IMG/VR virus record: IMGVR_UViG_3300015241_000149
Coordinates: 2,854-66,853 of that record
Direction: 5' to 3' (one strand)
Source of the DNA: a virus
DNA: 64,000 bases
Part shown: piece by piece, positions 1-64,000 of the stretch
How the letters are laid out: each line of letters opens with the position of its first letter
How positions within the stretch are numbered: the stretch's first letter is position 1
The notes under the pieces: model-generated
Told to the model about the DNA's origin: nothing
Databases searched by the model: none
Seen by the model: the letters and a program-made list of their open reading frames with translations, nothing else
Program-made: the position numbers and the translations under genes

Positions 1-145
1 ACTACGTCGACTCGCCGGTACGGCTTGAGGTCACTGAGGTGGACCAGGCAACGCTCGACAAGCTGAGCGCCGAACTGGTTGACCGGGCGAACAGCGGCAA
101 CGACGGCCTTGCCTACAGGTGGCTCTTTCCCTACGACGACCCGCA

Positions 146-871
146 GTGAACGCCGGCGAGACCTACTGGGATGTCCTCCCCGACTACGTCGAGTGCACCG
201 AGTGCGGCCATCCGATCGAATCGCACGACAGGAAGGGCTGTCTCGAGTTGGGAGCGGGAGCATGCAACTGCCCCGAGGGCTTCACCACCGAACAGATCCG
301 TGCCATAAGGAAACAGGAGGGCAAGCCCGCCAAGTACTGACCGGACGCAATACCCCAACCACCGGACCAAGGAGAGAAGCACCGATGACGATGCCGTATG
401 ACCCCGCCGAGAACGAGTGGGTGGCTGAGGTCAATGCCGCCGAGCTGGACCCTGAGCACTATGAGAACTACGGCGAGCGAAACAACCTGTTCCTGCTCGC
501 GCTCGGCACGGTCCTGCGAGGTGAGGCATGAACGAATGGAAACCAGGTGACCCGTTGCCGGGCGTTGAGAGCCAAGGAAGCTGGAGCAATCAACCCATAG
601 TCCAGATCAAAGACTTCGCCAATGACGTAAATACCGAGGTCTCCGGGTACCGCAACACTCAGGACTCGGCCGAAGATCGTCCTTGGTCGTGGCTATGAAC
701 GGCCCGGTCCAGGATCTGCGCTTCGCCAGCGAGCACGACCTGTTGCGGCTGTACAGCGAGTACACGGTAGCTGTGTTCGACGACTCGCAGTCGATCGAGG
801 AGGCGTTGGTGGCGGACCACCGGCTGCGCGCGGTCAACCACGAGCTGTACCGGCGCCGCATCCAGGTCTAG
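146..871 (+). CDS. cluster of four small hypothetical genes (146-340 Cys/His zinc-finger-like, 385-531, 528-698, 695-871)
   Basis: Coupled ATGA/GTGA overlaps; CxxCxH...C...CxC in the first; GGAGAG RBS before 385. Confidence 0.6.
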
Positions 872-884
872 TCTTTCAACACGG

Positions 885-920
885 TTGACAGGTAGGGCTC
901 TGTTCGGTAGAGTCCTACCT
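885..920 (+). promoter_or_regulatory. SigA-type promoter, leaderless, overlapped by an inverted repeat
   Basis: TTGACA(885-890)-17 nt-TAGAGT(908-913), ATG at 921; AGGTAGGGCTCT/AGAGTCCTACCT inverted repeat. Confidence 0.8.
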
Positions 921-1678
921 ATGACAACGAAAAAGGGCCAGGACACCGGGCGCTGCACCCGCAACGCCACCGTCATCTACGTGGACGCCTACGGCGAGCA
1001 GACGGGCGTAGTCGCTGGCTACAACTACCGCTCCGACAACGGAAACCCCGAGTCGCTCATCCTCACCGATGGTCAGACGATCGGCCTGGAACAGGTTCGC
1101 AGCGCACGGTCGCGCTGACCGCTTGCATCGGCCCTGACTGCCACAGGGTTGGTGCTGGCTGCCAGAACTATCGAGAGGAACGGGAGGCAGAAGCTGATGC
1201 CCCGTGACAAGTACGCCACAGGCCGAGCCAACATCCGCACTCGCGCGGTTGAACGCGCCCTCATTGAAGCAGGTGCCTCACCTTGGATGGGTGGCCGTAC
1301 CAAGGATACGTACACGGAGCACGGTGCCTACGGTGAGAAGCAAGCCGTGGTGAACGCTGTGAGCGCGCTCGGGTGGAAGGGTGTCACGGTGGTAGACGGT
1401 GGAGAACAGTACAACCGGTGCAGCATGAAGAACGTGCACGTGTACTGGATTCGAGTTCCGAAATGACCGAGCAGATCCCGGACGGTTGGGCTGACGCCGT
1501 CGCCAAATCAGCCGTGGAGGCGTATCGACGGGGCCGCATCGACGGACTGATCGAGGCCGCCGACCACGTGGAGAACTTCCCGCACGCCAACGTGACCTAC
1601 CGCCGACACCAGAAGCAGTGCGTCGAGCAGGTGTGGCGCCAGGTCGCGCGGCTCAAAGGACAGGAAAGCCCTTTTTAG
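921..1678 (+). CDS. three small hypothetical genes (921-1118, 1197-1466, 1463-1678)
   Basis: ORFs downstream of the 885 promoter; GGGAGG RBS before 1197; ATGA overlap at 1463. Confidence 0.65.
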
Positions 1679-1681
1679 ACG

Positions 1682-2020
1682 CTAGCGGAAGCGGTTCCGC
1701 CCACCCTTGCGCGAGTTGCAGGCCCGGCACAGCACCGACGCGTTGGCCTCATCGCTGGAACCGCCCTCAGATCGGCTCACAACGTGATCCAGGGTCAAGC
1801 CGCCTGCTGGTACCGGGTGCGGGTCCACGCCGTGTCCGGGGCAGAGCCAGCCGTACGCAGCAACCCATCTGACGATGACGGTGGCGCGCAGCTTCTGGTG
1901 TGGCCGGCCTAGTCCCCGGTCGTTGGTCTTGGCCTGGTAGCCGGACGCGGCGGGGTGTGCGGCGCAGCGCGCGCCGGTCTTGGTCGGTGTGCCACACACC
2001 AGGCACGGACGCGCCGCCAT
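1682..2020 (-). CDS. HNH endonuclease (packaging-associated type)
   Basis: RPCLVCG...RCAAH N-terminus, LTLDHVV...GG...N..VLCRACNSRKG. Confidence 0.9.
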   Translation of the reverse strand: MAARPCLVCGTPTKTGARCAAHPAASGYQAKTNDRGLGRPHQKLRATVIVRWVAAYGWLCPGHGVDPHPVPAGGLTLDHVVSRSEGGSSDEANASVLCRACNSRKGGRNRFR

Positions 2021-2079
2021 AGCGCCCTCTCCCGCCGTCGTCGGGCCAGAACCTCCCGGCGCAACCTGTGTCCACTGCA

Positions 2080-2108
2080 TTGACAACGACGCCACATACC
2101 GGTAGAGT
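2080..2108 (+). promoter_or_regulatory. SigA-type promoter
   Basis: TTGACA(2080-2085)-17 nt-TAGAGT(2103-2108); shares CGGTAGAGTyCTACyT with the 885 promoter. Confidence 0.75.
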
Positions 2109-2137
2109 TCTACTTACCAGCCAGAGAGGACGGACCC

Positions 2138-4285
2138 ATGCTCACCGTTTTGTCCCTGCTCTGCTCTTGGGTCGTCCTGGGCTTGACGATGTTCGAGGTC
2201 CACGCCCTGCGCGCCCGGGTGAGCGAACTGGAAAGGAAAGTCTGACATGAAGACCCACCTGAGCTTCAAAGGCCGCATCACACACGCAGTAGCAATCCAA
2301 TGGCTCACAGACCAGTTCGAGTACGAACTCTGCCCCTTGTGTGGGGGCGACACAGTAGATCACAGCGTAGGCATAGACATGTTCGGCAACTTCCACGCCT
2401 TCTGCGACACCACACCCCAGATCGACCCCAACGACCCCGAGTACACCCAGGACCCGGACGATCACTACGACCGCTCACGAGACGGGATCTGAGATGGCTG
2501 GCGACGTGAAGGTCTCCGACTGGGCGGTCAGGGCCGCGCTCGCGGAAATGCAGCGGTGGGGTATCCGTCCCTCATATCTGCTAGCCGCTGTGCGGGACGC
2601 GGTACAAGCGGCCTTTGAGGCTCAGGCGGCGTACGACAGGACGGTTGAGCGAGAAGAGATGTTCGAGCGGTGGAATAGCGCCGTGCTGCCGTACATAGTC
2701 AAAGAATCGTGGAGGCAGCAGGAAATGGCCATCTTCACCGGCAAGGGCGACTACAACAACCCGCGCACGCTCGAGGAGATCGAGGCAGAACGGCTCCAGG
2801 AGGAGATCGAGAAGGCGGCCCGTGAAGATGAGGAGGAGAGCTGATGGCTATGGCGGCTGAACTGGTCCTTGATGTCTGTACCCCCGAGGGCAAAACCTGG
2901 CTGGCTCGGGTACTGCGGCGCGACGTGAGCCAGCCCGGCAACCTCGCTCGGGTGTTCATCAGGGTTGATGAGTACAACCTGTCCGGGTCTCGGAAGACGG
3001 GAAACGTGACCTACACAGAGTTGAGCGACGGCGTCTATGAGAGCAACGAAGGTCGCCGTCGTCTCGGAAGGCGCTACTGGGTAGTCACCGGTGACGAAAT
3101 CCGCGAGGTCGACCGCAAGGAAGCTATGGCCGCATTGGTGCAGAGCTGATGGCTATCGTGCGGCACGTCAGTCACGGCCAGCCGATCCGGGTCATCGTAG
3201 ACGTGAACGGCGCGCTGGCCGAGGTGACCGGGTTCGTCACCATGATGCTCACCGAACCGGGCACCGCCGTGACCGTGAACTACCTCAACACGCTGGTCGT
3301 CGCCGGCACCGCCCGGCCCATCACCGAGCTGCCCACCGCGCCGGCACAGCCCCAGGGAACGAGGTTCGAACGGTGAGCGGCTGGTGCGTGTGGGCCCTAC
3401 TGCCTGGGTACGAACGCGGCAACCAGACACAAGGCGCTGGCTGGTCCCGCATCGCTGCCGGCATAACTCAGGAACAAGCCGAGTGGATGGCCGGGGCTCT
3501 GCGCTTCTCAGCCCGCGCCATGCCCGATCGAGAGGCTACTGATGACTGAACAGAGAGTGCCCTGTCAGGGCTGCGGCCGGCTTATCCCGGTCAGCCAGGC
3601 CCCGTTGTGCAATGCCTGCATCGACGCGGGTGAGTGACGTGACCGACCCCGCAGAGATCCTGAACGTTCCTTGGCCGGCCCGAGACGAGATCCTGGATGA
3701 GCTGCGCGCGGCCCGGGAGCGTTGGGATGCCGCGCAGGCTGTGCACCTCGCCGCGCGAATCGCGTTCCAGGACGCCGCCCGCAAGGCCGTGCTAGCGGCC
3801 CGACGCAATGGGCACGCCCGGTTCTACTCCCCGCCCATGTCTGAGCTCGCGGTCGCCGCCGGACAGTCCGTGGAGTGGCTCGGCGACGTCAAGTACACGC
3901 CGATGGGCTCTCTTGTGCCCGGTCGAAGGTCAGCTCGCAGTGTCTAAGCAGCTGACGATCATCCAAATTCAGCTGCTCTGCGTTGTGGTGCTGCTCTCCG
4001 CCATCTTGATCCAGCTGTCGGGCAGGTAACCCCATGCAGCCTGACCCAACGGACAAGAGGCTGGACACCGTCTCAATCAAGATCAGCGTGCCTGGTGTCC
4101 GCGCCCGGGTCCGCATGTTCCAGACCCGGCGGCGCTGGCTGTTCTGCGGTCCCCGGCGCTGGGCTGTGATGGGCCCGTCCCAGTTCGCAATCAAGTTCTT
4201 CGATGACTACAGCGAGGCGTTCGAGTACCTGATCCGGCGCGCCAAGTCAGCCGCCGACGGTGACGCCACCCTCAACGGCTCCTGA
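2138..4285 (+). CDS. operon of ~9 small hypothetical genes (2138-2245, 2247-2492, 2494-2844, 2844-3149, 3149-3376, 3373-3549, ~3630-3947, ~3940-4029, 4034-4285)
   Basis: Abutting/overlapping ORFs downstream of the 2080 promoter; no recognisable domains. Confidence 0.6.
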
Positions 4286-4289
4286 GCAG

Positions 4290-4401
4290 TGCGCCCGCCG
4301 GGACTCGAACCCGAAACCTCCGCCTTAGCGAGGCGGTGCTCTACCGGGCCGACGCGCCGTGCACAGCGATGCCGGTGGTGGTCCCCTTGAGCTACAGACG
4401 C
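4290..4401 (-). tRNA. tRNA-like gene, anticodon GCU (Ser) on a class-I body, with a 47-nt D-loop
   Basis: GCGTCTG/CGGGCGC acceptor, GCTC/GAGC D-stem, CCGCC-TCGCTAA-GGCGG anticodon arm, TCGGG-TTCGAGT-CCCGG T-arm; no encoded CCA. Confidence 0.75.
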
Positions 4402-4427
4402 GGTTATTGCGGGGAGCACCGTACCAT

Positions 4428-5318
4428 CTAGAACCCCTTCGCCTTCGCCCACGCCTGCGATGCCGCCCACAGGGTCGCGTCCGCGCTGGTAGGCGTAGGT
4501 GTGGGGGTCGGTGGGGGCGTCGGGGTGACCACGGGGAAGGGGCTGGCGTTCGTCCCGGTGAGCGCCTGATAGTCCGCGTTAGCGGTGGCACCGTCCAGGC
4601 CGCTCGGGGTCAACCCAGTCTTGGATTCCCAGTCCGCCGAGATCGGCACCCACCACTCATCGAAGTAGCGGGTGTGGAACGCGGCGGTCATCGGCTGCGT
4701 CTTCGCCCAGGTCACGCACGTGTAGGTGGCGGCGTCGTAGCCGACCAGCGGAACGCAGTGCCCTCCGTCGATCGGGCTGCGCGCCACCACCGACCACGGC
4801 TGACCCGCATCGAACTGGCTCATCGCGCTCGCCGGCACGTTCAACCCGGCGTACACCACTCCGAACAGGGCGATGCAATTGCGCAACAGCGCCGTGTTGG
4901 TGCCGTCGATCTGCGCGTACGCGGCCAGTTTGTAGCCGTTCACCCCGACCTTGGTCCAGTACTGCAAACCAGAGATCAAGGTGGCGCCGACGTCGGAGTT
5001 GGGGTTGGACGGGGTGTAGCCACTGATCGCCGAGTACATGGTCAGCACCTGCGCGGTGGTGAACCCGGTGGTGACGTTCTGCGCGTCGTACTCCCACATC
5101 TGCTGAGAATGGAACGCGGCCGCCGCCACACAGTCCCCGACCTGGTCGTTGCCGAGCATGCCCCATGAACTCCCCGGCACCGCGCTCGACCAGTTCGCCG
5201 ACGCGGGTGGGGTCAGGGTGGCCCCGGGCAACAGTGACAGCTTGACCCGGGGAATGGATCGGTCGTCTGGTTGGCGACCTAGCATCTTGCGCGCGGACGG
5301 CTTGGAGAACAGTGGCAT
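4428..5318 (-). CDS. papain-like (C1-type) cysteine peptidase
   Basis: NDQVGDC catalytic Cys motif, GGHCVPLVGYD His motif, VTW; Pro/Thr linker at C-terminus. Confidence 0.75.
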   Translation of the reverse strand: MPLFSKPSARKMLGRQPDDRSIPRVKLSLLPGATLTPPASANWSSAVPGSSWGMLGNDQVGDCVAAAAFHSQQMWEYDAQNVTTGFTTAQVLTMYSAISGYTPSNPNSDVGATLISGLQYWTKVGVNGYKLAAYAQIDGTNTALLRNCIALFGVVYAGLNVPASAMSQFDAGQPWSVVARSPIDGGHCVPLVGYDAATYTCVTWAKTQPMTAAFHTRYFDEWWVPISADWESKTGLTPSGLDGATANADYQALTGTNASPFPVVTPTPPPTPTPTPTSADATLWAASQAWAKAKGF

Positions 5319-5350
5319 GGGGGTCCCGTTCGGGGTTGGGATGGGGACGG

Positions 5351-5393
5351 CAAAGGACCCGCTGACTGTGGGGGTTAGTCAACGGGTCCTTTG
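5351..5393 (-). terminator. 17-bp stem-loop upstream of the peptidase (terminator/attenuator)
   Basis: CAAAGGACCCGTTGACT/AGTCAGCGGGTCCTTTG; the single wobble is U-G only on the - strand. Confidence 0.55.
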
Positions 5394-5697
5394 AGAAAAC
5401 AAGGTCACTGTGAAGTTGGTCAACTAGAAGCAGCGGCCTGTCGTACATGCGCAAGTGCTCCGACACCTGAGTTCCAGCTAAGGCGCCGGTATTACCGAAC
5501 GGAACACATCAATCCGCATCACACCGTTGGATGTGATATCTCAACCAGGTGGTTGGGATGTACCCAGGTTGACAGAGATGGCCCGCGTTGTCAAGCCGGT
5601 GGACATAAAGGGAGTGTGGGACCGCGTCCCCGTTCGCTCCCCGCGTCGGACGGACAAGTCACCACACTCACGGGGTATGTTGCGCGCAGGTCAGGGG

Positions 5698-5910
5698 CTA
5701 TGTCAACTTGCGCCGATTCCTCGGGTGAATCGACCGTCCGTCTCGCAACGCGATCAGGTGGTCCCGGTCATACATCGGCCGGCCACGCTCATCCAACCCG
5801 TACTCCCACAGTTTCCCCCGGGAGCGCCATGCTCTGATCGTGCCAGGGGGAATGCTCAGACGGCGCGCGGCCTCGGCGGCGGTGAACAGGTGCCGGACCT
5901 CTTTCGCCAT
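5698..5910 (-). CDS. MerR/Xis-like HTH DNA-binding protein
   Basis: LFTAAEAARRLSIPPGTIRAWRSRGKL...GRPMY. Confidence 0.8.
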   Translation of the reverse strand: MAKEVRHLFTAAEAARRLSIPPGTIRAWRSRGKLWEYGLDERGRPMYDRDHLIALRDGRSIHPRNRRKLT

Positions 5911-5918
5911 GGCGAGAG

Positions 5919-6665
5919 TCACGCGGACCGCAGCAACAGCCCGAGGCGGCCCCACTCCGGTCGATCCCAGTCCCGCCCACACGCCGCGCACCCGATGATT
6001 GAAGAACTCGCCTGCGGGGGGTAGAGCGGGCCGCCACAGGTCCGGGTGTGCTCGCCCAGGTCGAGAGTGTTGGGGCAGCGCGCGAACGGGCGCGAACGGG
6101 GTTCCTCCCCTTCCAGCCGGGTCACCGAGGACAGCTGTCGGACCAACGCGCGCAGCCGCCCGAAGTAGGCCCCGACGTCGGGTTGCCGGCACCACCAGTC
6201 CGTATGGCGGACCAGAAACTCGCACAGCACGGGCACGGCACCCCCCGGCAGGGCGCTCAGCTCGCGGCGCTCAGCGACGTCGGTGGCCTCGGTGACCAGA
6301 ACCAGCCACACGCTCAGCGGCGGTCGCGTCGACTCGGTGTGTACCCGCCCGTCCCCGCCGAGCCAGACGTGTGCCTGTGAGCTCGAACGCCGGTCCCGCA
6401 TGGCAATCACGTGGTCTTGCGCCGGCGAACGGGACCCGAAACCGGGCGCGCCGCGATGCCCGAGGTCTCCGTTGCCGCCCGGTCGCGCGGACAGCAGGGT
6501 GTAGCGGGCCGCGATTTCGGTGAGCAGCTCGGGGATGCGATCCGCGCAGGCTCCGCAGACATGTCCGATCTCGGCGCGTCGCCATGCCTGGGTGGCTTTC
6601 GGAGGTTTGCACGTGACACACGCGCTGCCCGGCCGGGCCAATGCTTGATCGTCATCTTCATACAT
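5919..6665 (-). CDS. Cys-rich actinophage protein (possible late regulator partner)
   Basis: CxxC pairs at both ends (CVTC, CGAC, CP..CGG, CAAC); directly upstream of the HTH gene. Confidence 0.6.
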   Translation of the reverse strand: MYEDDDQALARPGSACVTCKPPKATQAWRRAEIGHVCGACADRIPELLTEIAARYTLLSARPGGNGDLGHRGAPGFGSRSPAQDHVIAMRDRRSSSQAHVWLGGDGRVHTESTRPPLSVWLVLVTEATDVAERRELSALPGGAVPVLCEFLVRHTDWWCRQPDVGAYFGRLRALVRQLSSVTRLEGEEPRSRPFARCPNTLDLGEHTRTCGGPLYPPQASSSIIGCAACGRDWDRPEWGRLGLLLRSA

Positions 6666-7154
6666 CAGCGACCTCCGGTTAGACTGCGGGTCGGTCGCCT
6701 ACGGGATGGGGACCAGCGCCCTGCTGACGGGCGGACGGGCGTCGTCTACGGGTCACTCCAGACGGCGCCCGTTCCCGTGTTGCGCGGTCCAGCGGGCCCG
6801 GCCGCCCCACACCAGGGCGATGCTGATCTGCCAACACAGCACCCGCCAGGTGAGCTCATCCATCACGTCCAAGCCGGCCTCGCGCGCGGCGTGGTAGTCG
6901 GCCACGGTGAACTCAGCCAGCAAGGTGATCATGCGGGGGTCAGGCACAGTCATCGCGGCACCGGTCATTCTCGTCATCGTCCCCATAGGGATTGTGGTCG
7001 GCGAAATGCTCAAATGCCCAACCCCACGCCGCCTCCCAGGTAAGAAATGACGTGCAAATGTGTGGGCATTCCGCGCAATAGGCTTGATAACGGCAATTAA
7101 CAGCCATCGCGGTATTACTCGGATAAAACACTCTCTGTACCAGGCACCTATGAT

Positions 7155-7412
7155 TCATATGCACCGCCGCCGTCGGGAAGCAGCCAGTCCGCGCCGGGTC
7201 TTGCGCACCGATTCTGGGTGGTCCGTGATGCCCAGCGCGGCCATGACGACCGAGGCGTCTTCAGTATTCCAACAATTGTCGATTGCCATCTTGGAAACCG
7301 CCCGCGCGGCCAGTGCCAGCTCCCGCTCGGTGGGTGGGCGGACCACGGCAATCAGTTGTTTCATCCGGTCGTGGTCACGGTCCTTCGTGCGGGCGGCCTG
7401 GGTGCGGGGCAT
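7155..7412 (-). CDS. hypothetical protein
   Basis: AGGAGG RBS, 85 aa. Confidence 0.6.
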   Translation of the reverse strand: MPRTQAARTKDRDHDRMKQLIAVVRPPTERELALAARAVSKMAIDNCWNTEDASVVMAALGITDHPESVRKTRRGLAASRRRRCI

Positions 7413-7569
7413 GGGGTCCTCCTGGAGTTATAGACGTTCGGGATGGGGGGTTGGTTGCTACCGGGTTGCGGTGTCCGCGCCGGATGCCGTCATGGACTCT
7501 AATCCGGCAAGTAGTCCTTCCTCGTGCGCGCGTACGCGCGCGAGGGGACAGGCACTCGCCGGATTAGAG

Positions 7570-7782
7570 GTTAGGGTCCGCACGGTTCCCGGTTCCCGAT
7601 GGTTCCGGGAACTAACGGGAACCAGTTTAGTTAGGGTAGGCACGGTTCCCGGTTCCCGATGGTTCCCGATGGTTCCCGATGGTTCCCGGAACCGGTTCCC
7701 CGGGGGTACCCTCCGAAGGAGGGGGTACCCCGGAACCGACGTGGGCCCGATTGAAGATCATTTATTCAAGATCCGGGAACCG
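7570..7782. repeat. GGTTCCC/GGGAACC repeat cluster, candidate replication origin
   Basis: About a dozen GGTTCC(C) copies in both orientations, 10-bp-period GGTTCCCGAT run, 60-bp-spaced direct repeat (7570/7630), GGGGTACCC palindrome; just downstream of Prim-Pol gene. Confidence 0.75.
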
Positions 7783-9793
7783 ATGGGGGGCTTGGAAGGT
7801 CATATCGAGCCGCTCGACCGTAGGACACGTTCACGAGCCGCTCAGTGGCCACGAGACGGTGCAGAGCCTCCAGAACGCTCGCCTTCTTCCGCCGGACGTT
7901 GGCCGACACGAGGGACGCGCTCACGTCCAGTCCCTTGCCGATGAGTTCGGCCGCCACCGCGTAAACCTCATCGTCCAGCTCGCCCTGGCGGCGGTCCTCA
8001 CGCATCGACTCGAACTCAGGGTCGGGACCGTCGTCAGGGTTGGGGGCGTGCAAGACAAGCTCCCAGCGGTCCCCGGTGTCGTCGATGACCATCTCGGCAA
8101 GGTGGTATTTACGGGCAACATTGGTTGGGGTGGCAACGTTGCGAAGCATCCCGGGACGATCCTTGACTACGTACACCCCAGAGTTGCCCTTCATCCCGAT
8201 GCCGAATGCCTCTCGATTCTCGACAAGGAACGCGGCACCGGAGATGCCATTCAGTTTGTGTACCGACCCGAGTGCATATCCATGGCCGTTCTGGTTCGGG
8301 TCCTTCACGACGTGATCGGCCGACACCACCGCCGCGCCGTACCGGGTCCACGGCTTGACCAACCGCCGTCGGTAGTCGGCGGCACCGTCGGGATCATTTA
8401 TCTTCTGGCCGTGCAATGCCATCGCCTCGTTCTGGCCATCGAGCACGACAAGCACCGGAACACGTTCATCGCAGATCTCGTCAATGCGCCCCGGCGGAAC
8501 CGGGTGCTCAGCACCGATGAACACCAGGTCGTCCACGATGCGGTGGGTGGGTACGTGGAACTGGTGCGCCAGGCGCCGCACCGTGGACGACGCGCGAGCC
8601 TCCTCGAAGTGCACGTACACCACCCGGTTGCCCGCAACGAGCTCATCGGCGGCGCAGGCGAGCAGGAACCACGTCTTTCCGCCCTCTGTCTCGCCGATGA
8701 CGGCGTGTTCCAGTCCGGGGTAGAGGAAACGGACCCCATCGCGCCGTCGTGCGCCTACGGCCGTCTCAGGGCCCGTTTCGGCCCCTTCGATCGCGGCCCG
8801 GATCTCGTCACCACCTTCCGCCGTCCACCTCTCGTCCGCGTCCGGCGCGGCGGAGGTACCGGACGGAGACGAAAAAGGGTCGGCGGGGTCCACGAGCGTG
8901 TAGGGGTCCCTCATGCCTGCACGCATCCCCGAGCGGATGGTTGCTGTCGCTTCGCCGCGTTCCATGCCCAACGCGGCGGCTTCCTCGGCGAGCCTGCTCC
9001 AGGCGTAGTCCTCATCCCAGAAGCCGGGAACGAAGTGCCCGACCACCACCGCCGCCTGGTTCAGCGCGGTATTGCGCGAGAGCCGCCCACTGGCCGCGTC
9101 GCCATGCTCCACGGCGGTGCGCAGTGGCCCGATGGCGTACCGCTCGACCCAGCCGACCGCCTGGTCCATCGTGTACCGGCGCGTATTGCCCCCTGACTGC
9201 CCGTCTCCGGCCCGAATCAGCCCCGTCTGGCCGGAGACCCTGGGGATGTCCTCCTCGGGCGTCAGCAGGGCACTCAGCCACGCTGGCAAGGGCACCGCGA
9301 CCGCGTCGGGCTCCTCGGCCGTGTACCGGACACCGCTGGGATGCACCGAACCCGCGCCGACCACATACCCGCCGTCGCCCCGCCCGCCACGGACGTCGAA
9401 CCCGTAGTCGGCCAGCACGCCGGGCGCGTTGCCGATCTCGACCCCGGCGGGCGCGGCGAAGTACCAGTGCCAGCCGTGCGCGGTCGACACCCGGTAGGTC
9501 TCCGGTGTTGACTGTCCGTAGTCATCACACAGCCGTTCCATACCGCCCAGGACATCCTCATCCAGGATCACCAGACCCGACCCCTTGGCCGCGATACCGA
9601 CGTTCACCGGTTCACGGCCGAACCACATCTCCAGGGTCGCGGCGGTGGGTTCGGTCGCGGTCGCGGTGCCCCACTTGATCCCGACAGCTGGCCGTTTACC
9701 AGCATATTCCACCGGGAATGGCCGCCAGCCCCGAGCTACAGCGGCACGTGCGCGCTCCAGCGGGGACGGTTCGATGAGCGGCATCGCGCTCAT
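7766..9793 (-). CDS. bifunctional DNA primase/polymerase fused to P-loop helicase
   Basis: WRPFP..GKRP, NVGI, LVILDED, GWHWYF, DVRG..GYVVGAGSVHPSG; Walker A GETEGGKT, VVLDG. Confidence 0.9.
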   Translation of the reverse strand: MSAMPLIEPSPLERARAAVARGWRPFPVEYAGKRPAVGIKWGTATATEPTAATLEMWFGREPVNVGIAAKGSGLVILDEDVLGGMERLCDDYGQSTPETYRVSTAHGWHWYFAAPAGVEIGNAPGVLADYGFDVRGGRGDGGYVVGAGSVHPSGVRYTAEEPDAVAVPLPAWLSALLTPEEDIPRVSGQTGLIRAGDGQSGGNTRRYTMDQAVGWVERYAIGPLRTAVEHGDAASGRLSRNTALNQAAVVVGHFVPGFWDEDYAWSRLAEEAAALGMERGEATATIRSGMRAGMRDPYTLVDPADPFSSPSGTSAAPDADERWTAEGGDEIRAAIEGAETGPETAVGARRRDGVRFLYPGLEHAVIGETEGGKTWFLLACAADELVAGNRVVYVHFEEARASSTVRRLAHQFHVPTHRIVDDLVFIGAEHPVPPGRIDEICDERVPVLVVLDGQNEAMALHGQKINDPDGAADYRRRLVKPWTRYGAAVVSADHVVKDPNQNGHGYALGSVHKLNGISGAAFLVENREAFGIGMKGNSGVYVVKDRPGMLRNVATPTNVARKYHLAEMVIDDTGDRWELVLHAPNPDDGPDPEFESMREDRRQGELDDEVYAVAAELIGKGLDVSASLVSANVRRKKASVLEALHRLVATERLVNVSYGRAARYDLPSPPSVPGS

Positions 9794-10701
9794 CCCGTCC
9801 GCCGTTGTACCAGCCGCGCACCCAGCTGCTCCTGGCCTAGCTCTATGGCGTCACGCTCAGTGACGGGAACGAGTACCGCGATAGTGGCGTCGGGGTCCGG
9901 CCGCGACTCGTACGTTTGCCGTCCCCGCTCCGCGATCCAGGTCCCGGACTCGTCTACTTCCGCGATGTGCCAGAGCGCGCCATCACCGCCGAGAACCACA
10001 TCGCCGGCCACCACATGGCGCCACGCGATGAAGATCGGTACCCAGGCGCTGGGCAACTCCTCGGGGCTCATCAGTCGTCCCCATCCGGGCCGGCCGGGCA
10101 GCGAACGTGGACATACCCGTCACGCAGGTCATCGACGATCCACTCACCGACTTCGATCGGTTCCTCACAGTCCGAGCACAGACCTTTGAACTGAGCACGC
10201 CAGCCCTGTGTCATCACGCCATCTCCTTCATCGGGGCGCACGCGGCCAGCGCGGATTCGGGGTCCGGCGCGCCTGCGTACGCGGTGAGTTGCCGTGCGGT
10301 GATCGGGCGGGGCGCGAGCTCGCCGTGATGACGCGCCCGCCAAGCCAGGTCGAGCGTCCAGCCGGGTGCGCGGCGGCGGCGAATCCATAGCGCGACCAGC
10401 GCCCGGCCGTCTACGTGACGGGCCCGGATGAGTACCGAGTCCACGGTCTCGAGTACCTCGACCCGATGACGCTTGCCGTTGCCGTCGGTATCGGCGGACA
10501 AGGTGCCGAACGCGCACTGCCCGGTGGCGGTACGCAACTGTGTGGACCAGCCGTCGAGCTTGCGCAACAGCACGGCCGCCGCGCGCGGGGTCGCCGTCAT
10601 TGCCGCACCGCCCACACGATGAACGCGATGACCGCGATCAGTCCCAGAAAGATCAGTACAGTGCCCCACATCTGCACACCGGTGTAGTCCTGTGGCGTCA
10701 T
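9790..10701 (-). CDS. four small hypothetical genes (9790-10071, ~10071-10217, 10214-10600, 10597-10701 with a TM helix)
   Basis: Coupled ORFs in the replication operon. Confidence 0.55.
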
Positions 10702-11129
10702 GACGCCCTCCGCATCCGTGCCGCCGGGGGATCGTCGAGGTAGTCGGCCAACGCGCGCAGCTGGACGGCGGTGTAGCGGCCGAGCACTTCGCGGTTGCAG
10801 GCGCGGCACACCAGGCCCCGCACGCAGGCCCCGCACGACGTCGGCCCCGCGCAGCAGGCGTGATCATGATCGGTGTCAGGCATCCGGGTGGGCCGACGCC
10901 CGCAGGGGCAGTGCTCGCCCTGAAACGCCCACAGCGCGGCGTGCTGCGCGGCATCGACGTTGTATACGCGCTTGACCCGTACCAGCGCCGTACGCGCCTT
11001 CTGAGCCTTGCGGTGTACCCGCCAGTGCGTGGCGCAGCGCCGCGAGCGTGGACCACCATGCGGGGCCGCGCGGGGTGCACGCGGCGGGTCTGAGGACGCG
11101 GCGCAGTCCACGCAGATGTGCCTAGCCAT
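10698..11129 (-). CDS. Endonuclease VII-like Holliday junction resolvase
   Basis: FQGEHCPCG...DHDHACC...VRGLVCRACN...LG...ADYL. Confidence 0.9.
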   Translation of the reverse strand: MARHICVDCAASSDPPRAPRAAPHGGPRSRRCATHWRVHRKAQKARTALVRVKRVYNVDAAQHAALWAFQGEHCPCGRRPTRMPDTDHDHACCAGPTSCGACVRGLVCRACNREVLGRYTAVQLRALADYLDDPPAARMRRAS

Positions 11130-11403
11130 CCCAGACCCCCGCCCTGTCGTAACGACCCCGTACCGCACGCGGGTCGCCAGCGCGCGCCGCGCGCGCAAAC
11201 GCCTGCTCCCATGCCTTGTAATTCATGTCCAGGCGCAGGTGGAACGCCTTGAACGGGACGATCCCCCGGAAGTGGTCCCACTCGTACATGAGCTCATCGC
11301 GGCTGTAACGGCCACCGGTCCGATTGGGCCTGTCCACATCTGGGGACGGCTCTGTGGATGCGTAGCGGGCGGCCCACTCACGCATCATCTCGGTGGTACT
11401 CAT
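11122..11403 (-). CDS. hypothetical protein
   Basis: 93-aa ORF overlapping both neighbours. Confidence 0.65.
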   Translation of the reverse strand: MSTTEMMREWAARYASTEPSPDVDRPNRTGGRYSRDELMYEWDHFRGIVPFKAFHLRLDMNYKAWEQAFARAARAGDPRAVRGRYDRAGVWDG

Positions 11404-13022
11404 CCGAGTACCCGTGTCGCCAGGGCGATGCTGATCTCATCGCTCAGCCTCGCCTTGTTCATGGTCTCCGGCGCGGGGACGCCCAACCTGGCCGCGTAAC
11501 TGACCTGCGCGTCCGAAGCCACCTTGCTGCCCCTGCGCCAGCCCGATGCTCGCGTAGTGACCCCGGAATCGAACGCAATCGCCCAGGACTCGGCGATCTC
11601 GCGGGCGGCGTGCAGTCCCATCGCCGGCCCGAGGGCGACCCCGTCGCGCCCGACGTAGACCCCGCCGGAGTAGCCCTTCACGCTGCAATGGCCGGGCCGG
11701 TACTCATCCCCGACCGGCAACAGCGCCGCCATCCGCTCTCCGGCCGGCAGGAATCGAATCCCGGACCGGGTGAACAGCCAGTTGAGTGCCGAGGTGGCGA
11801 ACAGGTCCAGGTCTTCGTAGTCGGCGGGCCCGAGCAACCTGGCACGGCCACCGTCGGGGTCACGCTGTGCCGGGAGGCAGGCACACGGAGCGACCTGGCA
11901 GCGCTCGCAGGGCAGTGCGTCGAGCTCATCGGTGTCGTACTCGGCGCTACTGTGCAGGTCGGTCAGGGTGACCAGACGTTGGTGACGAGACGCCCCCACC
12001 ACATCGAGCACCAGGCAGTCCCGCTTGCCGGGGCTGGTCCGCAGCCCGCGCCCAACGATCTGGGTGTACAGGCCGGCCAGGCGGGTCGGGCGCGCCATCA
12101 AGATGCAGGACACCGGGGGGCAGTCGAAACCCTCCGTCGTCACCATGACAGACACCAGGACCCGGGTACGCCCGGCCGCGAGGCGGGCGTAAGTCTCCCG
12201 ACGTTGTGCCAGGGACGTGGTACCCAGCACCGCCTCGCAAGGCACACCGGCGGATTCGAATTCCAGGGCGAGCGCCTCGGCACTGGCCACGTTGGGGGTG
12301 AACGCGATGGTGATCCGGTCGGATGCGTGGTCCCACCATGCCTTGACGATCTGGTCGACGTCTTGACTGACCATCCCCCCGAGCTCGTTGTCCTGGTAAT
12401 CACCTTTGCTGATCTTGGCGCGTTCCAGGTCCAGGTGATCAACCACCACCGCGCGCCCGCGCGGCCGGACCAGCCATCCCGCGTCGACCGCCCAGCTGAT
12501 GGAGCGTTCGTACACCACTTCCTGCCATACATCGCCCAGGCCGCGCCGGTCACCCCGGACCATGGTGGCGGTGACCCCCATCGTCGGGGTGTGATCGAAA
12601 CTGCCGGCCCAACGCAGGATGGCCATCTGGGACGGGCTGGCCGCGTGATGTGCCTCATCAACGATCACCACGTCGGGTCGGGACAGCTTGGAGCGCCGCC
12701 GCTCGCTGGCCAGGGTGGGCGCCATCGCCACCGTGATCGGACGCCGGGCCTGGTTGCGCTCGGCCTGCACTCGACCCACCGCGATACCCGGCGCATGCAT
12801 GGTGCAGCGCTGGGTGATCTGGTCGAGCAGCTCGCCCCGGTGCGCCACCACGAGAGTCCGTTTTCCGGCCGACGCCGCGTCGGTGGCGATACGGGCGATG
12901 ATGTCGGTCTTGCCGGTCCCGGTCGGCAACACGATGCCGACCCGCAACATGCCTTCGCCCCAGGCGGACTCGACCGCGTCGACAGCTTCGGCCTGATAAT
13001 CGCGTAGCTCGCGTACCCTCAC
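11400..13022 (-). CDS. SF2 DEAH-box helicase
   Basis: LRDYQ, PTGTGKT, DEAHH, TAT, TEGFD, QIVGRGLR. Confidence 0.95.
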   Translation of the reverse strand: MRVRELRDYQAEAVDAVESAWGEGMLRVGIVLPTGTGKTDIIARIATDAASAGKRTLVVAHRGELLDQITQRCTMHAPGIAVGRVQAERNQARRPITVAMAPTLASERRRSKLSRPDVVIVDEAHHAASPSQMAILRWAGSFDHTPTMGVTATMVRGDRRGLGDVWQEVVYERSISWAVDAGWLVRPRGRAVVVDHLDLERAKISKGDYQDNELGGMVSQDVDQIVKAWWDHASDRITIAFTPNVASAEALALEFESAGVPCEAVLGTTSLAQRRETYARLAAGRTRVLVSVMVTTEGFDCPPVSCILMARPTRLAGLYTQIVGRGLRTSPGKRDCLVLDVVGASRHQRLVTLTDLHSSAEYDTDELDALPCERCQVAPCACLPAQRDPDGGRARLLGPADYEDLDLFATSALNWLFTRSGIRFLPAGERMAALLPVGDEYRPGHCSVKGYSGGVYVGRDGVALGPAMGLHAAREIAESWAIAFDSGVTTRASGWRRGSKVASDAQVSYAARLGVPAPETMNKARLSDEISIALATRVLG

Positions 13023-14107
13023 CCCGCCACCGCCGCCAGTTCCGCGAGCCGAGCGCGCACCATCCGGGTGGCGTCGTCGGTCCAGTTGTCCTGGTTGGTC
13101 CGCCAGAGCGCATCCAGCGCGGCCTCATCCGGTGCATTGCGCAGTGCCGCCATCAGGTTCAGCGAGGACACCGGTGCCGGCGACGATGCCAGGTCCGTCG
13201 GCCAGAACAGGTCTTGTCGCGCTGCCTGCCCGCGTACCAGATTGGCGAATTTGGCCAGCTCAAAGCCGTTGTACAGATCTACCCAGTGAAACCCCGAGTC
13301 AGCGGGACTCTCCAGCGGCACGTGCAGGATCAGTGCCCACTCCTGGCTCGGGGCGATCCCGTCCGGCCAAGTACCACGTCCACCGGCGTGGGTGTAGGGC
13401 ACGCCGAAGCCGTAGACGGCCTGTTGACAGGCATACGTCGGCCCGAAATAGCGGGAGTCCTTGTTCGTCTTGAGATCCAAGATCAGTCGCGTACCGGCCG
13501 GCAGGGTCTTGACCTGTTCAACGCCCTGGAGATCGGTGTAGCGCACGATGGTGTCTCGGGGCAGTTCCACGAGTCGATCGAACGTGCCAGCGGCATCCAG
13601 GGGGTCACACACCACGAACGTCTCTGACGCGACAACACGCACCCTGGCCATCAGCGCGCGGTAGGCGGACAGCGCATCGCGCACGTCATGCGGCAGGTAG
13701 GCCAAGTCTTCGCCCGCGTCAACTCGCTCGGACAACACGTGCAGCGCGGTGCCCTTGGTGGCACCGGCGGTGGCCTTCGCCGCCTCCAGGGCTTCCTCCG
13801 CGACGGCGGAGAGTGCCTTCTTGTCCGCCTCCTCGATGACGCCCCGGATGGTGGCGGCCTTCATCACAAGATCATGGCGTCGGGACAGGCCATGGACGAT
13901 CATCCGCTGTTTCCACACCTGGATGCCGTAGTCCGATTCCAGGGCCTTGCCCAGTGTGCTGGCGCGGGTATAGGTGACGTACCGGGTGCGGGATTCGCGT
14001 CCCTCGATCAACTCCCGGATCTTCGGACGACCACCGGGCCCGCGCGGGATTTCGTCGGGCACCTCTTCCGCCATCGTGCTCGGCTTGGCGGCCTTCTGTA
14101 GGGCCAT
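13019..14107 (-). CDS. PD-(D/E)XK (Cas4/RecE-like) exonuclease
   Basis: GTALH, AGTFDRL, ILDLKT, QQAVY; GAAAGG RBS before ATG at 14107. Confidence 0.85.
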   Translation of the reverse strand: MALQKAAKPSTMAEEVPDEIPRGPGGRPKIRELIEGRESRTRYVTYTRASTLGKALESDYGIQVWKQRMIVHGLSRRHDLVMKAATIRGVIEEADKKALSAVAEEALEAAKATAGATKGTALHVLSERVDAGEDLAYLPHDVRDALSAYRALMARVRVVASETFVVCDPLDAAGTFDRLVELPRDTIVRYTDLQGVEQVKTLPAGTRLILDLKTNKDSRYFGPTYACQQAVYGFGVPYTHAGGRGTWPDGIAPSQEWALILHVPLESPADSGFHWVDLYNGFELAKFANLVRGQAARQDLFWPTDLASSPAPVSSLNLMAALRNAPDEAALDALWRTNQDNWTDDATRMVRARLAELAAVAG

Positions 14108-14131
14108 GGGTTTAACCTTTCGGTGTGTGAG

Positions 14132-14171
14132 AAAAAGGGGTACGGCGGCCCGGTTCGCACCCGGGCCGCCG
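14132..14171 (-). terminator. intrinsic terminator-like hairpin
   Basis: CGGCGGCCCGG/CCGGGCCGCCG followed by a U-run on the - strand. Confidence 0.55.
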
Positions 14172-14192
14172 CTACTGAGACATTCGGCCCAG

Positions 14193-14675
14193 TCACCAGG
14201 GCCGAGCGCCACCCCCCGCGCTCACCGGAGCCTGCTCGGGCGCGTTCCATGCGGCACCGTCGCGATAGACCAGTTCCACCGCCGCCATTTCCGCGTCACT
14301 GGGCTCGTCACCAACCGCTCCGGCATTGGGCTTGCCGGCGTTGAGCACCTTTACCCTGGCCACGATCTCATCGCCGACCTTGGTCACCGGCGGCTGCGGC
14401 TGCTCGCCCTTGGCCGCTCGGGGGTTGCGGACCCCACGCAGGATCGCGGTGATCGCGCCGATGAACCTTTCCTCCAGGTGTACCTCCCCGGTGGCCGCGC
14501 CGGAGCAGATCAGAACGTCGGCGATGACCGGCAGGTTGACTCCGTCAAATCCGGTCGCCTTCTCTGGCGCGTGAAACTCCTTGATCCGGAACACCAGGAG
14601 AACCGGGCCGTCGACGGCCAGTTCTTTCAGGTCCAGGAAACCGCCGGAGGTCTTGATTGCCTTCTGTAGTGCCAT
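14193..14675 (-). CDS. putative ssDNA-binding protein
   Basis: Position next to exonuclease/helicase, beta-rich core, flexible tail ending in PW. Confidence 0.5.
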   Translation of the reverse strand: MALQKAIKTSGGFLDLKELAVDGPVLLVFRIKEFHAPEKATGFDGVNLPVIADVLICSGAATGEVHLEERFIGAITAILRGVRNPRAAKGEQPQPPVTKVGDEIVARVKVLNAGKPNAGAVGDEPSDAEMAAVELVYRDGAAWNAPEQAPVSAGGGARPW

Positions 14676-14790
14676 TCCCATCTCTCTTCTCTTCTAGGTG
14701 GGTCATTGACCCGATCTGACACGCTGATCTCAGCGTGGGTCCTTTATCGGCACACCGTGCCGCGTCCAGTCCTTGGACACCCCTTCGGGG

Positions 14791-16399
14791 CTAGTCAACG
14801 TCGTGTCCCGCCTCTCGAAGCCGGTCCTCAAAGTTGGCCAGGTCGTGAAGGTCATCCAGGCTGAAGAACCGGAGAAGCCACGCCGCCAAGGAATCGTCAT
14901 CGTCGGGGTCCACGTGGGGTGCCGGCTGTTCGGGGTTAGTCATGCTGTTCACCCCGGATCACACGCGCGGCAATCCAGGCAGCCCGGTTGGTTGTCGGCA
15001 TGGCGCGCAGGACACGCTCGGCAAGGTGATTAGCGGGATCGCACATGGGACAGGGCAGTCCGGTACTGACCACCTTCGTTCCGCCGCAGTACTCGCACAC
15101 AGAGGATTGCTCCTCTTCAGCTGACTGCCACGACGCGAACACCTGGATGGCCGTTGAGCACGTGGGACAGGTCAGCTGGGCGAGCTGTACCGGGGGAGTT
15201 GGAATGTTGGGGCTAATCAAGGCTGCTCACCCCCAGCCCGTCAGCGGTCCAGACCCGCGTCATCCGACCTCGGTGCACCGGGCACAGATCCAGCGAGTCG
15301 GTCTTGTGCAGCGCCTGAAACTCCCAACCCATCGCATCGGCCATGGCGCGCAGCTCGGGCGTGGTCATCCGCCAAGTCGCGTGGCTGCCCATCACCGCCG
15401 GGCAGTGCGGATAGTCGCAGGTGATCTCGGAGGTGTAGGTGACGATGGTGGCACTCATCCGGGAGGCTCCTCTGATACCGCGATTGCCCAGTACTGCACC
15501 GGGTGCGCGCGGGCTAGGGTCATGAGCACGTGAGGGCACGGGGCGTCGGGGATCTGGCGGTTCCGGTAGCGGTTGTTGAATGCCGCCGAGCAGGACTTGT
15601 CGCAGAATCGACGCTGGCGGTAGTTGGTCAGCTGCTCGCCCGGCCGACGCTCCAGGGGGGCCAGGCACTGCGCGCAGATCTTCACCGGGTCTCACCGCGC
15701 TGGTCCTTGTGGCCGGGACACCAGTCCAAGATTTTGCCGGCGAGGTTTCCGTGGTGGGCCCATCCCCAACCCATCTCGATGGCGTACTCCCGCAGGTACG
15801 AGACGTTTAAGTCTTCATGGGTGTCGAGGACGGTGTTCAGGTGGTGTTCACAGCTGGGCGCATCGCAATACAGGGTGACGTTGACGCCTACCAGATTCCG
15901 GGTGCAACGGATCACCGGGTCTCACCCCGCTCGAACAACGCGATGCACTTCTGGAGCACCGTCCGGAGCGGGACGCCACAGTTCGGGCAGTTGATCTCCG
16001 CCTTAGTTGTTGCCTTGGCCAGTTCCGCCCGAGCCGCATCCCGCTGGGCCACCGCCGCACCCCACTCCTTCCTCAGCGCTATGACGGCGTCCGTGAGCCT
16101 CAAGATGGTCTGAGCGTCTTCCACGGTGGTCATGCCGCCCTCCTACGCCCACGAGCTCGCCCGGCCCGCACATGGCCACTGCGCGGGCGTTCGATGGAGA
16201 TGGGCACCCGTTCGGCGTCGCGCTTCTCGATGATCACCGCGAGCACGCCCACCATGAAGTCCATGCCGGTGGCCAGGGCGTAGCCGTGCGCGCAGTCCAC
16301 GCAAAGCTTCTGCCAGTCGTCCATCGAGAACAGCTGGGCGGTCGATCCGCACCGGTGGCACGGGCTGTCGAACGCGATCATCGCTTGGCCTCCTCCCAT
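14791..16399 (-). CDS. run of small, mostly Cys-rich hypothetical genes (14791-14943, 14936-15220, 15213-15458, 15455-15685, 15682-15915, 15912-16133, 16130-16381)
   Basis: 4-8 nt overlaps; CxxC motifs in most. Confidence 0.6.
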
Positions 16400-16587
16400 G
16401 TCATGGCCTTCCCGAGTACGACCTGCAACCGGTGCTCGGCCACGTACTCCTCAAGAACCTTAAGAAACAGATCCGACAGGCTCACTCCGTAGGCTTTGGC
16501 GACGGCGGCCGCGTCGGTCCACACGGCGGCCTTGCCCACCGGCACATAGATCGTCTTCTTCACGGTGTCCTTGCCGATGCCGGGCAT
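16378..16587 (-). CDS. ribbon-helix-helix DNA-binding protein
   Basis: KKTIYVP...AVAKAYGVSLSDLFLKVLEEYV. Confidence 0.65.
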   Translation of the reverse strand: MPGIGKDTVKKTIYVPVGKAAVWTDAAAVAKAYGVSLSDLFLKVLEEYVAEHRLQVVLGKAMTWEEAKR

Positions 16588-17069
16588 CAGAGGGTCCGCC
16601 GGTACGGGGTCGGGGGCTTGGGCTGGACAGGTGGGTCCAGGGCCGCCGCGATCTGGTGGGGTACGGCCTGCATGTCCGCTTCGAGCCTTCCCAGCCGACG
16701 CGACAGCGTAGAGATCTCGGCGTCGGCGTGCGCCCACCGGGCTTCGATGGAGACGATCCGTCGGGTGTAGAGCACGCCGGCGTGATAGGACAGCGACCGC
16801 AGCTCCATGATTTTGCCGCGCAGCCGAAGTAGCTCCCACCAGGTCAGCAGTACCCCCGACCAGATGACGCTACTGATCAGGTTTTTTAGGTCTCCGTACA
16901 CGAACCACAGACCGATCGAAAAGACGAGATAGGCCAGGGCGAGGGCCAGCAGGAACTTGTACGGGATCCTGATCAGGTAGTAGCTCAGGGCTCCGAGCAG
17001 GCCGTTGAGTCCGTCGCGGATGTCGTGGAGTAGGCGGTTGCAGCGCTGACGCAAGTGGTTGGGGATCAT
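16587..17069 (-). CDS. membrane protein (2 TM) with coiled-coil tail
   Basis: Two hydrophobic segments. Confidence 0.65.
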   Translation of the reverse strand: MIPNHLRQRCNRLLHDIRDGLNGLLGALSYYLIRIPYKFLLALALAYLVFSIGLWFVYGDLKNLISSVIWSGVLLTWWELLRLRGKIMELRSLSYHAGVLYTRRIVSIEARWAHADAEISTLSRRLGRLEADMQAVPHQIAAALDPPVQPKPPTPYRRTL

Positions 17070-17144
17070 GATGTCAGCGCCTGGTGTTCAGGACGGCGCG
17101 CACCGAGCGGGTGAACTCAGCGGCGAACTCCTGGAAGAATTTGA

Positions 17145-17646
17145 TCATGCGTCTCCTTCGGGTGGGGGAGCGTCCGCCGTAGTAGCTATGACGTCCCGGG
17201 TGGGGTTGGGGTTGCTCGGGGGTCCGACGTCGTGACAGCGGCACACGCACCGGGCATCGCAGAACTTGCAGCGCGCGGGCCGTTTGGCGCCTTGCTGGCC
17301 TGTCATGGCGGCGCAGTAGGGGTGGTAGTTGTGCAGGCAGGCGGTGGACAGGTAGACGTGTGTGTCCCTCATCGCCGAACCTCCGCATCAATCACTGCAA
17401 CTGCCTGAGAATCGCTTCGGCGAACCCGCACAAGAACACTTTCTCTCGAGGGCCAACGTTCTCTCGCAGTAGGCCGGACTCCAGCAGGCGGTCTAAAGGG
17501 ATGAATCGATCACCGGGGCCGATAAACCACAGGTGTTCCTGGTTGTCGGAGTTCCACCAGGACTTGCGGTTGATGGGTTTGTCCCCGGGTCCAATTGGTG
17601 GGAGTGAGGGCGTTGTCAGCCAGTCCTTTTCGAGGTTATCCATCAT
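17145..17646 (-). CDS. two small hypothetical genes (17145-17372 Cys/His-rich, 17392-17646)
   Basis: YLSTACLH..H.YC...CKFC..RCVC.CH. Confidence 0.55.
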
Positions 17647-17649
17647 GCT

Positions 17650-17904
17650 TTAGTCCCACACCCTCCCGTTGATCCATTTGTCGCCCCGCTGTCGGGCTGC
17701 GTACAGCCGAGCGTTCCCGTCCACTACCCTGCCGCGCCGGATGTGGATCGGATCGTCCTCGTGGCCCTTGATCGGGTTGCGGTGCTTGTCCGGGGTGTGC
17801 CCGTGGGAGAGGCTGTCGACCCGCAGCTTGCGTACCGGCGGCGCATTGTCGGGCATCCGGTACTCGGGATTGTTCGCCGCGCCCCAGTAGAAGAAGGCCA
17901 TCAC
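17650..17904 (-). CDS. minimal ParB/Srx-fold protein
   Basis: DPIHI...VVDGNARLYAARQRG. Confidence 0.65.
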   Translation of the reverse strand: MMAFFYWGAANNPEYRMPDNAPPVRKLRVDSLSHGHTPDKHRNPIKGHEDDPIHIRRGRVVDGNARLYAARQRGDKWINGRVWD

Positions 17905-18410
17905 GCTTTCTCCTGCCCACTCAGCTCCGCGCCGATCCGCTCAATCTCCGACCGGCGCGCGTGCACCATCCGACGTGCGATCGCGTGGGCGGCGGCGGAA
18001 TCCACGTTCGGGCCGTACGACGCGATGCGGGCGGCGTCGCCCTTGGTGGTGGGCTTGTTCTCTCCGTAGATCATGTTCGTCGCCTGTGTGCCGGCCGCCG
18101 CGACGATGCAGTCATCCAGTGGCGTGCGGGCGGGGCGGTGGTAGGTGAAGCCGGACCAGTCGTGATCATGGCTGCCTCGGTCAAGCACAGCGCGTACCCC
18201 GCCGATATTCAGGTCCCGAGCCACTACGACGTGGCCTCCCTCGTGGATGGCGGTGTGGTGCTTGGTGCCGAAATCTGACCGGTACGCCGCCCGTGACTGG
18301 CCCTTGAACCACAGGATGGTCACCACGAGCACGCACACCACGGCGAGGGTCTTGCCCGGCGCGAGGAGAAATGAGATCAGGAAGGCTCCGGCGAGCAGGG
18401 TGGCGGGCAT
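17901..18410 (-). CDS. membrane-anchored HExxH metallopeptidase (M50/M41-like)
   Basis: Two N-terminal TM helices, TAIHEGGHVVVA, AAAG, GD motif. Confidence 0.75.
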   Translation of the reverse strand: MPATLLAGAFLISFLLAPGKTLAVVCVLVVTILWFKGQSRAAYRSDFGTKHHTAIHEGGHVVVARDLNIGGVRAVLDRGSHDHDWSGFTYHRPARTPLDDCIVAAAGTQATNMIYGENKPTTKGDAARIASYGPNVDSAAAHAIARRMVHARRSEIERIGAELSGQEKA

Positions 18411-18412
18411 GG

Positions 18413-21400
18413 TCAGTCGTCCTGTTCGTTGTGTAAGGGGTTGCAGATTCGGCATTCAGCCCACCACTCGTCATCCGTGACAGCCCTGATCATGAGCTGG
18501 CTCGGGCCCAACGACGGCCGGGGTCGCACGAACACCAGCGCACCGCGCGCGGATGCCCCTTCGATGTGGGCCGACCGCACGTGTATGCCTTCATCGTCGT
18601 CATAGCTCCGGTACATCTTGATCATGTTCGGCTCAATCAAGATGACTTCCCACTCGGTTTCGCCCTCACCCCTGATCTGGACGATGTCACCGACTTTGAT
18701 CTCCCGCTGCATGTCAGTCGTCCTGTTCGAAATGCAAGAGGTTGCAACATTGCGCCCATTCATCATCTGTAAGGAATCTGCCCAGTGTGTCGCGGCCATC
18801 GTGACCCAACCCCTTACACATGCCTTCCGCGTAGGCCCGATTCATCTCGTCTCGGATCTTCATGGCGCGGTCGATGCGCCGCCGTGTCCACCAGTCAGGC
18901 TCGAACCAGCGAGGTTTCCCTACCCACTTCCAAGCCTGGTCGACGCTGATGTATTCGAGTGACGCACACTTTCGGCAGGGTGTCACCCTCGTTCCTCCCC
19001 AGCCTTGATTCGGAATGCGCAGCGCCGGGTCCGCGAGAACTCTGTGACCATGCTGGCTATCGCTGCCCAGTCCGCGTTGTCCAGCGCGCGCGGATCGTTG
19101 GGGCCGAGCAGTTGGCCTATCACGTAGGTGGCCACTTCCCCGGTGGTGTTCTTGACGCGGATGTTGATGCCGAGGCTCTCGTCCGGGCTGTAGTGGGGCC
19201 AGTCGCCCGATTTCTTAGTCATCCTCGCTCACCTGCCCCATCTCGGTCCACACGAAATACGGAGTTGGACCGGATGCGTTCACCGACAGCACCCACTTCT
19301 TCCCGCATGGGCAACGCCACGTCCCCGAGCTTTTCAGGTTAATCTCTATGGGCGGTTCACACTGCCGCCACGGATGAGCCGCCGCGCCCTGCCATGGCCT
19401 ATCTACTGCTGTGACCAAATCGTCCAGCAAATCGACAGCTATGGCCAAGTCATCCAGCAAATCGGGCAGTTCTACCTTGGCGGCCCTTTCAATGCGAATG
19501 AGTTGGGCATCGTCAAGCCCACGCCAATGCTTCACCACTTCGGTCGCGGCCTTCTCTATCCGACCGCGCCGGTCGTACTCCGTCATGACCAGCCAGATGT
19601 CCCGCGTATCTGTCTCACCGCTCACGGGTTTTGAGAGCTCCGACATCTCGCTTCGCAGGAACCGCTCGGCCTCTGCCAGTTCGTCGCTCACGGCTCAGCC
19701 CTTTCAATATCAGGAAGTTGCCTATTCCGCATCCGGCACCACTTCCAGACGGGGGGCCGATCGACCGGCCGGGCCATAGCGAGCCACCAGACGCCGCACA
19801 TCGGGCAGTCCCAGCGGCGGTCGCTGTAGCTGCTGTTCTCGCGGATCGTGCCGACGTCCGGCGGCTGGCAGATGTGAGGCTGATCCCCGGGAGTCTCGCC
19901 AGCAGCCAGCAGGGCACGGACCTTCTCGTCCCATATTCGTCCTGGAAGGTCCTGGCTCAGCATTTCGGTCAGCGCGGCGGTGAGCTTCTCGACCCGTACC
20001 GGCGCCTGGTCGTGATGGGTGACGAGCGCGCGCAGGGAAGCGTCCTTTGACTCCAGGATGGCGGTGAGTTCCTCGACCCGGGCCTGGAGTTCGACCTTCT
20101 CGCTCTGCCGCAGCTCGACCACCGCGCGGGCTTCGACGTAGCTACTCTCGGCGCGCTCCAACGTTGCCTCCAGCTCCACGACCCGGGCCTGGCGTTCGAC
20201 GCCCGTGGCGCGCAAGCGTTGGTTCAATAACGCCACGCGGAGGTGCCTCTCAGCTTGGGCCTGGAGCGCATCCCGACTGGCCAGCACCCCCGCCACCGCA
20301 TCGACATCACGGCGCCACCGATTGCGCTGAGGCTCGTCCAGGTCGTCCCAGGTGACGTCGCTGCCGTATGCAGCCGGTTGGTGGGCCTTGAACACAGCTT
20401 GGGCAGCGTGGTCCCGAAGCTCAGCCGGCAGGTCAGTCATCGAGCTCTCCCCGCGTCTGACCGGATCGACCTGAACGACTCCAGGGCTCTGCGCCAGCAT
20501 CCGTAGTGATAAACGTTGCCGCTCTGGACCCGAACTGCGTCGTCATCCAAGTCAGTGATCGGAGTGGAACAACCGGGACAGACCTCGGCCGGCAAGTCAG
20601 GCATCGGGCTTCCCCTCTGCTCGGTGATCACTCATCGCTGTCTGTCTCAATTCCGTCGCCTTCTCAAGGCACTCACGCGCCGCGTCCAGGCGCCGCTCCG
20701 CCAAATCGGTGCACCGCCCATACCGGGCCGCCGCCGCCGTGTGGCTCTTGGCATCTGACTCTAAACTCCGCGCGCGCAGCTCGTTGTCCTCAGACTTACT
20801 CATCGCCGCGCCTCCAACCTGTCCGCCTTGCGGTTGCAAATCCCAGCGGCCCACTCGCATTCATCCCGGGTGTAACGGTCCACTCCAATGTGGGCACTCG
20901 CGGCCGCCTGTAGGAACTCATCTCGCAGCTCCCGCAGGATTGCTACCTGGGCTCGGACCACTAGATCCGCGTCATTCATCCGTAGAAGCCGTTCTCGTCC
21001 CGGATCTTGCGCTCGATACCCAGCTCATCCAACCTGCGCACGAATTCGCCCATCCGCGCCCCCTCAATGCGGTGCACGCGTTCCTTGCCGTTGGTGGTGA
21101 CGTACCAGATGTGGATGTCGTCGTAGGAGTCGCCTGGGGTGTACTCGCTGTAGCCCGCCGACCACCCACTGTTCTGCTGCACGCTCTTGACCCTCTCGAC
21201 CGGGCCAACGGTGGTGTGCTGCTCAAGGTACTGCTTCACCACGTCTAGCCAGGTGTAATCACCGCCATGCCCATCACTCTTCGCTCCCGCTCCTAGCCGT
21301 ACGTCACTCATCGTCGGCCTCCAACCTAGCTAGTTCTGCTTCGATGACCGAGATCATGTAACAGTCGGACATGTGCGGCTCGTCGGCCGGTGTACCGCAG

Positions 21401-22536
21401 CACTTCCTCACCCAATCAGTCATCGGCTCACTCACGTCGGGTCCTCTTCACCGTCAAGGCAGGCCGGCAAACCGAAGAGTGGTGTCGGCAGATTCCAAAT
21501 CTTGATTCCGGTGTCTTTCCGCCACTTCAACGGGAGTTCAGTCTTCCTGGACTGGCCGGTCGAGATACTCATCCTCTCCAGGTTGACTCCGCACAATTTA
21601 CAGAAAGTCCAGACCCAATATCCGTTGCCTGACTTTTCCGTCTTGCTGTGGGGGCAGTTCCTGATTTGCGCGTCCTTGGCTGACTCGCCCATCACGCCGC
21701 CCTTGTCTTGTAATGGATGACCGCGCCGACCAGCGTCTTGGCCAGGATGTAGGCGCCGGCCGCCAGCCCCAACCCCAGGCCAACCCCGACCGCGATCCCG
21801 ACGTGGGTCCAGCCGTAGCGGCTCACTGGCGCGCCAACCACGTGCCCAGCGGCGCACCGATCAAGGCCCCGAAGAACACGCACGCAATGACCCCCTCGGG
21901 TGAGTTCCATGCCGGGCTGGGGAACAGGTGCTGAAGGAACAGCTGGGTGCCGGCGACGCCCACGAACACGCCCAACAGCACAGCCACCTTGATCAAAGTG
22001 ATCATCTGGCACCCAGTTCGAGGTAGTCGATGTGGCGGTGACCCACGCCGGGGTGGTAGTAGGTCGGTACGCCCTGGCCCTGGCCGGCCCGAATCTGCAC
22101 CTCAGCGCGCCCGTCGGCGCCGAACCCGCAGCCGGTGTAGCGATGGGTGAGCCGGCCGCCGACGGTGTGGTAGGTCAGCAGGTAGTAGCCCAGGTGCTTG
22201 CCGTCGATGTCGATCTGGGACTCGAACAGCATCGGCTCGTCCAGCGCGGCGACGGCGACGGTAACCCAGCGGGGCTCGAACGCATCCCGCAGCTTGGCCA
22301 CCAGCACGGCCAGCAGGAACAGCACGGTCGGGATCAGGGCAACGACGAGCAGCACGTTACGAATCATGGCGAGCACCTCGTGTACGGCCATCTTGAGTAC
22401 CCCGCTGGTAGCACGACGGCGCCAGGCAGTCTTGTGGCGTGCACGACTGGCTGGAGCGGGGTATTCGCTCGAGAACGCTACGGAGTTGAGCTACGGATCT
22501 CAACGAGTCCGCGCGCGCAAGGATGCGTTCGGGCAT
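18413..22536 (-). CDS. early-region run of ~14 hypothetical genes (e.g. 18413-18712, 18714-18986, 18983-19222, 19215-19691, 19688-20440 coiled coil, 20437-20604, 20597-20803, 20976-21311, 21823-22005 TM, 22002-22368, 22357-22536)
   Basis: Continuous overlapping ORFs with RBSs; no recognisable domains. Confidence 0.6.
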
Positions 22537-22696
22537 TAGGATGTCCCTTGGTCCTCTGGTTGGGGATCTTTGGTAGCCCCCTCCCGTTGAGCTTGTCTCC
22601 AGGAGGGGGCTACCTCTTTTACTCACCGCCCAGGGTCTGGAGGCGGCCTAGCCAGGCTCATCAGCTGTTCAGTCGGGTTCGACTTGTTCAGTGACG

Positions 22697-22731
22697 AGCA
22701 TCTCACGCTGGGGAGCGTGGTGTCAACCTAG
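22697..22731 (-). promoter_or_regulatory. leftward promoter for the early operon, with a structured ~150-nt leader
   Basis: CTAGG-TTGACA-18 nt-GATGCT; leader hairpin GTAGCCCCCTCC/GGAGGGGGCTAC at ~22573-22613. Confidence 0.55.
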
Positions 22732-22825
22732 TACCGCCTGGTCCTTCCACAAGATGCGCGCGCCCGACGGTCGGTATGAGCCGACGGCCGGCATCAGGGT
22801 ACGGCTGTGTGGGTGCGGAGAACGA

Positions 22826-23026
22826 TTACCTAGGCCGACGGGGAGTGCGCTTAGGCGGCGCTAGCTGGCGTTTGAGGTCCGCGACGTCCCAACGGGCGAA
22901 TCCCCCCGGGGTAAACCCGGCTGGCCGCACCCGGCCTTCCACATACCAGCGCCGCAAGGTCTGGGGGGCGACACCAATGGCTCGCGCGGCGGTCTGGGTG
23001 TTGACCCAGGGAGCGGGATCTGTCAT
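22826..23026 (-). CDS. MerR/BldC/Xis-like HTH protein
   Basis: VNTQTAARAIGVAPQTLRRWYVEGRVRP...TPGGFARW; upstream GTTGTGC direct repeats. Confidence 0.85.
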   Translation of the reverse strand: MTDPAPWVNTQTAARAIGVAPQTLRRWYVEGRVRPAGFTPGGFARWDVADLKRQLAPPKRTPRRPR

Positions 23027-23149
23027 GGAGCCTCACGGTGACAGGTGGCGTGCGAGTTGTGCAACCTTAGCGTGTGTTGTGCGGTTGACACACTGCCCGG
23101 TACCCTCGGCGAAAACCCCCATCCCGATCCTCTGAGGAGCATTACTCCC

Positions 23150-24226
23150 ATGGCTTCGCGTCCCTCTGTCCCGCCGCTGCTCGCCAACCCCGACTCGGCC
23201 AAGCTCATCGCTACTCTCATCGACACCCAGGCGCACATCATCGAGCGCGATGGTGACGCCGTCGGTACCGGCCTGGCGATCCTGCTCAAGACGCTCTCTA
23301 CCCAGATCCTGGACATGCACAACGTCAAGTCCTCAGGCAACGGCGCGTCGGCGCACTCCTGGGAGAACTGATGGGCTTCTGGTCCAAGACGGTCCGCAGT
23401 ACGCACCGGATGAACGAGCGCGTCCCCACCGGTGAGACCGGGCGCAACCTGACCCAGGCATCCAGCGGCTACGTCATCCGCAAGCCCCGGTCCAAGCCGG
23501 TGAAGGCCCACAAAAGGGAGAAGTAGCCTTGTCCCCAACCAAAAGGAAGAAGCCCCCCGCGTCGCCGACCACGCCCGTCAACTGGTCGGAGCTCTCAACC
23601 GGTGAAATCCTGGCGCGGTACCCGGAACGGTTCTTGGCGTGCCGCGTCCAGCACGCGTGGAACCCTGAGCCGATCTGGGACCTACTCACCCCGACGGTTA
23701 AGGAGCGCCAGCAGATCTGTACCCGGTGCGCGTCGGTGCGCAAGCAACCCCTGGACTCCCAGTTCCGCCCGATCCAGGCCGCCACCATCGACTACGCGCC
23801 CGGTTACCTCACCCCGAAGACCGGTCTGACCCGGGGTGATTTCCAGGCGACGCACTGGGAACGGGACTTCCTCAAGGCTTTCGATGCCGGCCGGGTGCAC
23901 GCGCAGGGATCCTTGGAGTGACCGGCCCCCGACCCGATGCCCAACTGCGAGCCGTCGTAGTGGAGCGCACCAACCGCCTGAGTCTGGAATTCGTGCGGTT
24001 CTGCCTGTATGGCGCGGTCATCCTGCATTTCGCCGTTGTCGGGCTGCTCGGCTACTGGATCTACGTCCACATCGGGCCGGGGCTATTTTTTGGCTACGGC
24101 GTCATCGTCACGGTGGCGTGGGTGACCTGGCTGCGCGCCGTCGAGTTCCATCGAGCTTTCCCCGGCGCCGAAGACCAGATGCAGGTCCGCTCGGACGGCC
24201 CGGCCCGGCTGCGGAGAGGCGAATGA
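23150..24226 (+). CDS. four hypothetical genes (23150-23371, ~23371-23526, 23529-23921 CxxxH/CxxC, 23918-24226 2-TM)
   Basis: GAGGAG RBS before 23150; coupled ORFs leading into the second terminase pair. Confidence 0.65.
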
Positions 24227-24738
24227 GCTCTCTGGCGAACGAGGACGGCACCCCGCCGCGCGACGGCCAAGGCAAGTTCATGATCTCTCCGGAGTCCCTG
24301 GAGCGCGATGCCCAGGCCGCCCGGCTGCGAGCCTCTGGTTGGTCGGCAACCCGGGTTTCGAATCACCTGGGCTACGGAAGTCGACAGAACGTGGACCGGG
24401 CCGTCCGGCGCGCCATGGACCGCATCATCGTGCCGGCGATCGAGGAGGCCCGCAAGTTGATGCTGGATTCCATCGCCGAGCAGGCGGAGACGCTCCTGGA
24501 GATCCAGCAGGCGGCCATCGCCGACGGCGACCTGACGGTGTGGCTGCGTTCGGTGGACCAGTTCGGCAAGTTGGATGACCGCAAGGCCCGCCTGCTCGGC
24601 CTGTTCGCCCCCGACAAGATCATGAACCTGAACGGCCGGGGTGAGCCTGAGGTGCCACCGGCACTGATCGAGAACGCCCGCAAGATCGAAGAACAGGCCG
24701 CCAAAGAGGAAGCCGAGCTGAATGGGCGCTCCGACTGA
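24223..24738 (+). CDS. second small terminase-like HTH protein
   Basis: RDGQGKF, RDAQAARLRASGWS...LGYGS..NVDRAV HTH, helical core, RKARLLGL; overlaps the terL-like gene. Confidence 0.7.
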   Translation: MSSLANEDGTPPRDGQGKFMISPESLERDAQAARLRASGWSATRVSNHLGYGSRQNVDRAVRRAMDRIIVPAIEEARKLMLDSIAEQAETLLEIQQAAIADGDLTVWLRSVDQFGKLDDRKARLLGLFAPDKIMNLNGRGEPEVPPALIENARKIEEQAAKEEAELNGRSD

Positions 24739-26317
24739 GTACGTACCCGCGCTGTATGGGCCGCCAGGCTCCCCAGAGATCGACCGGATCCTGGACAAGA
24801 TCGGGTACGGGCTGCTCGACCTGCCCCACTACCGGCGGCTCTACACCAAGCATGATCCTTTGCTATTCCACATGTTGTACCTCACTCCGCCCAATGACGA
24901 GCACACCTTCATCTCGCCAGAGACCGGGCGCGACATCCACCTGAGCCAGTTCCACATCGACGCCTGCCAGCGCGCGCTGGGTTGGCGGGGCAATTTGGGG
25001 TTCGCGCAGCATCGGCATTTCGATGTCGCGCCCCGTGGCGCCGGGAAGTCCACGCTGCACTTCAAGGCCAATCCGCTCTGGGCTCTGGCGCACGGGCACC
25101 GCCGGTTCATGTTCGCGTGCGCGTACAACGACACCCAGGCCGCCCGGCACCTGCGCAACCTGCGAAACCTATTCACCGGCAACGAACTGCTACAGCGGGA
25201 CTATCCCGAGCTCTGCACGCCGCGCAAGTCCACCGACAACGAGTACCACGCTGAGTCGGGCGCGGTGATCATGGCGTACGGGATCGGGTCAACCAACCTC
25301 GGTGCTAACGTGCGCGGCCGGCCTGATTTGATCTTGGTTGATGATCTTGAACCGGCGGAAGGCAGCGTTGGCTACTCGGCGTACCAGAAGTCGCAGCTAC
25401 AGTCCGCGCTGGTCAACGGTGTGTTCGGGATGAATCCCAACGCGGCTGTGCAGATGTGCGGCACGGTGACCATGTACGGCTCCATGGCCCATGAGGCGGT
25501 CTGGCATGCCCACGGCCAGGAACAGGACTGGATCCGCGAGCAGAACATCGACGTGCACTACTACTCCCCCATCGTGTTGGGCGCCGACGGGCGCGAGGAG
25601 TCGTTCTGGCCGGCCCGCTACTCCCTCGATGAGCTCAACCGGATGCGCTACGGCGCTAAGGACGGTGGCCCCACCCGGGATTGGCTCCTCAACTTTCAAA
25701 ATAACCCGCGCGCTGCCGAGGATGGTCTGTGGGCTCCTGGTGACGTGACCGTGGTTGAGGACGCGCCTGAGGGCTTGGACGCCGGTTCGGGTGGGGTGAC
25801 CGTGGTGGACGCGGCGAACCGACCCAGGGTGACATGGCGGGTGCTCTCGATAGACCCGTCGGTGACCGATGGCAAGCGCTCCGACTACACCGGCATCTCC
25901 ACGGTCGGCGCGACCATCCACGGCCGGGCGATCATCGAAGACGCCATCGGGATACGCGGCACCCCGACCGACCTCAAGGCGATTCTGTCCCGGGCGCTGC
26001 GGGAGAACGGCACCATCTCAGACGTCGTCGTGGAGACCACTCAGGGCGGCCATTGGGTGCTTGAGGCAATCGTGGGGATCTGCCGGGAGTTCGAGGTGCG
26101 GCTCTGGGAAGTCAAGCCGTCGCTGAGCAAGCACTCCCGTTACAAGCGCTGGGTGGATCTCTACCAGACCGGGCGTTGCCTGCACGACGGGGAATTGCCG
26201 GAGCTGACCGTGCAGCAGAATAGCTACCCCCGTAATGAATTCGATGATGTCATGGACGCTAGTCTTATCGGAGTAGAGAAGGTTCTTGGCCTCACCGAGG
26301 GGGTGCGGGTCTTATGA
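24722..26317 (+). CDS. second large terminase subunit
   Basis: Walker A APRGAGKST, Walker B LILVDDLE, CGT coupling motif, nuclease SIDPS / SDYTG / VVET / DDVMDA. Confidence 0.9.
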   Translation: MGAPTEYVPALYGPPGSPEIDRILDKIGYGLLDLPHYRRLYTKHDPLLFHMLYLTPPNDEHTFISPETGRDIHLSQFHIDACQRALGWRGNLGFAQHRHFDVAPRGAGKSTLHFKANPLWALAHGHRRFMFACAYNDTQAARHLRNLRNLFTGNELLQRDYPELCTPRKSTDNEYHAESGAVIMAYGIGSTNLGANVRGRPDLILVDDLEPAEGSVGYSAYQKSQLQSALVNGVFGMNPNAAVQMCGTVTMYGSMAHEAVWHAHGQEQDWIREQNIDVHYYSPIVLGADGREESFWPARYSLDELNRMRYGAKDGGPTRDWLLNFQNNPRAAEDGLWAPGDVTVVEDAPEGLDAGSGGVTVVDAANRPRVTWRVLSIDPSVTDGKRSDYTGISTVGATIHGRAIIEDAIGIRGTPTDLKAILSRALRENGTISDVVVETTQGGHWVLEAIVGICREFEVRLWEVKPSLSKHSRYKRWVDLYQTGRCLHDGELPELTVQQNSYPRNEFDDVMDASLIGVEKVLGLTEGVRVL

Positions 26318-27082
26318 GGAGGGTCCACCCGCGCGACGGTACCGACGCCTTCTGCACCTGCCCGGCCTGCGGATTGCTAGGTAGCCACCTGATCATCAAG
26401 CGCGGCTTCCACGTCGGGGGCCTGCGGATTCGGCCTCACGACGGGGCGCTGGTTTCCGAGGCTCCCTACACCCAGCGCCAATGCCTGTTCTGTGAGCGGA
26501 AGTGGGAGACCCTGTGGTGATAGACGTCTATATAGCTCTGATGACGCTATCCCTTATAGCAATGTTCTGGGCCGGTTACCTGATCGGGCAGAAGCACTCG
26601 GCCGTCACTCCCCCACCAGAATCTAAGTCAGAGCCTAAGATGGTGTCCGTCCAGAGCCTGTATAGAGGAAGACTGGTGTGGTACCCCGTAAAGGGCGAAT
26701 GGAATTCTGGGTATATCTATGAGCAGACTGACCCAACATGCCAATATTACACGGTGGAACCCAAGCCCAGAGGCCGGGGCCCCTGGCCCCGAGTGGCGCG
26801 CGCTGATTTACGACTACAGGGCATTCACCCATTGTTTGAGCCGGCGCCCGCATTGAGCCTAGTGGAGTTCGAAGAAGAAATGGACAAGCCGTGAGCAGGT
26901 CAACGAGCAAGGTAGTCAAGTCCCTACGACGCAACGTGACCGAGCTGAACCAGCTCAAGAACCGTCCACCGGCGGGCCGGGATCCCCAGGAGTGGCATCG
27001 GGAGTGTCAGCGCGAGGCTGTGCTGCACGCGTCGGCGGTACTTCTGATCGCGTGTCCGGACGCGTTGGGCACCCGCTACTAG
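26314..27082 (+). CDS. three hypothetical genes (26314-26520 zinc finger, 26517-26894 TM, 26891-27082)
   Basis: Coupled ORFs; CPACG..H / CLFC. Confidence 0.6.
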
Positions 27083-27632
27083 CCAGCCAGCGCTCCCGGG
27101 CCGCGCGGATGGCCTGCATGGGCGTCACGAGGCTGCCTTGCGGTGCCGGCCGCGCTGTCCGCGCTCAGACGTGCTCGTCGTAGGCGGCCCCACAGCCGGC
27201 GGCGCAGACGTAGTGGTGGATGAGGTATCCCTTGCGGTCGTAGCTGGATCCCGCCAGACGCCAGATGTGGTCATCGTTCGGGCCGCGATTCGGGCAGAGC
27301 GCGTCCGCCGGAGCCAGCGTTCCGTCCGCCACTTGAGGTAGTAGAACGCGATGATGTCCCTGTTGCTCGGGAGGTCCGCGTAGTACTGTCTGCGGCTGCG
27401 CTGTTGACTCATCATCCCGCAACTCCCGTCCTAACGGAAAAGTGATCATTATGGGCTCCACAGTGCCAAAGGCCGAATGTCCGGACGCGTTACGCGTGTT
27501 CTACGCCGCGTACCCCGAGACAGCCTACCGAGCGGCACGGGACCACCAGTGCGACTCGATCAATCTGTGTACCCACTGCTACCAGCCCTTCCCCTGCTCG
27601 ACCCGACAGTGGGCGCTGGAGTACCTCGGCGA

Positions 27633-27902
27633 CTAAGCCTTTCCCTCGCGCGGCTCCACGGTGCGGCTCACCATCTCCCGACTGAGCAGCGCCGCGCGGG
27701 CCAGGGCGGTCTGGGTGAGGTTGTCCGGTCGCCCCGTCTGCTGCCCGAGGTGGTACGCCTGGATCAGTAGCGTGTAGAGCTGGCCGCGCTCCGAGGTGAC
27801 CTTGCGCTTGCTGTTCCGCAGTGACCGCCCCACCTTCGCAATCTCGGTCAAGAGCTGCTCGGCGAGCGCTGCCGGCTCTTGGCCTTCGCTGTTCGTGCTC
27901 AT
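27633..27902 (-). CDS. HTH regulator (repressor-like), probably leaderless
   Basis: LTQTALARAALLSREMVSRTV; TAGACT -10 seven nt before the ATG. Confidence 0.7.
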   Translation of the reverse strand: MSTNSEGQEPAALAEQLLTEIAKVGRSLRNSKRKVTSERGQLYTLLIQAYHLGQQTGRPDNLTQTALARAALLSREMVSRTVEPREGKA

Positions 27903-27962
27903 ATGGGTGAGTCTACCCTGACCTACCACCAGGTTGACAAGACGCTACTCGGTTGACAGTAT
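27903..27962. promoter_or_regulatory. divergent promoter/operator region
   Basis: Rightward TTGACA(27934)-17-CAGTAT; leftward TAGACT; two GGTTGACA boxes. Confidence 0.65.
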
Positions 27963-27966
27963 GAGT

Positions 27967-28025
27967 GGGGCGGCTCGGATGCCGAGGTTTCTCGGTCTTG
28001 GGATGGCGCCCATCCGAGCCGCCCC
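27967..28025 (+). ncRNA. 5' hairpin RNA element at the predicted transcription start
   Basis: 15-bp perfect stem, inner CCGAG/CTCGG hairpin, unpaired TCTTGGGATGG. Confidence 0.45.
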
Positions 28026-28076
28026 TTCACCCTTGCGGACCATGGAGCACACACACATGAGCACAACTGATCTGCG

Positions 28077-28398
28077 CGTGGGGAGTTCGATGACTGAGCA
28101 GGAGTATTGGAACCAACAGCTCGTTGAGGCCGAACAGGCCATGGCGCACGTGCCTAGGGACTCTCAGTCCTTCGTGCGGGCGTACGACCGCTGGAGTCGG
28201 GCCACCGCCGAGCTGACTCAGGACAAGAAGGAGGGAGAGCTCCGCAAGATCCTGCCGCTGACCGACGACGCTCCTGAGCTGGATGAACTCGAAATCATGC
28301 TCGAGGTGCAGCGCCAGCTTGAGGTGCTCGACCCCGAAGGGACCCGCCGCGTCCTGACCTACTTCATCAGCCGCTACCTGCTCCCCTCGGAGGGCTGA
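28077..28398 (+). CDS. hypothetical protein (start approximate)
   Basis: Helical ORF; several possible starts. Confidence 0.6.
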
Positions 28399-28399
28399 G

Positions 28400-28762
28400 G
28401 TGTTCCGCGACGCGATCGGCGCGCTGTCCTTGATCCTGCTGGGTGTGTTGGTCCTGGCCGTGGTCATCTTCGGCGGCTGGAAACTGCATTGGTGGTTCCG
28501 TGGCCAGGAGGCTCAGCTGGGCGGACAGACCAACCGGGGCAGCTACGGATTCCAGCAGGCGCACATGGACCAGACAACCAGCCTGATCTCCGACATCTCC
28601 CGGATCGACGCCCAAATCGCGGCGGCGGACCCCGCCCAGAAGCCCACGCTGGCGGCTCAGCGCACCGCCGAGGTAGCCGAAACTTGCCGGCTGGCCCGCG
28701 ACATCCAGAACCCTCCGGCAGACATTCTCAGCTGGCACACCCTGAACTGCTCCGCTCCGTAA
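28400..28762 (+). CDS. single-pass membrane protein
   Basis: N-terminal TM helix, two Cys in the C-terminal part. Confidence 0.75.
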   Translation: MFRDAIGALSLILLGVLVLAVVIFGGWKLHWWFRGQEAQLGGQTNRGSYGFQQAHMDQTTSLISDISRIDAQIAAADPAQKPTLAAQRTAEVAETCRLARDIQNPPADILSWHTLNCSAP

Positions 28763-28783
28763 CCCCAAGGACCAGGCCATCCA

Positions 28784-29344
28784 ATGATCAAAGCCCTAGT
28801 GTCTGCCGGCATTGTCATCAGTGTGGGATTGCTCGTCGGCTGTGACGCCACCCCCTCAGGCCAACGCCAGGAGAACGCTGCTCAAGCCGGCATCACCACA
28901 CAGCTGGTCACCAACCAGCCAATCCCTAATATCGGGTACAGCCAGATGCGACAGAACCTGATCGAGATCGAGACGGCCGAGGACAAAGGCGTACAGACCA
29001 CCTCGTTCATCTTCGGCAACTTCTCCGCAGACCCGGTGCAGATCTGCCCGTCAATCGGCGTCCCGATCCCGAACACGGCGAGCCTGTCCAACCCGGAACA
29101 GGCCACCTATACCGGCAGCGCTACCTATACCACCCCGCAGATGGACCCGAACGGGGTGTACGCGCCGAGCGCGTCGAGCGGCACGTTTGTGATCTGCGTA
29201 GGCGCGGACGGCAAGCCCAACCCGGTCTACGCCGAAGGCAACGTGCACACCGTGTTCGGTCCGGCGGTGTGGAACCGACAGACCCACTCGGTAGAGATGA
29301 CCGGCCCGGCATCGTTCAAATTCACCGCAAGCCAGGGACGCTGA
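28784..29344 (+). CDS. lipoprotein
   Basis: Lipobox LLVG-C. Confidence 0.8.
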   Translation: MIKALVSAGIVISVGLLVGCDATPSGQRQENAAQAGITTQLVTNQPIPNIGYSQMRQNLIEIETAEDKGVQTTSFIFGNFSADPVQICPSIGVPIPNTASLSNPEQATYTGSATYTTPQMDPNGVYAPSASSGTFVICVGADGKPNPVYAEGNVHTVFGPAVWNRQTHSVEMTGPASFKFTASQGR

Positions 29345-29345
29345 G

Positions 29346-29573
29346 ATGGCCTTCGGACGGCGTCAGACCCGCGAGGAGTTCATCGCCCCGAGCGCGCACC
29401 ACGTCGAGTTCCATGAGGCCAAGCGGGCGAAGGCAGCCCAGGACGCCGCCGACAAGGAAGCCAAAGCCGCCAAAGCCGCGCTCAAGGCTGCCCAGGTCCG
29501 GGAGCAGGAGGCGGAGCGGCAGCGTCGAGCCCTGGCCAAGGCAATAGCCGATGAACTCGAGGGCAGGTTCTGA
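29346..29573 (+). CDS. Ala/Lys-rich coiled-coil protein
   Basis: 75-aa ORF in operon. Confidence 0.6.
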   Translation: MAFGRRQTREEFIAPSAHHVEFHEAKRAKAAQDAADKEAKAAKAALKAAQVREQEAERQRRALAKAIADELEGRF

Positions 29574-29745
29574 GACCGGCCAATTCGACCTACCGACCGG
29601 GGACGCGAATGACGCCTGACGACATGACTCCTGATGAGCTGCTCGACTACCGGGAACGGCTTCTCGATGAGACGGATCAGGACCAGCTCTGGCGCAACTT
29701 CCAGCACATCGCCACGTTCGAGCACAAGGTGGATGAAAGGCCCTG

Positions 29746-30369
29746 ATGACTGACACCCGTGTGTTGTTCGCCTGCGTGTGGGCTACGGCGCTGATGGTCG
29801 CCGGTGGTTGTGGTTCCGCGTCCACTCCGGTGCAGGACAATGCCGCGCCCGTCGCACCGCAGCCGCACACCATCAAGACCCTGCCGCCGAGCTCGCACGT
29901 CACCGGCCTGCCCTACCCGCCGCGCTGCGTCATCGAAACCTCGAACGGTCACGCACTTCCGGATGTCTCGTGCACCCCCGGCGCGGTTACTTCGGGCGTC
30001 ACCCAGGCGAACATGCATTCGACGATCTGCAAGACCGGCTGGACCGCGACCGTCCGGGCGCCGGAGTCGGAGACCGGGCCGGTCAAGAAGACCGCGATCA
30101 CCTCCTACAGCGAGACAGCCCTGAGCTCAACGGCAATCGAGCTCGACCACCTGGTTCCCTTGGAGCTGGGCGGCAGCAATGACACCGCCAACTTGTGGCC
30201 AGAACCGAGCGACCTACCAGGCCAGGGCTTCCGGAACACCAAAGACAACGTCGAGAACGACATGCGCAAGGCGGTGTGCTCAGGGAAGGTTAGCCTGAGC
30301 GCGGCACAGACCGCCATCTCGAACAACTGGGGAACAGCTGAAGCGACGGTAGGCATCGGGGGGCACTAA
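29746..30369 (+). CDS. lipoprotein with HNH-like nuclease domain
   Basis: Lipobox VAGG-C; ELDHLVPLELGGSNDTANLWPEP...KDNVEN. Confidence 0.75.
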   Translation: MTDTRVLFACVWATALMVAGGCGSASTPVQDNAAPVAPQPHTIKTLPPSSHVTGLPYPPRCVIETSNGHALPDVSCTPGAVTSGVTQANMHSTICKTGWTATVRAPESETGPVKKTAITSYSETALSSTAIELDHLVPLELGGSNDTANLWPEPSDLPGQGFRNTKDNVENDMRKAVCSGKVSLSAAQTAISNNWGTAEATVGIGGH

Positions 30370-31212
30370 TGGAAGCGCTGGATGTCCTGGGCTCCTCGCT
30401 GGTCTACCCCGCTGGTAGGTGTGGGCGTCGCTGCTCTCACGTATCCATGTGGGTGCCATCGTGTGCATTGTGCAGGTCAGGCGCCCGCACCTATCGGAAA
30501 GTCCCTGAGGGCAAATGATGGGAGCGCTGGATGTCCTGGGCGCCGTGACGGCCTACCTGCTCGTTGGGGCTGTGTTCGCGCGCAACCAGTCCCGCCGTTG
30601 CTTCAGCGCGGCCTGCGCCAGATGGAGCGGTTCAGACCAGGCAGCAAGACGGAGCCGAGTGACCCAGCGCTCCTACCAAGAACGGCTTGCGCTGTGCGTG
30701 TTGGGTTGGCCTGTGGTGGCGCCGGCCCGGCTGATCTACCACTTCGCCTCGGCGCCGGTAGGAGACCTGGAGGCGGCCGCGATGTTCTATGAGATCAACA
30801 AGCGGGTAGAGCGGGATGCCTTGCGCCAGCGGCTTCAGATCATGAGGGAGATCAGCTGATGGTCACACTTGGCGAGTACGAGGAATACCGACTCGTGCTG
30901 AACAAATCAGACCTTGTTGAGCCTCACCCGCCGTCATTCGAGGGATACCAACACGTGCTGAACAGGCCAATCAACGTCGGCCGGTCAGAGACCCCAAACG
31001 AGGAAAAGGCCCCCAAGACCCTAGGCTCGCACATCCTCTGGGCAGGCGCCCTGTCCTTGGCCATATTCGTCGGGTTGGTGGGTGTTATCGGTGCCATCGG
31101 CGGGATCTTCTTCCTTTTCGCGCACGTGAGTTGGGTGTGGGGAACCCTGGCACTGATTGGGGCTCTGTCGATCGTGTCGGGCGTTTCCGCGTACGCGGCC
31201 CTGGAGCTGTGA
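30369..31212 (+). CDS. small Cys-rich ORF (30369-30518) and two membrane proteins (30518-30859, 30859-31212)
   Basis: TAATG/TGATG overlaps, hydrophobic segments. Confidence 0.6.
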
Positions 31213-31328
31213 TGACGGCGCACGCTGGGACAAGCCCTGACCAGGACGCATGACCAGCGTTTATCCCCGGATCTGATGTCAACCTGCTACCGTTCATGAA
31301 CCTGTCCCCGATCACAGGAGATCGCACC

Positions 31329-31769
31329 ATGGCGAACCATCGCCTTCGCAAGTCCCGCCACCGCTCCGTTGGACGCTTCGCGCTGGCCTTCGCCGGCATC
31401 GGCGCCGCCGGTGTACTCAGCGGAATGAACGCTCCCGTAGCCCACGCCGCGACCCCCACCGCCACCGTGACGCTGACCAGCTTCCACACCGCGCTGGCAG
31501 ATCCCCCGCACCGTGGTGGCGACCGTGACCGCGACAACTGCCGCGACGAACGGCACGGTTTGGACAACGACCGGTTCTGCCTGCCTCAGCGCCGTCACAT
31601 TCGCCACCACCACCACCACTTCGGAGGTTTCGGCGGTCACTTCGGCGGGTTCGGCGGCCACCACTTCGGGGATCACGGCGAGCACGGACACCCGGGCCAG
31701 CACGACGGTGACGGTCACGGACACCCGAGCGGTCACGGCGAGCACCACGAAGGACCGCACGGCCACTGA
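31329..31769 (+). CDS. secreted His/Gly-rich protein
   Basis: AGGAG RBS, signal peptide ending AHA, HHHHHFGGFGGHFGG and HGEH repeats. Confidence 0.75.
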   Translation: MANHRLRKSRHRSVGRFALAFAGIGAAGVLSGMNAPVAHAATPTATVTLTSFHTALADPPHRGGDRDRDNCRDERHGLDNDRFCLPQRRHIRHHHHHFGGFGGHFGGFGGHHFGDHGEHGHPGQHDGDGHGHPSGHGEHHEGPHGH

Positions 31770-31780
31770 ACGCAAGAAAG

Positions 31781-31976
31781 GGCCCCTACCAGCGAGAGCG
31801 CACCCGAAGGCGTCTCAATCGCTGGTAGGGGCCGATTCCACGCACCCCCGAGCAGTGGGGCGGTGGCCTGTGGTGGGCGTTACAGTTACTTCTCTCGAGT
31901 CTCCTCGTTGAGCAGGCGGGGAGCAGAGAACACCCCCGGTTGAGCCAGAGTTGTCACTGAGCTCCCGGGGGTGTTT
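31781..31976. terminator. two long hairpins at a convergence point (31781-31833, 31928-31976)
   Basis: GGCCCCTACCAGCGA/TCGCTGGTAGGGGCC and AACACCCCCGG/CCGGGGGTGTT. Confidence 0.65.
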
Positions 31977-31983
31977 TCGTCTT

Positions 31984-33987
31984 CTACCCCAATATCCTCG
32001 GCGCTCCGGCGTGCACCCCGACTAGTTCCGTTGCCCACGGCGCGTGCGGCACACCGTGAGTCGTTGGGACGCCGGCATGCACACCGGGGACGGCGCTGGG
32101 CGGTCCGGGATAGGGCTCCCAGTCGAGGCGGACCATCACCGAGATCGAACCGACGGCGCCCAAGGTCGCACTGGCCGCAACGTTCAGGGTGGCCAGTGCG
32201 GTCACCGTGGAGAACGCGTGCAGTGACGCGGCCCCCAACGCGGTAGCCAGGGCCGTAGCGGAAACCGAACCTGTCGCGGAGAGGGTGGCGGCGCTGTGTT
32301 GGGTGACGACGGCCAGCGCGGTGATCGAACCAGTACCGGCCATGCTCGCCGCGCCGGCTTCTGTGTCGAGCGCTGCCGCTGCGAGGGTGCCTGTGCCGGC
32401 GAGGGTGGCTGTGCTGGGAACTGTGTTGCTGGCGGTGGCTGTGATGGAACTGGTGGCGGCGAGTGCGGCTGTGCAGGGGACTGTGTTGAGCGCTACCGCT
32501 GTGAGGGTGCCCGTGCCGGCGAGGGTGGCGGTGGCGGGCTGGATCACGGTCGCGCTGGCGGTAAGGGTGCCGGTACCTGCCAGGGTTGCCGAGGCTACGT
32601 CGGTGTTGAGCGCGGCCGCTGTGATCGAGGTGCTGGCGGCGAGGGTGGCTGTGCACTCGACCGTGTTCTCTATCGACGCGGTGACCGAACTCGTGGCCGC
32701 CATGCTCGCCGACACCATCTCGGTATTGAGCGCTGCGGCTGTAACTGTGCCTGTGCCGGCGAGGGTAGCTGTGCACGGGACTGTGTTGTCCGCGCTGGCC
32801 GTGACAGAGCTCGTGGCGGCCAAGGTCGCTGAAGCGCTGGCGAAGCCGCCTGTGTCCGCCGTGAGGGTGCCGACGCCGTGCAGGGTGGCCGTGCAGGGGA
32901 CTGTGTTGAGCGCCGCCGCTGTGAGGGTGCCGGTGCCAGCGAGGGTGGCTGAGGCTATGTCGGTGTTGTCGGCGGCGGCTGTGAGGGTGCCCGTGCCTGC
33001 CAGGGTTGCGGACGCTACAACCGTGTTCTCTGCCGTCGCGGTGACTGAGGTGGTGGCGGCGAGCGCTGCCGAGCAAACCACCGTGTTGTCGACGCTGGCG
33101 GTGACCGAGGTAAGGGCGGCTATGGTCGCGGCGCCGGTGGTGGTGTCCAGGATGTTGGCCGCGACGGAACCAGCGCCGGCCAACGTTGCCGAGGCGAAGT
33201 ACGTGGCTGTGGCGTTGGCTGTGACTGTGCCTGTGCCGGCGAGTGTGGCCGACGGGTAGGTGGTGTTGTCCGCCGACGCGGTGAAGGTGCCAGTGCCAGC
33301 CAGCACCGCTGAGGCTACGTCGGTGTTGCTGGCGCTGGCCGTGACCGAACCTGAGGCCGCCAGGGTTGCTGAACACACAACCGTATTGGTCGCCGACGCG
33401 GTGACTGAGCTCGTGGCGGCCAGTGAGGCGGAGACCGGGACCGTATTGAGAGCAACGGCGGTGACTGTGCCCGTACCTGCCAGGGTTGCCGCGCCGGCTT
33501 CGGTATCGAGCGCTGCCGCTGTGACTGTGCCCGTGCCGGCGAGCATTGCCGAACACACAACCGTATTGCTGGCGGTGGCTGTGACTGTGCCTGTGCCGGC
33601 GAGAGTGGCTGTGCATACAACTGTGTTGCTAGCGACGGCGGTAACTGTGCCGGTGCCGGCGAGCGTGGCTGTGCAGGGAACTGTGTTGCTGGCTACCGCT
33701 GTAACCGAACCAGTGCCGGCGAGGGTGGCTGTGCAGGGAACTGTGTTGCTAGCTACCGCCGTGACTGTGCCGGTGCCGGCAAGGGTGGCTGTGCATACAA
33801 CTGTGTTGCTAGCGACGGCAGTAACTGTGCCGGTGCCAGCGAGGGTGGCTGTGCAGGGAACTGTGTTGCTAGCTACCGCTGTGACTGAGCCGGTACCAGC
33901 GAGGGTGGCGGACGCGGCTATGTTCTGCGCGGCCGCGACAATCAGCTGCGGATGACGGTTCGGGAAGCTTCTGCCTAGGCGTGCCAC
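31984..33987 (-). CDS. Ala/Thr-rich 20-aa tandem repeat protein (fibre-like)
   Basis: About 30 repeats of ATLAGTGTVTAxAxNTxxxx (60-bp unit). Confidence 0.85.
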   Translation of the reverse strand: MARLGRSFPNRHPQLIVAAAQNIAASATLAGTGSVTAVASNTVPCTATLAGTGTVTAVASNTVVCTATLAGTGTVTAVASNTVPCTATLAGTGSVTAVASNTVPCTATLAGTGTVTAVASNTVVCTATLAGTGTVTATASNTVVCSAMLAGTGTVTAAALDTEAGAATLAGTGTVTAVALNTVPVSASLAATSSVTASATNTVVCSATLAASGSVTASASNTDVASAVLAGTGTFTASADNTTYPSATLAGTGTVTANATATYFASATLAGAGSVAANILDTTTGAATIAALTSVTASVDNTVVCSAALAATTSVTATAENTVVASATLAGTGTLTAAADNTDIASATLAGTGTLTAAALNTVPCTATLHGVGTLTADTGGFASASATLAATSSVTASADNTVPCTATLAGTGTVTAAALNTEMVSASMAATSSVTASIENTVECTATLAASTSITAAALNTDVASATLAGTGTLTASATVIQPATATLAGTGTLTAVALNTVPCTAALAATSSITATASNTVPSTATLAGTGTLAAAALDTEAGAASMAGTGSITALAVVTQHSAATLSATGSVSATALATALGAASLHAFSTVTALATLNVAASATLGAVGSISVMVRLDWEPYPGPPSAVPGVHAGVPTTHGVPHAPWATELVGVHAGAPRILG

Positions 33988-34046
33988 AGGTCAACTCCCC
34001 TCTCGTCTCCACCCATTACATCAACGACCCTCCCATGATCTAATCC

Positions 34047-34559
34047 CTATTCATCCCACAATATCCACGCGTAAGTGCCGACGTTGACAGACGTAGTCAC
34101 TCGGATTCGCAGGAAATGCGACACGGGAACAAGAAACTCCCGGCCAAGCGACCATTCCCACTCATACGACACCGCACTGATAGGCAAGATCTTGGTCTTT
34201 GCTGTACGGACAGAGGTAATGGTCCCCTCGGTTTGCCCAGTCTTCCACCACCCCGTGGCACCAGTGCCCAGCGTCATAATTGACGTCCCACCTTGTGCGT
34301 CCGCACCATAAGGCTGCACCCCCGCCGCGACATGTGCATTCATGCCAGTACACGCGATTGCAGCGGTGTCGACCAGCTCTACTGTTGCGGCAGCGGTGAG
34401 CGCATTAGCAAACTCAATGCCAAACGCGACAACCTTCAGCGTGCTTGTGGATGGAGTGGCGATTTGCAGTAGTGTGTTGACGGTGGTAGGCGTGGGTGTA
34501 ACAGTTGCGGGTGCCGCTGTAGTCGGCATAACAGCGCTTGCCGCCCAAAAGAGTGCCAT
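34047..34559 (-). CDS. putative virion accessory beta-protein
   Basis: MALFWAA start; ends W-D-E; lower GC. Confidence 0.6.
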   Translation of the reverse strand: MALFWAASAVMPTTAAPATVTPTPTTVNTLLQIATPSTSTLKVVAFGIEFANALTAAATVELVDTAAIACTGMNAHVAAGVQPYGADAQGGTSIMTLGTGATGWWKTGQTEGTITSVRTAKTKILPISAVSYEWEWSLGREFLVPVSHFLRIRVTTSVNVGTYAWILWDE

Positions 34560-34566
34560 TTTTCCC

Positions 34567-35274
34567 CTACCAGGAACTTGCGCGGATAAACCGGGCACGG
34601 TTTGTCAACGGTTGGATAATGGGCGCGGCCGCGATGGCTACGTCGATGACGATCCAGCCGCCGGTAGCACTGCACGTACAGGTCTGGTTGTCGGTCCCGT
34701 TGACCTTGTCCTGCATGACGATCCCGCAGTTGAACAACGTGCCAGAACTGACGTTGGTGAGGGCATTCATACGGGTATTCCAACCCGAACCCGGCGGGGT
34801 GAAAGAACGGCCCGTCCCGTTGGCGTCTTCCGCCCATAGGAAGAACCGAGCCACCATGTCGTTGGCGCCCGGCACCGGACTCAGAGCCGTTCGGGCGGGT
34901 GAGCTGGTACTGGCGGTGCTGGCCGTTACCGCAATCTCAGAGTCACCGATCGGAGAGCCCGAGTAGTTCGTGTACCGCACCATGCACGCCATGCACATGT
35001 TGTTGGTACCCGACTTGGTGACGGACAGGCTCCCACTCTCCGTGCCGTCCGCGATTTTGGTGTAGACCGCACCGCCGGTGTCGTTGATGACGCTTGAGTT
35101 CCCCTTCGCCAGCGTCCACCCGGTCGGCGTGGTGAAACCCGTCGGGTCGCCGTTGACGGCCGCCAAAAGCAGCGGATCACCGGCCACGATCCCCGACGGG
35201 TATGGCACGCTGACCGGGCTGTTCGCCGCTGAGGGGGTGGTGGCGATGCCGATCGCGCCAAACGCAACCGCCAT
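34567..35274 (-). CDS. putative virion accessory/fibre-associated protein
   Basis: P.GIVAGD.LL...TTPTGWT motif, C-terminal RASSW. Confidence 0.6.
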   Translation of the reverse strand: MAVAFGAIGIATTPSAANSPVSVPYPSGIVAGDPLLLAAVNGDPTGFTTPTGWTLAKGNSSVINDTGGAVYTKIADGTESGSLSVTKSGTNNMCMACMVRYTNYSGSPIGDSEIAVTASTASTSSPARTALSPVPGANDMVARFFLWAEDANGTGRSFTPPGSGWNTRMNALTNVSSGTLFNCGIVMQDKVNGTDNQTCTCSATGGWIVIDVAIAAAPIIQPLTNRARFIRASSW

Positions 35275-35277
35275 AGG

Positions 35278-35679
35278 TCAGGCGAGCGTGATCGTGATGG
35301 CCGACGTGGCGAAGGACAGCGTGTCGCCGGAGTTGGTGGTCTTGTTCGCCGACAGGTTCCCCCACCACCGGCGGATCGGGGTGCCGGCGCTGTCCCACAG
35401 CTCCATACCTACGACGGTGACGGCCGGCATGTTGGTGAAGGTGACCGCCCCCGAGCTGTTGGTAATGGAACCCGAGGACGCGGAACCCCAGATGGTCGCG
35501 GTGGTGGTGTCCTGCGGTGTGTAGGAACCGCCGGTGACCTCGGTGCCCGCCGCCGTCGCTGAGCCAATGACTGTAACCAGACGCAATTTCACGGGGGTGG
35601 TAGCGGCTGTGTACGCGGTGCCCTTCACGCTCGAATCCAGCAGGTGATTTGCCTCGACCTGAACCAGCCCACTAGCCAT
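35278..35679 (-). CDS. putative fibre-associated virion protein
   Basis: GTEVTGGSY, VTFTNMP, KTTNSGDTLSF. Confidence 0.65.
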   Translation of the reverse strand: MASGLVQVEANHLLDSSVKGTAYTAATTPVKLRLVTVIGSATAAGTEVTGGSYTPQDTTTATIWGSASSGSITNSSGAVTFTNMPAVTVVGMELWDSAGTPIRRWWGNLSANKTTNSGDTLSFATSAITITLA

Positions 35680-35680
35680 G

Positions 35681-35893
35681 TCAATTACCCTTCGTGATGT
35701 GTTTGCGGAGGTCGTCGCCGGTCAGTCCGTGCGCGCCTTCTATCTGTTGGGCGCATACGGTGCAGCCGGTTACGGAAAGGTGGCAGTCCATATGCCAGGG
35801 AACCTCAGCCATGTCCGGCGGGACCGCCACGACGTGCTTGGGGTGGTCGTCGGTGAGTCCGCAAGCAAGGCAAGTGCGCAGCAGTCCGGCCAT
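35681..35893 (-). CDS. small Cys/His-rich protein
   Basis: CLACG.TDDHPKH...HMDCH...C..C. Confidence 0.6.
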   Translation of the reverse strand: MAGLLRTCLACGLTDDHPKHVVAVPPDMAEVPWHMDCHLSVTGCTVCAQQIEGAHGLTGDDLRKHITKGN

Positions 35894-36276
35894 CAGTAGT
35901 GGGTCACTTCCAGGTCGAGGTAAACGGCTCCGTCCGCGATCCGGAATGTGCGTTGCCCGACCGGCGCGGAAGGATTGGTGAGATTGATGTCGTAGCGGCT
36001 CGATGACCACGTCCACAGGCCCCACGCCGCCGACTCCACGCCCAGGACGCGTACGGTCAGCAGGTTTCCGGACAGCGTGATCAGGCCCTGGCCAGAGGTG
36101 GGGCTGGTCGACCAGGTGAACAGCGACGGCTCGGTGAACGGGGTCTGTCGAATCATCCCGAGCGCGGTGCACCCGGCCAGGTCATAGGGCGCGCCGACGG
36201 AGTCGAAGATGGGGAACGCCAGACCGGGCCAGTCCGCGCCCTGCTCGATGTGCAGGTCAACGCTGATTGCGCCCAC
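35893..36276 (-). CDS. tail/baseplate-associated Ig-like protein
   Basis: DLHIEQGADW...YDLAG...YDINL...G.V...EVT. Confidence 0.6.
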   Translation of the reverse strand: MGAISVDLHIEQGADWPGLAFPIFDSVGAPYDLAGCTALGMIRQTPFTEPSLFTWSTSPTSGQGLITLSGNLLTVRVLGVESAAWGLWTWSSSRYDINLTNPSAPVGQRTFRIADGAVYLDLEVTHY

Positions 36277-36425
36277 TAGCGAAAGCTCAGGGAAGATGAG
36301 CTGGCCAACAGCGCCACCGCCAGCAGGATCACCGAGACGGCCAGTAGTGGGTAGTTGTGCGCCAGCGGAATCAGGCTGAAGATCGCCAGGAGCAGCGCGA
36401 TGACGACCAGAATCAGAACTACCAC
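36276..36425 (-). CDS. small 2-TM membrane protein
   Basis: 49-aa hydrophobic ORF read directly from sequence. Confidence 0.6.
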   Translation of the reverse strand: MVVLILVVIALLLAIFSLIPLAHNYPLLAVSVILLAVALLASSSSLSFR

Positions 36426-36430
36426 GGCAC

Positions 36431-36685
36431 TCAGCCCTTCTCGTGTTCGTTGCGGTAGACCACCGGGCCGGGAACCAACGACGGGCTGTCCGCCGGGCCG
36501 ATCGGCGCGGAGATGATCGAGGTCAGCACCGACAACGCCCCGGTCATCAGCGCGGTGGCCAGCACGACGCTCCAGTTGGCCGTGAGCAGGTTGAACGCGC
36601 CCGCGCCGAACACGGCGACCAGTGACTGCGCCACGGTCTTAGCCGCGCGCTCAAGGGCGTTACGCCAGAAAACCCAGGACCACAT
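36431..36685 (-). CDS. holin (r1t-like)
   Basis: FW..ALERAAKT.AQ...W......LSVLTSI.S...SPSL. Confidence 0.9.
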   Translation of the reverse strand: MWSWVFWRNALERAAKTVAQSLVAVFGAGAFNLLTANWSVVLATALMTGALSVLTSIISAPIGPADSPSLVPGPVVYRNEHEKG

Positions 36686-36689
36686 TCCG

Positions 36690-37724
36690 CTACTCCTTCG
36701 TGTCCTTGAGCAGCCCAGCGAGGGTTGCCGCGATGCTTTTGATCTCGGTAGGGCTCAGGCGTGACTGCGCGGCTTTGGCGGGAACCGGCGGTGCTACGAC
36801 GGGCACAGCGGCCGGCGGCGCCACGACAGGCGTCGGGGTGGTTGGGGATTCCAGGGCCCGCACCGCGTTCCAGGTCTGGCGCACCTCGACGTTGGCGCGC
36901 TGTAGATAGCCCAGGGGGGTCAGGTGCTCGGGGGCAGCGGACTCGAAGGGGTCATCGCTGCCGTACGGCCAGGTCTGCACCGGGGTTGAGATCCAGTTGT
37001 GCAGGTCCACCAGCATGTTGTGCTCATCCGGGGTCAAGTCCATCTCCAACTCATGCAGTGGCATCAAGGCGAAGTTCAGGTCGCAATGCCCAGCGACCCC
37101 GGCCACCGCCCCCGTCTGGCTGTACTGGTGGATCGCCACGCGCGGAGAGGTGTACCCGGGCTGTCCGGGCGTGCGCCCGTAGTGGGCCAGCCAGAGCAGC
37201 ACGTCGTTGTCCATCCAGGACTCACCGATTTGGTCGGTGAAGAACGACACGGAGGAATAGACCATCACCCGGCGCGCGGCACTCACCGAACGCAACCTGT
37301 CCAGGAACGCCTTAGCCCAACCGCCGAGGTGCCCGTCCCCGACCTCGAGATCCAGCGCCGGCGGCAGGTGCCCTTGGATGGCGTCGTAGCGCTCAAGTAC
37401 CGAGGCGAACACGTCGGCCTGCTCGTGGGCGCTGCCGACCGACGGGTCCGCGTAGTGGTAAAGACCCACCGAAAGCCCAGCCGCCGTCGCGGACTCGAAC
37501 TGAGCTTCGGTGGTCGGATAGTTCGAATTGGTGTTGTTACTGGCTTTGATATAGACGAACTGGTGGCCGGACGACGCGACAGCTGAAAAGTCGGGGGTGC
37601 CCTGCCAGGAGGAGGTGTCTACCCCGGATGCGCCGGAATCGCTCTGACCTGGGTGAAGTTCACCGAACAGAGCGTCGTAGATGGGGGTGTCCAACGTATG
37701 CTCGAAAATCCATGAGCCCGTCAA
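36690..37724 (-). CDS. endolysin, GH25 muramidase
   Basis: GVDTSSWQG, VYIKAS, GLYHY, LDLE, LWLAHY, HQYS, DLN; TTG start after AAGGGGGG. Confidence 0.9.
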   Translation of the reverse strand: MTGSWIFEHTLDTPIYDALFGELHPGQSDSGASGVDTSSWQGTPDFSAVASSGHQFVYIKASNNTNSNYPTTEAQFESATAAGLSVGLYHYADPSVGSAHEQADVFASVLERYDAIQGHLPPALDLEVGDGHLGGWAKAFLDRLRSVSAARRVMVYSSVSFFTDQIGESWMDNDVLLWLAHYGRTPGQPGYTSPRVAIHQYSQTGAVAGVAGHCDLNFALMPLHELEMDLTPDEHNMLVDLHNWISTPVQTWPYGSDDPFESAAPEHLTPLGYLQRANVEVRQTWNAVRALESPTTPTPVVAPPAAVPVVAPPVPAKAAQSRLSPTEIKSIAATLAGLLKDTKE

Positions 37725-37808
37725 CGTCGAGCCCCCCTTGTCGTTGATAGGGCGTTGTGGGGCCGGGGCGCGGGCCACCAGGAAGTAACCCGCGCCCCGG
37801 TGCTCATA

Positions 37809-38461
37809 TCAGCTGGTCGCCGGGGGAACGAGCGCCGCCGCCGAGGCAACAGCGGCCTGCACCGCGTCGGCCAGGGTCTGGCTGGTCGCCACCTCGGCCT
37901 GAAGCGCCGCCAGGTCCAGCTGAGCCGGGGGAACCGCCAACAGCGCCGCGATCGCCGCGACGGACGCCTGTAGGTCAGACACGGCGGTATTGAGCTCTGC
38001 ATCCTCGGCCACCAGTGCGGCGGTGAGGGCGTCGACGTCGGCCTGGGTTGCCATGTTGCTCCTTATGTCGTGGAGTGCCTTCTCGATCGCCGCAAGCCGA
38101 CGGTCGATGTGTGTGGCGGCCGCCGTGAACTGGTCCTGAGTGACCGGTGTCCAGGTGAACGGCCAGGGGGAAGGGCTCGGGTGCGGTGGGAAAGCCTGCT
38201 CAGTCATGGCGCCTGCCTCACGGGTGGAAGTCGGTAGAGCAGAGCCTCATCGGCCAGGTAGCGGATCTCGCAGGGCCAGGGCGGTGGCCGGCGCTGGGAG
38301 TTGCAGCCCAGACACGAACCGTCGCCGTCGGGGATGTGTGAGTTCTGTAATCGCACGATCCGCATCTCGTCGTCGAGCAGGAATCTGATGACCGCGATCT
38401 CGGCGTCGTTGAGCCCCGCGCGGCGTCCCAGTAGCGGGCGCTCGCGCGGGGCCGGGATCAC
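37809..38461 (-). CDS. two hypothetical genes (37809-38207 coiled coil, 38204-38461)
   Basis: Coupled ORFs. Confidence 0.6.
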
Positions 38462-39519
38462 TAGTTGACCGACCTGCCGACCTGGGAGGCAAAAACGATC
38501 ACGTTCTGGGTGTAGCTGCGTTTGCTCGGGTCGAACGGGCCGCCGCAGGTGATCAGCCGCAGTTCCGGGGCGTCGGTGGCGCCGTAGACCGCCTGGGTGG
38601 GAAACGAGTCCTTGTCGGCGTAGGCAACCTGGGTGACAGCGAAGTTGACCTGGGTGCCGTTGGCGCGCCGCACCACGATCAGGTCACCGGGCTGGAGCTG
38701 GTTGACCTTGGCGAACACACCCAGCACGTGGTTACCGTCGACGTGCCCGATCAGTACCGCCGGGCCGGGCTCCCCAGGCATCGGCGCGCCGCAAGGAGCC
38801 TTACCCGCCGGGCACAGCCAACCGACGCGCGCCACCGCCGACAGTGGTGGGGTTTGCACCGTGTGGTTCGGGTTGAGTCCGAGCCGCATGAAGTCCCCGG
38901 TGGACAGCCCGAGCGTGGGGATGTCCAGGCCGACCGGTACGTCACCGCCTGAGATGGCGTCTACCGGGTTGGGTCCCCAGCTCAGGGCGATGGGTGCGGC
39001 CGGCGGCGGGGGGAGTTCCTGGGGGGCGCTGGGGGCAACGGGGGCGCTAGGAGCTCGGGGTGCGCTGGGTGCATGAGGTGCCGGCTGTAGTGCGTGCGGT
39101 TTCGTCGGAGGTGCGGTCCCCGAGCCGGTGGGCGGTAGGTCGGGTTGTGGGGCTACGCAGGTCGGGCAGTTCATCGGGGTCAGCGCCGGCATCGGGTCAG
39201 CACTTGGCGCGGTGTGATGATGGTTGACCCACACCGCCCCGCTGACGCCGGCGCCGGCCGCGAGGATGAACGCCGTGATCAGCCCCAGCCAGAGGGGGAA
39301 CCGGGTGCCTCGGATTCGCGCCGAACGGTAATCAGCGCGCGCAAGATCCGCTGCACGTCTGCTGGAGAGCACGTGACTCCCTCGCCGGCCTCGGGCCCGG
39401 ACAATCGCAACCGCACGACTGAACCCGAGCCGGTCGCCACCGTCACCGAGCCACCGACGCAGTCGACCGTGATCTGAAGTGGCCGGCCGTGGTGGCTCGG
39501 TGACGGGGGCATTCGTCAT
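38461..39519 (-). CDS. class F sortase
   Basis: TM anchor, Pro-rich linker, PGEPGPAVLIGHVD, LRLITCGG, YTQNVIVFA. Confidence 0.9.
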   Translation of the reverse strand: MTNAPVTEPPRPATSDHGRLRRWLGDGGDRLGFSRAVAIVRARGRRGSHVLSSRRAADLARADYRSARIRGTRFPLWLGLITAFILAAGAGVSGAVWVNHHHTAPSADPMPALTPMNCPTCVAPQPDLPPTGSGTAPPTKPHALQPAPHAPSAPRAPSAPVAPSAPQELPPPPAAPIALSWGPNPVDAISGGDVPVGLDIPTLGLSTGDFMRLGLNPNHTVQTPPLSAVARVGWLCPAGKAPCGAPMPGEPGPAVLIGHVDGNHVLGVFAKVNQLQPGDLIVVRRANGTQVNFAVTQVAYADKDSFPTQAVYGATDAPELRLITCGGPFDPSKRSYTQNVIVFASQVGRSVN

Positions 39520-39523
39520 CGGA

Positions 39524-40042
39524 TCAGAAGTGCCAGTGCACCCGGCGGGGGCTGCCGAAGTACGAGAAGCCCCGGTTGAGCAGGGTCGCGCAGGAACCGT
39601 CGCCGGCACTCACCGCGCCTACCGGAACCTCAATGTACTGCGGGGCCGGAACCAGCTGGTAGCCGTAGGAGACGGGGTCTCCCGAGCAGCCACACGAGGT
39701 GGCCACCTGGCTGTAGGGGAGCACGACGCCGCGCGGGTCACGCCAGTAGGTACCGCCGTAGCCGCCGGGGAAGCCGCCACCGTAGAACCCACCGCCGTAG
39801 CCGCCGGGGAAGTGCCCACCGGGCAGACCCGGGTGTCCGTGGTGCAGCGGGTCGGGCACGCAGGTGCCACCCACTCCGCCCACGGCGCCGATCAGGTCGC
39901 CGACAAGGCCGCCGGAGGTCGTACAGGGAGTTTCGGCCTTCACCGCGTGAGCGGGAGTACTCGCGTAAGCCATCCCCACGGAGCCGGCCCCGAGCAGCGC
40001 CATGGCGGCCCCGACGGTAACGATCTTACGTAGCATGATCAA
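39524..40042 (-). CDS. secreted Gly-rich protein, candidate sortase substrate
   Basis: Signal peptide (AYA), GGHFPGG/GGFPGG repeats, VPVGAVSAGDG near C-terminus. Confidence 0.7.
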   Translation of the reverse strand: MIMLRKIVTVGAAMALLGAGSVGMAYASTPAHAVKAETPCTTSGGLVGDLIGAVGGVGGTCVPDPLHHGHPGLPGGHFPGGYGGGFYGGGFPGGYGGTYWRDPRGVVLPYSQVATSCGCSGDPVSYGYQLVPAPQYIEVPVGAVSAGDGSCATLLNRGFSYFGSPRRVHWHF

Positions 40043-40117
40043 ACCTTTCGTGTGCTCAGGCGTCCCTCGCCAGCCACCGGATCCGCCGGTTGCGGGTCGT
40101 GCACCGGGCCTAACGAG

Positions 40118-41789
40118 TCAGATCCCGGCAAGTAGCGAGCCAATTGCGGGTAGTAGAGGGACACCTGGCGCTGTGTTAGACGCGCCACCCACCTGTTGGG
40201 TTGCTTGCTGCGTCGGATAAGGGTTGGGGGCCGTTACCGTTTGGGTGACCGGTGGGGGCGCTGTGACGGTGGTAGTCGCCGGTGTGGGAGCCGTGACCGT
40301 TTGGGTGAGGGTCACGGTGGGAGTGGGCCGGGCGGTTTCGGTCACCGTGAGCCGTTCGCGTTGGTACGGGCTCGGAGTGGGTGTGGGCAGGATCGAATCC
40401 GAGCGCGGGAACGGTGCCTGTGGGGTGAGGGTCGCCGGCCCTGGGGTGAGTGGGACCGGTGGTGGCGGGGTGAGGGTGACCGTGGCCGGCGCGGGTTGAC
40501 GGGCCAGCTCGTCATGAATCATCTTCTGGATGTCCTGGGCGTTGAACGCCGGCGCCGATGCGTAGTGCTGGGTTTGCACCTGGCGCGCCGCCGGGCACAA
40601 GCTCTGCCCGTCCGGAGTGTGCGCGCTGGCCAGCTCGGCGGCGATGGTGGCGCCTTTGCTGCCCGCGCACATGTCCGCGATCGGGCCGGCGATGGAGTCG
40701 GCTTCGCTGTGCGCGGCGGCCAACTGCTGTTGCGCGGTACTGGTCTGGCGTTGCGCCGGTAGCGCCACCATCAACGCGGCGCCGGAGACCAGCCCGACCA
40801 TCAGGAAGGTGGCCATCCGGTACCGCGCGGGTTCGCGCAAGGCGTGCCGGCCAGGGCTGGCCATCAGTTGCCTGGTGTCGGCGATGGCGGCGCAGAGGGT
40901 GGCGCGGCGTGCGGGATGGCCGGGGGGACGATCGGGGTGGTGCACGCCAGGATCCGGTAACCCTCCCGGATGATCACGTAGTCGTCTTCGTAGGTCTGGC
41001 GGGGCTGCCCAGCGGGGCGCGTGTCCGGGTTGTAGGCCCCCAGGAAGATCGAGTACAGCGGGCACAGCACCTTGGACTGGGTGGCATCGAGCTGGCGGTT
41101 GGTCTGGAACTCCCGCCAGTACAGCAGGGTGACGAACAGTGTCATGGCGATGTCGAACACCAACAGCGCGCGCAGGAAGTTGGCCTTGGACTCGTTGCGC
41201 TTGACCCGCCGATTGGTGCCGCCCTGGTCCTCTTCGACCTCGGTCAGACGTTCCTTGAGCGTCCCCACGACCGCCAGGAGCTCGGTGACCTGCCCGGTGA
41301 GCTTGGCGGCAGCCACCGCGAGGGAGTCAGCGCGTTGCTCCGGCACCTGGCTCCCCCTCTTCCTGTTCGTCCAACTCGTTGTTGAGCGTTTCCACGAACG
41401 AGTTGAGTTCGGCGATGAACGCCAGCAGCTCGACCCTGGTCTTCTCGGCCCGGTCGATGATCTTCGCTGTTTCCGGGGCATCTCGCCGCAGTGAGGTCAT
41501 CTCATCCGTCATCCCGACGTGCGATCAGCTTGAGCGCCCGCTCGACGGTCTGTTGAGAGCGCTCCAGGGCAGGGACGAACCTGTCTTGGATGGTGGCGTT
41601 GAGCTTACGGAGCTCCTCCTGGAGCCGGTCCGCGCGCTCGCGTTCCAGATCCAGCGATTTGGCTTCCCGGCTGAACAGCACCCGCACCGCCGCCAACGCG
41701 ACCACGGACAGGAACACCAGGCCGCCGTACTGGTAAAGCAACCCGATGTCACCCGCGCTGGCCACGCCGCCTTGCGCTAAGAACAGCAC
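40118..41789 (-). CDS. lysis-region membrane genes (40118-40864 TM + Pro/Thr-rich, 40864-41346 coiled coil + TM, 41327-41512, 41502-41789 holin-like TM + coiled coil)
   Basis: Hydrophobic segments and position after the tail genes. Confidence 0.65.
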
Positions 41790-41810
41790 CGACCCCCCTT
41801 AGCCGAGCTG

Positions 41811-42149
41811 TTACGGGCTGATCGCCGGAGTGGCTATCCGGTGCTTGCCAACCAGCACGATGTCGTTGCCGTTGACGATGGCCCACGCGGTGTCGCCGGC
41901 GACCGGGACGGTGTAGTGCTCCATCGCCGACACCCCAGCCACCGCGTTGGAACCTAGCTGGATGTTGGCCGAGAGCCCTTGGGACGACCAGGAGTTGATG
42001 GTGACCTGGCGCAGGGTGGCGGTTGGCTGCGGGGGAACCCGGGTGACCACCTCGCGGCCCCGGGCCATCAGCGCGCGGGTCAGGCGGCCCACGGACGGGT
42101 CTTCAAAGCGGAACCCGAGCAGAAGCAACACGACAAGGCGATAGATCAC
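41811..42149 (-). CDS. minor tail protein
   Basis: YTVPVAGDTAW...LVG OB-like motif; follows the tail hub gene. Confidence 0.6.
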   Translation of the reverse strand: MIYRLVVLLLLGFRFEDPSVGRLTRALMARGREVVTRVPPQPTATLRQVTINSWSSQGLSANIQLGSNAVAGVSAMEHYTVPVAGDTAWAIVNGNDIVLVGKHRIATPAISP

Positions 42150-42158
42150 GGCGACCTC

Positions 42159-44255
42159 CTAGGCGTTGGGCGCGCCGGGGCTCTGGCGGTAGCAGACCAG
42201 GGTTTGGGCCTGACCGGGCGCGAGCGGGGTGGACATCGAGTTGACCAGGAAGGTTCCTTGAATGATCTTCTGACCGTTGAACGTGCGGTACACCGCGATC
42301 ACGTCGCCAGGTTCGATCGCGGGATTGGGCACCATGTCGATCTGTACGGTCTCCGACGCGCCTTTGACCAGGTTCAGCAGTGCGTCGGCGACCTGCTGCG
42401 CCTGGTCCACGGTGCCGATCAGAGCACTGGTGAAGATCGTGGTGACGACGCCGTACGGACCCTTGGTGTAGGTCGGGCTGGCCGGGTCCAGGTCTTCGGC
42501 GGTGGCGGTCACCGGCGCGGCATTGCCCGTCGACTCGCCCTGCACGATGACCTTGTTGTAGGTCGTCGCGTCGGTCAGGGACCGGGTGTAGGAGACCATC
42601 GTGGGGTTGGCGGTGTCTTCCACCACCCACACCGTGGGGCTCAGCGCCGGGTTCGGGATCGGGCGCAGCACCGGCACACCGTTGGGGTCGAAATACGTTT
42701 CGTATCCGATCGCGGTCGCCATGTCCTGGGCGTCCTGCCAGGCATCATTTCCCTGGGTGGTCCCAAACAGGAACAGGGACTGAGTGAGATGCTCGGTGGA
42801 AGCGAAGTTGAAGCTCAGGCCGGGGAGCCGATTGGCGATGATCTCCTCGATCGCATCGGCGTAGTTGGTGTTGCGTGGCACGTAGAAGATCTCATCCCAG
42901 GTGTTTCGGGAAACCTGGTAGCTCAGGTCGATCCCGGACAACGTCACCGACAACCCCCCGCCGGTAGACGTCCCGCCCGAACCAGTCACCCCATTACCCG
43001 AGCCGCCGCCGGACGCGCCCCCACCCGAGGTGCCCCCCGATTCGATGATGTCCACCTGAGTGATCAAAAAGGTGCCCAGAGACACCATCTCGCTGTAGGA
43101 GGAATCAACCGCCACATCGACGTCGAGCACGCTCACCGTGGGACTGGCGTCGGTGGCCAGCACCCGGGTCAGCGTCGCCCTGCTCATCACCGAGGGTGCA
43201 CTGGTATTGCCGGGCAGCAGGTTCGGTATGGCGGCGCCGTTGATGGCTACCTGCCAGGTCAGGCCCGCGTTGATGGACGTTTCGACCTTCACCGTGGAGC
43301 CCGGCGCGGGGGTGCTGGCCTGCCAGGAGATGCGGCTCGAGACGACAGGGCCGCCACTGATCGGTTTGGGGTCTGACACCCGGGTACCGGTCAGCGGGGT
43401 GAACAGCTCGGCGGCGGCGTCAGTTTCGGTGGCGGTGCCAATGGTGAAGTGCGTCTGCGTGTTCGGGATGGTCGGGGTCAGGACGGCGGCGGCGTCCGGG
43501 GTTTCCGACGCGGTACCGATCGTCGCCGTGACGTCTGGATTTTGCGAAAGAACTATCGAAATGGCGGAGTACGTGACAGTCTGGTTGTTAGGCGCCCCGA
43601 AGTAACTGATTGTAAAGGGGCTGTTTATGGTACCTGTCGTGCCAGCGGATGTATAAGTCTTAGCAGCGAACTCAATTAGTGCATCGTTAGTGCCGCTAGT
43701 AAAGCCTCCCTGGGCACACAGTGGAGTGTAACCAGTGGGCGACGTAAGCGTCTTGACAAAGAACTGGTTAGTCGCGGAGACCGCCCAGTCACAGACCAGG
43801 TGAACGCTGCCAGCCGCCACCGACACCGACAAGTTGGGGAGGCTCTGGGTGTTAGCTGTAAACGTACCATTGGCGTAAGTGAAAGAAGCGGAAGACCAAA
43901 CCTGCGCGGGATTCCAGTTGCGCATTGTGAAATTGAACTGCATGTAGCTGGCCGTGCCTGCGCCGTTCGTGGCCACGAAAATACCGTCAGTAGATGAACT
44001 ACTGATGACCTGTGTTATAACGCAGGCGTTACCGGCGAGGTTGGCCATGGCAAACACGCCGGACGATGTCCACCCGGCGGGAATGCTGCTAAATGCCCAG
44101 CTCCCTCCGAGGAGGAGAAGGACGCAGACCCGCTTGTCACCTATCTGCCCACTGCCACCGATCGGCAAATTTCCCGCAATAGCAGCACCGGCGGCGGAGA
44201 TCGTATAGTTAGAGTCATCAATCGAACAGTCGAGAAACTCTACGGGGTAGGGCAT
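42159..44255 (-). CDS. minor tail protein: accessory N-terminal domains fused to C-terminal part of a DUF5047-like tail hub
   Basis: EMVSLGTFLI, D.SYQVSR, YFDPNG, YNKVIVQGE, GPYGVV, VPNPAIEPGD. Confidence 0.75.
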   Translation of the reverse strand: MPYPVEFLDCSIDDSNYTISAAGAAIAGNLPIGGSGQIGDKRVCVLLLLGGSWAFSSIPAGWTSSGVFAMANLAGNACVITQVISSSSTDGIFVATNGAGTASYMQFNFTMRNWNPAQVWSSASFTYANGTFTANTQSLPNLSVSVAAGSVHLVCDWAVSATNQFFVKTLTSPTGYTPLCAQGGFTSGTNDALIEFAAKTYTSAGTTGTINSPFTISYFGAPNNQTVTYSAISIVLSQNPDVTATIGTASETPDAAAVLTPTIPNTQTHFTIGTATETDAAAELFTPLTGTRVSDPKPISGGPVVSSRISWQASTPAPGSTVKVETSINAGLTWQVAINGAAIPNLLPGNTSAPSVMSRATLTRVLATDASPTVSVLDVDVAVDSSYSEMVSLGTFLITQVDIIESGGTSGGGASGGGSGNGVTGSGGTSTGGGLSVTLSGIDLSYQVSRNTWDEIFYVPRNTNYADAIEEIIANRLPGLSFNFASTEHLTQSLFLFGTTQGNDAWQDAQDMATAIGYETYFDPNGVPVLRPIPNPALSPTVWVVEDTANPTMVSYTRSLTDATTYNKVIVQGESTGNAAPVTATAEDLDPASPTYTKGPYGVVTTIFTSALIGTVDQAQQVADALLNLVKGASETVQIDMVPNPAIEPGDVIAVYRTFNGQKIIQGTFLVNSMSTPLAPGQAQTLVCYRQSPGAPNA

Positions 44256-44721
44256 TTACGCGGCGGTTGCGGTGGCGATGTTGTTGGGGCCGGCGATGGA
44301 CACGATCAGGTCAGACCCGGTGGTGGTCACCGTCAGGTCGTGCGCGAACAGCGGGATGCAGCCGGAGTCCGCCGTGCCGGAGGTGGGCCGCCAGCAAACC
44401 AGCAGCTTGCCCAGAGCATCGTTGGACGCACCGCCCGCCGCCGTCCAGGTCCAACCAGCCAAGGCCACCGTATTCTTGTGGTTGGTCGTGTCCGTCGTGA
44501 CGGTGATACCGCTGGTCACCACCTTGCGCGCATAGTTCGTAAACGTCGCCTCAGTATTGGATCCGAGCAGGGTAGACAGCGCGGTGTAGTTGCGCAGGGT
44601 CGCGTCAGCCTGCAAGCCGGCAGCCTTGAGCAGCACGATGACCAGCTGGTCGGTACCCAACGCCAAGTCGCAGTAGCGGACGAACCTTCCCGTCACAGAT
44701 GAGAAAACAGGATTTGCCATC
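44256..44721 (-). CDS. putative fibre-associated virion protein
   Basis: EATFTNYARK, WTAAGG, TTTGSDLIV. Confidence 0.65.
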
Positions 44722-45097
44722 AGGGACCAATCCTCAGAACGCCGGTCGAGACGTCGGCTACCGTGCCCATGTGCGTACCGCCGCTCCACGTCGTGAAATT
44801 GTTGTCCAAGTCCTGGATGATCGTGGTGCTCAGAATCCGCACACCCCGCTTCAGCCTGAATCGCGTACCGAACGGGGCCAGCATCGACGACATGTCGACG
44901 GGGGTCAGCGTGCCGGTGGGATCCCCGAAAGACACCGTCGCCGAACGCATCTGCGCGGCCGTCCGATCGGCGGTGGCGGCCCCGTCATACGGTTGCAGCT
45001 GCGCGACAACCTTGCCGTTCTGGATGATGTCAACCTCGCACACCGCCGTGTGGTCCGTCTTGACGGCGGCCTGGAATGCGTCCGATACGCCTTGCAT
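44720..45097 (-). CDS. N-terminal part of DUF5047-like tail hub protein
   Basis: MQGVSDAF..AV..DH, DRTA..R, LAPFG..L.RGV. Confidence 0.7.
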   Translation of the reverse strand: MQGVSDAFQAAVKTDHTAVCEVDIIQNGKVVAQLQPYDGAATADRTAAQMRSATVSFGDPTGTLTPVDMSSMLAPFGTRFRLKRGVRILSTTIIQDLDNNFTTWSGGTHMGTVADVSTGVLRIGP

Positions 45098-46737
45098 TAG
45101 CTCGTCACCGCCGGCATGTCTACCTTAACGTAACTTACCTGTAGTTTACGATACTTGACACCGTTGAGCGCCGGATTCAGATCCCAGGTGTAACTAGTGT
45201 CCGAACCAACCGAACCAGGGCCAAACACCATGTAGTGCTGTTCCCCGGTGGGATATTGCAGCAACAACACATGCGTTGATTCGTCCGCTTGCCGGAATGC
45301 CGTGTAGATGGCGGCACCATCCTGAGCTTTGTAAATCAGCTGGAAGGTGCCTTGACGCCCGTAGGTGACGCCCTGCACGACGATGGCGTTCACCTTGGTT
45401 GTACCGGCCAGTGGCAGGAACGTGCCTTGCGATTTCTGAATGGTGACCTGATCGCCCAGGTAGGCCACCGGCAGCATGGTGTTGTTCAGCGGGTTCAGCG
45501 GGTCGATCAGCCAGAACCCGATGCGGGTGGGGGTCGCGGACAAGGTGGCGGAGAACGACGTCGCGGGCACCGCCGGAGCGGAACTGGCGTAGGACAGCAC
45601 CTTGTACTGCGAAGCCACGTTCGGAGGAGCCTCATAGTCATACGCGGTAATCGTCGACATGCCGCTGGCCGCCACGGACATGTAGTTGCGGACGAACCCC
45701 CACGTCGCGCCCAGGTCCCGGGAGACGTAGAAGGCGAACAGGGTGGTCACCGGCGAGCTCGAAGACGGTAGGCAGTCCAGCTGCACCCGGTTGTTGGTGA
45801 CGTCCCAGAACGCATCTGTCAGGGTCGCGGCTGGCGGCGGCGCGGCTACCGCTTGGGTCCAGCTGGTCGACGCCGGTGCCGAGGTGAACGTGCCCAACCC
45901 GGCCCACGCCTGCTGCACCTGCACATAGCCGACATAGCCGCCGTTGATCAGGTCGACGTTGGTGGTGGCCTGGAGGATCTCGGAGAAGACGTAGCCGCCG
46001 CTGGAGTCAGACGACGGGCTCACGAACGGGGTGAACCCACCGATGCCGGCCTGCGCGGTGGTATAGACGGCCCACTGGTACGCCTGCTGGGCGTCGTTCT
46101 GGGAGTTGGCGTAGGTCCAGGTCAGCGTGGGGCGCGCGGTGGTGGTGATCGAACCGGTGGGCGCGGTGACCGTGATGGAGCTCTGCACGCTGTAGGTGAT
46201 GTTGACGTAGAGCTCGGAAATCCGCGACGCGTTGCCGTTGAGGTCGTCGCGGCCGATCTGCTGTTGGTAGTTGTTGAAGCTCCCCACCGTCCACGGGTTG
46301 CCCTGCGGGTCCGTGGTTTCGGTCGGCAGGTCTTGCAGCACCCACGTCGCGGTGGTCGGGTTGCTCGGGGCCGTCCAGCCGAACAGCAGTTCGAAGATTC
46401 CTTGCAGGATCGTGGAGATGATGTTCTGGGACTGGGTGCAGTGGTGCCACCCGACGTGCACCGGTTGGGGCGCCGGCGCGATCACCGACTGAATCCGGAC
46501 CTGCACCCCGACGGAGAAGATCTGCGCACCGGCCGGGATGCTCGGGGCCGGGAACGACACTTTGACCTTTTGGCTGTCGATCCGGCACCTGGTGGTGAAC
46601 TGCACGTAGCTGGCATCGGTGTTGTCCGACCAGGCAGTGTGCGCGTTCGCCGCGCCGACCACCGTTGCCCCACCGAGCGACACCGTGGCGTTCGGGCGGA
46701 TCGTCGTCGTCTGATAACTGGGTGGGGGACTGGTCAC
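45097..46737 (-). CDS. minor tail (distal tail-like) protein
   Basis: Follows tape measure; YDYEAP and WLIDP..P motifs. Confidence 0.75.
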   Translation of the reverse strand: MTSPPPSYQTTTIRPNATVSLGGATVVGAANAHTAWSDNTDASYVQFTTRCRIDSQKVKVSFPAPSIPAGAQIFSVGVQVRIQSVIAPAPQPVHVGWHHCTQSQNIISTILQGIFELLFGWTAPSNPTTATWVLQDLPTETTDPQGNPWTVGSFNNYQQQIGRDDLNGNASRISELYVNITYSVQSSITVTAPTGSITTTARPTLTWTYANSQNDAQQAYQWAVYTTAQAGIGGFTPFVSPSSDSSGGYVFSEILQATTNVDLINGGYVGYVQVQQAWAGLGTFTSAPASTSWTQAVAAPPPAATLTDAFWDVTNNRVQLDCLPSSSSPVTTLFAFYVSRDLGATWGFVRNYMSVAASGMSTITAYDYEAPPNVASQYKVLSYASSAPAVPATSFSATLSATPTRIGFWLIDPLNPLNNTMLPVAYLGDQVTIQKSQGTFLPLAGTTKVNAIVVQGVTYGRQGTFQLIYKAQDGAAIYTAFRQADESTHVLLLQYPTGEQHYMVFGPGSVGSDTSYTWDLNPALNGVKYRKLQVSYVKVDMPAVTS

Positions 46738-49700
46738 CGCTTCTGCCGCCCGACAGAGTTAGCCAGCTTGTCGTTGTTCCGCTTGATCTCCACGCGCATG
46801 GTGTGGGTGATGTCGCGGCCGTCGATGTAGCAATGCACGTGCGTTTCTCCGCCTCCCTGACCGCCTTGGTTCGCCGGCCCGGACGCCGGGGTGATCGGGG
46901 GTGTGCCGGCGATGATCGAGGTGCCACCACCGGCCTGGCCGAGCACCCCCATCTTGGCGAGCATGGCGTCCGCTTCCTTGGTCGCCGCGCTGGCCAGCGA
47001 CAGAGCCGACGTGGTGATGAACCCCAGGGATGAGGTGATGCCGGTGGCCAGGCTCTTACCGAACACCTCCCCGGCACTGGTCGCGGACCCAGCCGCCGCC
47101 GTAGCGCCCTGCGCGGCCGCCTCAACAGTGGATTTGCCCAGGTCAGATGCGGCTTTCTGAGCGCCCTTCGAGCCGTCCTTGATGCCGTTGGCCAGGCCCT
47201 GATCGAAGTCCATACCGGCCTGATGCATGATCACCGATGGGGATTGGCAGCCGAGGGCGCTCTGCGCGGCCTGCGACACCTGATCGCCCATGGACTGCGC
47301 GGCGCTCACCGGCGCCGGGGTGTTCTGCTGGATGCCGTCGGCGCAGCCCTGCGCCATGTCCGAGCCGGCTTGGGTCAACGGCGCCTTGGCGCTCTCCGCC
47401 GCTGACACCGCACCCTGACAACCCGACTCGATCCCGCTCTTGATCTTTTGCCCGCCGGACTGCGCGGCGTCGCCGGCCTGCTTACAGCCGTCCCCGATGC
47501 CTGAGGCAATCTGCTGTCCGCTGGACTCGGCGGCCTGGCCGGCCTCCCGCATGCCCCCTTCGGCCTGTTTCATGATGTCCTTGAGCTGGTTGGTGTCCAG
47601 TCCGGCCTTCTTCGCTTGCCGGCCGAGGCTCTCGAAGTGGTTGCCCGCGTTGCTGGCGGCGTCGCCCGCGCCCTGGAAGCCGCTCTTGGCCGACTGCGCC
47701 GCCTGAGCCGCCTGACCCAGGCCCTGCGCGGCGGATTGCCCGGCCTTATCGGCGCCTTGCTTGACCTTGTTGCCCATCGACGTGCCCGCGTTACCCAGGT
47801 CGTTGAGCGACCCGATCCCCACCCGAGCGCTGCTGGAGATCTTGTTCATGCCCGACTGAACGGAGTTGCCGGCCTTGTCCATGCCCTGCTTAACGCCATT
47901 TGCGGCCTTATCCGCGCCCGCGCTGGCAAGACCGCTGAACTTGTTCATGCCCGACTGCATAGAGCCGTTCATCTTGTTCAGGCCCTGCTTGGTGCCCGAA
48001 TCCATCTTGGCCCAAGCATCGGTTTCGTGGTGCCACATCTTGTCCATGGCCGCGCCGAAGTTACTAACCGCCTTGCCCATCCCCGAGGCAATTTCGGACG
48101 CTATCTTGCCTACCCCACCATGGGCGGCCGCTCCCATTTTTTGGAATCCACGTTCCACGTTGGTCGCCATGCCGTCCATGGTGTCCCTGGCAATGTCGCC
48201 AATCCCGGAAAACCCAGTCTTGGCCCACGCCGACATCGCGTCCATATTGGTTTTCGCATCGGCGGCCATGCCACGGAACACCTTGCCGACAGCGGCCCCC
48301 ATCTTGCCGACCTCGCCGACGACATCGGACGCGGCCTTACCGACTGACTTAGCCGCGTTGGCGACCGACTGGCCGAACTGGTCCGCCGCCTGTTTACCTA
48401 CCCCGAAGCTCTGGGCGGCCTTCGAGACGGCCTGGGCCATCGCGTCGTACGCGGTACTGGCCTGCTTGCTAGCGTCGGCGCCCTTCTTCATGTCGGCGTT
48501 GAAGTTGTTCTGCTCGCGGTCGGCCTCCAGGATGCTGCGCGCGTCCTTGGCTACGGCGGCGGCATGGTCGCGGGCGGCGGCGGCGGCCTTCTGCTGCTCG
48601 GCGGTACCGCTCTCCATCGCCTTGTTGAGCTCATGCTGGGCGTCGTTGAGCTCGGTTTCGCGTTGGTGCAACTGCTTCAGATCCTCGTTGAAGCCCTTCA
48701 CGGAGTTGCCGAGACTGTCGACGGCGCCCTGACCCTGCTTAGCGCCGCCGCCCAGGCCGCCCGGCCCGTTGCCGAGCCCCTTGCCGGCGTCCCCACCCGC
48801 TTTGCCGGTGTCGTTGAGGTCCTTCTGCTTCTGCTTGAGCTCCTTGTCCAGGGCTTGCAGGTTGCCGTCTAGGCCCTGCACCGATTTGCTCAGGTTGTCG
48901 GTCTGGCTGGCCGTCGCCGACATGTCGGAGCCCATCTTGGAGATGGCTTGCCCGGTCGAGCCGGCGGCCTGCCCCAGCTTGGAGATGTCGCCGGTGGCCT
49001 TGGCGACCGCCTTGTCCAGGGCTTCAATGCCGGCGATGGCGGGCTGCATGTCGGCGGCCATGGTCTTGACGCCGCTGTCCAGCGCGGTCAGGTCGCCGGT
49101 GAGGGTCTTAACGTCCTTGTCGAGCTGAACGACGTCCTTGTCGAGCTGGACGACCAGCTTGTCCAGCGCGTCAGTGTCGGTGGCGAGCGCCTTCTCCTCG
49201 GCGTCGAAGTCCTTCAGCGAGGTCACGATCGTCTTGAGCGACGCCACCAACTTCGTGCCCAGCGCGGTGGCCAGGTCGTTCACGGCCTTGACGAGCACGT
49301 TCGTGATGTCGCCAGCCAGCGTCTTCACCATGTCGTCGAGCGACTTGAGCTCGGTCTTGAGCGTGGTGATGGACTGGACCAGCTTGTTCCGTATATCCCC
49401 GTCGACCATCGTCAGAGCACCGTCGAGCTTGGTCTTCAGATCGTCGCCCAAGGTGGTGATCTCGGTGCCCAAGCTCTGCGAGGCGGTGCCCAGGGCATCC
49501 ATCTGGCCAGCGGTGTCCTGCGCGGCACCGCCAGCACTTGCGATCGAGCCTGCCGCCGCCTGGTGCTGAGTACCTGAGGTGGCGGCGGCCGATCCCGCGC
49601 CCTTGTGTGCCTGGGCGGCTTGCTGGTTAGCGGCCGTGTTCTGCTGGAGTGCTTGGGTGTGTTGTTTGGTCGGAGGGACCGCGCCGAGGAAGTCTGAACC

Positions 49701-51803
49701 GTTCTTGGACACCTCGGGGGACAGGTTCTTGATTGCGTTGGTGGCGTCGTCGACCGGCGGCGTGACAGCCTGCATTGAGCCGCCGAACTGCTTCGCGGCC
49801 GCGCCGGCATCGTCAAGCGGCGGTGGGATGCCCTGAACAGTGTTGGACAGGTCTTTGGCTGCGTTGCCGAGCGCACCCATAGCGTCGTTGGTGCCCTTGG
49901 CACTGTCGGTGGCGTCATGCTGCGCGCTGGTGGTACCGAGTAGGCCGTCCTTGAGCCCCTTGAGCGTGTTCACGGTGCCCGACACTGCACCGCCCAGGTC
50001 AGACAACCAGTGCACCCCGACGGAGATGGCGTCCCAGACGACCTTGAACACGTCGGCGAGCTCGTGCATCAACGTGATAAGTCCGGTGATGATGCTAACA
50101 AGCGTATTTATCGAACCAGCCATAAGCGAGAATGCACCCTTGATCAATCCCGCGTTTTGCGCCACTGTCGACGCAATTTCGTCAAAGGCAGGCTTGATCT
50201 GAGCCAATGCGTTAACAAATGCACTGCCGAACGTTGTCGCTATCGAGATGACGTCTTGCAACTCGCCCGAAACAGCCCTAGAAGCCCCGGACACCACGCC
50301 GGAGAACGAGGTAATCTGCTTCTCGCTGTTCCCGATCGCGGCCGTGACCGCCAGCGCCAGGTTGGTGAAGGCAGTCATGGCGGGTTGCACTGCCGGCGCG
50401 AGCTTCTGCGCCATCCCGGTGGCGGCATCCAGGATCTGCGTCATGTCCCGGGAGAACGCCTGGAAGCTCTGACCCCCGATGGTGATCAAGACGGCGCCCA
50501 TCCGGCCCACCGCGCCGATCATGGTGGACACCCCGGCCAGGGCTTTTGTCTGGATGTCGCTGCCCAGATTGGCGAACGCTGTGCTCATTTGCTTGATCGC
50601 GCCTATCCCGGCTTGAACAATGCCGGGCATAGATTGGAAAAACACCTTGAAGCTAGGCGCGAGCGTGTTAGTGATGTCGCGGAAACCATTCGCCAGCTCG
50701 ATCAGGGAAGTGACCGCCGGTTGAATGCCGGTCTTGGCGGCGGCGGCGATAGTTGCAAAGGCTTCCTTAAGCGGCGCGGCAATCTGTGGCAAAGCAGCCC
50801 GTACCGTTCGAATCATCTCATTGATGACCTCATCGAACGGCTTCGCTATGTCGGTAAAGTCCTTCTTGGCCTCGGCGACCAGGTCTTTCCAACCCTGGGC
50901 AATCTGCTTGTTGCCCTTTTCCGCCATGATGGCGAACCCGGTGATCGCCGCGCCGGCCGCCAACATGAGCGCGCCAAAACCGCCGAACGCCACCGCCGCG
51001 ATGACGCCCAGCGCACCAACAGCGGTGCCGAGAGCGCCCATCACCAACGCAGCGATACCACCAACAGTGGCGAAGGTCGTCATTATCCCAATGAGCGCCT
51101 GGAAACCGCCTACCACAGCTCCAATGATGTCGCCGATCGGGCCCAACGCACTCTTCAGGCTGTCAAAAGCATCCACGACCGGCTTGATAACCTCTTGCAA
51201 GTCCTGGAAGACCGCCGTCGTGTTGCCTATCAGCTGGTCCATCGCGGTGACGGTGGATTCGGTGGCTTGAATGCCCGATTCCATGTCCCCGATGCCTTGG
51301 GTGACGTCGGTGATGGCCGTTTCACCCGCGATAAGCCCCTGGTCGAATGCTCCGATGGCCCCAGATGCCGCACCCGCGACAGATACCAGATCTCCGATAG
51401 CGGTGCCCGCGATATTCAGGTCAGACCCGAGCGTCTTGCCATCGTTGTCTAGATTTTTGACGTCATTGGAGAGATTGCCTATAGATTTTCCAGCGGATTC
51501 AGAGTCTCTCTCAGCGGCAGCGACAGCTTTATCAAACTCAGTATTAAAGTCTTGCAGAGCTGTTTTCGCTTCATCAAGTTGCGACTTATCCGTTGTGATC
51601 TTTATCGTTTTATCGCCAACGGCGTCTTCGGCGGTCTTGACTTCGGCCAGCTTAGCGTTGAGGTCGTCCAGCCCCGACGTTTCAACCTTGATGAGGATTG
51701 TCTTGTCGTTGAGCTGGTCGATGGCGGCATTCAGCGCTTCTATCTGCGCGATCGCGTCGGCGGCGTCGGCGTCAATGTGGATGGACATTGAAGAGCTCGC
51801 CAT
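46734..51803 (-). CDS. tape measure protein
   Basis: 1689 aa, Ala/Gly-rich helical, TM segment, downstream of chaperones. Confidence 0.92.
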   Translation of the reverse strand: MASSSMSIHIDADAADAIAQIEALNAAIDQLNDKTILIKVETSGLDDLNAKLAEVKTAEDAVGDKTIKITTDKSQLDEAKTALQDFNTEFDKAVAAAERDSESAGKSIGNLSNDVKNLDNDGKTLGSDLNIAGTAIGDLVSVAGAASGAIGAFDQGLIAGETAITDVTQGIGDMESGIQATESTVTAMDQLIGNTTAVFQDLQEVIKPVVDAFDSLKSALGPIGDIIGAVVGGFQALIGIMTTFATVGGIAALVMGALGTAVGALGVIAAVAFGGFGALMLAAGAAITGFAIMAEKGNKQIAQGWKDLVAEAKKDFTDIAKPFDEVINEMIRTVRAALPQIAAPLKEAFATIAAAAKTGIQPAVTSLIELANGFRDITNTLAPSFKVFFQSMPGIVQAGIGAIKQMSTAFANLGSDIQTKALAGVSTMIGAVGRMGAVLITIGGQSFQAFSRDMTQILDAATGMAQKLAPAVQPAMTAFTNLALAVTAAIGNSEKQITSFSGVVSGASRAVSGELQDVISIATTFGSAFVNALAQIKPAFDEIASTVAQNAGLIKGAFSLMAGSINTLVSIITGLITLMHELADVFKVVWDAISVGVHWLSDLGGAVSGTVNTLKGLKDGLLGTTSAQHDATDSAKGTNDAMGALGNAAKDLSNTVQGIPPPLDDAGAAAKQFGGSMQAVTPPVDDATNAIKNLSPEVSKNGSDFLGAVPPTKQHTQALQQNTAANQQAAQAHKGAGSAAATSGTQHQAAAGSIASAGGAAQDTAGQMDALGTASQSLGTEITTLGDDLKTKLDGALTMVDGDIRNKLVQSITTLKTELKSLDDMVKTLAGDITNVLVKAVNDLATALGTKLVASLKTIVTSLKDFDAEEKALATDTDALDKLVVQLDKDVVQLDKDVKTLTGDLTALDSGVKTMAADMQPAIAGIEALDKAVAKATGDISKLGQAAGSTGQAISKMGSDMSATASQTDNLSKSVQGLDGNLQALDKELKQKQKDLNDTGKAGGDAGKGLGNGPGGLGGGAKQGQGAVDSLGNSVKGFNEDLKQLHQRETELNDAQHELNKAMESGTAEQQKAAAAARDHAAAVAKDARSILEADREQNNFNADMKKGADASKQASTAYDAMAQAVSKAAQSFGVGKQAADQFGQSVANAAKSVGKAASDVVGEVGKMGAAVGKVFRGMAADAKTNMDAMSAWAKTGFSGIGDIARDTMDGMATNVERGFQKMGAAAHGGVGKIASEIASGMGKAVSNFGAAMDKMWHHETDAWAKMDSGTKQGLNKMNGSMQSGMNKFSGLASAGADKAANGVKQGMDKAGNSVQSGMNKISSSARVGIGSLNDLGNAGTSMGNKVKQGADKAGQSAAQGLGQAAQAAQSAKSGFQGAGDAASNAGNHFESLGRQAKKAGLDTNQLKDIMKQAEGGMREAGQAAESSGQQIASGIGDGCKQAGDAAQSGGQKIKSGIESGCQGAVSAAESAKAPLTQAGSDMAQGCADGIQQNTPAPVSAAQSMGDQVSQAAQSALGCQSPSVIMHQAGMDFDQGLANGIKDGSKGAQKAASDLGKSTVEAAAQGATAAAGSATSAGEVFGKSLATGITSSLGFITTSALSLASAATKEADAMLAKMGVLGQAGGGTSIIAGTPPITPASGPANQGGQGGGETHVHCYIDGRDITHTMRVEIKRNNDKLANSVGRQKR

Positions 51804-52634
51804 TGTCGCCTCCTTCCGCGATGGATGTTGAGAAGAAACCCTCAGGGACTTCTACTTCTTCGGCCGCCGGGTCCGCCATGCCGTAATTGCTCAGATCCGC
51901 AACCCCAAATGTGCCGAACAGCAACGTCGGGTCGTCGGCGTCGAGCTCTGTGCGGTCCTCGGCGGAGTGCTCGTACTTGATCAGATAGTCCTTGAGCCTG
52001 GCTGGGATCTCGGGGTCCTTGCGGTACGGAGCGACCGCGTGCAGGGCTATCCAGCCGGCGTTGTAGTCCGCGCGCCGGTCCCCGATCGGGCCTTCGAGCT
52101 CCTCGAACTCAGCCCACTCCGCCAGCTCCGTCGCCGAGATGCGCCTGAGCAGCTCGGCGACGGTCCCGATCTTGAGATGACCGGCTAGTCGGAAAACGAA
52201 TCGTCGGTCGGGTCGGTGCTGGAGACTTTTCCCGCCTTCGCTTCCTCATCGTCGTCAGACAGCCCAGACAGCCGCCGCGCGGTCTTGGCCAGCAGTTCCG
52301 AGCCGCCCGAGGGCAGTTTGCCGAGCTCGGCGACGCCGCGTTTGGTGTTGGGCCAGAGCCTGTCACCCTGCTCGGTACGCAGCGCGTAGGCCAGCAGGCG
52401 CAGGGTGTTCTCGGTCAGGGACAGCGTCAGCTTGGTCTCTTTGACCTGGTACATCGGCTGGCGGTAGAGATCGAGCTCTTCGCCGGTCAGCTCGTGCACC
52501 CACACATGGCACTTCCACTGCGGGACGAACACCTTGACGCGCTCCACGACGGCGCGGATCTGGTTGGGGTTCGACAGCGTGGGGTACTCATCCGCGCCGG
52601 TTACTTCCGGGGTTCGATAGTCCAGTTCAGTCAA
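51772..52634 (-). CDS. tail assembly chaperones (52185-52634 plus -1 frameshift extension to 51772)
   Basis: G-GGA-AAA slippery site at 52227-52233; -1 frame reads FVFRLAGHL...ELAEWAEFEELEGPIGDRRAD. Confidence 0.85.
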
Positions 52635-52658
52635 CGGGGTGTGCTCCTACCGGGGTTA

Positions 52659-53144
52659 CTAGCCTTCGATTGACGCGTTGATGTATTCCATGACAGCCAT
52701 AGCCGCCTCCTGCTCTCCTGCTTCGAAACCGAGCTCCATGTAGTTCTTCCCCACATGCTCGGTTACAAATGTTTGGGTCCAATCCCCAGCGGATCCACCG
52801 CGTAAGTCTGGGAAACTCTGATAACCGCTAGCGGTACCGCCCTCATCGAGCACCCGGGCGTATTTGTAGACTTCTTCACTGGCATTCACGTAAGGGTTGA
52901 CCGACCAGCCGGTAGGGCTGTCATCCAGCTCGACCGCGCCCACTGACGCTTTCAACGCGCCCGGGTGCATACTGTCCACGCCCCCGACGGGCACAAATCC
53001 CCGGACCGAATCCACCAGGATCTCAGCACCTTTATGCGTGGCTTCCCGCAGATTGTCAGGAGAGAGGGCGTCCACGGCACGCTGTAGCATGTCCTGGACG
53101 CCCCCTTTCCCTTCGACCGTGATGGTGACGCGCACATCAACCAT
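52659..53144 (-). CDS. HK97 gp10-like neck/tail completion protein
   Basis: VPV...GALKAS, YARVLDEGG, YM. Confidence 0.7.
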   Translation of the reverse strand: MVDVRVTITVEGKGGVQDMLQRAVDALSPDNLREATHKGAEILVDSVRGFVPVGGVDSMHPGALKASVGAVELDDSPTGWSVNPYVNASEEVYKYARVLDEGGTASGYQSFPDLRGGSAGDWTQTFVTEHVGKNYMELGFEAGEQEAAMAVMEYINASIEG

Positions 53145-53162
53145 GACGGTCGCCTCTCCGGT

Positions 53163-53921
53163 TTAGGTGTAGACCACGCTGCGGCTGAAGCCGATCAGGG
53201 CGTTGAACGCCGGGGTGGTCCCCGAGATCGTCCAGCTGGCCCGGACATGCGAATTCACCGTGATCCCGTTGACCGCCGTCAGGCGCTGATTCGAGTTGGC
53301 GGTGGTGATCGCGGCGAAGGTCAGCAGGTCGGTCCAGGTGGTGCCGTCCGGGGAATGCTGGATCTTCGCCGTGAAGCTCGGCGTGGTGCCGGTGACTCCG
53401 AATACGTGGACGTGCGCGGCGGCGCCGCCGGTGGTCGCCCCGCCGGTGTCCACCCCAGCGGTGAACAGGTCCGTGGAGTTGCCGGTGGTGGTGGTCGTCC
53501 CGATTGGCGAGTTGAGAATGAACCCCTGGTCCAGCGCGCCACGGGCGTCGAACTCAGCGTCCAGGTCGATGGCGCCCTTGAGCTTGGCGTCCAGGTCGTA
53601 CTTGGTGATGACCGACGGCATGAGGATGGCCGGACCGAGCACCGGGTAGCCCGCCGGTGCAACCAACACGTTGACGTCGTTGGTCTGGCCGAACCGCTGG
53701 TTGATGATCTGGTCGATCTGGGAGTAACCGTAGGAGTAGAACCCCTTGAGCTCCAGAGACGCCTTCTGGATGCCGGCCAGGTCGTAGCTGAAGTGCTGTC
53801 CGAACACGGTGGCGTCGATCTTCGCCGCGTCTCGCTTCAGCTTGATCTCGTTGCCATTACCGGTGAAGTCGTAGCCGTCAACGGCGACCGCGACGTTCCT
53901 ACCAACAAGTGGGATAGCCAT
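53163..53921 (-). CDS. major tail protein
   Basis: VDGYDFTG, DATVFG, GIQKA; position in tail module. Confidence 0.8.
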   Translation of the reverse strand: MAIPLVGRNVAVAVDGYDFTGNGNEIKLKRDAAKIDATVFGQHFSYDLAGIQKASLELKGFYSYGYSQIDQIINQRFGQTNDVNVLVAPAGYPVLGPAILMPSVITKYDLDAKLKGAIDLDAEFDARGALDQGFILNSPIGTTTTTGNSTDLFTAGVDTGGATTGGAAAHVHVFGVTGTTPSFTAKIQHSPDGTTWTDLLTFAAITTANSNQRLTAVNGITVNSHVRASWTISGTTPAFNALIGFSRSVVYT

Positions 53922-53924
53922 TGC

Positions 53925-54143
53925 TTATGCCCCTTCATCCTCTGAGCCAGGTTGGCCAGACCCGGCGTCTGCCGGGACGACTAGTTGCCATTCCGCGTAC
54001 TGCTCGAGATCGGGGCCGTCATAGGGCTCCCCGACTTCATACGCGGATTCTTGGTGAGGCCAATCAGGCTCACGGCGCTCGAACCGCACAGCCACGACGT
54101 ACTCAGTTACCGGCTCGGGGACCGCTTTAGGTTTGGGGGGCAT
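53925..54143 (-). CDS. small acidic hypothetical protein
   Basis: AGGAG RBS. Confidence 0.6.
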   Translation of the reverse strand: MPPKPKAVPEPVTEYVVAVRFERREPDWPHQESAYEVGEPYDGPDLEQYAEWQLVVPADAGSGQPGSEDEGA

Positions 54144-54151
54144 GGAAACTC

Positions 54152-54586
54152 CTAGGCCAGTACGCAGACGGAGAGTTGGACACCGAAATAGTCAGTTCCG
54201 CCGATCTTGTATGCGCCGTAGCGCATGGCGGAATTGACCGTGACATTGCGAGTCAGGTGGCCCAGGGTGTCGTCGATGGTGACGTCTTGCAGCGCGGCGA
54301 CGATGGGCCCGTTGGGTCCGATGTGGTCATCAATCTCTTCTTGCGCGGTTTCGATGTCCTGGCGGTTGACGACCAGGGTCACCAGGAGCCGAAACTCCGA
54401 GTAGAAGCCTGTGGGGTCGTAGCCGGACCGGTTGTTGTTGACGTAGTTGATGACCGGCCGGTCGGCATTCACCCAGAGCGCCGGCGCGGACACCGAGTCT
54501 GGGGTGAACGCGTACCCCTGATACCCGGGGATGTTGTCGAGCCGTTCCGCGACCGCGCGCCGCACCTGAACCAGGCCGGCGGCCAC
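54152..54586 (-). CDS. tail terminator
   Basis: VRRAVAERL..IPG...PDSV..PA; synteny. Confidence 0.7.
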   Translation of the reverse strand: MAAGLVQVRRAVAERLDNIPGYQGYAFTPDSVSAPALWVNADRPVINYVNNNRSGYDPTGFYSEFRLLVTLVVNRQDIETAQEEIDDHIGPNGPIVAALQDVTIDDTLGHLTRNVTVNSAMRYGAYKIGGTDYFGVQLSVCVLA

Positions 54587-55314
54587 TAGGCCACCACGAT
54601 GTCGCGCAGGCCGCAGAGCAGCTGTAGGGCCACCGGGTTCATCAACGAGGGCGCCATGGTCATGCCCCGCTGCGGGCCGAACGAACCGGTAGAGATGCCG
54701 GTGCTGCCGGCGACCCCGTTGGTCAGGTCTTTCGACTTCCAGGACTCGATGGACAGGATCTGGCACGCCTGGATGACCTGTGGCGGCGGCGCGGCCCATC
54801 CCCAGTTGGCGGTGACTTGCACGCGGGGGCGCTTAGACCGCCAGATGTAGCCGTTGCCGTAGGCCGGCCCGTAGAACCCCGGCGTGTAGCCGTACGCCTG
54901 CCACAGATACGGCTGCGGCGCGCCGGGGAAGAACCGAGCTCCGAGAGGCTCAATGCGGCGGTAAGGCCAACCAGGAGTGGGGTTGTACGGGAACACCTGG
55001 TAGTCGGTGCCCAGCACCCAGGGCGTCTCATAGACCCCGTCGTCATCCATGTCCACCGCGACCGACAGACCGGTCACCGAGGCGAACGAACCCACTTCCA
55101 GGCCGCGAGGCTTCTCCGGACGGAACACCCGCACGCTGGGCACGCCGGAATTCCAGAACTGGTCATCGCAGTATTGGTCGATCTGCCGGCTCGACGACTC
55201 GATAGCCATGGCGTAGGCGTCATCCCAGGGATTCGGCGTCGGCCGCTTGTCACCCAGGGCCGCTTTGAGCTGGTCCAGGGTGATGTAGGCGTTGGTCAAG
55301 ACCGGAGTCGGCAC
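54586..55314 (-). CDS. head-to-tail adaptor
   Basis: YITLDQLK, SRQID.YC...F, VTANWGW..PP..V.QA. Confidence 0.85.
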   Translation of the reverse strand: MPTPVLTNAYITLDQLKAALGDKRPTPNPWDDAYAMAIESSSRQIDQYCDDQFWNSGVPSVRVFRPEKPRGLEVGSFASVTGLSVAVDMDDDGVYETPWVLGTDYQVFPYNPTPGWPYRRIEPLGARFFPGAPQPYLWQAYGYTPGFYGPAYGNGYIWRSKRPRVQVTANWGWAAPPPQVIQACQILSIESWKSKDLTNGVAGSTGISTGSFGPQRGMTMAPSLMNPVALQLLCGLRDIVVA

Positions 55315-55316
55315 AG

Positions 55317-55807
55317 CTACCTCCGAGTGGTGTTCCGGGCGCGATGGCGCACCTCAGGCCGCTGCACACGCCGTTCCGGGGTTTCCACCCGCTCCTCAGT
55401 GACGAGCTCCGCGCTGCCGCTGGCCAGGAAGGGCGCCAACATCTCGTGTGGTCCCTCGACCTCCTCGCCGTACCGGTAGGCGAAGTACTTGCCGGCCACC
55501 GAGGTCGTGAATCGGACCTTCATCGCGGGTAGTACTCGATCGCCTGGTCCTTGGGCGGCAACGCACCGCCCATATTCCAAGCGGCCTTCAGTTCGTCCTC
55601 GGTCGGGTTCTCCGGCACGAGCAGCACGAAATTGCGGTGGCGGGGGGTGTCGGCGGCGTCGCGCACCACGCCGAACACCTTGCTCACGGCAACCTCAGGG
55701 ACCTCGATGGCCGTCTCCCGGATGCTGGCCAGGATTTCGTCGATGTCGGTGGTCTGGGACTCCTTGAGCGCGGGCTTGTCCACAGGCTTTCTGGCGGCGG
55801 CGGGCAT
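55317..55807 (-). CDS. two small head-region genes (55317-55523, 55520-55807)
   Basis: MKVRFTTSVAG...G.AE; GAGGAG RBS before 55807. Confidence 0.65.
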
Positions 55808-55839
55808 GACGGGCTCCTCTCTTGGACAGCGGGGGACGA

Positions 55840-55878
55840 ACGCAGCCGCGCGGAACCCCGAAAACCGCGCGGCTGCGT
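55840..55878 (-). terminator. hairpin after major capsid gene
   Basis: ACGCAGCCGCGCGG/CCGCGCGGCTGCGT 14-bp stem. Confidence 0.65.
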
Positions 55879-55895
55879 CGTCGTCTAGTGGCGGA

Positions 55896-57143
55896 TCAGG
55901 TCGCCGGGCTCTTGAACGCCTTCACAGCGGCCGGGTCGTCCGGACGGGCGTCCAGGCGCAGGAAGCCCAGGAATCCGACCTGTAGGAAGTCGGCGTAGCG
56001 CTCCGTGAGCCGCAGCATGTGCACGTCCAGCACCTGACGGATGATGTAGGCGCGCTGGAAGTCGCCGAACAGGATCGACAGGCTGTTCGCCGCCAACGAC
56101 GGCATGCCCTGATCGATCGCGTAGGGCTGGCCGTTGATCGTCGGGCTCATGCCCGGTACCGGAATCGGCACCCAGAGCGGCCGGCCGAACCCGTCAACGA
56201 TCTTCCTGATCACCGCAAGGGTGTTGTCGTTGAGCAGGAAACGGCAGTTCTGCCGGTAGGCCGGGTCGAGCGCGTGCTCCAGGTCGATCAGGTTGTTGTA
56301 GGTCAGCACCCCGATGTTGCCGGCAGTGGGCTGCACAGCGACCGTGACGCCGGTGGTGACGCCGGTGGGCTGACCGCTGCCGGTCCCGTTGATGAAGTGC
56401 TGCGACACCGCGCGACCCAGCCGGATACCGAGGTGCGTCGGCAACCAGGTGTCCAGGTCGAACACCGAGTCCTGCAAGATCTGCAAGGAGGCCAGAACCA
56501 GGTTCGAGGAGTACATGTAGGCCCCGATGGTCCGGGTGCCGAACGTGGTCTCAACCTCGGCGACCTGCGTGTTCTCCCCGATGATCTGGCCAACCTCGGA
56601 GGTGCCGTCGTGGGTGGGCCACTGGAGCGGGTTGCCGGTCGCGGTCTGGATGACGTTGGCGAAGTTGATCAGACCGCCGTACGCCTTCATCGTCTCAACC
56701 AGCACCTGGCGGTAACCCGGCGGAACCAGGTAGCCACCGACGGCGCCCGAAGTGGTGCCCTGCGCGGCGCGGGCATCCATGTAGTGGTTCGCCAGCAGTC
56801 CCCGACGCTCGGGGTTCAGCCCTTCCAGGCCGCCGCGCATGTAGGTGCGGAAGGCGTCCTCGTACTCCACGCCGCGCCGGGCTTCGAGCTCCTCGCGGGT
56901 TTCCTTGCGCTCATCCACGCCGTTGGCGTTGAGCACCCGGGAGTAGTCCGGCGAGTCGAGCTCGGCCATCCGCCGGTTGCGCTCGATCGTGGCGAGCACC
57001 TTGTCCAGGTCAGCGTTGGCCGCGTTCCAGTTGGCGTCCTCCTCGGCGGTGAGATCCCGACCTTCGGCCTTGGCCGTGTCGACGATCTCCTTCATCCTGT
57101 TCCAGATCCGGTGCTGGGGATCCAGCTCGTCGCGCTCACTCAT
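55896..57143 (-). CDS. major capsid protein, HK97 family
   Basis: N-terminal coiled-coil delta domain, GGYLVP, GTGSGQPTG, FGDF..YII, VGF....R.D. Confidence 0.95.
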   Translation of the reverse strand: MSERDELDPQHRIWNRMKEIVDTAKAEGRDLTAEEDANWNAANADLDKVLATIERNRRMAELDSPDYSRVLNANGVDERKETREELEARRGVEYEDAFRTYMRGGLEGLNPERRGLLANHYMDARAAQGTTSGAVGGYLVPPGYRQVLVETMKAYGGLINFANVIQTATGNPLQWPTHDGTSEVGQIIGENTQVAEVETTFGTRTIGAYMYSSNLVLASLQILQDSVFDLDTWLPTHLGIRLGRAVSQHFINGTGSGQPTGVTTGVTVAVQPTAGNIGVLTYNNLIDLEHALDPAYRQNCRFLLNDNTLAVIRKIVDGFGRPLWVPIPVPGMSPTINGQPYAIDQGMPSLAANSLSILFGDFQRAYIIRQVLDVHMLRLTERYADFLQVGFLGFLRLDARPDDPAAVKAFKSPAT

Positions 57144-57208
57144 GGCTGTCCTTTCTCGGGCATGCCACAGGCCCCGCTGGTGTGGCGGGGTAGATGGGTG
57201 TGGGTTGG

Positions 57209-58417
57209 CTACTTCGGAAGGCGGAGCGCGACGCTCAGGGCGCGCATGCGTGCTTCCGCCATCTCCAGCGCCATATGCCGAGTGGTCACGGCCGGCTCGG
57301 TCGGTGCTGGTTGGTGCCCCTGGCCAGTGGTCTCACCCGGCTGGTCAGAGTTCTTGTCGTCGGCGTCGTCATCTGAGACTTGGACACCGAAACGTTTGAG
57401 AGCGGCCTGGATCTTGTCCTTGATCGAAGCAAGCTGCTCAGCGGTGTACAGAGCCGCGTTGCTGGCCTTGTTGATATAGCTCCAGGCCGCCTTGGCGTGC
57501 TCCTTGGTGTCGATGGGGTAGCGTTTTTTTCCATCGGACTGAAGTCCCGGGTCTGCGTAGGCGACATCGCCATAGGGTTTCTTCGGGTCGCGCTCCTCGA
57601 TGCCCAACTCGTCAGCGTTGTCCTCAACAGGCTCAGCGCCGGCGGTCGCGGTGGCCACCAACACGACGGCGTCGGCGTGCGCCCGCTCCACGACGCGCAC
57701 CTTGTCCTTGATCTTGTACCGCAGGTCCAGCTTCCGGGTGAGCCACTCGGGCAGCTCGGGGTCGTCGCCCCGGTCTTCCAGCATCAGTAGCCACTCGGGC
57801 TTGTACCGCTCGATCAGGCTGCGAACGCGTTCCCCACCGGCGGCGTAACGACTGCGCAGCGCGCGCAAGCCGGCGTCGGTCTCCTCATAGGCCGGGAAAG
57901 TCACCGGCGACACCTCGAGGAGCTGCACCTCGTTGACCCGACGCACCTCAACCTCGTGCTGGCCGTCGTCACGGGTGATGGTTTCAGTGGTCCAGGTGTC
58001 CTTGCCGGCCGGCACCCGGAACCCGAAGCTCATCCCGGTGATGTTGCCGTTGCGCAGGTTGATCTTCAGGTCGTTGACGTAGCTCAGCTCGGAGTCTAGA
58101 TCGGCATCGACAGCCAGCCCGCGCACGTCTTGAGTCAGCCGCAGCGTGCCGGCGGAGCGTCGTGCGACCACCTTCGAGCTGTCGTGGTCTATCAGCATCC
58201 GGGCGTCGCCCTCGGAAATCGTCTTAGTGAACGCACCGGGAGCGATTTCCTCGTAAAAACCCCAGGTCAACGGGTTCCCGATGGCGGTCCGGGAGTTGAA
58301 TACCGCCGCATGGCCGCCGAACCGGGGCACAGCGCCCTCGGTGGGGATGATGGCCAGGGCGGCAGCGTCCAGAGACAGGCCGCGACGCTCGTCGGCTACC
58401 GGAAGGCTGCGAGACAT
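57209..58417 (-). CDS. HK97-type prohead protease with extra C-terminal domain
   Basis: GHAAVFNS, E.IAPGAF, DHD, MSFGF, EVSPVTFPAY; later RYPIDTKEHAKAAWSYI. Confidence 0.92.
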   Translation of the reverse strand: MSRSLPVADERRGLSLDAAALAIIPTEGAVPRFGGHAAVFNSRTAIGNPLTWGFYEEIAPGAFTKTISEGDARMLIDHDSSKVVARRSAGTLRLTQDVRGLAVDADLDSELSYVNDLKINLRNGNITGMSFGFRVPAGKDTWTTETITRDDGQHEVEVRRVNEVQLLEVSPVTFPAYEETDAGLRALRSRYAAGGERVRSLIERYKPEWLLMLEDRGDDPELPEWLTRKLDLRYKIKDKVRVVERAHADAVVLVATATAGAEPVEDNADELGIEERDPKKPYGDVAYADPGLQSDGKKRYPIDTKEHAKAAWSYINKASNAALYTAEQLASIKDKIQAALKRFGVQVSDDDADDKNSDQPGETTGQGHQPAPTEPAVTTRHMALEMAEARMRALSVALRLPK

Positions 58418-58437
58418 CGCCGTTCCTCTCGTATGGG

Positions 58438-59685
58438 TCATGAATTCGCTGACGACGGTCCGAGTGAGGTGCTGGTCAGCGCGTTCTCGTTGGCTTGCTG
58501 CGCGGTGACCGAATCCAAGTACTTGTCCCCGCCCTCACGCGGCGGAAGATCTTCATCCTCGCGGATCTCGTTGGCGTTCAAGACACCCATCTCGAACATG
58601 ACCCGGCTCCACTCGGCGCGGGCAATTGAGTCACCGCGCAGCAACTGGCGAATCGAGTACCGGGCTATCAACCCGTCGCCGAGGAGCTCTTTGGTGACCC
58701 GCTGCTCGGTGGTGGCCAGCCAGGTGGGGTGCAGGTCGTACATGACGAACCCCAAGCCCTGCTGCTCCAGGCCGGTACCCCAGGTCGTCGACTTCTCGTG
58801 GTCGAAAAGCAGGAATGGCGGAACGCCGTAGTAGCGCCCGAGCTCGGTGAGCTGGAAACGCCGGCTCTCCAGAAGCTGCGCGTCGTCGTTGGGCATCGTC
58901 AGGCTCTGGAACTTCGCGCCGGAGTCCAGCACGGCCACCCGATGCGCCCGAGCCAGCCCGCCGAGCTTCTCCTGCCATTGCACTTGCAGCTTCTCGGCCT
59001 GCTGTTGGGTCAGCCGCTGCTCGGTCTGCAAGATGCCCGAGGTCAGGTTGCCCGAACCGAACAGGGTTGAGGCGTACTTCTCCGCGCCCAGAGCCAGCCC
59101 GATGCCTTGGCGGGCCATCTTGATGGGGCTCATCCCGCACACGCCGTCGTATCCCAGGCCCGGGAGGTGGAAAATCTCGTTCGAGGTCATCGCGTGGGTG
59201 CGGCCGGCATCGTCGGTGACCTGAAAGACCTTCCCGGACGGGTTCGCCGGCGTCGGCTTGGCCTTTCCGGGGATCACGTGGTTCGGCATGATCGGCATGA
59301 GGTACTGGATGGTGCCGTTGCCCCGTTTGAAGATCTTTTGAGCGTAGAAGTTGCCCCACAGGGTGCGGTGGACGTAGCTCAGCTTCCAGAACTCCAGTGG
59401 GGTCAAATCTGGGTGCGGATTGTCCAGAAGTGAGTGCTCGACGGGCTGTTTGGTGGTCTTGTCGTAGACATTGAGCGGCAAAGCGCCGCCCAGACCCGAA
59501 ATCAGGCTCACACAGCGCCATACCGCCGAGAAATTGAGCGAAGTGAGCTCGGTGACGGCCATCCCGGCGTCGGTTGGTGACCCTCCGAGCACCGAAAGCA
59601 GGCTCAGATCGGTCAGCGGGACGGCCGGATTCTCGATGTTGAGACGCTGCTCGGCGTCGCGCGGGGCCCAACGGAACAGGCTCAC
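58438..59685 (-). CDS. portal protein, HK97 family
   Basis: AVWRCV..IS, GNFY, G.SPI, QLLESRRF, GVPP, NEIR..E.LPP..GGD. Confidence 0.95.
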   Translation of the reverse strand: MSLFRWAPRDAEQRLNIENPAVPLTDLSLLSVLGGSPTDAGMAVTELTSLNFSAVWRCVSLISGLGGALPLNVYDKTTKQPVEHSLLDNPHPDLTPLEFWKLSYVHRTLWGNFYAQKIFKRGNGTIQYLMPIMPNHVIPGKAKPTPANPSGKVFQVTDDAGRTHAMTSNEIFHLPGLGYDGVCGMSPIKMARQGIGLALGAEKYASTLFGSGNLTSGILQTEQRLTQQQAEKLQVQWQEKLGGLARAHRVAVLDSGAKFQSLTMPNDDAQLLESRRFQLTELGRYYGVPPFLLFDHEKSTTWGTGLEQQGLGFVMYDLHPTWLATTEQRVTKELLGDGLIARYSIRQLLRGDSIARAEWSRVMFEMGVLNANEIREDEDLPPREGGDKYLDSVTAQQANENALTSTSLGPSSANS

Positions 59686-59825
59686 CGGCGGGCCGCCGCT
59701 TCACACAGCGCAAGACCCAGTAGTCCAACCAGAGCAATGGCCGCATACGGGCTGATCAACGCCACACCACCCAGCGTGAGCACCACGAAGAACCCTTGCA
59801 GCACGGTCAGGGCCCACTCAGGCAT
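59682..59825 (-). CDS. small 2-TM protein upstream of portal
   Basis: 47-aa hydrophobic ORF read from sequence, GTGA overlap with portal. Confidence 0.65.
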   Translation of the reverse strand: MPEWALTVLQGFFVVLTLGGVALISPYAAIALVGLLGLALCEAAARR

Positions 59826-59857
59826 GCGCTGGCCCCTTCCATGATCGAGTTGTACTA

Positions 59858-59892
59858 CCAGGTTGACAAATGGGGCCTGCGGACCGCATGCT
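59858..59892 (+). promoter_or_regulatory. promoter antisense to the late operon
   Basis: CCAGG-TTGACA(59863)-18 nt-CATGCT(59887). Confidence 0.6.
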
Positions 59893-59898
59893 GTACAA

Positions 59899-60128
59899 GA
59901 TTTCCTTGGTCCGAAATCAACTGAGTGATGTGCAGACAGATGGCCCCCGCTGGCTCTGGGCGGGGGCCATCTTCTATCCTCGGCTCCGGAAAACCCCTGA
60001 TCGGGGATCTCGGGCTACCCGTCCGCCGATCAGGGGTTTTCCGCTGTCTCTGAGTGGGGACTATCCTCGACCTCGGAAAGCCCCTGATCGGGTTCTTGGA
60101 CGCGTCGATCCCGGTCGGGGGTTTTCCG
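59899..60128 (+). ncRNA. four-hairpin non-coding RNA including two repeat units 87 nt apart
   Basis: Stems at 59899-59918, 59938-59972, 59987-60043, 60074-60128; four G-U pairs valid only on + strand. Confidence 0.65.
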
Positions 60129-60130
60129 CG

Positions 60131-61765
60131 TCACCAGATGTTGAAGCCGCCAGTGTCGCCGAACCCGTGACCGTGCTCCAGGGCCCAACCCCGGCCTTCC
60201 AGGGCCAACAACGCGGCCACGAACGGGGAAATGGTCCGCGCGTCCTTGCGCACCACCCGCTGGTAGTACTCCGGCATCCCCGCCGCGCGTTCCTCGGCCG
60301 ACGGGCGGCGCTTGCCGTGCGCCAACGCGGTGGCCGCCGCCGCCCTGGACAGCTCCTCGCAGCCATCGTGGGTGAACATCTCGTTCTCACCCTTGGCCCG
60401 ATGCGCGGTGGTGAACCGCTCGATCACCGCGTCCATCCGAGCTTCGCTGTTCAGCGGGAAGCTCATGATCCGGATCCGCTCCTCGCCCTGGTAGGTGGGC
60501 GGCTGGTCGTAGAGCCCAGACCAGGTGTCGAGCTCGTCTTGCCAACCGTGCGGCGCGGCGAACATCACGATGACGTCGTAGGCGGTGAACGCGTCCTGTA
60601 CCGCCTCGTGCACCTGCGGACGTGGGATAACCCAGTCGGAGGGAGCGCCGATTGGCTTGTCCCACGTCCGCAAGTGGGTGGTGAACCCGTCGGAGAGCCT
60701 TGCCGCCACCAGGGACGTCGAATCCCGGTTCTGCGAGCCGTGAAAGCCGAGCGCGACCTGATCCCCGGGCTTGAGGCTCAACTCGCCCCGGGCCTGCGCC
60801 ACCCACTTGATCATGTCGACCGCGTCGCTACTGCCGACGCTGATTTCGTTGAGGAAGAACCGCCGTGCCTCACCCTCGCCGGTCGCCGGGTCCCGGATCT
60901 CGGCGATGATGCGCTCAGGGCGCACCCAGCCGCCCCGGGAGATGGACGAATCGCCGTAGACGTACTCGACCTCGCGCGACAGGGCCGCGTCGTCATCCAG
61001 GTCGATGCGGCCTCGCGGCGGGCGGTAATCGATGTAGACCCCGGGGGCCTTCGCCTGATACGTCAGCTGCGCGACCGAGCCCTGCCCGGGGTCCCAGGCG
61101 TTGGTGATCTCCAGCCAGCGGCCGTCCATGCCGGCGGCGTTACGTTTCATCGCCCGAGCCATCTTCAACCCACCCGAGGTCTCCGTCATCAGATGCGACT
61201 CGGTGAGGGTGAAAAACGTCAATCGGGCGCCCAATCGAGCCCTCGCGGACGCCGTTACCGGCTCTATTCTCCCGCCATCTGGCAAATTAATTCGGGACTC
61301 TCCAACGTCCAACCCCGGTGTCGAACTGACCGGACCACCGCGCAGCATAGCCACGATTGGCCGGAACGTATTGTCGGTCTGTTCCTCAGCGTTTCCGGCG
61401 CACTGGATCCACGGAGTGGGCATCGGCATTCCGACGGGCTCCCCAGCGGCATCCCAGCCAGCGAAACGGACAGGCCCGAGGGCTTCGGCGCAGACACGAG
61501 CGGCTCCCAGGGGGTCTTTTCCCCACTTCTGGGGTCGAATGAGCGCCGCACCGTAGTACTGGAAGGCCAATGAGCCCATTTCGGGAGTGGCGTCGGGGAT
61601 CAGGCGGTAGGTCTGGAGGATATGGCGCCACATCTCATCGGTAAGCAGATAGGGCCGCCCCTGACGCGTCCCGTCGGGCACGATCAGGTTGTCCTCGATC
61701 CAGTCCCCGACCTCGTACCCCAGGCTCGGGTACTCGCCCTTACGTCTCGGACCACGCCAGGGCAC
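60131..61765 (-). CDS. large terminase subunit (canonical position) with degenerate nuclease motifs
   Basis: RPQKWGKDP Walker A, EEQTDNTF, ITNAWDPG, RRFFLN; GFHGS / FAAP / TISP where Asp is expected. Confidence 0.9.
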   Translation of the reverse strand: MPWRGPRRKGEYPSLGYEVGDWIEDNLIVPDGTRQGRPYLLTDEMWRHILQTYRLIPDATPEMGSLAFQYYGAALIRPQKWGKDPLGAARVCAEALGPVRFAGWDAAGEPVGMPMPTPWIQCAGNAEEQTDNTFRPIVAMLRGGPVSSTPGLDVGESRINLPDGGRIEPVTASARARLGARLTFFTLTESHLMTETSGGLKMARAMKRNAAGMDGRWLEITNAWDPGQGSVAQLTYQAKAPGVYIDYRPPRGRIDLDDDAALSREVEYVYGDSSISRGGWVRPERIIAEIRDPATGEGEARRFFLNEISVGSSDAVDMIKWVAQARGELSLKPGDQVALGFHGSQNRDSTSLVAARLSDGFTTHLRTWDKPIGAPSDWVIPRPQVHEAVQDAFTAYDVIVMFAAPHGWQDELDTWSGLYDQPPTYQGEERIRIMSFPLNSEARMDAVIERFTTAHRAKGENEMFTHDGCEELSRAAAATALAHGKRRPSAEERAAGMPEYYQRVVRKDARTISPFVAALLALEGRGWALEHGHGFGDTGGFNIW

Positions 61766-62545
61766 GATAAGCCTCTTCGGTGCTCAGCTCGGGCCCGTCG
61801 GCGGCGCTACGCAGCTCCGGCGGGATCTTCTCGGTTGGGACATCTCTCCAGTGCCGCAGCTCGCGCAGCCGACGCAGCCGCGCGGGAGTCCATTCGCCGC
61901 TGCGGAACAGCTCGACGTACTCCCGGCGCTCGCGCAGGCCCATCAGTTCCCCTCCATCAGTCCTCCGACAAGTACAGAACCAGGTCGCAAGTGGCCGACC
62001 CAGTGGTGCGGTCGACGTAGAGCCCCGTGATGAAGGTGGGCCCGGGAACCAGCGCGGTTTGCGACTCACCAGACGCGTACCCGATGAGCGCAATCGGCGT
62101 GCCACCGGTGCTAGTGCCGTCCCGCAGCGTCACCTTGGCCGCCGTCGCGGCTGTGTCGCGCACCGACCAGCCGAACAGGACGCCTCGGCCGGTGTACGCC
62201 TGTACGTTCGTAGCTCCGGCCGGCACGGAGATAGACAGCGCCATGTCAGATGCTGGTTGCGATGAAGGTGCTGCCCGACATCTGCGCGTTCGGTACGACC
62301 AGCCACGACCCGTAGTTGAAGCCGACCCAGTCGTTTGGGTTCACAGTCAGCACCTGGCCTGAAGAGACGATGCACAGCGCAATAGTCGGCGCACCCACCG
62401 TGGCCACCACCTCGAACCCGGCCGGCAGTACTGCTGCCCAATCAGCAGCAAACGCGGTCTTGAATGCTGCTAGTGAACCCGACACGTATTGGGTGAAGCT
62501 GTACCGCTTGACATCCGAGGTTTTGACGTACTCGCTGGTGGCCAC
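61740..62545 (-). CDS. three small genes between terS and terL (61740-61943, 61957-62244, 62246-62545)
   Basis: RBS GGAGG before 61943; beta-rich small proteins. Confidence 0.65.
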
Positions 62546-62554
62546 AAGGCGCCC

Positions 62555-62996
62555 CTATTCTTCGAACCAGATGTTGACCGAGAACTCTCCGCCGTTTGAA
62601 CCATCAGCCACGAGGACCCCGATGGAATTTCCGGGATTTACAGTAATGCCCTGGCCATCCCCGAAGTCACGCACAACAGACTCACTATTACTCATTGCCC
62701 AACTCGTCACAGATGCCAAAGTTGTCGAAATGCTCAAGGCGCCCGTCATCGCGGTTGCCTGTGCGGTAACAGCAGACTGATCCACCACCGACACCACCGT
62801 AACCGCGACACCTGGAGTTGGCGTGGAGCAGCGGGACAAGGTGGCGAACCCTTCCAGGTGATTAGCCACATTATTCTTGTAATAGCTAATCTCAACCCGA
62901 CGTATAATCAGGCCAGTAGCCCCAGCCCGTCAAAATTATCGACCACGGATTCGGCCCCGGCAGCCCCAAACCATTGACTGTATACTGGCTGCTCAT
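62555..62996 (-). pseudogene. frameshifted virion accessory gene (single-base insertion or sequencing error)
   Basis: ATG 62996 with AAGGA RBS; span 442 nt = 147 codons + 1; removing one G near 62926-62928 joins SIILT to AGATGLIIRRVEIS...WFEE. Confidence 0.65.
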
Positions 62997-63010
62997 GTAT
63001 TTCCTTACCC

Positions 63011-63355
63011 TTAGTCAACTGGGAACGGGTCGGGCACGCGGGCGCCCAGGTCAATCTCTCGGTGCACGGTGATCTGTTCGCCGTCCCGCTCGCCGTACTC
63101 CAGCCAGACGATCTTGTTCTCGATGTCCGTGTCCGCCTCGCCCTGGCGCTGTACCCAGTGCGTGAGCAGCACCTCGGCCGGGTCGATGCCGTGCGCGGTG
63201 AACCAGGCTTGCCACAACTCCCGGTGCGCCCGGTTCTCGTGGTTGATGTCTTCCCGGAAGTAGTCCCGCACGTGGTAGTGCCCGTCGTCGGTGCAGCCGT
63301 GGTCAGGGCCCTTTGCCGCGTGCCGGCAGCGTCGCAGGTTGGTACGCCGCTTCAC
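63011..63355 (-). CDS. hypothetical protein
   Basis: 114-aa ORF, WFTAHGIDP. Confidence 0.6.
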   Translation of the reverse strand: MKRRTNLRRCRHAAKGPDHGCTDDGHYHVRDYFREDINHENRAHRELWQAWFTAHGIDPAEVLLTHWVQRQGEADTDIENKIVWLEYGERDGEQITVHREIDLGARVPDPFPVD

Positions 63356-63458
63356 GCCGCGTCCAGCTCGGGCTCAGGAGGGGGAGGGGGGTTGAGCAAA
63401 CGCTTCTGCTCGCCGGACAGGCCCTCGCCGTAGAACTCCTCCAGCGGCGCCCAGTCGC

Positions 63459-63914
63459 TCATACCGCCTCATCCACCGCCGCGACCCGGTGCCCACGCTC
63501 CACGACGACCTCATCGCGGCGCCAGTCAGAGAGCTCATCGTGCGCGGTTTCCCAGTTCAACCGCAGCATCGCCGACGGGGTGAGCCCCAACTGGCCCTCC
63601 AGCTGTCTAGCCTCGCTGACCAGATTGGACTGTGCCATCGACAACTTGCCGATCATGTTCTCAGCGGCGATGGAGATCCGTACGTACCGAGCGACGATGG
63701 GCCCAATGTCCAGCTTGATCAATTCAGCCGCCGCCGGTGTGCGCCACACCCAGGACCACTTTCGCATCTCCATGGCGGAGCACTCTTCCAGTGGCCATTG
63801 CGGAATAGGGCCTGTGTAACCCTCATTCGGAAGGACCGCTCGCGCCATAGAGGGGGCATTCGTACGGCGCCGTAGAGAAGGGTCCTTGCTCAGTGGACCT
63901 CGGGATCCGCTCAT
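63459..63914 (-). CDS. small terminase subunit
   Basis: RGPLSK...RRRTN, P.WPL, W...WRTP.A, E.R.LE..LGLTP..M.RL.W; AGGAGG RBS. Confidence 0.88.
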   Translation of the reverse strand: MSGSRGPLSKDPSLRRRTNAPSMARAVLPNEGYTGPIPQWPLEECSAMEMRKWSWVWRTPAAAELIKLDIGPIVARYVRISIAAENMIGKLSMAQSNLVSEARQLEGQLGLTPSAMLRLNWETAHDELSDWRRDEVVVERGHRVAAVDEAV

Positions 63915-64000
63915 TTCGACACCTCCTTTGTTTTCTATTCAAAACCCGTATTCTGCGTTATCGAATTGAATACCCGTACATATCGCGTTGCAGCGATAAG

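Follow-up and report, generated by a model that had tools for sequence, protein, structure and literature searches.

A phage is usually assumed to have a single terminase coupled to a single portal, and terminase genes are used as markers for phages and also trigger Avs-type immunity. What is the function of a second terminase that stands apart from any portal? The question is raised by the window analyzed here, a stretch of 64,000 nucleotides from the genome of a soil actinophage (G000), in which positions 24223–26317 hold a TerS-like gene that overlaps an intact T7-like large terminase (TerS2 and TerL2). The pair is located ~35 kb from the TerS1-TerL1-portal-capsid module of the same phage and on the opposite strand.

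TerL2 (24722–26317, + strand, 531 amino acids) contains every motif listed in the first-pass annotation: APRGAGKST, LVDDLE, CGT, SIDPS, VVET, and DDVMDA. The phrog_38 “terminase large subunit” profile matches TerL2 with an E-value of 7.4e-52, and the only Pfam match is a subthreshold one to Terminase_6N (E = 0.094). The AlphaFold model (pLDDT 84.9, pTM 0.73) adopts the two-domain terminase fold, and its best match in the PDB is the T7-like PhiV-1 terminase (8DGC_E, E = 1.3e-19). The ATPase residues K109, D207, D208, E210, G247, and T248, which are invariant in A1, are present in TerL2, and so are the acidic residues of the nuclease site (D378, D388, E438, D508, D509, and D512); TerL2 has every residue that is invariant in its family. 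TerL2 is a terminase by its ATPase, its nuclease, and its fold, and it lacks both the adjacent cognate portal and the C-terminal tail of the family. When scanned with PHROG, the + strand ORFs between 23045 and 31769 had no match to a structural protein, and nothing was found when four portals and three capsid proteins of the TerL2 lineage were compared with G000 by tblastn. A search with HMMs derived from 97 portal ORFs and 70 capsid ORFs identified no portal at E ≤ 1 in eight genomes, and it left no portal or capsid relic here. The motif, profile, structure-model, and portal searches agree with the first-pass annotation that this second TerS/TerL pair is real, intact, of a lineage other than that of TerL1, and without a portal.

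The 17 portal-less TerL2 proteins form a single branch, and all 17, though deeply diverged, have kept the ATPase and nuclease catalytic motifs, including the residues of the Walker A, Walker B, and coupling motifs. Among related loci, a portal is found downstream of the TerL in 101 of 107 and within 500 bp in 89. A passage in PMC13595956 describes portal binding mediated by the C-termini of TerL in T3, lambda, SPP1, and P22. Of 104 portal-linked relatives, 99 end in a basic and aromatic C-terminal tail, which none of the eight portal-less proteins first examined has. The portal-linked tail extends for a median of 26 residues after DDVMDA (aromatic in 99/104); the tail of TerL2 has 18 residues and no terminal aromatic, and the replacement tails of the portal-less proteins are short and mutually dissimilar. 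We read the subfamily as uncoupled from the capsid: the portal neighbor and the putative C-terminal docking tail are gone, and the partner for DNA recognition is retained together with the ATPase and the nuclease. The dN/dS ratio of TerL2 was measured on two close pairs and was 0.118 for G006–G007, where the portal, capsid, and TerL1 genes gave 0.21–0.25, and 0.269 for C361–L085; these ratios indicate purifying selection on TerL2. We found no published description of a portal-less TerS-TerL arrangement in the literature.

TerS2 (24223–24738, + strand, 171 amino acids) is an HTH small-terminase-like protein whose gene overlaps that of TerL2 by 17 nucleotides. It shares 35% identity (E = 4e-12) with P1312_002, which occupies the TerS position in Thermobifida phage P1312, immediately before the annotated TerL. 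Using hhalign, TerS2 was found to be homologous to the ORFs upstream of the portal-linked relatives (probability 97.9%, E = 4.8e-13), and a TerS2 homologue is located immediately upstream of TerL2 in all eight portal-less loci first examined. TerS2 has no match to a curated TerS family in Pfam or PHROG, its lone PHROG match being phrog_645 (labeled “Rnase E”), and it has no similarity to the MiniFlayer-type TerS. The first conserved member of the cassette encodes a small protein with two hydrophobic segments (23918–24226, + strand), and its stop codon overlaps the start of TerS2. This ORF clusters with a G009 ORF at the same place, and equivalent ORFs with two TM segments are found upstream of TerS2 in C361, G005, G006, G007, L085, and G003; none of them has a match at E ≤ 1e-3 in the 101 portal-linked loci. 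Downstream, the start of a Cys-rich ORF of 68 amino acids with two CxxC pairs (26314–26520, + strand) overlaps the stop of TerL2, and Pfam and PHROG profile searches assigned this ORF to no family.

The canonical module is HK97-like. TerL1 (60131–61765, − strand; phrog_19179 and phrog_9) has an intact ATPase and is accompanied by a PF04860 portal (58438–59685, − strand; E = 5.4e-77, phrog_12), an S78 protease, and an HK97-type capsid gene. The TerS1 candidate (63459–63914, − strand) has weak, subthreshold matches to Terminase_7 and Terminase_4, and its position is conserved in six of seven clade genomes by clustering and in all seven by tblastn. The best structural match of the TerL1 model (pLDDT 85.3) is the HK97 TerL (6Z6D, E = 2.6e-19). 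The nuclease triad, however, is replaced by H342, A404, and S513, at positions occupied by D, D, and D in 62 of 80 viral relatives; the corresponding columns in TerL1 relatives at 51–57% identity read GFDGS, FADP, and IDAFVAA. In the model, the three positions are found at the end of strand 336–343, just past strand 397–403, and at the start of helix 513–530. TerL1 therefore has the fold, the ATPase motifs, and the portal neighbor of an HK97-type terminase without the acidic triad. The degenerate nuclease noted earlier is confirmed by sequence comparison, with all three aspartates gone in this protein and in its whole clade. Other clade members have H, T, F, L, I, or R at the first site and S, T, N, F, or A at the second, and such variety is a mark of relaxed constraint. 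The ATPase motifs of TerL1 are invariant across this Asp-less clade, and the conservation of TerL1 is on par with that of the portal and capsid proteins.

A search for co-occurrence of an Asp-less TerL1 with the TerL2 family had been proposed in the first-pass annotation, and the result is positive: TerL2 is present in six of the seven large Asp-less genomes versus none of 23 Asp-keeping records, and in none of the seven Asp-keeping records that are at least 90% complete. One count placed TerL2 in four of nine Asp-less records, the other five being four fragments of 15–36 kb and G004. Chimeric assembly, the first objection raised there to the two-terminase reading, is excluded because five related genomes have the same layout. 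The cassette is a stable component of the phage genome, its relative position being the same in at least 11 records, and when the genes of the clade were clustered TerL2 was the sole non-structural gene common to six of the seven genomes. On the TerL1 tree the triad was lost once (20 rows, SH-aLRT 100), and the TerL2-bearing genomes span the Asp-less clade, including G000 as its deepest member. Both traits fall on one branch and therefore represent one evolutionary event rather than six independent ones; the co-occurrence rests on this single event, which counts against the split-labor reading. The second objection raised in advance, a relative with the same degenerate TerL1 and no TerL2, does exist. 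G004 (69,151 bp, CheckV 100%) is nested inside the clade and has an Asp-less TerL1, and TerL2 is absent from it. Identities between clade members are 31–49% for TerL2 and 59–95% for TerL1, and the higher divergence of TerL2 would also count against TerL2 serving as the cutting partner. In addition, the same portal-less cassette accompanies a canonical TerL with D, D, and D in at least five records (G003/G038, G039, G040, G041, and G043). The cassette therefore did not originate as a substitute for a dead nuclease, and on these sequences such replacement cannot be its primary role.

A second nuclease must also be considered. An HNH endonuclease of 137 amino acids is encoded at 1682–2095 (− strand; PF01844, E = 1.8e-08, 34.8 bits against a cutoff of 21.4; also PF14279), ~4.6 kb from TerS1 across the joined ends, in association with the terminase end. 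The Asp-less genomes, G004 included, have an HNH gene; G004, G006, G007, G008, and G009 each encode one, and so do most Asp-keeping relatives, generally a few kb before TerS1 (3.3–3.4 kb upstream in G004, G006, and G007). In HK97 a separate HNH nuclease, gp74, promotes cos cleavage, as stated in a section of PMC9410871. The HNH endonuclease could alone supply the maturation cut, which counts against a need for TerL2. The last 86 bp of the window (63915–64000), just upstream of TerS1, are a candidate physical genome end of the cos type. Three independent contigs (G000, G005, and G009) stop 65–118 bp upstream of TerS1, just ahead of a shared TACGGGT word, and GTCA begins the left end of G000 and both ends of G009. 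The physical ends appear to adjoin TerS1 rather than TerS2, which counts against cutting by TerL2.

The earlier proposal was that TerL2 cuts and TerL1 translocates. Its descriptive foundation stands, since the two genes co-occur, the triad of TerL1 is dead, and TerL2 is intact; the division of labor itself is weakened by G004, by the HNH gene, by the cassettes that accompany Asp-keeping TerLs, and by the single event behind the association. We consider it probable that TerS2-TerL2 is a portal-independent nuclease module, which would be independent of the capsid, guided by TerS2, and driven by ATP. TerL2 would not dock on the portal, and its most likely substrate in the clade would be the replicated DNA of the phage itself. 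TerS1-TerL1 would dock on the portal and translocate, and the cuts beyond the ability of TerL1 would be supplied by TerL2, probably alongside the HNH endonuclease. Cutting by TerL2 may in turn have allowed the TerL1 nuclease to decay. The full mechanism for the clade, in which TerL2 makes the maturation cuts on the DNA of its own phage, is offered tentatively; a pure nuclease role leaves the retention of the ATPase motifs of TerL2 unexplained, and this counts against it. The most general formulation would be a naturally split terminase, with an HK97-like TerL1 that only translocates and a portal-less TerL2, aimed by TerS2, that only cuts, the capsid-free TerS-TerL cassettes having a single origin and having spread in actinophages of 58–71 kb as a free-standing, sequence-guided, ATP-driven nuclease. 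This formulation as a whole is possible and somewhat doubtful.

An alternative that we regard as rather unlikely is that the cassette is a conflict module. A terminase captured from small DTR-type phages or capsid-forming satellites (the lineage of Rooney, OscarSo, MiniFlayer, and Mulchroom) would recognize and cut, or misprocess, the DNA of competitors or parasites, and the dead TerL1 nuclease would be an unrelated matter covered by the HNH endonuclease. The nearest portal-linked relatives do include two known Streptomyces satellites and many contigs of 11–16 kb, and satellites are known to manipulate terminase specificity (described in part of PMC10690885). The cassette is located in a variable, oppositely oriented accessory region, with a tyrosine-integrase-like ORF upstream of it in G006 and L085. 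Its divergence far exceeds that of the structural genes, it is also present in phages whose canonical terminases are fully intact, and it is dispensable in G004. However, no target is known, the dN/dS values of 0.12–0.27 obtained for two close pairs do not point to an arms race, and only the TerL is held in common with MiniFlayer or Mulchroom. A conflict module also gives no account of why the sole known loss of the TerL1 triad falls inside a cassette-bearing lineage.

The cassette might instead serve another DNA transaction, such as excision or integration, the start of replication, the resolution of branched DNA, or the passage of DNA through membranes, with the HNH endonuclease alone making the packaging cut. 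The gene for the protein with two hydrophobic segments is always upstream, an excisionase-like HTH ORF replaces the Cys-rich ORF at the same position in C361, G006, and G007, and the upstream integrase of G006 and L085 would fit as well. The slot in G004 is occupied by a tyrosine integrase, an FtsK/SpoIIIE-like protein, a YdjM-like protein, and a repressor-like regulator, and the nuclease domain of TerL2 also resembled the RuvC resolvases in fold when its model was used in the structure search. We judge this explanation unlikely: no precedent for a full TerS-TerL pair in such roles is known or was found in the literature, no integrase was detected among the ORFs scanned in the G000 window, and an endonuclease VII and an exonuclease are already encoded by the phage.

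It is improbable that TerL2 forms a second complete packaging motor, docking on the HK97-type portal of its own phage via new contacts for an alternative mode of packaging, or as the real terminase with TerL1 as an accessory. The strict retention of the ATPase and nuclease motifs and of TerS2, together with the inability of TerL1 to cut, would be expected of such a motor; the loss of the family tail in favor of short and unlike replacements, the conservation of TerL1 and its ATPase motifs at the level of the portal and capsid proteins, the contig ends beside TerS1, and the absence of TerL2 from G004 are at odds with it. A recombination relic or an Avs-type defense decoy without an enzymatic role, both listed in the first-pass annotation, is very improbable even though the cassette is in an accessory region and the solved structure closest to the TerL2 model is of a terminase caught by Avs3 (8DGC), given that neither needs active sites, that every catalytic residue is retained in all 17 members despite their deep divergence, that the TerS partner is never missing, and that dN/dS is 0.12–0.27.

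These genomes constitute a whole clade of apparently complete phages whose canonical terminase is predicted to be unable to cut DNA, and they contain a widespread, selected terminase subfamily that has left the capsid altogether. If the dead TerL1 and TerL2 are connected, nature provides one protein for the study of cutting and another for that of translocation. If there is no connection, the cassette represents an accessory nuclease of phages that is new in kind and that may act in conflicts between phages or between phages and satellites. In either case, pipelines that equate any TerL with a packaging gene, or one TerL with one genome, will misread such genomes.

Among known systems, the phage is HK97-like in the fold of TerL1 (6Z6D), the PF04860 portal, the S78 protease, the HK97-fold capsid gene, and the HNH gene near the packaging end. 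The nuclease site of the HK97 TerL has aspartates, according to a portion of PMC9410871, whereas none remain in TerL1 and its clade; a second terminase, present here as TerL2, is absent from HK97. The T7/T3-type enzymes (gp18-gp19, the PhiV-1 TerL; PDB 8DGC and 4BIJ) are the best matches of the TerL2 family profile and model, and the motifs of TerL2 are complete. These terminases are encoded with, and dock on, their own portal, in contrast to TerL2, which has neither a cognate portal nor the family tail. The nearest annotated relatives of TerL2, with 30–34% identity over 90–95% of the length and of the phrog_38 lineage, are in Streptomyces phages Rooney, Gibson, Dryad, and KimJongPhill, Microbacterium phage OscarSo, and the satellites MiniFlayer and Mulchroom. 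In all of these, portal and capsid genes come after the TerL gene, unlike in G000.

Bacteriophage phi29 has no need of a cut because it replicates unit-length, protein-primed genomes. Its gp16 is a precedent, described in a passage of PMC13595956, for a packaging ATPase that has the nuclease fold minus catalysis, as does TerL1. Unlike phi29, G000 encodes a Prim-Pol primase, a helicase, and an exonuclease, as well as two possible trans-acting nucleases, and no protein-priming polymerase or other sign of protein priming was detected among the ORFs scanned. In the TerS of SaPIs and PICIs and in the capsid-forming PICIs, as part of PMC10690885 describes, packaging genes are found apart from the capsid genes with which they act, as is the cassette. 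A satellite would have its own portal and capsid genes on a separate replicon; here there is no relic of either. The SaPI and PICI elements are separate integrating replicons, whereas the cassette of G000 is fixed in the phage genome and embedded at the same relative position in related phages.

The gene pair at 24223-26317 on the plus strand, TerS2-TerL2, was found to be as complete as the first-pass annotation had claimed. TerL2 (24722-26317) is a 531-residue open reading frame with every motif listed for it, and the TerS-like gene before it (24223-24738) overlaps it by 17 nt. TerL2 matches phrog_38, "terminase large subunit", with an E value of 7.4e-52. In an alignment with 19 relatives, TerL2 keeps the invariant ATPase residues K109, D207, D208, E210, G247, and T248 and the invariant nuclease residues D378, D388, D508, D509, and D512, together with the near-invariant E438. 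Searching the PDB with the TerL2 family profile returned T7 gp19 and the PhiV-1 terminase, and the PhiV-1 large subunit is the structure closest to the model of TerL2 (pLDDT 84.9). Alignment-based scans of viral contigs were needed to recover relatives, as a single-protein scan with TerL2 gave no matches. TerS2 has no match to any curated TerS family. We read it as a small terminase on three grounds: it resembles the ORF that Thermobifida phage P1312 has in the TerS position; hhalign (probability 97.9%) shows homology to the ORFs that precede TerL in portal-linked relatives, which have a portal gene downstream of TerL; and a homologue is found directly upstream of TerL2 in 8 of the 8 portal-less loci first examined. 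The canonical large subunit TerL1 (60131-61765, minus strand) is of a different lineage, as had been noted; it matches phrog_19179 and phrog_9, and its fold is closest to HK97 TerL. Pfam has no family above threshold for either protein.

The viral record, G000, is 66,853 bp long, the window being its bases 2854-66853; it is classed as linear with a CheckV completeness of 97%, and the GC content across the window is 58-69%. The gene map was based on GC3 and supplemented by family scans. On the minus strand, from about 63.9 to 34.5 kb, the late block holds TerS1, three small genes, TerL1, a PF04860 portal, an S78 protease, an HK97-type capsid gene, tail genes that include a 1689-residue tape measure, and an endolysin. 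TerS2-TerL2 lies in a plus-strand block (23045 to about 31.8 kb) of small genes, nearly all of no known family. The minus-strand block from 22.4 to 4.4 kb encodes an exonuclease, a helicase, an endonuclease VII, and a Prim-Pol primase; another plus-strand block occupies the left end of the window, and the sole tRNA found by ARAGORN is a tRNA-Ser (anticodon GCT) at 4289-4364 on the minus strand. A RuvB-like AAA+ ATPase gene is found left of the window near the left genome end (record positions 1057-2259) and is kept in five of the seven clade genomes compared below. The strand of the region 31984-33987 is ambiguous, with a 667-residue minus-strand ORF matching phrog_23524 opposed to plus-strand ORFs of 356 and 231 residues; this region has the highest GC skew of the window (0.176) and repeated tblastx matches to 27.5-31.2 kb of the related contig C361. 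In agreement with the earlier observation, neither a portal nor a capsid gene belonging to the TerL2 lineage was detected in G000. A decayed head module around TerL2 was ruled out, as portal and capsid HMMs detect no relic, and so was an integrated MiniFlayer-like satellite, TerL being the sole gene in common with satellites.

Among the relatives first collected, a portal lies downstream of TerL in 101 of 107. The portal-less proteins are sister to the portal-linked ones and fall on one side of one branch in two family trees, in which they make up 8 of 114 rows (SH-aLRT 99) and 17 of 62 rows (SH-aLRT 98); a single origin is therefore indicated. The 62-row tree includes 43 portal-linked rows, 64 near-redundant ones having been dropped; L261 and L262, whose matches are weak and partial, were excluded, as was L249, which is identical to L060/L248. 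Around TerL2, the cassette also includes an upstream gene for a small protein with two transmembrane segments, and several genomes have an extra small conserved protein before the cassette and an excisionase-like ORF after it; in the 101 portal-linked loci, no match to any of the three ORFs was obtained. In C361, G006, and G007, the excisionase-like HTH ORF comes right after TerL2, and tblastn matches it at the equivalent position in L085; G006 and L085 also have a tyrosine-integrase-like ORF about 1.8 kb upstream of TerL2. Thus, the cassette is part of the integration module in some genomes.

The first-pass annotation had also described the nuclease of TerL1 as degenerate, and non-acidic residues were indeed found at all three aspartate sites of TerL1 and its close relatives. 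The relatives that are 51-57% identical to TerL1 read GFDGS, FADPxxWQ, and IDAFVAA at these sites. The substituting residues are variable at two of the three sites, and no variation is seen in the lysine of Walker A or the glutamate of Walker B. In the model of TerL1, one site is at a strand end, one directly follows a strand, and one begins the last long helix; the metal ligands of RNase H-type terminase nucleases are found in these places. Judged from its sequence, TerL1 is nuclease-dead. Of 80 viral TerL1 loci, 62 keep all three aspartates and 18 do not; the C361 copy also does not. In a tree of 41 TerL1 proteins, a single branch (SH-aLRT 100) separates the Asp-less proteins from the rest, and G000 is their deepest member. 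A sequence search of the PDB with TerL1 gave chance matches only, and the small genes between TerS1 and TerL1 matched no nuclease family. In this family, intein-like inserts with precomputed Pfam matches PF14528 and PF05204 split several canonical TerL genes directly behind Walker A (proteins P0066, P0080, and P0084-P0088), and the canonical copy of G003 (L231), at about 29.8-32.4 kb, carries such an insert.

A chimeric assembly, which had been raised as an alternative, was rejected since five relatives share the two-terminase layout. TerL2 is 29-39 kb from TerL1 and on the opposite strand in C361 and in the viral records G005, G006, G007, and G009. C361, a contig of 69,366 bp from a Nocardioides MAG bin, has homologues of TerL1 (60%) and TerL2 (41%) in opposite orientations; its portal gene is divided between the two contig ends, and the assembly is therefore circularly permuted. 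Parts of 21500-29500 are present as contigs in four soil-metagenome runs, although no single piece spans the stretch and some bins are uncovered in X2-X4. In X1, possibly the source sample, both the TerS2/TerL2 junction and the one between TerL2 and its downstream neighbor are bridged by short contigs; X2, a run from a different study, has such contigs across the TerL2 stop. In other contigs from X1 and X2, 23206 is joined to 24664 through 29 unrelated letters, a form that would lack most of TerS2 and the small genes before it, and still other contigs are missing 946 bases at 28393-29340; both forms may come from strain variants or from other organisms at 90% likeness.

Whether TerL2 occurs together with an Asp-less TerL1 was determined by a profile search of 32 whole records, 9 Asp-less and 23 Asp-keeping. 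TerL2 is present in four of the nine Asp-less records and in none of the 23 Asp-keeping ones, including seven that are at least 90% complete; the five Asp-less negatives are four fragments of 15-36 kb and G004 (69,151 bp, CheckV 100%). When G000 and C361 are counted, six of seven large Asp-less genomes carry TerL2, which is the exception in a clade whose genomes have structural genes in common and almost no non-structural ones. The association looks strong, but both traits trace to one branch, so it amounts to a single event. Mosaicism is strong in this clade: C361 is 95% identical to G006 in TerL1 but 99% identical to G007 in the portal, and the TerL2 proteins of G006 and G007 are 91% identical to each other and only 36% identical to that of C361. 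G004 is the case that had been named in advance as contrary to the proposal, a degenerate TerL1 with no TerL2. By its TerL1, which is 76-77% identical to those of C361, G005, and G006, G004 is nested in the clade; TerL2 was therefore lost secondarily there, and the dead TerL1 nuclease was kept. Its TerL2 slot (G004, or L211, 3628-14970) holds a tyrosine integrase, a 710-residue FtsK/SpoIIIE-like protein, a YdjM-like membrane protein, and a 406-residue repressor-like regulator.

The genome ends were also considered. Three independent contigs (G000, G005, and G009) stop 65-118 bp upstream of TerS1, directly before a common TACGGGT word, and GTCA begins the left end of G000 and both ends of G009. 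The candidate physical end in the window is 63915-64000. These contig ends are probably real cos-type termini, and the pattern suggests, indirectly, defined genome ends set by the TerS1 side.

We consider it likely that TerS2-TerL2 has a single origin and works as a nuclease module that is guided by sequence, depends on ATP, and needs no capsid. What it cuts is less certain. Our tentative preference is that in this clade the pair cuts the phage's own DNA, which would have allowed the TerL1 nuclease to decay. This reading is favored because the only known loss of the aspartate triad is in a cassette-bearing lineage, and dozens of HNH-bearing, cassette-free relatives kept the triad. A scan seeded with portal-less proteins (alignment A3) yielded further portal-less TerL2 genes. 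In G003/G038, G039, G040, G041, and G043, the portal-less cassette is accompanied by an oppositely oriented phrog_9 terminase at a distance of 27-43 kb, and these terminases keep the three aspartates; the cassette thus occurs in several lineages with an intact canonical terminase. G036, G037, G042, G044, and G045 have a portal-less TerL2-like gene and no phrog_9 terminase. Among the rival readings, a module for conflict with DTR-type phages or satellites is somewhat doubtful; the lineages with an intact canonical terminase speak for it, and the triad loss within a cassette-bearing lineage speaks against it. Another DNA transaction, tied to integration or membranes, is unlikely; the integrase-like and two-transmembrane neighbors are among the observations on its side. 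A true second packaging motor is improbable. The ATPase and nuclease residues are those of a terminase, but a basic and aromatic C-terminal tail was found in 99 of 104 portal-linked relatives versus 0 of the 8 portal-less proteins first examined. In G006 and G007, TerL2 has a tail of 16 residues that lacks a late aromatic; partial exceptions in the later portal-less set (L253 ends GEYVA, and the L260 tail is 41 residues) mean that the short-tail rule is not absolute. A relic or decoy is very improbable: the catalytic motifs are kept in 17 of 17 portal-less proteins, with dN/dS values of 0.118 and 0.269 in two close pairs (the latter C361-L085).

The division of labor proposed earlier, with TerL2 cutting and TerL1 translocating, is partly supported, in that the pair is real and TerL1 is dead; G004, the lineages with an intact TerL, and the HNH genes count against its obligate form. 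No description of such a two-terminase arrangement was found among the result listings of full-text literature searches. In T3, lambda, SPP1, and P22, portal binding is described as mediated by the TerL C-termini (PMC13595956). An HNH endonuclease is encoded at 1682-2095 (PF01844, 34.8 bits), and HNH genes are also found in G004, G006, G007, G008, G009, and most Asp-keeping relatives; they usually lie upstream of TerS1 by a few kb. By analogy with HK97, where the HNH protein gp74 is described as promoting cos cleavage (PMC9410871), their presence counts against an obligate division of labor between TerL1 and TerL2.

What the first reader, a model, noticed from the sequence alone, without database searches (positions are those of the whole stretch)
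59858..60128. Antisense multi-hairpin RNA whose loops match ribosome-binding regions of capsid and early genes
Seen: a + strand promoter (TTGACA-18-CATGCT) puts the start at ~59899, the first base of hairpin 1. Four hairpins follow, and all four wobble pairs are G-U only on the + strand. Hairpin 1 TCCTTGGTCCG is complementary to CGGACCAAGGA at 363-373 (RBS of gene 385), and CCTTGGTCC to the leader of the first early gene (22546-22554). TCTCGGGC (60008-60015) is complementary to GCCCGAGA abutting the major capsid SD (57154-57161). TCTTGGAC (60094-60101) is complementary to GTCCAAGA abutting the SD of the next gene (55820-55827). Known: P1 c4 and P4 CI RNAs regulate through short loop-target pairing. 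Inference: a multi-guide translational silencer or immunity RNA. Caveat: matches are only 8-11 nt, CCRAG is common before SDs, and TCTCGGGC may be partly paired.
Basis: partly seen in the sequence, partly recalled or inferred. Interest (0 to 1): 0.85.

Follow-up and report, generated by a model that had tools for sequence, protein, structure and literature searches.

The report
Possible antisense small RNA gene in phage
A 300-base insert between the terminase and portal genes of an uncultured soil phage looks like a small RNA gene on the opposite strand, whose first hairpin loop could mask the ribosome-binding sites of three non-structural genes; the other claimed targets, including the capsid gene, are chance matches.

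Summary
The sequence features are real. The four-guide silencer reading holds for one hairpin only. Window 59826-60130 is a lineage-specific insert between TerL and a 47-aa ORF/portal in the - strand late operon of a 66.8-kb actinophage-like virus record. None of 12 relatives has it, and one relative lineage carries an opposite-strand tRNA-Met in the same slot.

On the + strand, TTGACA-18-CATGCT belongs to a repeated intergenic motif family. It twins the promoter at 22726-22697 and puts the start at the base of hairpin H1. H2 is terminator-like and shows one compensatory pair change in a ~96% variant. All G-U pairs fall on the + strand.

The H1 loop is complementary over 12, 11 and 9 nt to a repeated Shine-Dalgarno motif before three genes: a RuvB-like ATPase, a 48-aa ORF and the leader of the 22726 operon. 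No shuffle matched this (0 of 1000).

The H3 and H4 matches to the capsid gene and its neighbour are at chance level. H3 and H4 are a copy-number-variable duplication with conserved stems and diverged loops, so they are probably terminators or insulators.

There is no RNA evidence, no deep homologue and no integrase. Best reading, with confidence about 0.4: a + strand sRNA with one seed. Interest is moderate.

The parts
59826..60130 (.). Lineage-specific intergenic insert between the TerL stop (60131) and the start of the 47-aa ORF (59825)
   Evidence: In 9 of 12 relatives the TerL stop is followed within about 15 nt by the small ORF.
59856..59868 (+). Extended -35 element TACCAGGTTGACA, member of a repeated intergenic motif family
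   Evidence: 7 matches at <=2 mismatches against 0.61 expected, 0 of 100 shuffles. 6 of the 7 are intergenic, and one more copy lies left of the window. TTGACA is the most intergenic-enriched hexamer, 11 of 21 copies.
59887..59892 (+). -10-like CATGCT, 18 nt after TTGACA; predicted start 59899-59900
   Evidence: Twin TTGACA-18-GATGCT at 22726-22697 (-). The start offset is calibrated on leaderless promoters of the same genome. Inference only, no RNA data.
59899..59918 (+). H1: 6-bp stem with 8-nt loop CUUGGUCC, the putative seed
   Evidence: Complement of CGGACCAAGGA(A). Unchanged in the X2 variant.
59938..59972 (+). H2: 13-bp GC-rich hairpin, terminator-like, with tail TCTTCTATCC on the + strand
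   Evidence: Compensatory change T59941A with A59969T in X2.
59987..60043 (+). H3: 18-bp perfect hairpin (A-tract, GC stem, T-tract), first copy of an 85-87-nt tandem unit
60075..60128 (+). H4: second copy; 19 bp with 3 G-U on + (A.C on -); ends 2 nt from the TerL stop codon
   Evidence: Single-copy forms occur in X2 and X4.
59841..59869 (-). Promoter-like TTGTCA-17-GATCAT facing the 47-aa ORF and portal, back-to-back with the + strand -35
   Evidence: 9 of 12 consensus matches. Function not shown.
362..373 (+). Target motif copy CCGGACCAAGGA covering the SD of the 48-aa ORF at 385-531
   Evidence: duplex -24.0 kcal/mol. The region is unstructured.
22545..22556 (-). Target motif copy (AGAGGACCAAGG) before ATG 22536, in the leader transcribed from the promoter at 22726-22697
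   Evidence: -19.9 kcal/mol.
22697..22726 (-). Twin promoter TTGACA-18-GATGCT at the head of the - strand non-structural operon
59682..59825 (-). 47-aa hydrophobic ORF conserved before the portal gene in relatives
60131..61765 (-). Terminase large subunit
   Evidence: phrog_19179, E = 2.4e-59.

Best explanation
The insert is a small, self-contained transcription unit on the + strand, antisense to the late operon. A host-type promoter (TACCAGGTTGACA, 18 nt, CATGCT) starts an RNA at about 59899-59900. The RNA opens with hairpin H1 and ends at H2 (about 80 nt), or at the H3/H4 hairpins behind it (up to about 230 nt). H1 displays CUUGGUCC in its loop. Together with the adjoining stem bases, this pairs over 9-12 nt with the motif CGGACCAAGGA(A), which overlaps the Shine-Dalgarno sequence of three non-structural genes: a RuvB-like AAA+ ATPase left of the window, the 48-aa ORF at 385, and the first ORF or leader of the operon driven by the twin promoter at 22726. 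Pairing would hide the ribosome-binding site and lower translation. H3 and H4 are not guides. They are one structural hairpin, duplicated in this strain, that folds well only as + strand RNA. It probably stops + strand transcription from running antisense into TerL while still letting the late - strand transcript through. Shown: the sequence anatomy, the statistics, strain-level conservation and one compensatory change. Inferred: transcription, RNA ends, pairing in vivo and the effect on translation.
For: (1) Promoter. TTGACA is the most intergenic-enriched hexamer of the genome: 11 of 21 copies lie in the 9.4% of the genome called non-coding. The 13-mer around it has 7 copies at <=2 mismatches against 0.61 expected. 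TTGACA-18-sATGCT occurs exactly twice, here and at the head of the 22726 operon. (2) Start position. The -10-to-start distance read from leaderless promoters in this genome puts the start at the base of H1. (3) Strand. There are 5 G-U pairs in the + folds and 0 in the - folds. H4 folds at -38.7 kcal/mol on + against -26.5 on -. The H2 tail passes the terminator scan on + only. (4) The ~96% variant in run X2 leaves the -35, the -10 and all 20 nt of H1 unchanged. It has 3 changes in the promoter spacer, 3 just before H1, and a compensatory T-A to A-T pair in H2. (5) The H1 complement to three start regions is 12, 11 and 9 nt, reached by 0 of 1000 shuffles. Duplex energies are -24.0, -23.6 and -19.9 kcal/mol against -16.7 for the next best of 135, reached by 0 of 300 shuffles. 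The duplexes cover about -22 to -10 relative to the start codons, and two of the sites are unstructured. (6) The same slot holds an opposite-strand tRNA-Met in L003/L008, so independent RNA genes on this strand are tolerated there.
Against: There is no RNA evidence. No homologue was found beyond strain level, so loop and target covariation could not be tested. CATGCT matches the -10 consensus at 3 of 6 positions, and the generic scan preferred a - strand site. The TACCAGGTTGACA family could be an operator for a phage regulator rather than, or as well as, a -35: only 3 of its 6 intergenic copies have nAnnnT at 17-18 nt. 11-nt complements between non-coding DNA and some start region are common (62 of 11,400 positions x strands), and the three targets are copies of one motif, so they count as one event. 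H1 read on the - strand could simply be a fourth sense copy of that motif. The strand evidence is thin: 3-5 wobble pairs gives P of about 0.03-0.125, they are partly inherited together, and the H2 tail differs by 5 against 4 T in 8. Zero changes in about 40 constrained nt at about 6.7% divergence has P of about 0.06, and up to 2 X2 differences in 59495-60020 were not listed. Gene starts come from my own crude caller.
Confidence: 0.4

Rival explanations
1. The hairpins act on the - strand late mRNA. They would be intercistronic terminators, attenuators, 3' stabilisers or RNase III-type processing sites just after TerL, with a new internal promoter (TTGTCA-17-GATCAT) re-starting transcription for the 47-aa ORF, portal, protease and capsid.
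For: H4 begins 2 nt after the TerL stop. H3 is symmetric, at -44.5 against -45.2 kcal/mol. The genome has other perfect intergenic hairpins inside - strand operons, for example 55840-55878 just after the capsid gene and 31781-31833. The consensus scan lists the - strand promoter-like site. The compensatory change in H2 supports structure on either strand.
Against: All wobble pairs become A.C mismatches on the - strand, also in the single-copy X2 form. Terminators upstream of the most abundant virion genes are counter-intuitive. In 9 of 12 relatives the TerL stop runs straight into the small ORF, with no insert. The - promoter would leave a leader of only about 8 nt that cuts into the SD. This reading does not explain H1's match to three start regions.
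Confidence: 0.25
2. The key parts are protein-binding sites, not an RNA gene. TACCAGGTTGACA would be an operator or stoperator-like site for a phage regulator placed inside the late operon. GGACCAAGGA (H1 read on the - strand, plus the three start regions) would be the site of a translational repressor or another RNA-binding factor.
For: The 13-mer family is repeated in intergenic DNA in several registers relative to neighbouring genes. At the left end and at 27930 it overlaps -10 or -35 elements of oppositely oriented leaderless genes. In 5 of 6 copies the motif points against a local transcription unit (my reading). The 9-mer GGACCAAGG occurs 5 times in the genome, always on a locally sense strand.
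Against: No repressor, integrase or RNA-binding protein was identified. H1 lacks the CCCCAACCA half of the motif that the three start regions share, and no usable start codon follows it. In X2 the TTG after it is lost, and both codons changed in the short - strand ORF are non-synonymous (read by hand).
Confidence: 0.15
3. The insert is a neutral recombination scar or remnant, for example of a lost RNA gene or small mobile element, with no present function. The H1 match is coincidence.
For: It is absent from all 12 relatives. Hairpin copy number varies between near-identical strains. The slot is variable, holding a tRNA in L003/L008 and an extra ORF in L007. 11-nt complements to start regions are common.
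Against: A compensatory change maintains H2, and stems are conserved while loops diverge. The promoter motif belongs to a significant family. H1 hits a repeated motif at P < 0.001 conditional on H1. No other copy of the hairpin arms exists in the genome.
Confidence: 0.12
4. One reading: one RNA with four guide loops that silences capsid, the next late gene and early genes, or acts as an immunity RNA.
For: The 8-nt complements exist next to the SDs of genes 57143 and 55807. The two 8-mers are positional homologues in the H3 and H4 loops.
Against: The matches are at chance level, P = 0.105 and 0.41. TCTCGGGC is partly paired. The X2 variant carries only the H3-type loop and X4 only the H4-type. 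No integrase was found.
Confidence: 0.05

Closest known systems
P1/P7 c4 antisense RNA (and, from recall, the P4 CI RNA)
   Same: A small phage RNA whose hairpin loops carry short sequences complementary to target mRNA around a ribosome-binding site, blocking translation. This comes from passages of the review PMC12197685 seen. The P4 CI RNA is recalled only.
   Different: c4 serves immunity of temperate enterobacterial phages by controlling an antirepressor. By my recall, not checked in any call, c4 is made from the same operon transcript as its targets. Here the targets lie 37-61 kb away in other operons, no integrase or antirepressor was found, only one loop has a credible target, and no Rfam family matched.
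Start-associated sequences (SAS) of Cluster K mycobacteriophages
   Same: A short asymmetric repeat that includes the SD core, sits a few bases before start codons of non-structural genes, and has an unknown ligand. [quoted passage not shown]
   Different: The sequence differs: the SAS consensus has 0 matches at <=2 mismatches in the window. There are only 3-4 copies here against the averages reported per Cluster K genome, 9.08 even in the SAS-poor subcluster K4 (PMC12699233 passages). The phage is not a Cluster K relative, with TerL at most about 40% identical to any isolate.
Highly expressed intergenic non-coding RNAs of actinophages (Rhodococcus phage WC1 nc_1-3; D29 and Kampy are cited there)
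   Same: Actinophage intergenic regions that give abundant non-coding transcripts of unknown function (PMC10986025 passages).
   Different: Those were found by RNA-seq, and the passages I saw name no targets. No sequence comparison was made here. This one is predicted from sequence only.
Intrinsic (rho-independent), partly bidirectional terminators
   Same: H2 is a GC-rich stem followed by a T-rich tail. H3 and H4 have an A-tract, a GC stem and TTTT. An unrelated Sphingomonas hairpin of the same shape turned up by chance.
   Different: The H3 and H4 loops are 17-21 nt with inner pairing, longer than usual, and the tails hold only 4 T.
Opposite-strand tRNA gene in the same TerL / small-ORF slot of related phages
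   Same: An RNA gene transcribed against the late operon at exactly this junction (L003/L008).
   Different: No tRNA or tmRNA was detected in the insert, and there is no Rfam tRNA match.

Membership tests
c4 / CI-type phage antisense immunity RNA | Hairpin loops complementary to repeated target sites overlapping an RBS | tested here: met
   Met for H1 only. The H3 and H4 loops are at chance level.
c4 / CI-type phage antisense immunity RNA | RNA and its targets lie in one operon or transcript (feature recalled, not read here) | tested here: not met
   The targets are at genome 1092-1103, window 362-373 and 22545-22556, in other operons and on either strand.
c4 / CI-type phage antisense immunity RNA | Immunity context of a temperate phage (antirepressor control) | tested here: not met
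   No PF00589 or PF00239 match in the 97%-complete record. The targets are a RuvB-like ATPase and unknown small ORFs.
c4 / CI-type phage antisense immunity RNA | Sequence and structure homology to the curated RNA family | tested here: not met
   No Rfam match at gathering score in the window. No c4-like family appears among the 12 matches at E <= 10 in 59700-60250.
Intrinsic terminator | GC-rich stem, short loop, T-rich tail | tested here: met
   H2 on the + strand passes the scan with tail TCTTCTATCC. The - strand tail has 4 T in 8, just below the scan's threshold.
Intrinsic terminator | The same features, for H3 and H4 | tested here: inconclusive
Cluster K start-associated sequences | 13-bp consensus within 2 mismatches, close to start codons | tested here: not met
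   0 matches in the window. The local motif is a different sequence.
6C RNA (Rfam RF01066) | Score at or above the gathering threshold | tested here: not met
   20.3 bits against 47, E = 2.6, on H2 only.
tRNA / tmRNA | Cloverleaf detected by ARAGORN | tested here: not met
   The only tRNA in the window is tRNA-Ser at 4289-4364.
Trans-acting base-pairing sRNA (generic) | Own promoter, seed, terminator, and a detectable transcript | tested here: inconclusive
   Promoter, seed and terminator are predicted. The transcript is not testable: no RNA holder was listed.
Cluster A stoperator-like operator sites | Asymmetric ~13-bp repressor sites in intergenic DNA, oriented with transcription (feature recalled) | not testable with these tools
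   A 13-mer family exists, but no repressor was identified. Binding cannot be tested in silico.

The most novel reading that the evidence does not exclude
The RNA is the trans-acting ligand of a start-associated motif. A phage sRNA, made from the same promoter type as the operon it targets, uses a 5' hairpin loop to mask a repeated SD-embedded motif on several non-structural mRNAs. Late in infection, read-through of the late operon produces the perfect complement of the sRNA, including a sense copy of the motif in H1. That complement acts as a sponge or RNase III trigger that lifts or resets the repression. If so, this would be the first RNA partner for start-associated sequences in actinophages, whose ligand has been an open question since 2011 (PMC3203893).
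Probability: 0.25. Interest if true: 0.7.

Novelty: new variant of a known kind. Interest (0 to 1): 0.45.

Why it matters
Base-pairing sRNAs of phages are known mostly from enterobacterial model phages. The 2025 review I searched by term does not contain the word stem 'actinobacteri' at all. Actinophages do show abundant intergenic RNAs of unknown role (PMC10986025) and repeated start-associated motifs with no known ligand (PMC3203893). A compact case in which a predicted sRNA seed matches a repeated SD motif gives a directly testable link between those two observations. The test needs one RNA, three leaders and compensatory mutations. If it fails, the locus is simply a variable intergenic slot with terminator hairpins.

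Tried and rejected
Homologue searches
- Rfam gave nothing at gathering score over the window. At E <= 10 over 59700-60250 there were only 12 sub-threshold matches.
- DNA search of phage isolates with 59700-60300 gave no match.
- An exact hairpin-arm pattern in viral contigs gave one hit, L011, inside a 1169-aa ORF with no partner arm, so chance.
- A degenerate arm pattern in genome contigs gave 120 stretches, each listed row with a single match, across unrelated phyla.
- A two-arm regex over all 262 stored loci found only the window's own copies and an unrelated Sphingomonas hairpin.
- The insert against 401 Actinomycetota genomes gave 3 weak hits of 29-37 nt (E = 4.5e-4 to 8.2e-4 per genome), which I take as chance. 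It gave 0 of 3 in G001-G003.
- The target motif in viral contigs gave one coding hit, L142.
- A 14-mer of H1 gave 116+ chance hits. Only L217 extends to 18 nt, and it lies in a coding region of a lower-GC phage.
- The target motif at <=3 mismatches in four related records gave one 3-mismatch hit, in G406. L132's record was not held.
- The metagenome scan with the portal protein gave 9 loci. L136 is an indel-ridden copy of this same element and adds nothing. L132-L135 lack the insert. L137-L140 were too distant and were not examined.

Expression
- No RNA holder was listed. All four runs laid were DNA contigs, so nothing can be said about transcripts.
- Parts without cover in X3 and X4 are not interpreted.

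Coding readings rejected
- The + ORF 59870-61573 is the usual antisense ORF of a high-GC gene. The 1-nt deletion at 59961 in X2 would shift its frame.
- The 24/27-codon - strand ORF after H1 loses its TTG in X2, and the two codons changed there both change the residue (read by hand).

Other
- Pfam and PHROGs gave no regulator near the motif sites.
- Supplementary files of papers were not opened. Figures S3 and S4 of PMC3203893 and the supplementary tables of PMC12699233, which list the SAS sites, may bear on the comparison.

Full report
CONTEXT. The window is bases 2854-66853 of a 66,853-bp virus record that CheckV rates 97% complete. The - strand from about 63.8 kb down to about 31.3 kb carries the virion module. 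It holds terminase large subunit 60131-61765, a 47-aa hydrophobic ORF 59682-59825, portal 58438-59685, protease 57209-58441, major capsid protein 55896-57143 and tape measure 46734-51803. TerL is at most about 40% identical to that of any phage isolate, and all hits are actinophages. The runs that hold the DNA are soil metagenomes. The finding therefore sits in a 305-bp non-coding gap (59826-60130) inside the late operon, and the proposed RNA would be antisense to that operon.

THE GAP IS AN INSERT. I compared eight IMG/VR relatives (TerL 60-65% identical) and four metagenome relatives (portal 53-67%).
- In nine (L004, L005, L006, L009, L010, L132, L133, L134, L135) the TerL stop is followed within about 15 nt by the small hydrophobic ORF.
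- L003 and L008, identical over the stretch shown, carry a tRNA-Met on the strand opposite to TerL in exactly this slot.
- L007 has an extra ORF there.
- None of the 12 has the hairpins. L136 is an indel-ridden copy of this same phage.
- No copy of the element was found anywhere else, and Rfam has nothing.
So there is no deep comparative evidence. The slot is, however, one where an independent RNA gene on the antisense strand is tolerated.

ANATOMY. The parts are as follows.
- H1 59899-59918: 6 bp with loop CTTGGTCC.
- H2 59938-59972: 13 perfect GC-rich bp.
- H3 59987-60043: 18 perfect bp.
- H4 60075-60128: 19 bp.
H3 and H4 belong to an 85-87-nt tandem duplication. Both have the form A-tract, GC stem, TTTT. 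The region folds far better than shuffles on either strand. The strands are not equivalent, though. The + folds contain 5 G-U pairs and the - folds none. H4 drops from -38.7 to -26.5 kcal/mol on the - strand. The H2 tail passes the terminator scan on + only, and only narrowly, with 5 against 4 T in 8.

STRAIN VARIANTS (DNA contigs only). X1 is probably the source. X3 is identical over 59989-60145.

X2 is a ~96% variant with a single long hairpin. It has the H3 5' arm and loop joined to an H4-type 3' arm, which leaves two U.G pairs on + that are A.C on -. X4 also has a single copy, of H4 type: its contig joins the end of H2 directly to 60061. So H3 and H4 are two allelic forms of one hairpin, placed in tandem in this strain. 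Their stems differ at 3 positions, each of which keeps pairing on + only. Their loops have diverged (GGATCTCGGGCTACCCGTCCG against GTTCTTGGACGCGTCGATC). That pattern points to selection on the stem, not on a loop guide.

In X2 the -35, the -10 and all of H1 are unchanged. The spacer has 3 changes (59878, 59879, 59882), and the three bases before H1 change (59896-59898). H2 carries T59941A with A59969T, a compensatory pair, and loses two pairs at its top (59960, 59961). Up to 2 further X2 differences in 59495-60020 were not listed. Zero changes in about 40 predicted-constrained bases at about 6.7% local divergence has P of about 0.06, which is suggestive only.

PROMOTER. The generic scan did not list TTGACA-18-CATGCT, since the -10 matches 3 of 6, and listed a - strand TTGTCA-17-GATCAT instead. 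Evidence from within the genome is stronger.
- With my own gene calls (90.6% coding), TTGACA is the most intergenic-enriched of all hexamers with at least 8 copies, at 11 of 21.
- The 13-mer TACCAGGTTGACA has 7 copies at <=2 mismatches against 0.61 expected, with 0 of 100 shuffles reaching 7. Six of the 7 are intergenic, and an eighth copy lies left of the window.
- TTGACA-N16-19-nATGCT occurs exactly twice: here, and at 22726-22697 (-), at the head of the - strand non-structural operon.
- Three other promoters, TTGACA-17-GGTAGAGT, precede genes in the left arm. Two of them, plus two further TAGACT sites, place an ATG 6-8 nt after the -10, which indicates leaderless mRNAs. The same offset puts the start here at 59899-59900, the first bases of H1.
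The caveat is that the 13-mer family could be an operator. Only 3 of its 6 intergenic copies have nAnnnT at 17-18 nt, and at two sites it overlaps promoter elements of oppositely oriented genes.

TARGETS. I tested them against 135 start regions (-35..+10).
- H1 has perfect complements of 12 nt (the RuvB-like AAA+ gene at genome 1114; Pfam RuvB_N E = 5.8e-34), 11 nt (the 48-aa ORF at 385) and 9 nt (ATG 22536 in the leader of the 22726 operon).
- None of 1000 shuffles reaches this.
- These three are the top three duplexes, at -24.0, -23.6 and -19.9 kcal/mol against -16.7 for the next. None of 300 shuffles matches the best or the third-best energy.
- The three sites are copies of one ~22-nt motif, (GAT)CCCCAACCA-nn(n)-GGACCAAGG, that ends in the SD. 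H1 shares only the 12-nt core.
- Genome-wide, 62 of 11,400 non-coding 11-mer positions x strands have a complement in some start region elsewhere, so a single 11-mer match is ordinary. Only two loci hit two start regions, apart from the antisense strands of the motif copies themselves. H1 is one of them.
- The H3 and H4 8-mers are at chance level, P = 0.105 and 0.41, and TCTCGGGC is half paired.

READING. The best-supported model is a + strand sRNA gene consisting of a promoter, the 5' seed hairpin H1, the terminator H2, and H3/H4 as a back-up or insulating terminator that is strong on + and weakened on -. Repression of the three motif-bearing genes by SD masking is inferred, not shown.

No tyrosine or serine recombinase was found, so an immunity role has no support. 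The rivals are late-mRNA hairpins with an internal promoter, protein-binding sites, and a neutral scar. Each is weighed in its own section. The full four-guide model is unlikely.

COMPARISON. The mechanism resembles P1/P7 c4 RNA, with loop sequences pairing around an RBS (PMC12197685 passages). The locus fails the membership features of that family. The target motif resembles Cluster K start-associated sequences in position and in embedding the SD, but it is a different sequence. Abundant actinophage intergenic RNAs of unknown role are on record (PMC10986025 passages). The cabRNA paper (PMC10686824) was seen only in a search listing.

VERDICT. If real, this is a new variant of a known kind, a phage base-pairing sRNA, in an uncultured actinophage lineage. 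Confidence in the full best model is about 0.4, and about 0.6 that some + strand RNA is made here. Interest is 0.45.

Noticed in passing
window 24722-26317 (+): There is a second terminase-large-subunit-like gene (phrog_38, E = 7.4e-52, with no Pfam hit), far from the virion module and on the other strand, next to a 171-aa protein matching a PHROG labelled RNase E (24223-24738). This is odd for a 67-kb phage. It could be a satellite-like or mosaic module, or a diverged nuclease/ATPase.
   Followed up: partly
window 7580-7690: Four tandem copies of a 10-nt unit (CCCGATGGTTC, 7595-7685) and a 60-nt direct repeat (7580/7640) lie in the 353-bp gap upstream of the prim-pol gene 7766-9793 (-). They look like iterons of a replication origin.
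   Followed up: no
window 33534-33900: About 5-6 tandem copies with a 60-nt period lie within or just upstream of the long - strand ORF 31984-33987. These would be 20-aa repeats if translated.
   Followed up: no
genome 2325-2354 (window -528), window 885-913 and 2080-2108 (+): These form a promoter family TTGACA-17-GGTAGAGT. The first two are followed 7 nt later by ATGACAAC, which suggests leaderless mRNAs. Similar TAGACT-to-ATG spacing occurs at genome 92 and at window 27902 (-).
   Followed up: partly
window 22736-22746 (-), 28767-28777 (+), and the start region of gene 55523 (-): A second repeated 11-mer, AAGGACCAGGC, resembles the H1 target core (GGACCA). One copy lies just upstream of the -35 at 22726 and two lie in start regions.
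   Followed up: no
window 22572-22614 (-) and 55840-55878: These are other long perfect intergenic hairpins. One has a 13-bp stem and lies in the leader just before the 22545-22556 motif copy. The other has a 14-bp stem and lies right after the capsid gene.
   Followed up: no
L003 4618-4694 and L008 1347-1423: A tRNA-Met (CAT) lies on the strand opposite to TerL, filling the TerL / small-ORF junction of a related phage. It is preceded by a TGATAAAAT extended -10-like sequence.
   Followed up: partly
window 22826-23026 (-): A 66-aa MerR/excisionase-type HTH protein lies in the divergent control region (PHROG E = 6.3e-07; Pfam hits below cut-off), yet no integrase was found in the record.
   Followed up: partly

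What the first reader, a model, noticed from the sequence alone, without database searches (positions are those of the whole stretch)
60131..61765. Canonical large terminase looks nuclease-dead: three expected catalytic Asp replaced
Seen: the C-terminal domain reads LGFHGS (codon CAC at 60740-60742), MFAAPHGW (~60554) and RTISPFVAA (~60227), while the ATPase half (PQKWGKDP, TNAW, RRFFLN) is intact and the ORF unbroken. Known: TerL RNase H-fold domains use acidic metal ligands; as I recall this family they read GFDGS, xxDP and KIDxxVA. Inference: three separate Asp losses point to a motor-only terminase that must rely on another protein for end cutting. The Walker B region (FTLTESH) also lacks the usual Asp, but that may be a family variant.
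Basis: partly seen in the sequence, partly recalled or inferred. Interest (0 to 1): 0.9.

Follow-up and report, generated by a model that had tools for sequence, protein, structure and literature searches.

The report
Phage packaging motor without its cutter
This soil phage's DNA-packaging enzyme has lost the three residues it would need to cut DNA, as have all its close relatives, yet these phages still make precisely cut genome ends, so a separate small nuclease probably does the cutting.

Summary
ORF 60131-61765(-) is an intact 544-aa HK97-type large terminase (TerL). A profile alignment to the solved HK97 TerL puts its H342, A404 and S513 on that enzyme's catalytic D302, D388 and D471.

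This is a clade trait, not a lone defect. In a tree of 121 relatives, all 62 TerLs without the triad form one clade (support 100), nested among relatives that keep D-D-D. A fourth conserved Asp (D386) is also relaxed. The nuclease domain stays as conserved, relative to the ATPase, as in D-D-D relatives.

The window is a 97%-complete, 66.9-kb viral contig with only one TerL. Seven independent contigs of the clade end at the same aligned base just upstream of terS, in a site homologous to the end of D-D-D relatives. Other contigs read through that site, so site-specific cutting persists. An HK97 gp74-like HNH endonuclease gene is present in 4 of 4 near-complete genomes of the clade.

Best reading: TerL is a pseudo-nuclease motor and HNH cuts cos. 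This is inferred, not assayed. The odd Walker B (T-E) is a family-wide variant paired with a Walker A Asp. New variant of a known kind.

The parts
60131..61765 (-). Large terminase (TerL), 544 aa, HK97 type. It is the only TerL in the 66.9-kb record.
   Evidence: ORF. PHROG 9 and PHROG 19179 'terminase large subunit'. Profile match to PDB 6z6d at E=1.3e-22. Foldseek top hit 6z6d at E=5.6e-22. Single copy.
60806..61765 (-). ATPase half (about residues 1-320). Walker A PQKWGKDP is encoded at 61511-61534 and Walker B FFTLTE at 61199-61216. K83 and E189 are kept. D84 and T188 stand in place of the usual Ser/Thr and Asp.
   Evidence: Invariant K83, and E189 in at least 90% of rows, in 56 diverse relatives. 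Walker A/B covariation table. Alignment to HK97 K60/T61 and D153/E154.
60131..60778 (-). RNase H-fold 'nuclease' half (about residues 330-544) without the catalytic triad. H342 is encoded at 60740-60742, A404 at 60554-60556 and S513 at 60227-60229. H386 (60608-60610) replaces a further conserved Asp. D348 (60722-60724) is kept. E411 (60533-60535) is a clade-specific gain.
   Evidence: AF2 model with mean pLDDT 80.9 and the beta1-3 / alpha / beta4 / alpha order of the fold.
63459..63914 (-). Putative small terminase (TerS), 151 aa.
   Evidence: It is the homologue of the gene that lies directly upstream of TerL in D-D-D relatives and in clade members L032, L041, L046 and L047 (cluster 3, 35 loci). 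Its only family hit is PHROG 226, labelled 'minor tail protein'. The TerS role is inferred from position.
63915..64000 (.). Genome end (cos region). The contig stops at window base 64000, 86 nt upstream of terS. Read on the minus strand, the end begins CTTATCGCTGCAACGCGATATGTACG.
   Evidence: Seven of 7 clade contigs that stop upstream of terS stop at the same aligned base, with [TC][GC]TACG starting at nt 21. The same site lies internally in 7 read-through contigs. A homologous motif lies at the ends of D-D-D relatives.
1682..2095 (-). HNH endonuclease, 137 aa, gp74-like candidate cos nuclease. It is on the same strand as the terminase genes and about 6.8 kb upstream of TerL on the circular map.
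   Evidence: Pfam HNH E=1.8e-8 and HNH_5 E=3.9e-7. Invariant C31, C34, C44, H93, H104, C123 and N127, and D103 and C126 in at least 90% of 16 homologues. Orthologue found in 11 of 19 clade loci; the other 8 lack the upstream DNA. Present in 4 of 4 clade records that are at least 90% complete.
63011..63355 (-). Conserved small gene of unknown function just downstream of terS. The ORF is 114 aa, with a conserved core of about 86 aa.
   Evidence: Present in 12 of 19 clade loci and in 0 of 18 D-D-D loci. Absent where terS abuts terL (L032, L041, L046, L047). No Pfam hit above threshold, and no PHROG, NCBIfam or Atlas hit. AF2 pLDDT 78 with no fold match.
59682..59825 (-). 47-aa predicted membrane-spanning ORF between TerL and portal. 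It is specific to the clade.
   Evidence: Read directly from the sequence. It resembles the 'cluster 11' ORFs that follow TerL in clade loci; the likeness was judged by eye.
58438..59685 (-). Portal protein. It places TerL in a normal head-packaging module.
   Evidence: Pfam Phage_portal E=5.4e-77 and PHROG 12. The S78 protease (57209-58441) and the major capsid protein (55896-57143) follow.

Best explanation
The gene encodes the phage's single large terminase. Its N-terminal ATPase still drives DNA into the prohead. It keeps the Walker A Lys and the Walker B Glu, with a family-specific swap of the Mg-contacting pair to Asp84/Thr188. Its C-terminal RNase H-fold domain is kept as a structural, portal-docking and DNA-holding part, but it can no longer carry out two-metal phosphodiester hydrolysis. 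All three catalytic Asp, and a fourth conserved Asp, have been replaced.

Concatemers are still cut at a conserved cos site just upstream of terS. The cut is most likely made by the phage's gp74-like HNH endonuclease. TerS and TerL would recruit and position it, so that HNH takes over the strand that TerL cuts in HK97-type relatives.

Shown here: the loss of the triad, its fixation in one clade, a conserved domain, fixed ends, read-through forms and the presence of HNH. Inferred: that the domain is catalytically dead, and that HNH is the substitute.
For: 1. Catalytic positions. H342, A404 and S513 align with HK97 TerL D302, D388 and D471, named as the catalytic centre in PMC9410871 (passage). 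HK97 TerL is the best structural match of the AF2 model.

2. Ancestry. D-D-D is ancestral, found in 167 of 268 homologues. In a FastTree of 121 full-length rows, the 62 rows without the triad form one clade with support 100 and one change of state.

3. Position 342 varies inside the clade between H, Y, I, F, R, Q, L and T. An essential metal ligand or general base is unlikely to vary like this. D386, which is 95% Asp in D-D-D relatives, is relaxed to 41% His.

4. The domain is still under selection. The ratio of nuclease to ATPase mean pairwise identity is 0.657/0.700 in the clade and 0.566/0.595 in D-D-D relatives. Basic residues R487, R503 and K507 are at least 90% conserved in the clade.

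5. G000 (97% complete) holds only one TerL. No Terminase_6C or TerL_nuclease Pfam match lies elsewhere in it.

6. Cutting persists. Seven of 7 clade contigs that stop upstream of terS stop at the same aligned nucleotide. Seven other contigs read through that site. The site shares CGC...TGTACG with the ends of 16 of 33 D-D-D contigs.

7. HNH is present over the Pfam cut-off in 4 of 4 clade records that are at least 90% complete, and in 7 of 12 clade records overall. Its Zn-binding Cys residues and the D-H...N motif are conserved. In clade members L041, L046 and L047 the HK97-like order HNH-terS-terL is contiguous.

8. Published model: the HNH endonuclease nicks one strand and TerL the other (PMC12967558 discussion passage). 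gp74 binds TerL and is essential in vivo (PMC13595911 passage).

9. Complex prediction for TerL plus HNH gave weak support only. The score was 0.50 and the best of 3 controls 0.01. That mark was reached by 58 of 80 solved complexes and 2 of 110 mismatched pairs, but at 0.60 or under by only 7 of the 80 solved complexes and by both mismatches that passed. The runs agree in at least 34% of contacts, and the partner's pLDDT is at least 51.
Against: - No biochemistry exists. Inactivity is read from sequence alone.
- The replacement residues are not drifting freely. S513 is 99% conserved, position 404 is mostly S or T, H342 is 83%, and the clade has gained E411 (96%, Tyr in D-D-D relatives) while keeping D348. 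A remodelled site is therefore possible.
- I could not measure distances, because model coordinates are not exposed.
- HNH is equally common in D-D-D relatives (5 of 6 records that are at least 90% complete). Its presence is necessary for this reading but not specific to the loss.
- In this genome HNH is not adjacent to the terminase genes. It lies about 6.8 kb upstream on the circular map, with genes on the opposite strand in between.
- Fixed ends are inferred from where metagenome contigs stop, not from virion DNA. Logan contigs of four soil runs gave no information on ends.
- The complex prediction is weak.
Confidence: 0.58

Rival explanations
1. The domain still cuts DNA with a rebuilt active site. 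H342, S/T404, S513, the gained E411 and the retained D348 would form a new metal site or a Ser/His-type centre, so TerL remains a nuclease with different chemistry.
For: The replacement residues are conserved: S513 99%, E411 96% (against Tyr at 93% in D-D-D relatives), H342 83%, and D348 kept in 21 of the 22 triad-less loci typed (L032 has E). The domain is as constrained as in D-D-D relatives.
Against: Position 342 is I, F, L, Y, R, Q or T in about 17% of clade clusters, which arose several times on the tree. This window itself has Ala at 404. D386 was lost as well. I know of no RNase H-fold nuclease that works without at least two or three carboxylates (recalled, not tested).
Confidence: 0.14
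2. TerL is nuclease-dead, but the cutter is not the HNH protein. It would be another phage or host factor, for example the clade-specific small protein at 63011-63355, a RuvB-associated resolvase or a host nuclease.
For: A conserved gene of unknown fold sits in the terminase module of 12 of 19 clade loci and of 0 of 18 D-D-D loci. A RuvB homologue (NCBIfam RuvB E=2e-73) lies next to cos in 7 clade loci. HNH is not specific to the clade.
Against: The small gene is absent from clade members L032, L041, L046 and L047, where terS abuts terL. It shows no nuclease motif or fold match. RuvB is a motor, not a nuclease. HNH is the only recognisable nuclease shared by all 4 near-complete genomes of the clade, although I searched the records only for HNH and for two terminase-nuclease Pfam families.
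Confidence: 0.15
3. No terminase-linked cutting is needed. Genomes would be made as unit-length linear molecules, as in phi29, whose packaging ATPase has a vestigial nuclease domain.
For: Phi29 is a precedent for an inactive TerL nuclease domain (PMC13595956 passage).
Against: Seven contigs of the clade read through the end site, so joined (concatemeric, circular or integrated) forms exist. The end site is homologous to that of D-D-D relatives. TerS and HNH are kept. The replication genes that I scanned are Prim-Pol/helicase types, with no protein-primed polymerase among the 10 proteins scanned.
Confidence: 0.04
4. The triad loss marks decaying or defective elements, or sequencing error, rather than working phages.
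For: All clade members come from metagenomes. No cultured phage is more than 40.4% identical.
Against: Seventy clusters at 90% identity carry intact ORFs of about 530-545 aa. The domain is under purifying selection. Complete 62-71-kb genomes with full structural modules exist. The stretch is held by four soil runs from four studies, and one of them matches it without any difference at a depth of about 78.
Confidence: 0.03

Closest known systems
HK97 large terminase gp2 (PDB 6Z6D) with its HNH partner gp74 and TerS gp1
   Same: It is the best sequence-profile and fold match. Both have an ATPase plus an RNase H-fold domain. Both use cos-type fixed ends next to terS. Both genomes carry a small HNH endonuclease and have TerS, TerL and portal in the same order.
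   Different: HK97 keeps D302, D388 and D471. This clade has H, S/T/A and S there. Walker A/B read GKD and T-E instead of GKT and D-E. In most of the clade, HNH is separated from terS by inserted genes. Identity to 6z6d is only about 15%.
Phi29 gp16 packaging ATPase (vestigial, catalytically inactive nuclease-like C-terminal domain)
   Same: It is a packaging motor whose nuclease-fold domain no longer cuts but is retained (PMC13595956 passage).
   Different: Phi29 packages unit-length, protein-capped genomes and needs no cut. Here, joined forms and a conserved cos end exist, and TerS and HNH are present. The phi29-type motor appears only as a weak fold hit (7jq6, E=1.7e-4).
HNH-assisted cos packaging in Staphylococcus and Lactococcus phages (phi12/phiSLT HNH; Skunavirus HrdP)
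   Same: A small HNH endonuclease is required alongside TerS and TerL for cos maturation. The proposed division of labour is one nick each (PMC12967558 passage).
   Different: In those systems TerL is taken to be an active nuclease. Here TerL lacks the triad, so the division of labour cannot hold.
D-D-D sister lineages of the same TerL family in Actinomycetota prophages and phages (e.g. Nocardiopsis and Nonomuraea records L002, L003)
   Same: They share 50-57% identity, the same GKD/T-E ATPase variant, the same HNH and TerS families and a homologous cos motif.
   Different: They keep D342, D404, D513 and D386. HNH, terS and terL are contiguous in them. Their contig ends lie 6 nt closer to the TGTACG motif.

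Membership tests
HK97-type large terminase (PHROG 9; PDB 6Z6D; Pfam TerL_ATPase/TerL_nuclease lineage) | Significant sequence or profile similarity over both domains | tested here: met
   PHROG 9 E=1.5e-33 over residues 11-525, and PHROG 19179 E=2.4e-59. The family profile matches 6z6d_A at E=1.3e-22 over profile positions 10-505. The Pfam and NCBIfam models themselves do not hit, though some relatives carry PF20441.
HK97-type large terminase | Two-domain fold: ASCE ATPase plus RNase H-like domain | tested here: met
   AF2 model with pLDDT 80.9. Foldseek top hit 6z6d at E=5.6e-22, followed by the T4, D6E and Sf6 TerLs and the G20c nuclease domain.
HK97-type large terminase | Walker A Lys and Walker B catalytic Glu | tested here: met
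   K83 is invariant and E189 is present in at least 90% of 56 diverse relatives. They align with HK97 K60 and E154. The neighbouring Mg-contact pair is swapped to D84/T188.
HK97-type large terminase | Nuclease catalytic triad (HK97 D302, D388, D471) | tested here: not met
   H342, A404 and S513 occupy these columns. The triad is lost in all 62 clade rows of the tree.
HK97-type large terminase | Position in a TerS - TerL - portal - protease - capsid module | tested here: met
HNH-dependent cos packaging module (HK97 gp74 type) | HNH endonuclease gene with an intact beta-beta-alpha-metal motif in the genome, on the terminase strand near cos | tested here: met
   Pfam HNH E=1.8e-8. The D-H...N motif and two Cys pairs are conserved. 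The gene is on the same strand, 4.5 kb from the other genome end. It is directly adjacent to terS in L041, L046 and L047.
HNH-dependent cos packaging module (HK97 gp74 type) | Fixed cohesive genome ends next to terS | tested here: inconclusive
   Seven of 7 contigs stop at one aligned base and 7 others read through it. This fits cos, but overhangs and virion ends were not observed. Logan contigs were uninformative.
HNH-dependent cos packaging module (HK97 gp74 type) | Physical and functional dependence of cos cleavage on HNH | not testable with these tools
   There is only a weak complex prediction: score 0.50 against 0.01 for the best control.
Phi29-type nuclease-free packaging system | [quoted passage not shown] | tested here: not met
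   A TerS homologue is present. Read-through junction contigs exist. The replication proteins scanned are of Prim-Pol and helicase type. Not every ORF was scanned.

The most novel reading that the evidence does not exclude
In a whole lineage of cos phages the large terminase has handed all DNA cutting to the small HNH protein. This would show that in HK97-type machines the HNH endonuclease, not TerL, can be the sole cos nuclease. The 6-nt outward shift of the genome end relative to the conserved TGTACG motif would record the new cut geometry. An even bolder variant, which is not excluded, is that the conserved His/Ser/Ser/Glu set forms a new, non-carboxylate catalytic centre in an RNase H fold.
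Probability: 0.45. Interest if true: 0.8.

Novelty: new variant of a known kind. Interest (0 to 1): 0.68.

Why it matters
Why HK97-type terminases need a second nuclease, and which protein cuts which strand at cos, is still described as unresolved (PMC12967558 discussion passage). This clade works as a natural triple active-site knockout of TerL that evolution has kept for a long time, in at least 70 protein clusters. It sits beside sister lineages that keep the triad and use the same HNH, TerS and cos motif.

Comparing the two lineages would test directly whether HNH alone can mature cos ends. It would also show what the catalytically silent RNase H-fold domain contributes to the motor. Sporadic triad losses in other branches of the family suggest that the handover has happened more than once.

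The result also warns annotators. A 'terminase large subunit' call does not guarantee nuclease activity.

Tried and rejected
**Family and structure searches that gave nothing**
- Pfam and NCBIfam give no hit for TerL. A single-sequence PDB search gave only chance hits. The profile search was needed.
- A second TerL or a terminase nuclease domain elsewhere in the record: none found. PF20441 does not even detect the resident TerL, so the two Pfam searches are weak negatives.

**The small gene at 63011-63355 as the substitute nuclease**
- Rejected as an obligatory partner, because it is absent from 4 clade loci where terS abuts terL.
- It has no family hit. The only Pfam row, Sulphotransf at E=0.0077, is below the cut-off.
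- It has no Atlas neighbour and no fold match at E<=0.001 in PDB or BFVD.

**Searches for physical genome ends**
- My first strict regular expression found no internal copies of the end site. A position-count scan then found them.
- Sequencing runs: four soil-metagenome runs hold the stretch, but only as Logan contigs. These cannot show molecule ends and left the last 115 nt uncovered in X1 and X2. They give no evidence either way on physical ends.

**Searches for cultured or distant examples**
- Cultured relatives: none above 40.4% identity to P0001 or 42.3% to two other TerLs with altered triads. I did not type the triads of the 2,041 cultured actinophage hits.
- HNH linkage of distant triad-altered lineages: my HNH profile, built from 16 sequences, found HNH upstream in only 24 of 71 D-D-D loci. 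It was too narrow to use.

**Limits on what I could read or measure**
- Coordinates of the AF2 model are not exposed. I could not test whether E411 and D348 sit at the former metal site.
- Literature on a nuclease-inactive TerL paired with HNH: searches found none. Kala 2014 and Quiles-Puchalt 2014 are not held and are cited only through what other papers say of them.
- Paper supplements were not consulted. Those of PMC9410871 may hold TerL alignments that bear on the motif comparison.
- The tree kept the three triad columns among its 534 columns. It left out rows shorter than 480 aa or longer than 600 aa, which removes fragments and intein-bearing forms.
Full report
**Observation.** The minus-strand ORF at 60131-61765 is intact and encodes 544 aa. 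PHROGs call the protein a large terminase: PHROG 19179 at E=2.4e-59 and PHROG 9 at E=1.5e-33 over residues 11-525. Pfam, NCBIfam and a single-sequence PDB search give nothing, so the protein is a divergent terminase rather than a textbook one. It sits in an ordinary head module, followed by portal (58438-59685), an S78 protease fused to DUF6582 (57209-58441) and an HK97-fold capsid protein (55896-57143).

**Are the three residues really the catalytic positions?** I aligned 56 diverse relatives (A3) and searched the PDB with the resulting profile. The only hit was 6z6d_A, the HK97 large terminase, at E=1.3e-22. In that alignment the family columns that hold H342, A404 and S513 in this protein fall on chain residues D312, D398 and D481. 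Removing the chain's 10-residue tag gives D302, D388 and D471. The structure paper states that D302, D388 and D471 are at the catalytic centre of the RNase H-like domain (PMC9410871, passage read). An AF2 model (mean pLDDT 80.9) has 6z6d as its best Foldseek match (E=5.6e-22), followed by the T4, D6E and Sf6 terminases.

**A clade trait, not a lone defect.** The word-indexed search found 1,094 homologues. The exhaustive search found 1,579 representatives at E<=0.001.

- In a MAFFT alignment of the 268 sequences returned, the triad is D-D-D in 167. Seventy of the closest relatives have H/Y/I/F/R/Q/L/T at position 342, S/T/A/N/F at 404, and S (69 of 70) or A (1 of 70) at 513. An hmmalign check gave D-D-D in 165.
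- A FastTree of 121 full-length rows puts all 62 rows without the triad in one clade. Support is 100 and the stem length is 0.24. The clade is nested among D-D-D lineages, and the trait needs only one change of state.
- Within the clade, His342 was replaced several times by residues that cannot bind metal (I, F, L).
- A fourth Asp (column 386, in the first helix of the fold, 95% Asp in D-D-D relatives) is relaxed. Tyr411 became Glu in 96% of the clade, and D348 is retained.
- The nuclease half is not decaying. Its mean pairwise identity relative to the ATPase half is 0.94 in the clade and 0.95 in D-D-D relatives.
- Among viral and genomic loci, 22 carry a TerL without the triad and 74 carry a D-D-D TerL. 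Six are truncated and two are too short to tell.
- Other, distant branches show sporadic partial or complete losses with well-aligned motifs, for example P0162 (S-N-A), P0147 (H-N-N), P0192 (R-M-V) and P0234 (A-N-F).

**The ATPase.** Walker A Lys83 is invariant and Walker B Glu189 is kept in at least 90% of rows. Thr188 goes with Asp84 in Walker A (GKD) in 127 homologues, including all the near D-D-D relatives. The classic Ser plus Asp pair occurs in 86 homologues and Gly plus Asp in 21. This looks like a swap of the two Mg-contacting residues.

**Genome context.** The window is bases 2854-66853 of a 66,853-base viral record judged 97% complete. It holds a single TerL.

- The homologue of the gene that lies directly upstream of TerL in relatives, the presumed TerS, is at 63459-63914. 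It ends 86 nt from the end of the contig.
- An HNH endonuclease gene (window 1682-2095, minus strand; Pfam HNH E=1.8e-8) lies 4.5 kb from the other end of the record.
- In D-D-D relatives the order is HNH-terS-terL-portal, as in HK97. In the clade, genes have been inserted between HNH and terS, including a RuvB homologue on the opposite strand. Variable small ORFs lie between terS and terL. A small membrane ORF follows terL.
- Clade members L041, L046 and L047 keep HNH-terS-terL contiguous.
- HNH passes the Pfam cut-off in 4 of 4 clade records, and in 5 of 6 D-D-D records, that are at least 90% complete.

**Is DNA still cut?** Seven contigs of the clade stop upstream of terS: G000, L030, L032, L039, L042, L045 and L044. 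All stop at the same aligned nucleotide, 17-332 nt before terS, with [TC][GC]TACG starting exactly at nt 21. Seven other contigs carry the same site internally: L043, L031, L001, L036, L037, L028 and L048. Both cut and joined forms therefore exist. Sixteen of 33 D-D-D contigs that start just upstream of terS begin with NNNNNCTCGCAATCTGTACGG. That is a homologous site, but the end lies 6 nt closer to TGTACG. These are assembly ends rather than measured virion ends. Logan contigs from four soil runs could not add to this.

**Interpretation.**
- The canonical two-metal site is gone, the domain is retained, site-specific cutting continues, and the only recognisable nuclease common to the complete genomes is the gp74-like HNH protein.
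- Published work holds that HNH stimulates or shares cos cleavage with TerL. One view is a nick by each protein (PMC12967558 passage). gp74 binds TerL and is essential in vivo (PMC13595911 passage).
- The simplest reading is that in this clade HNH does all the cutting, while the TerL C-terminal domain holds DNA and docks on the portal.
- A complex prediction of TerL with HNH gave weak support: score 0.50 against 0.01 for the best control. Passes at or below 0.60 are more often wrong than right.
- The main rival is a rebuilt active site. The conservation of S513, S/T404 and E411 favours it. The variability of position 342, and Ala404 in this very protein, count against it.
- A phi29-like system with no cutting is a known precedent for a dead domain (PMC13595956 passage), but it conflicts with the read-through junctions and with the retained TerS and HNH.

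**Novelty.** Six full-text searches found no report of an HK97-type TerL that lacks the triad and is paired with HNH. The two primary HNH papers were not available to me. Earlier notes of this scan describe dead stand-alone or paralogous terminase domains in P1-like elements. Those are extra copies, not the sole terminase. I class this as a new variant of a known kind.

Noticed in passing
window 61511-61534 (Walker A) and 61199-61216 (Walker B): Walker A reads GKD and Walker B reads T-E. Across 256 homologues with both columns filled, Asp84/Thr188 occurs in 127, Ser/Asp in 86 and Gly/Asp in 21. This is an apparent swap of the two Mg-contacting residues of an ASCE ATPase, shared by relatives without the triad and by relatives with D-D-D.
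   Followed up: partly
proteins P0041, P0056, P0059, P0060, P0062, P0063 (869-916 aa): Several clade TerLs are about 340 aa longer and carry LAGLIDADG or Hom_end domains (PF14528, PF05204). These are inteins inserted in the terminase.
   Followed up: no
L027 1057-2259(+) (record G000, just outside the window's left edge): The phage encodes a full-length RuvB homologue (NCBIfam RuvB E=2e-73, below the equivalog cut-off). It lies between HNH and the genome end on the opposite strand and is conserved in 7 clade loci. No RuvA or RuvC was looked for.
   Followed up: partly
window 61947-62246 and 62544-63012: Soil-run contigs of related strains join across these stretches. The small ORFs 61957-62244 and 62555-62869, between terS and terL, are therefore optional cassettes (table 5).
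   Followed up: partly
window 59830-60130: The 300-nt gap after TerL holds two copies of an imperfect direct repeat of about 29 nt (gatcagggg...gaggatag) and a GC-rich hairpin, ahead of the 47-aa membrane ORF. Its function is unknown.
   Followed up: no
contig ends: window 64000; loci L030, L032, L039, L042, L044, L045 against L059-L105: The genome end lies 20 nt before the TGTACG motif in the clade without the triad and 14 nt before it in D-D-D relatives. This is a constant 6-nt shift and may reflect a different cut position.
   Followed up: partly
proteins P0129, P0132, P0147, P0156, P0158, P0162, P0174, P0192, P0203, P0229, P0234; loci L108, L179, L192, L224, L252: Independent partial or complete losses of the TerL catalytic Asp residues occur in distant branches of the same family. 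Their HNH status could not be settled.
   Followed up: partly
alignment A4 (HNH proteins): The HNH proteins of the clade without the triad keep the middle Asn of the H-N-N/H motif. Those of most D-D-D relatives have Pro, Asp, Gln or Glu followed by Leu at that place.
   Followed up: no
window 63459-63914: The terS-position gene matches only PHROG 226, which is labelled 'minor tail protein'. By synteny that label looks wrong for this family.
   Followed up: no
window 57209-58441: The prohead protease (Peptidase_S78) is fused to a DUF6582 domain.
   Followed up: no
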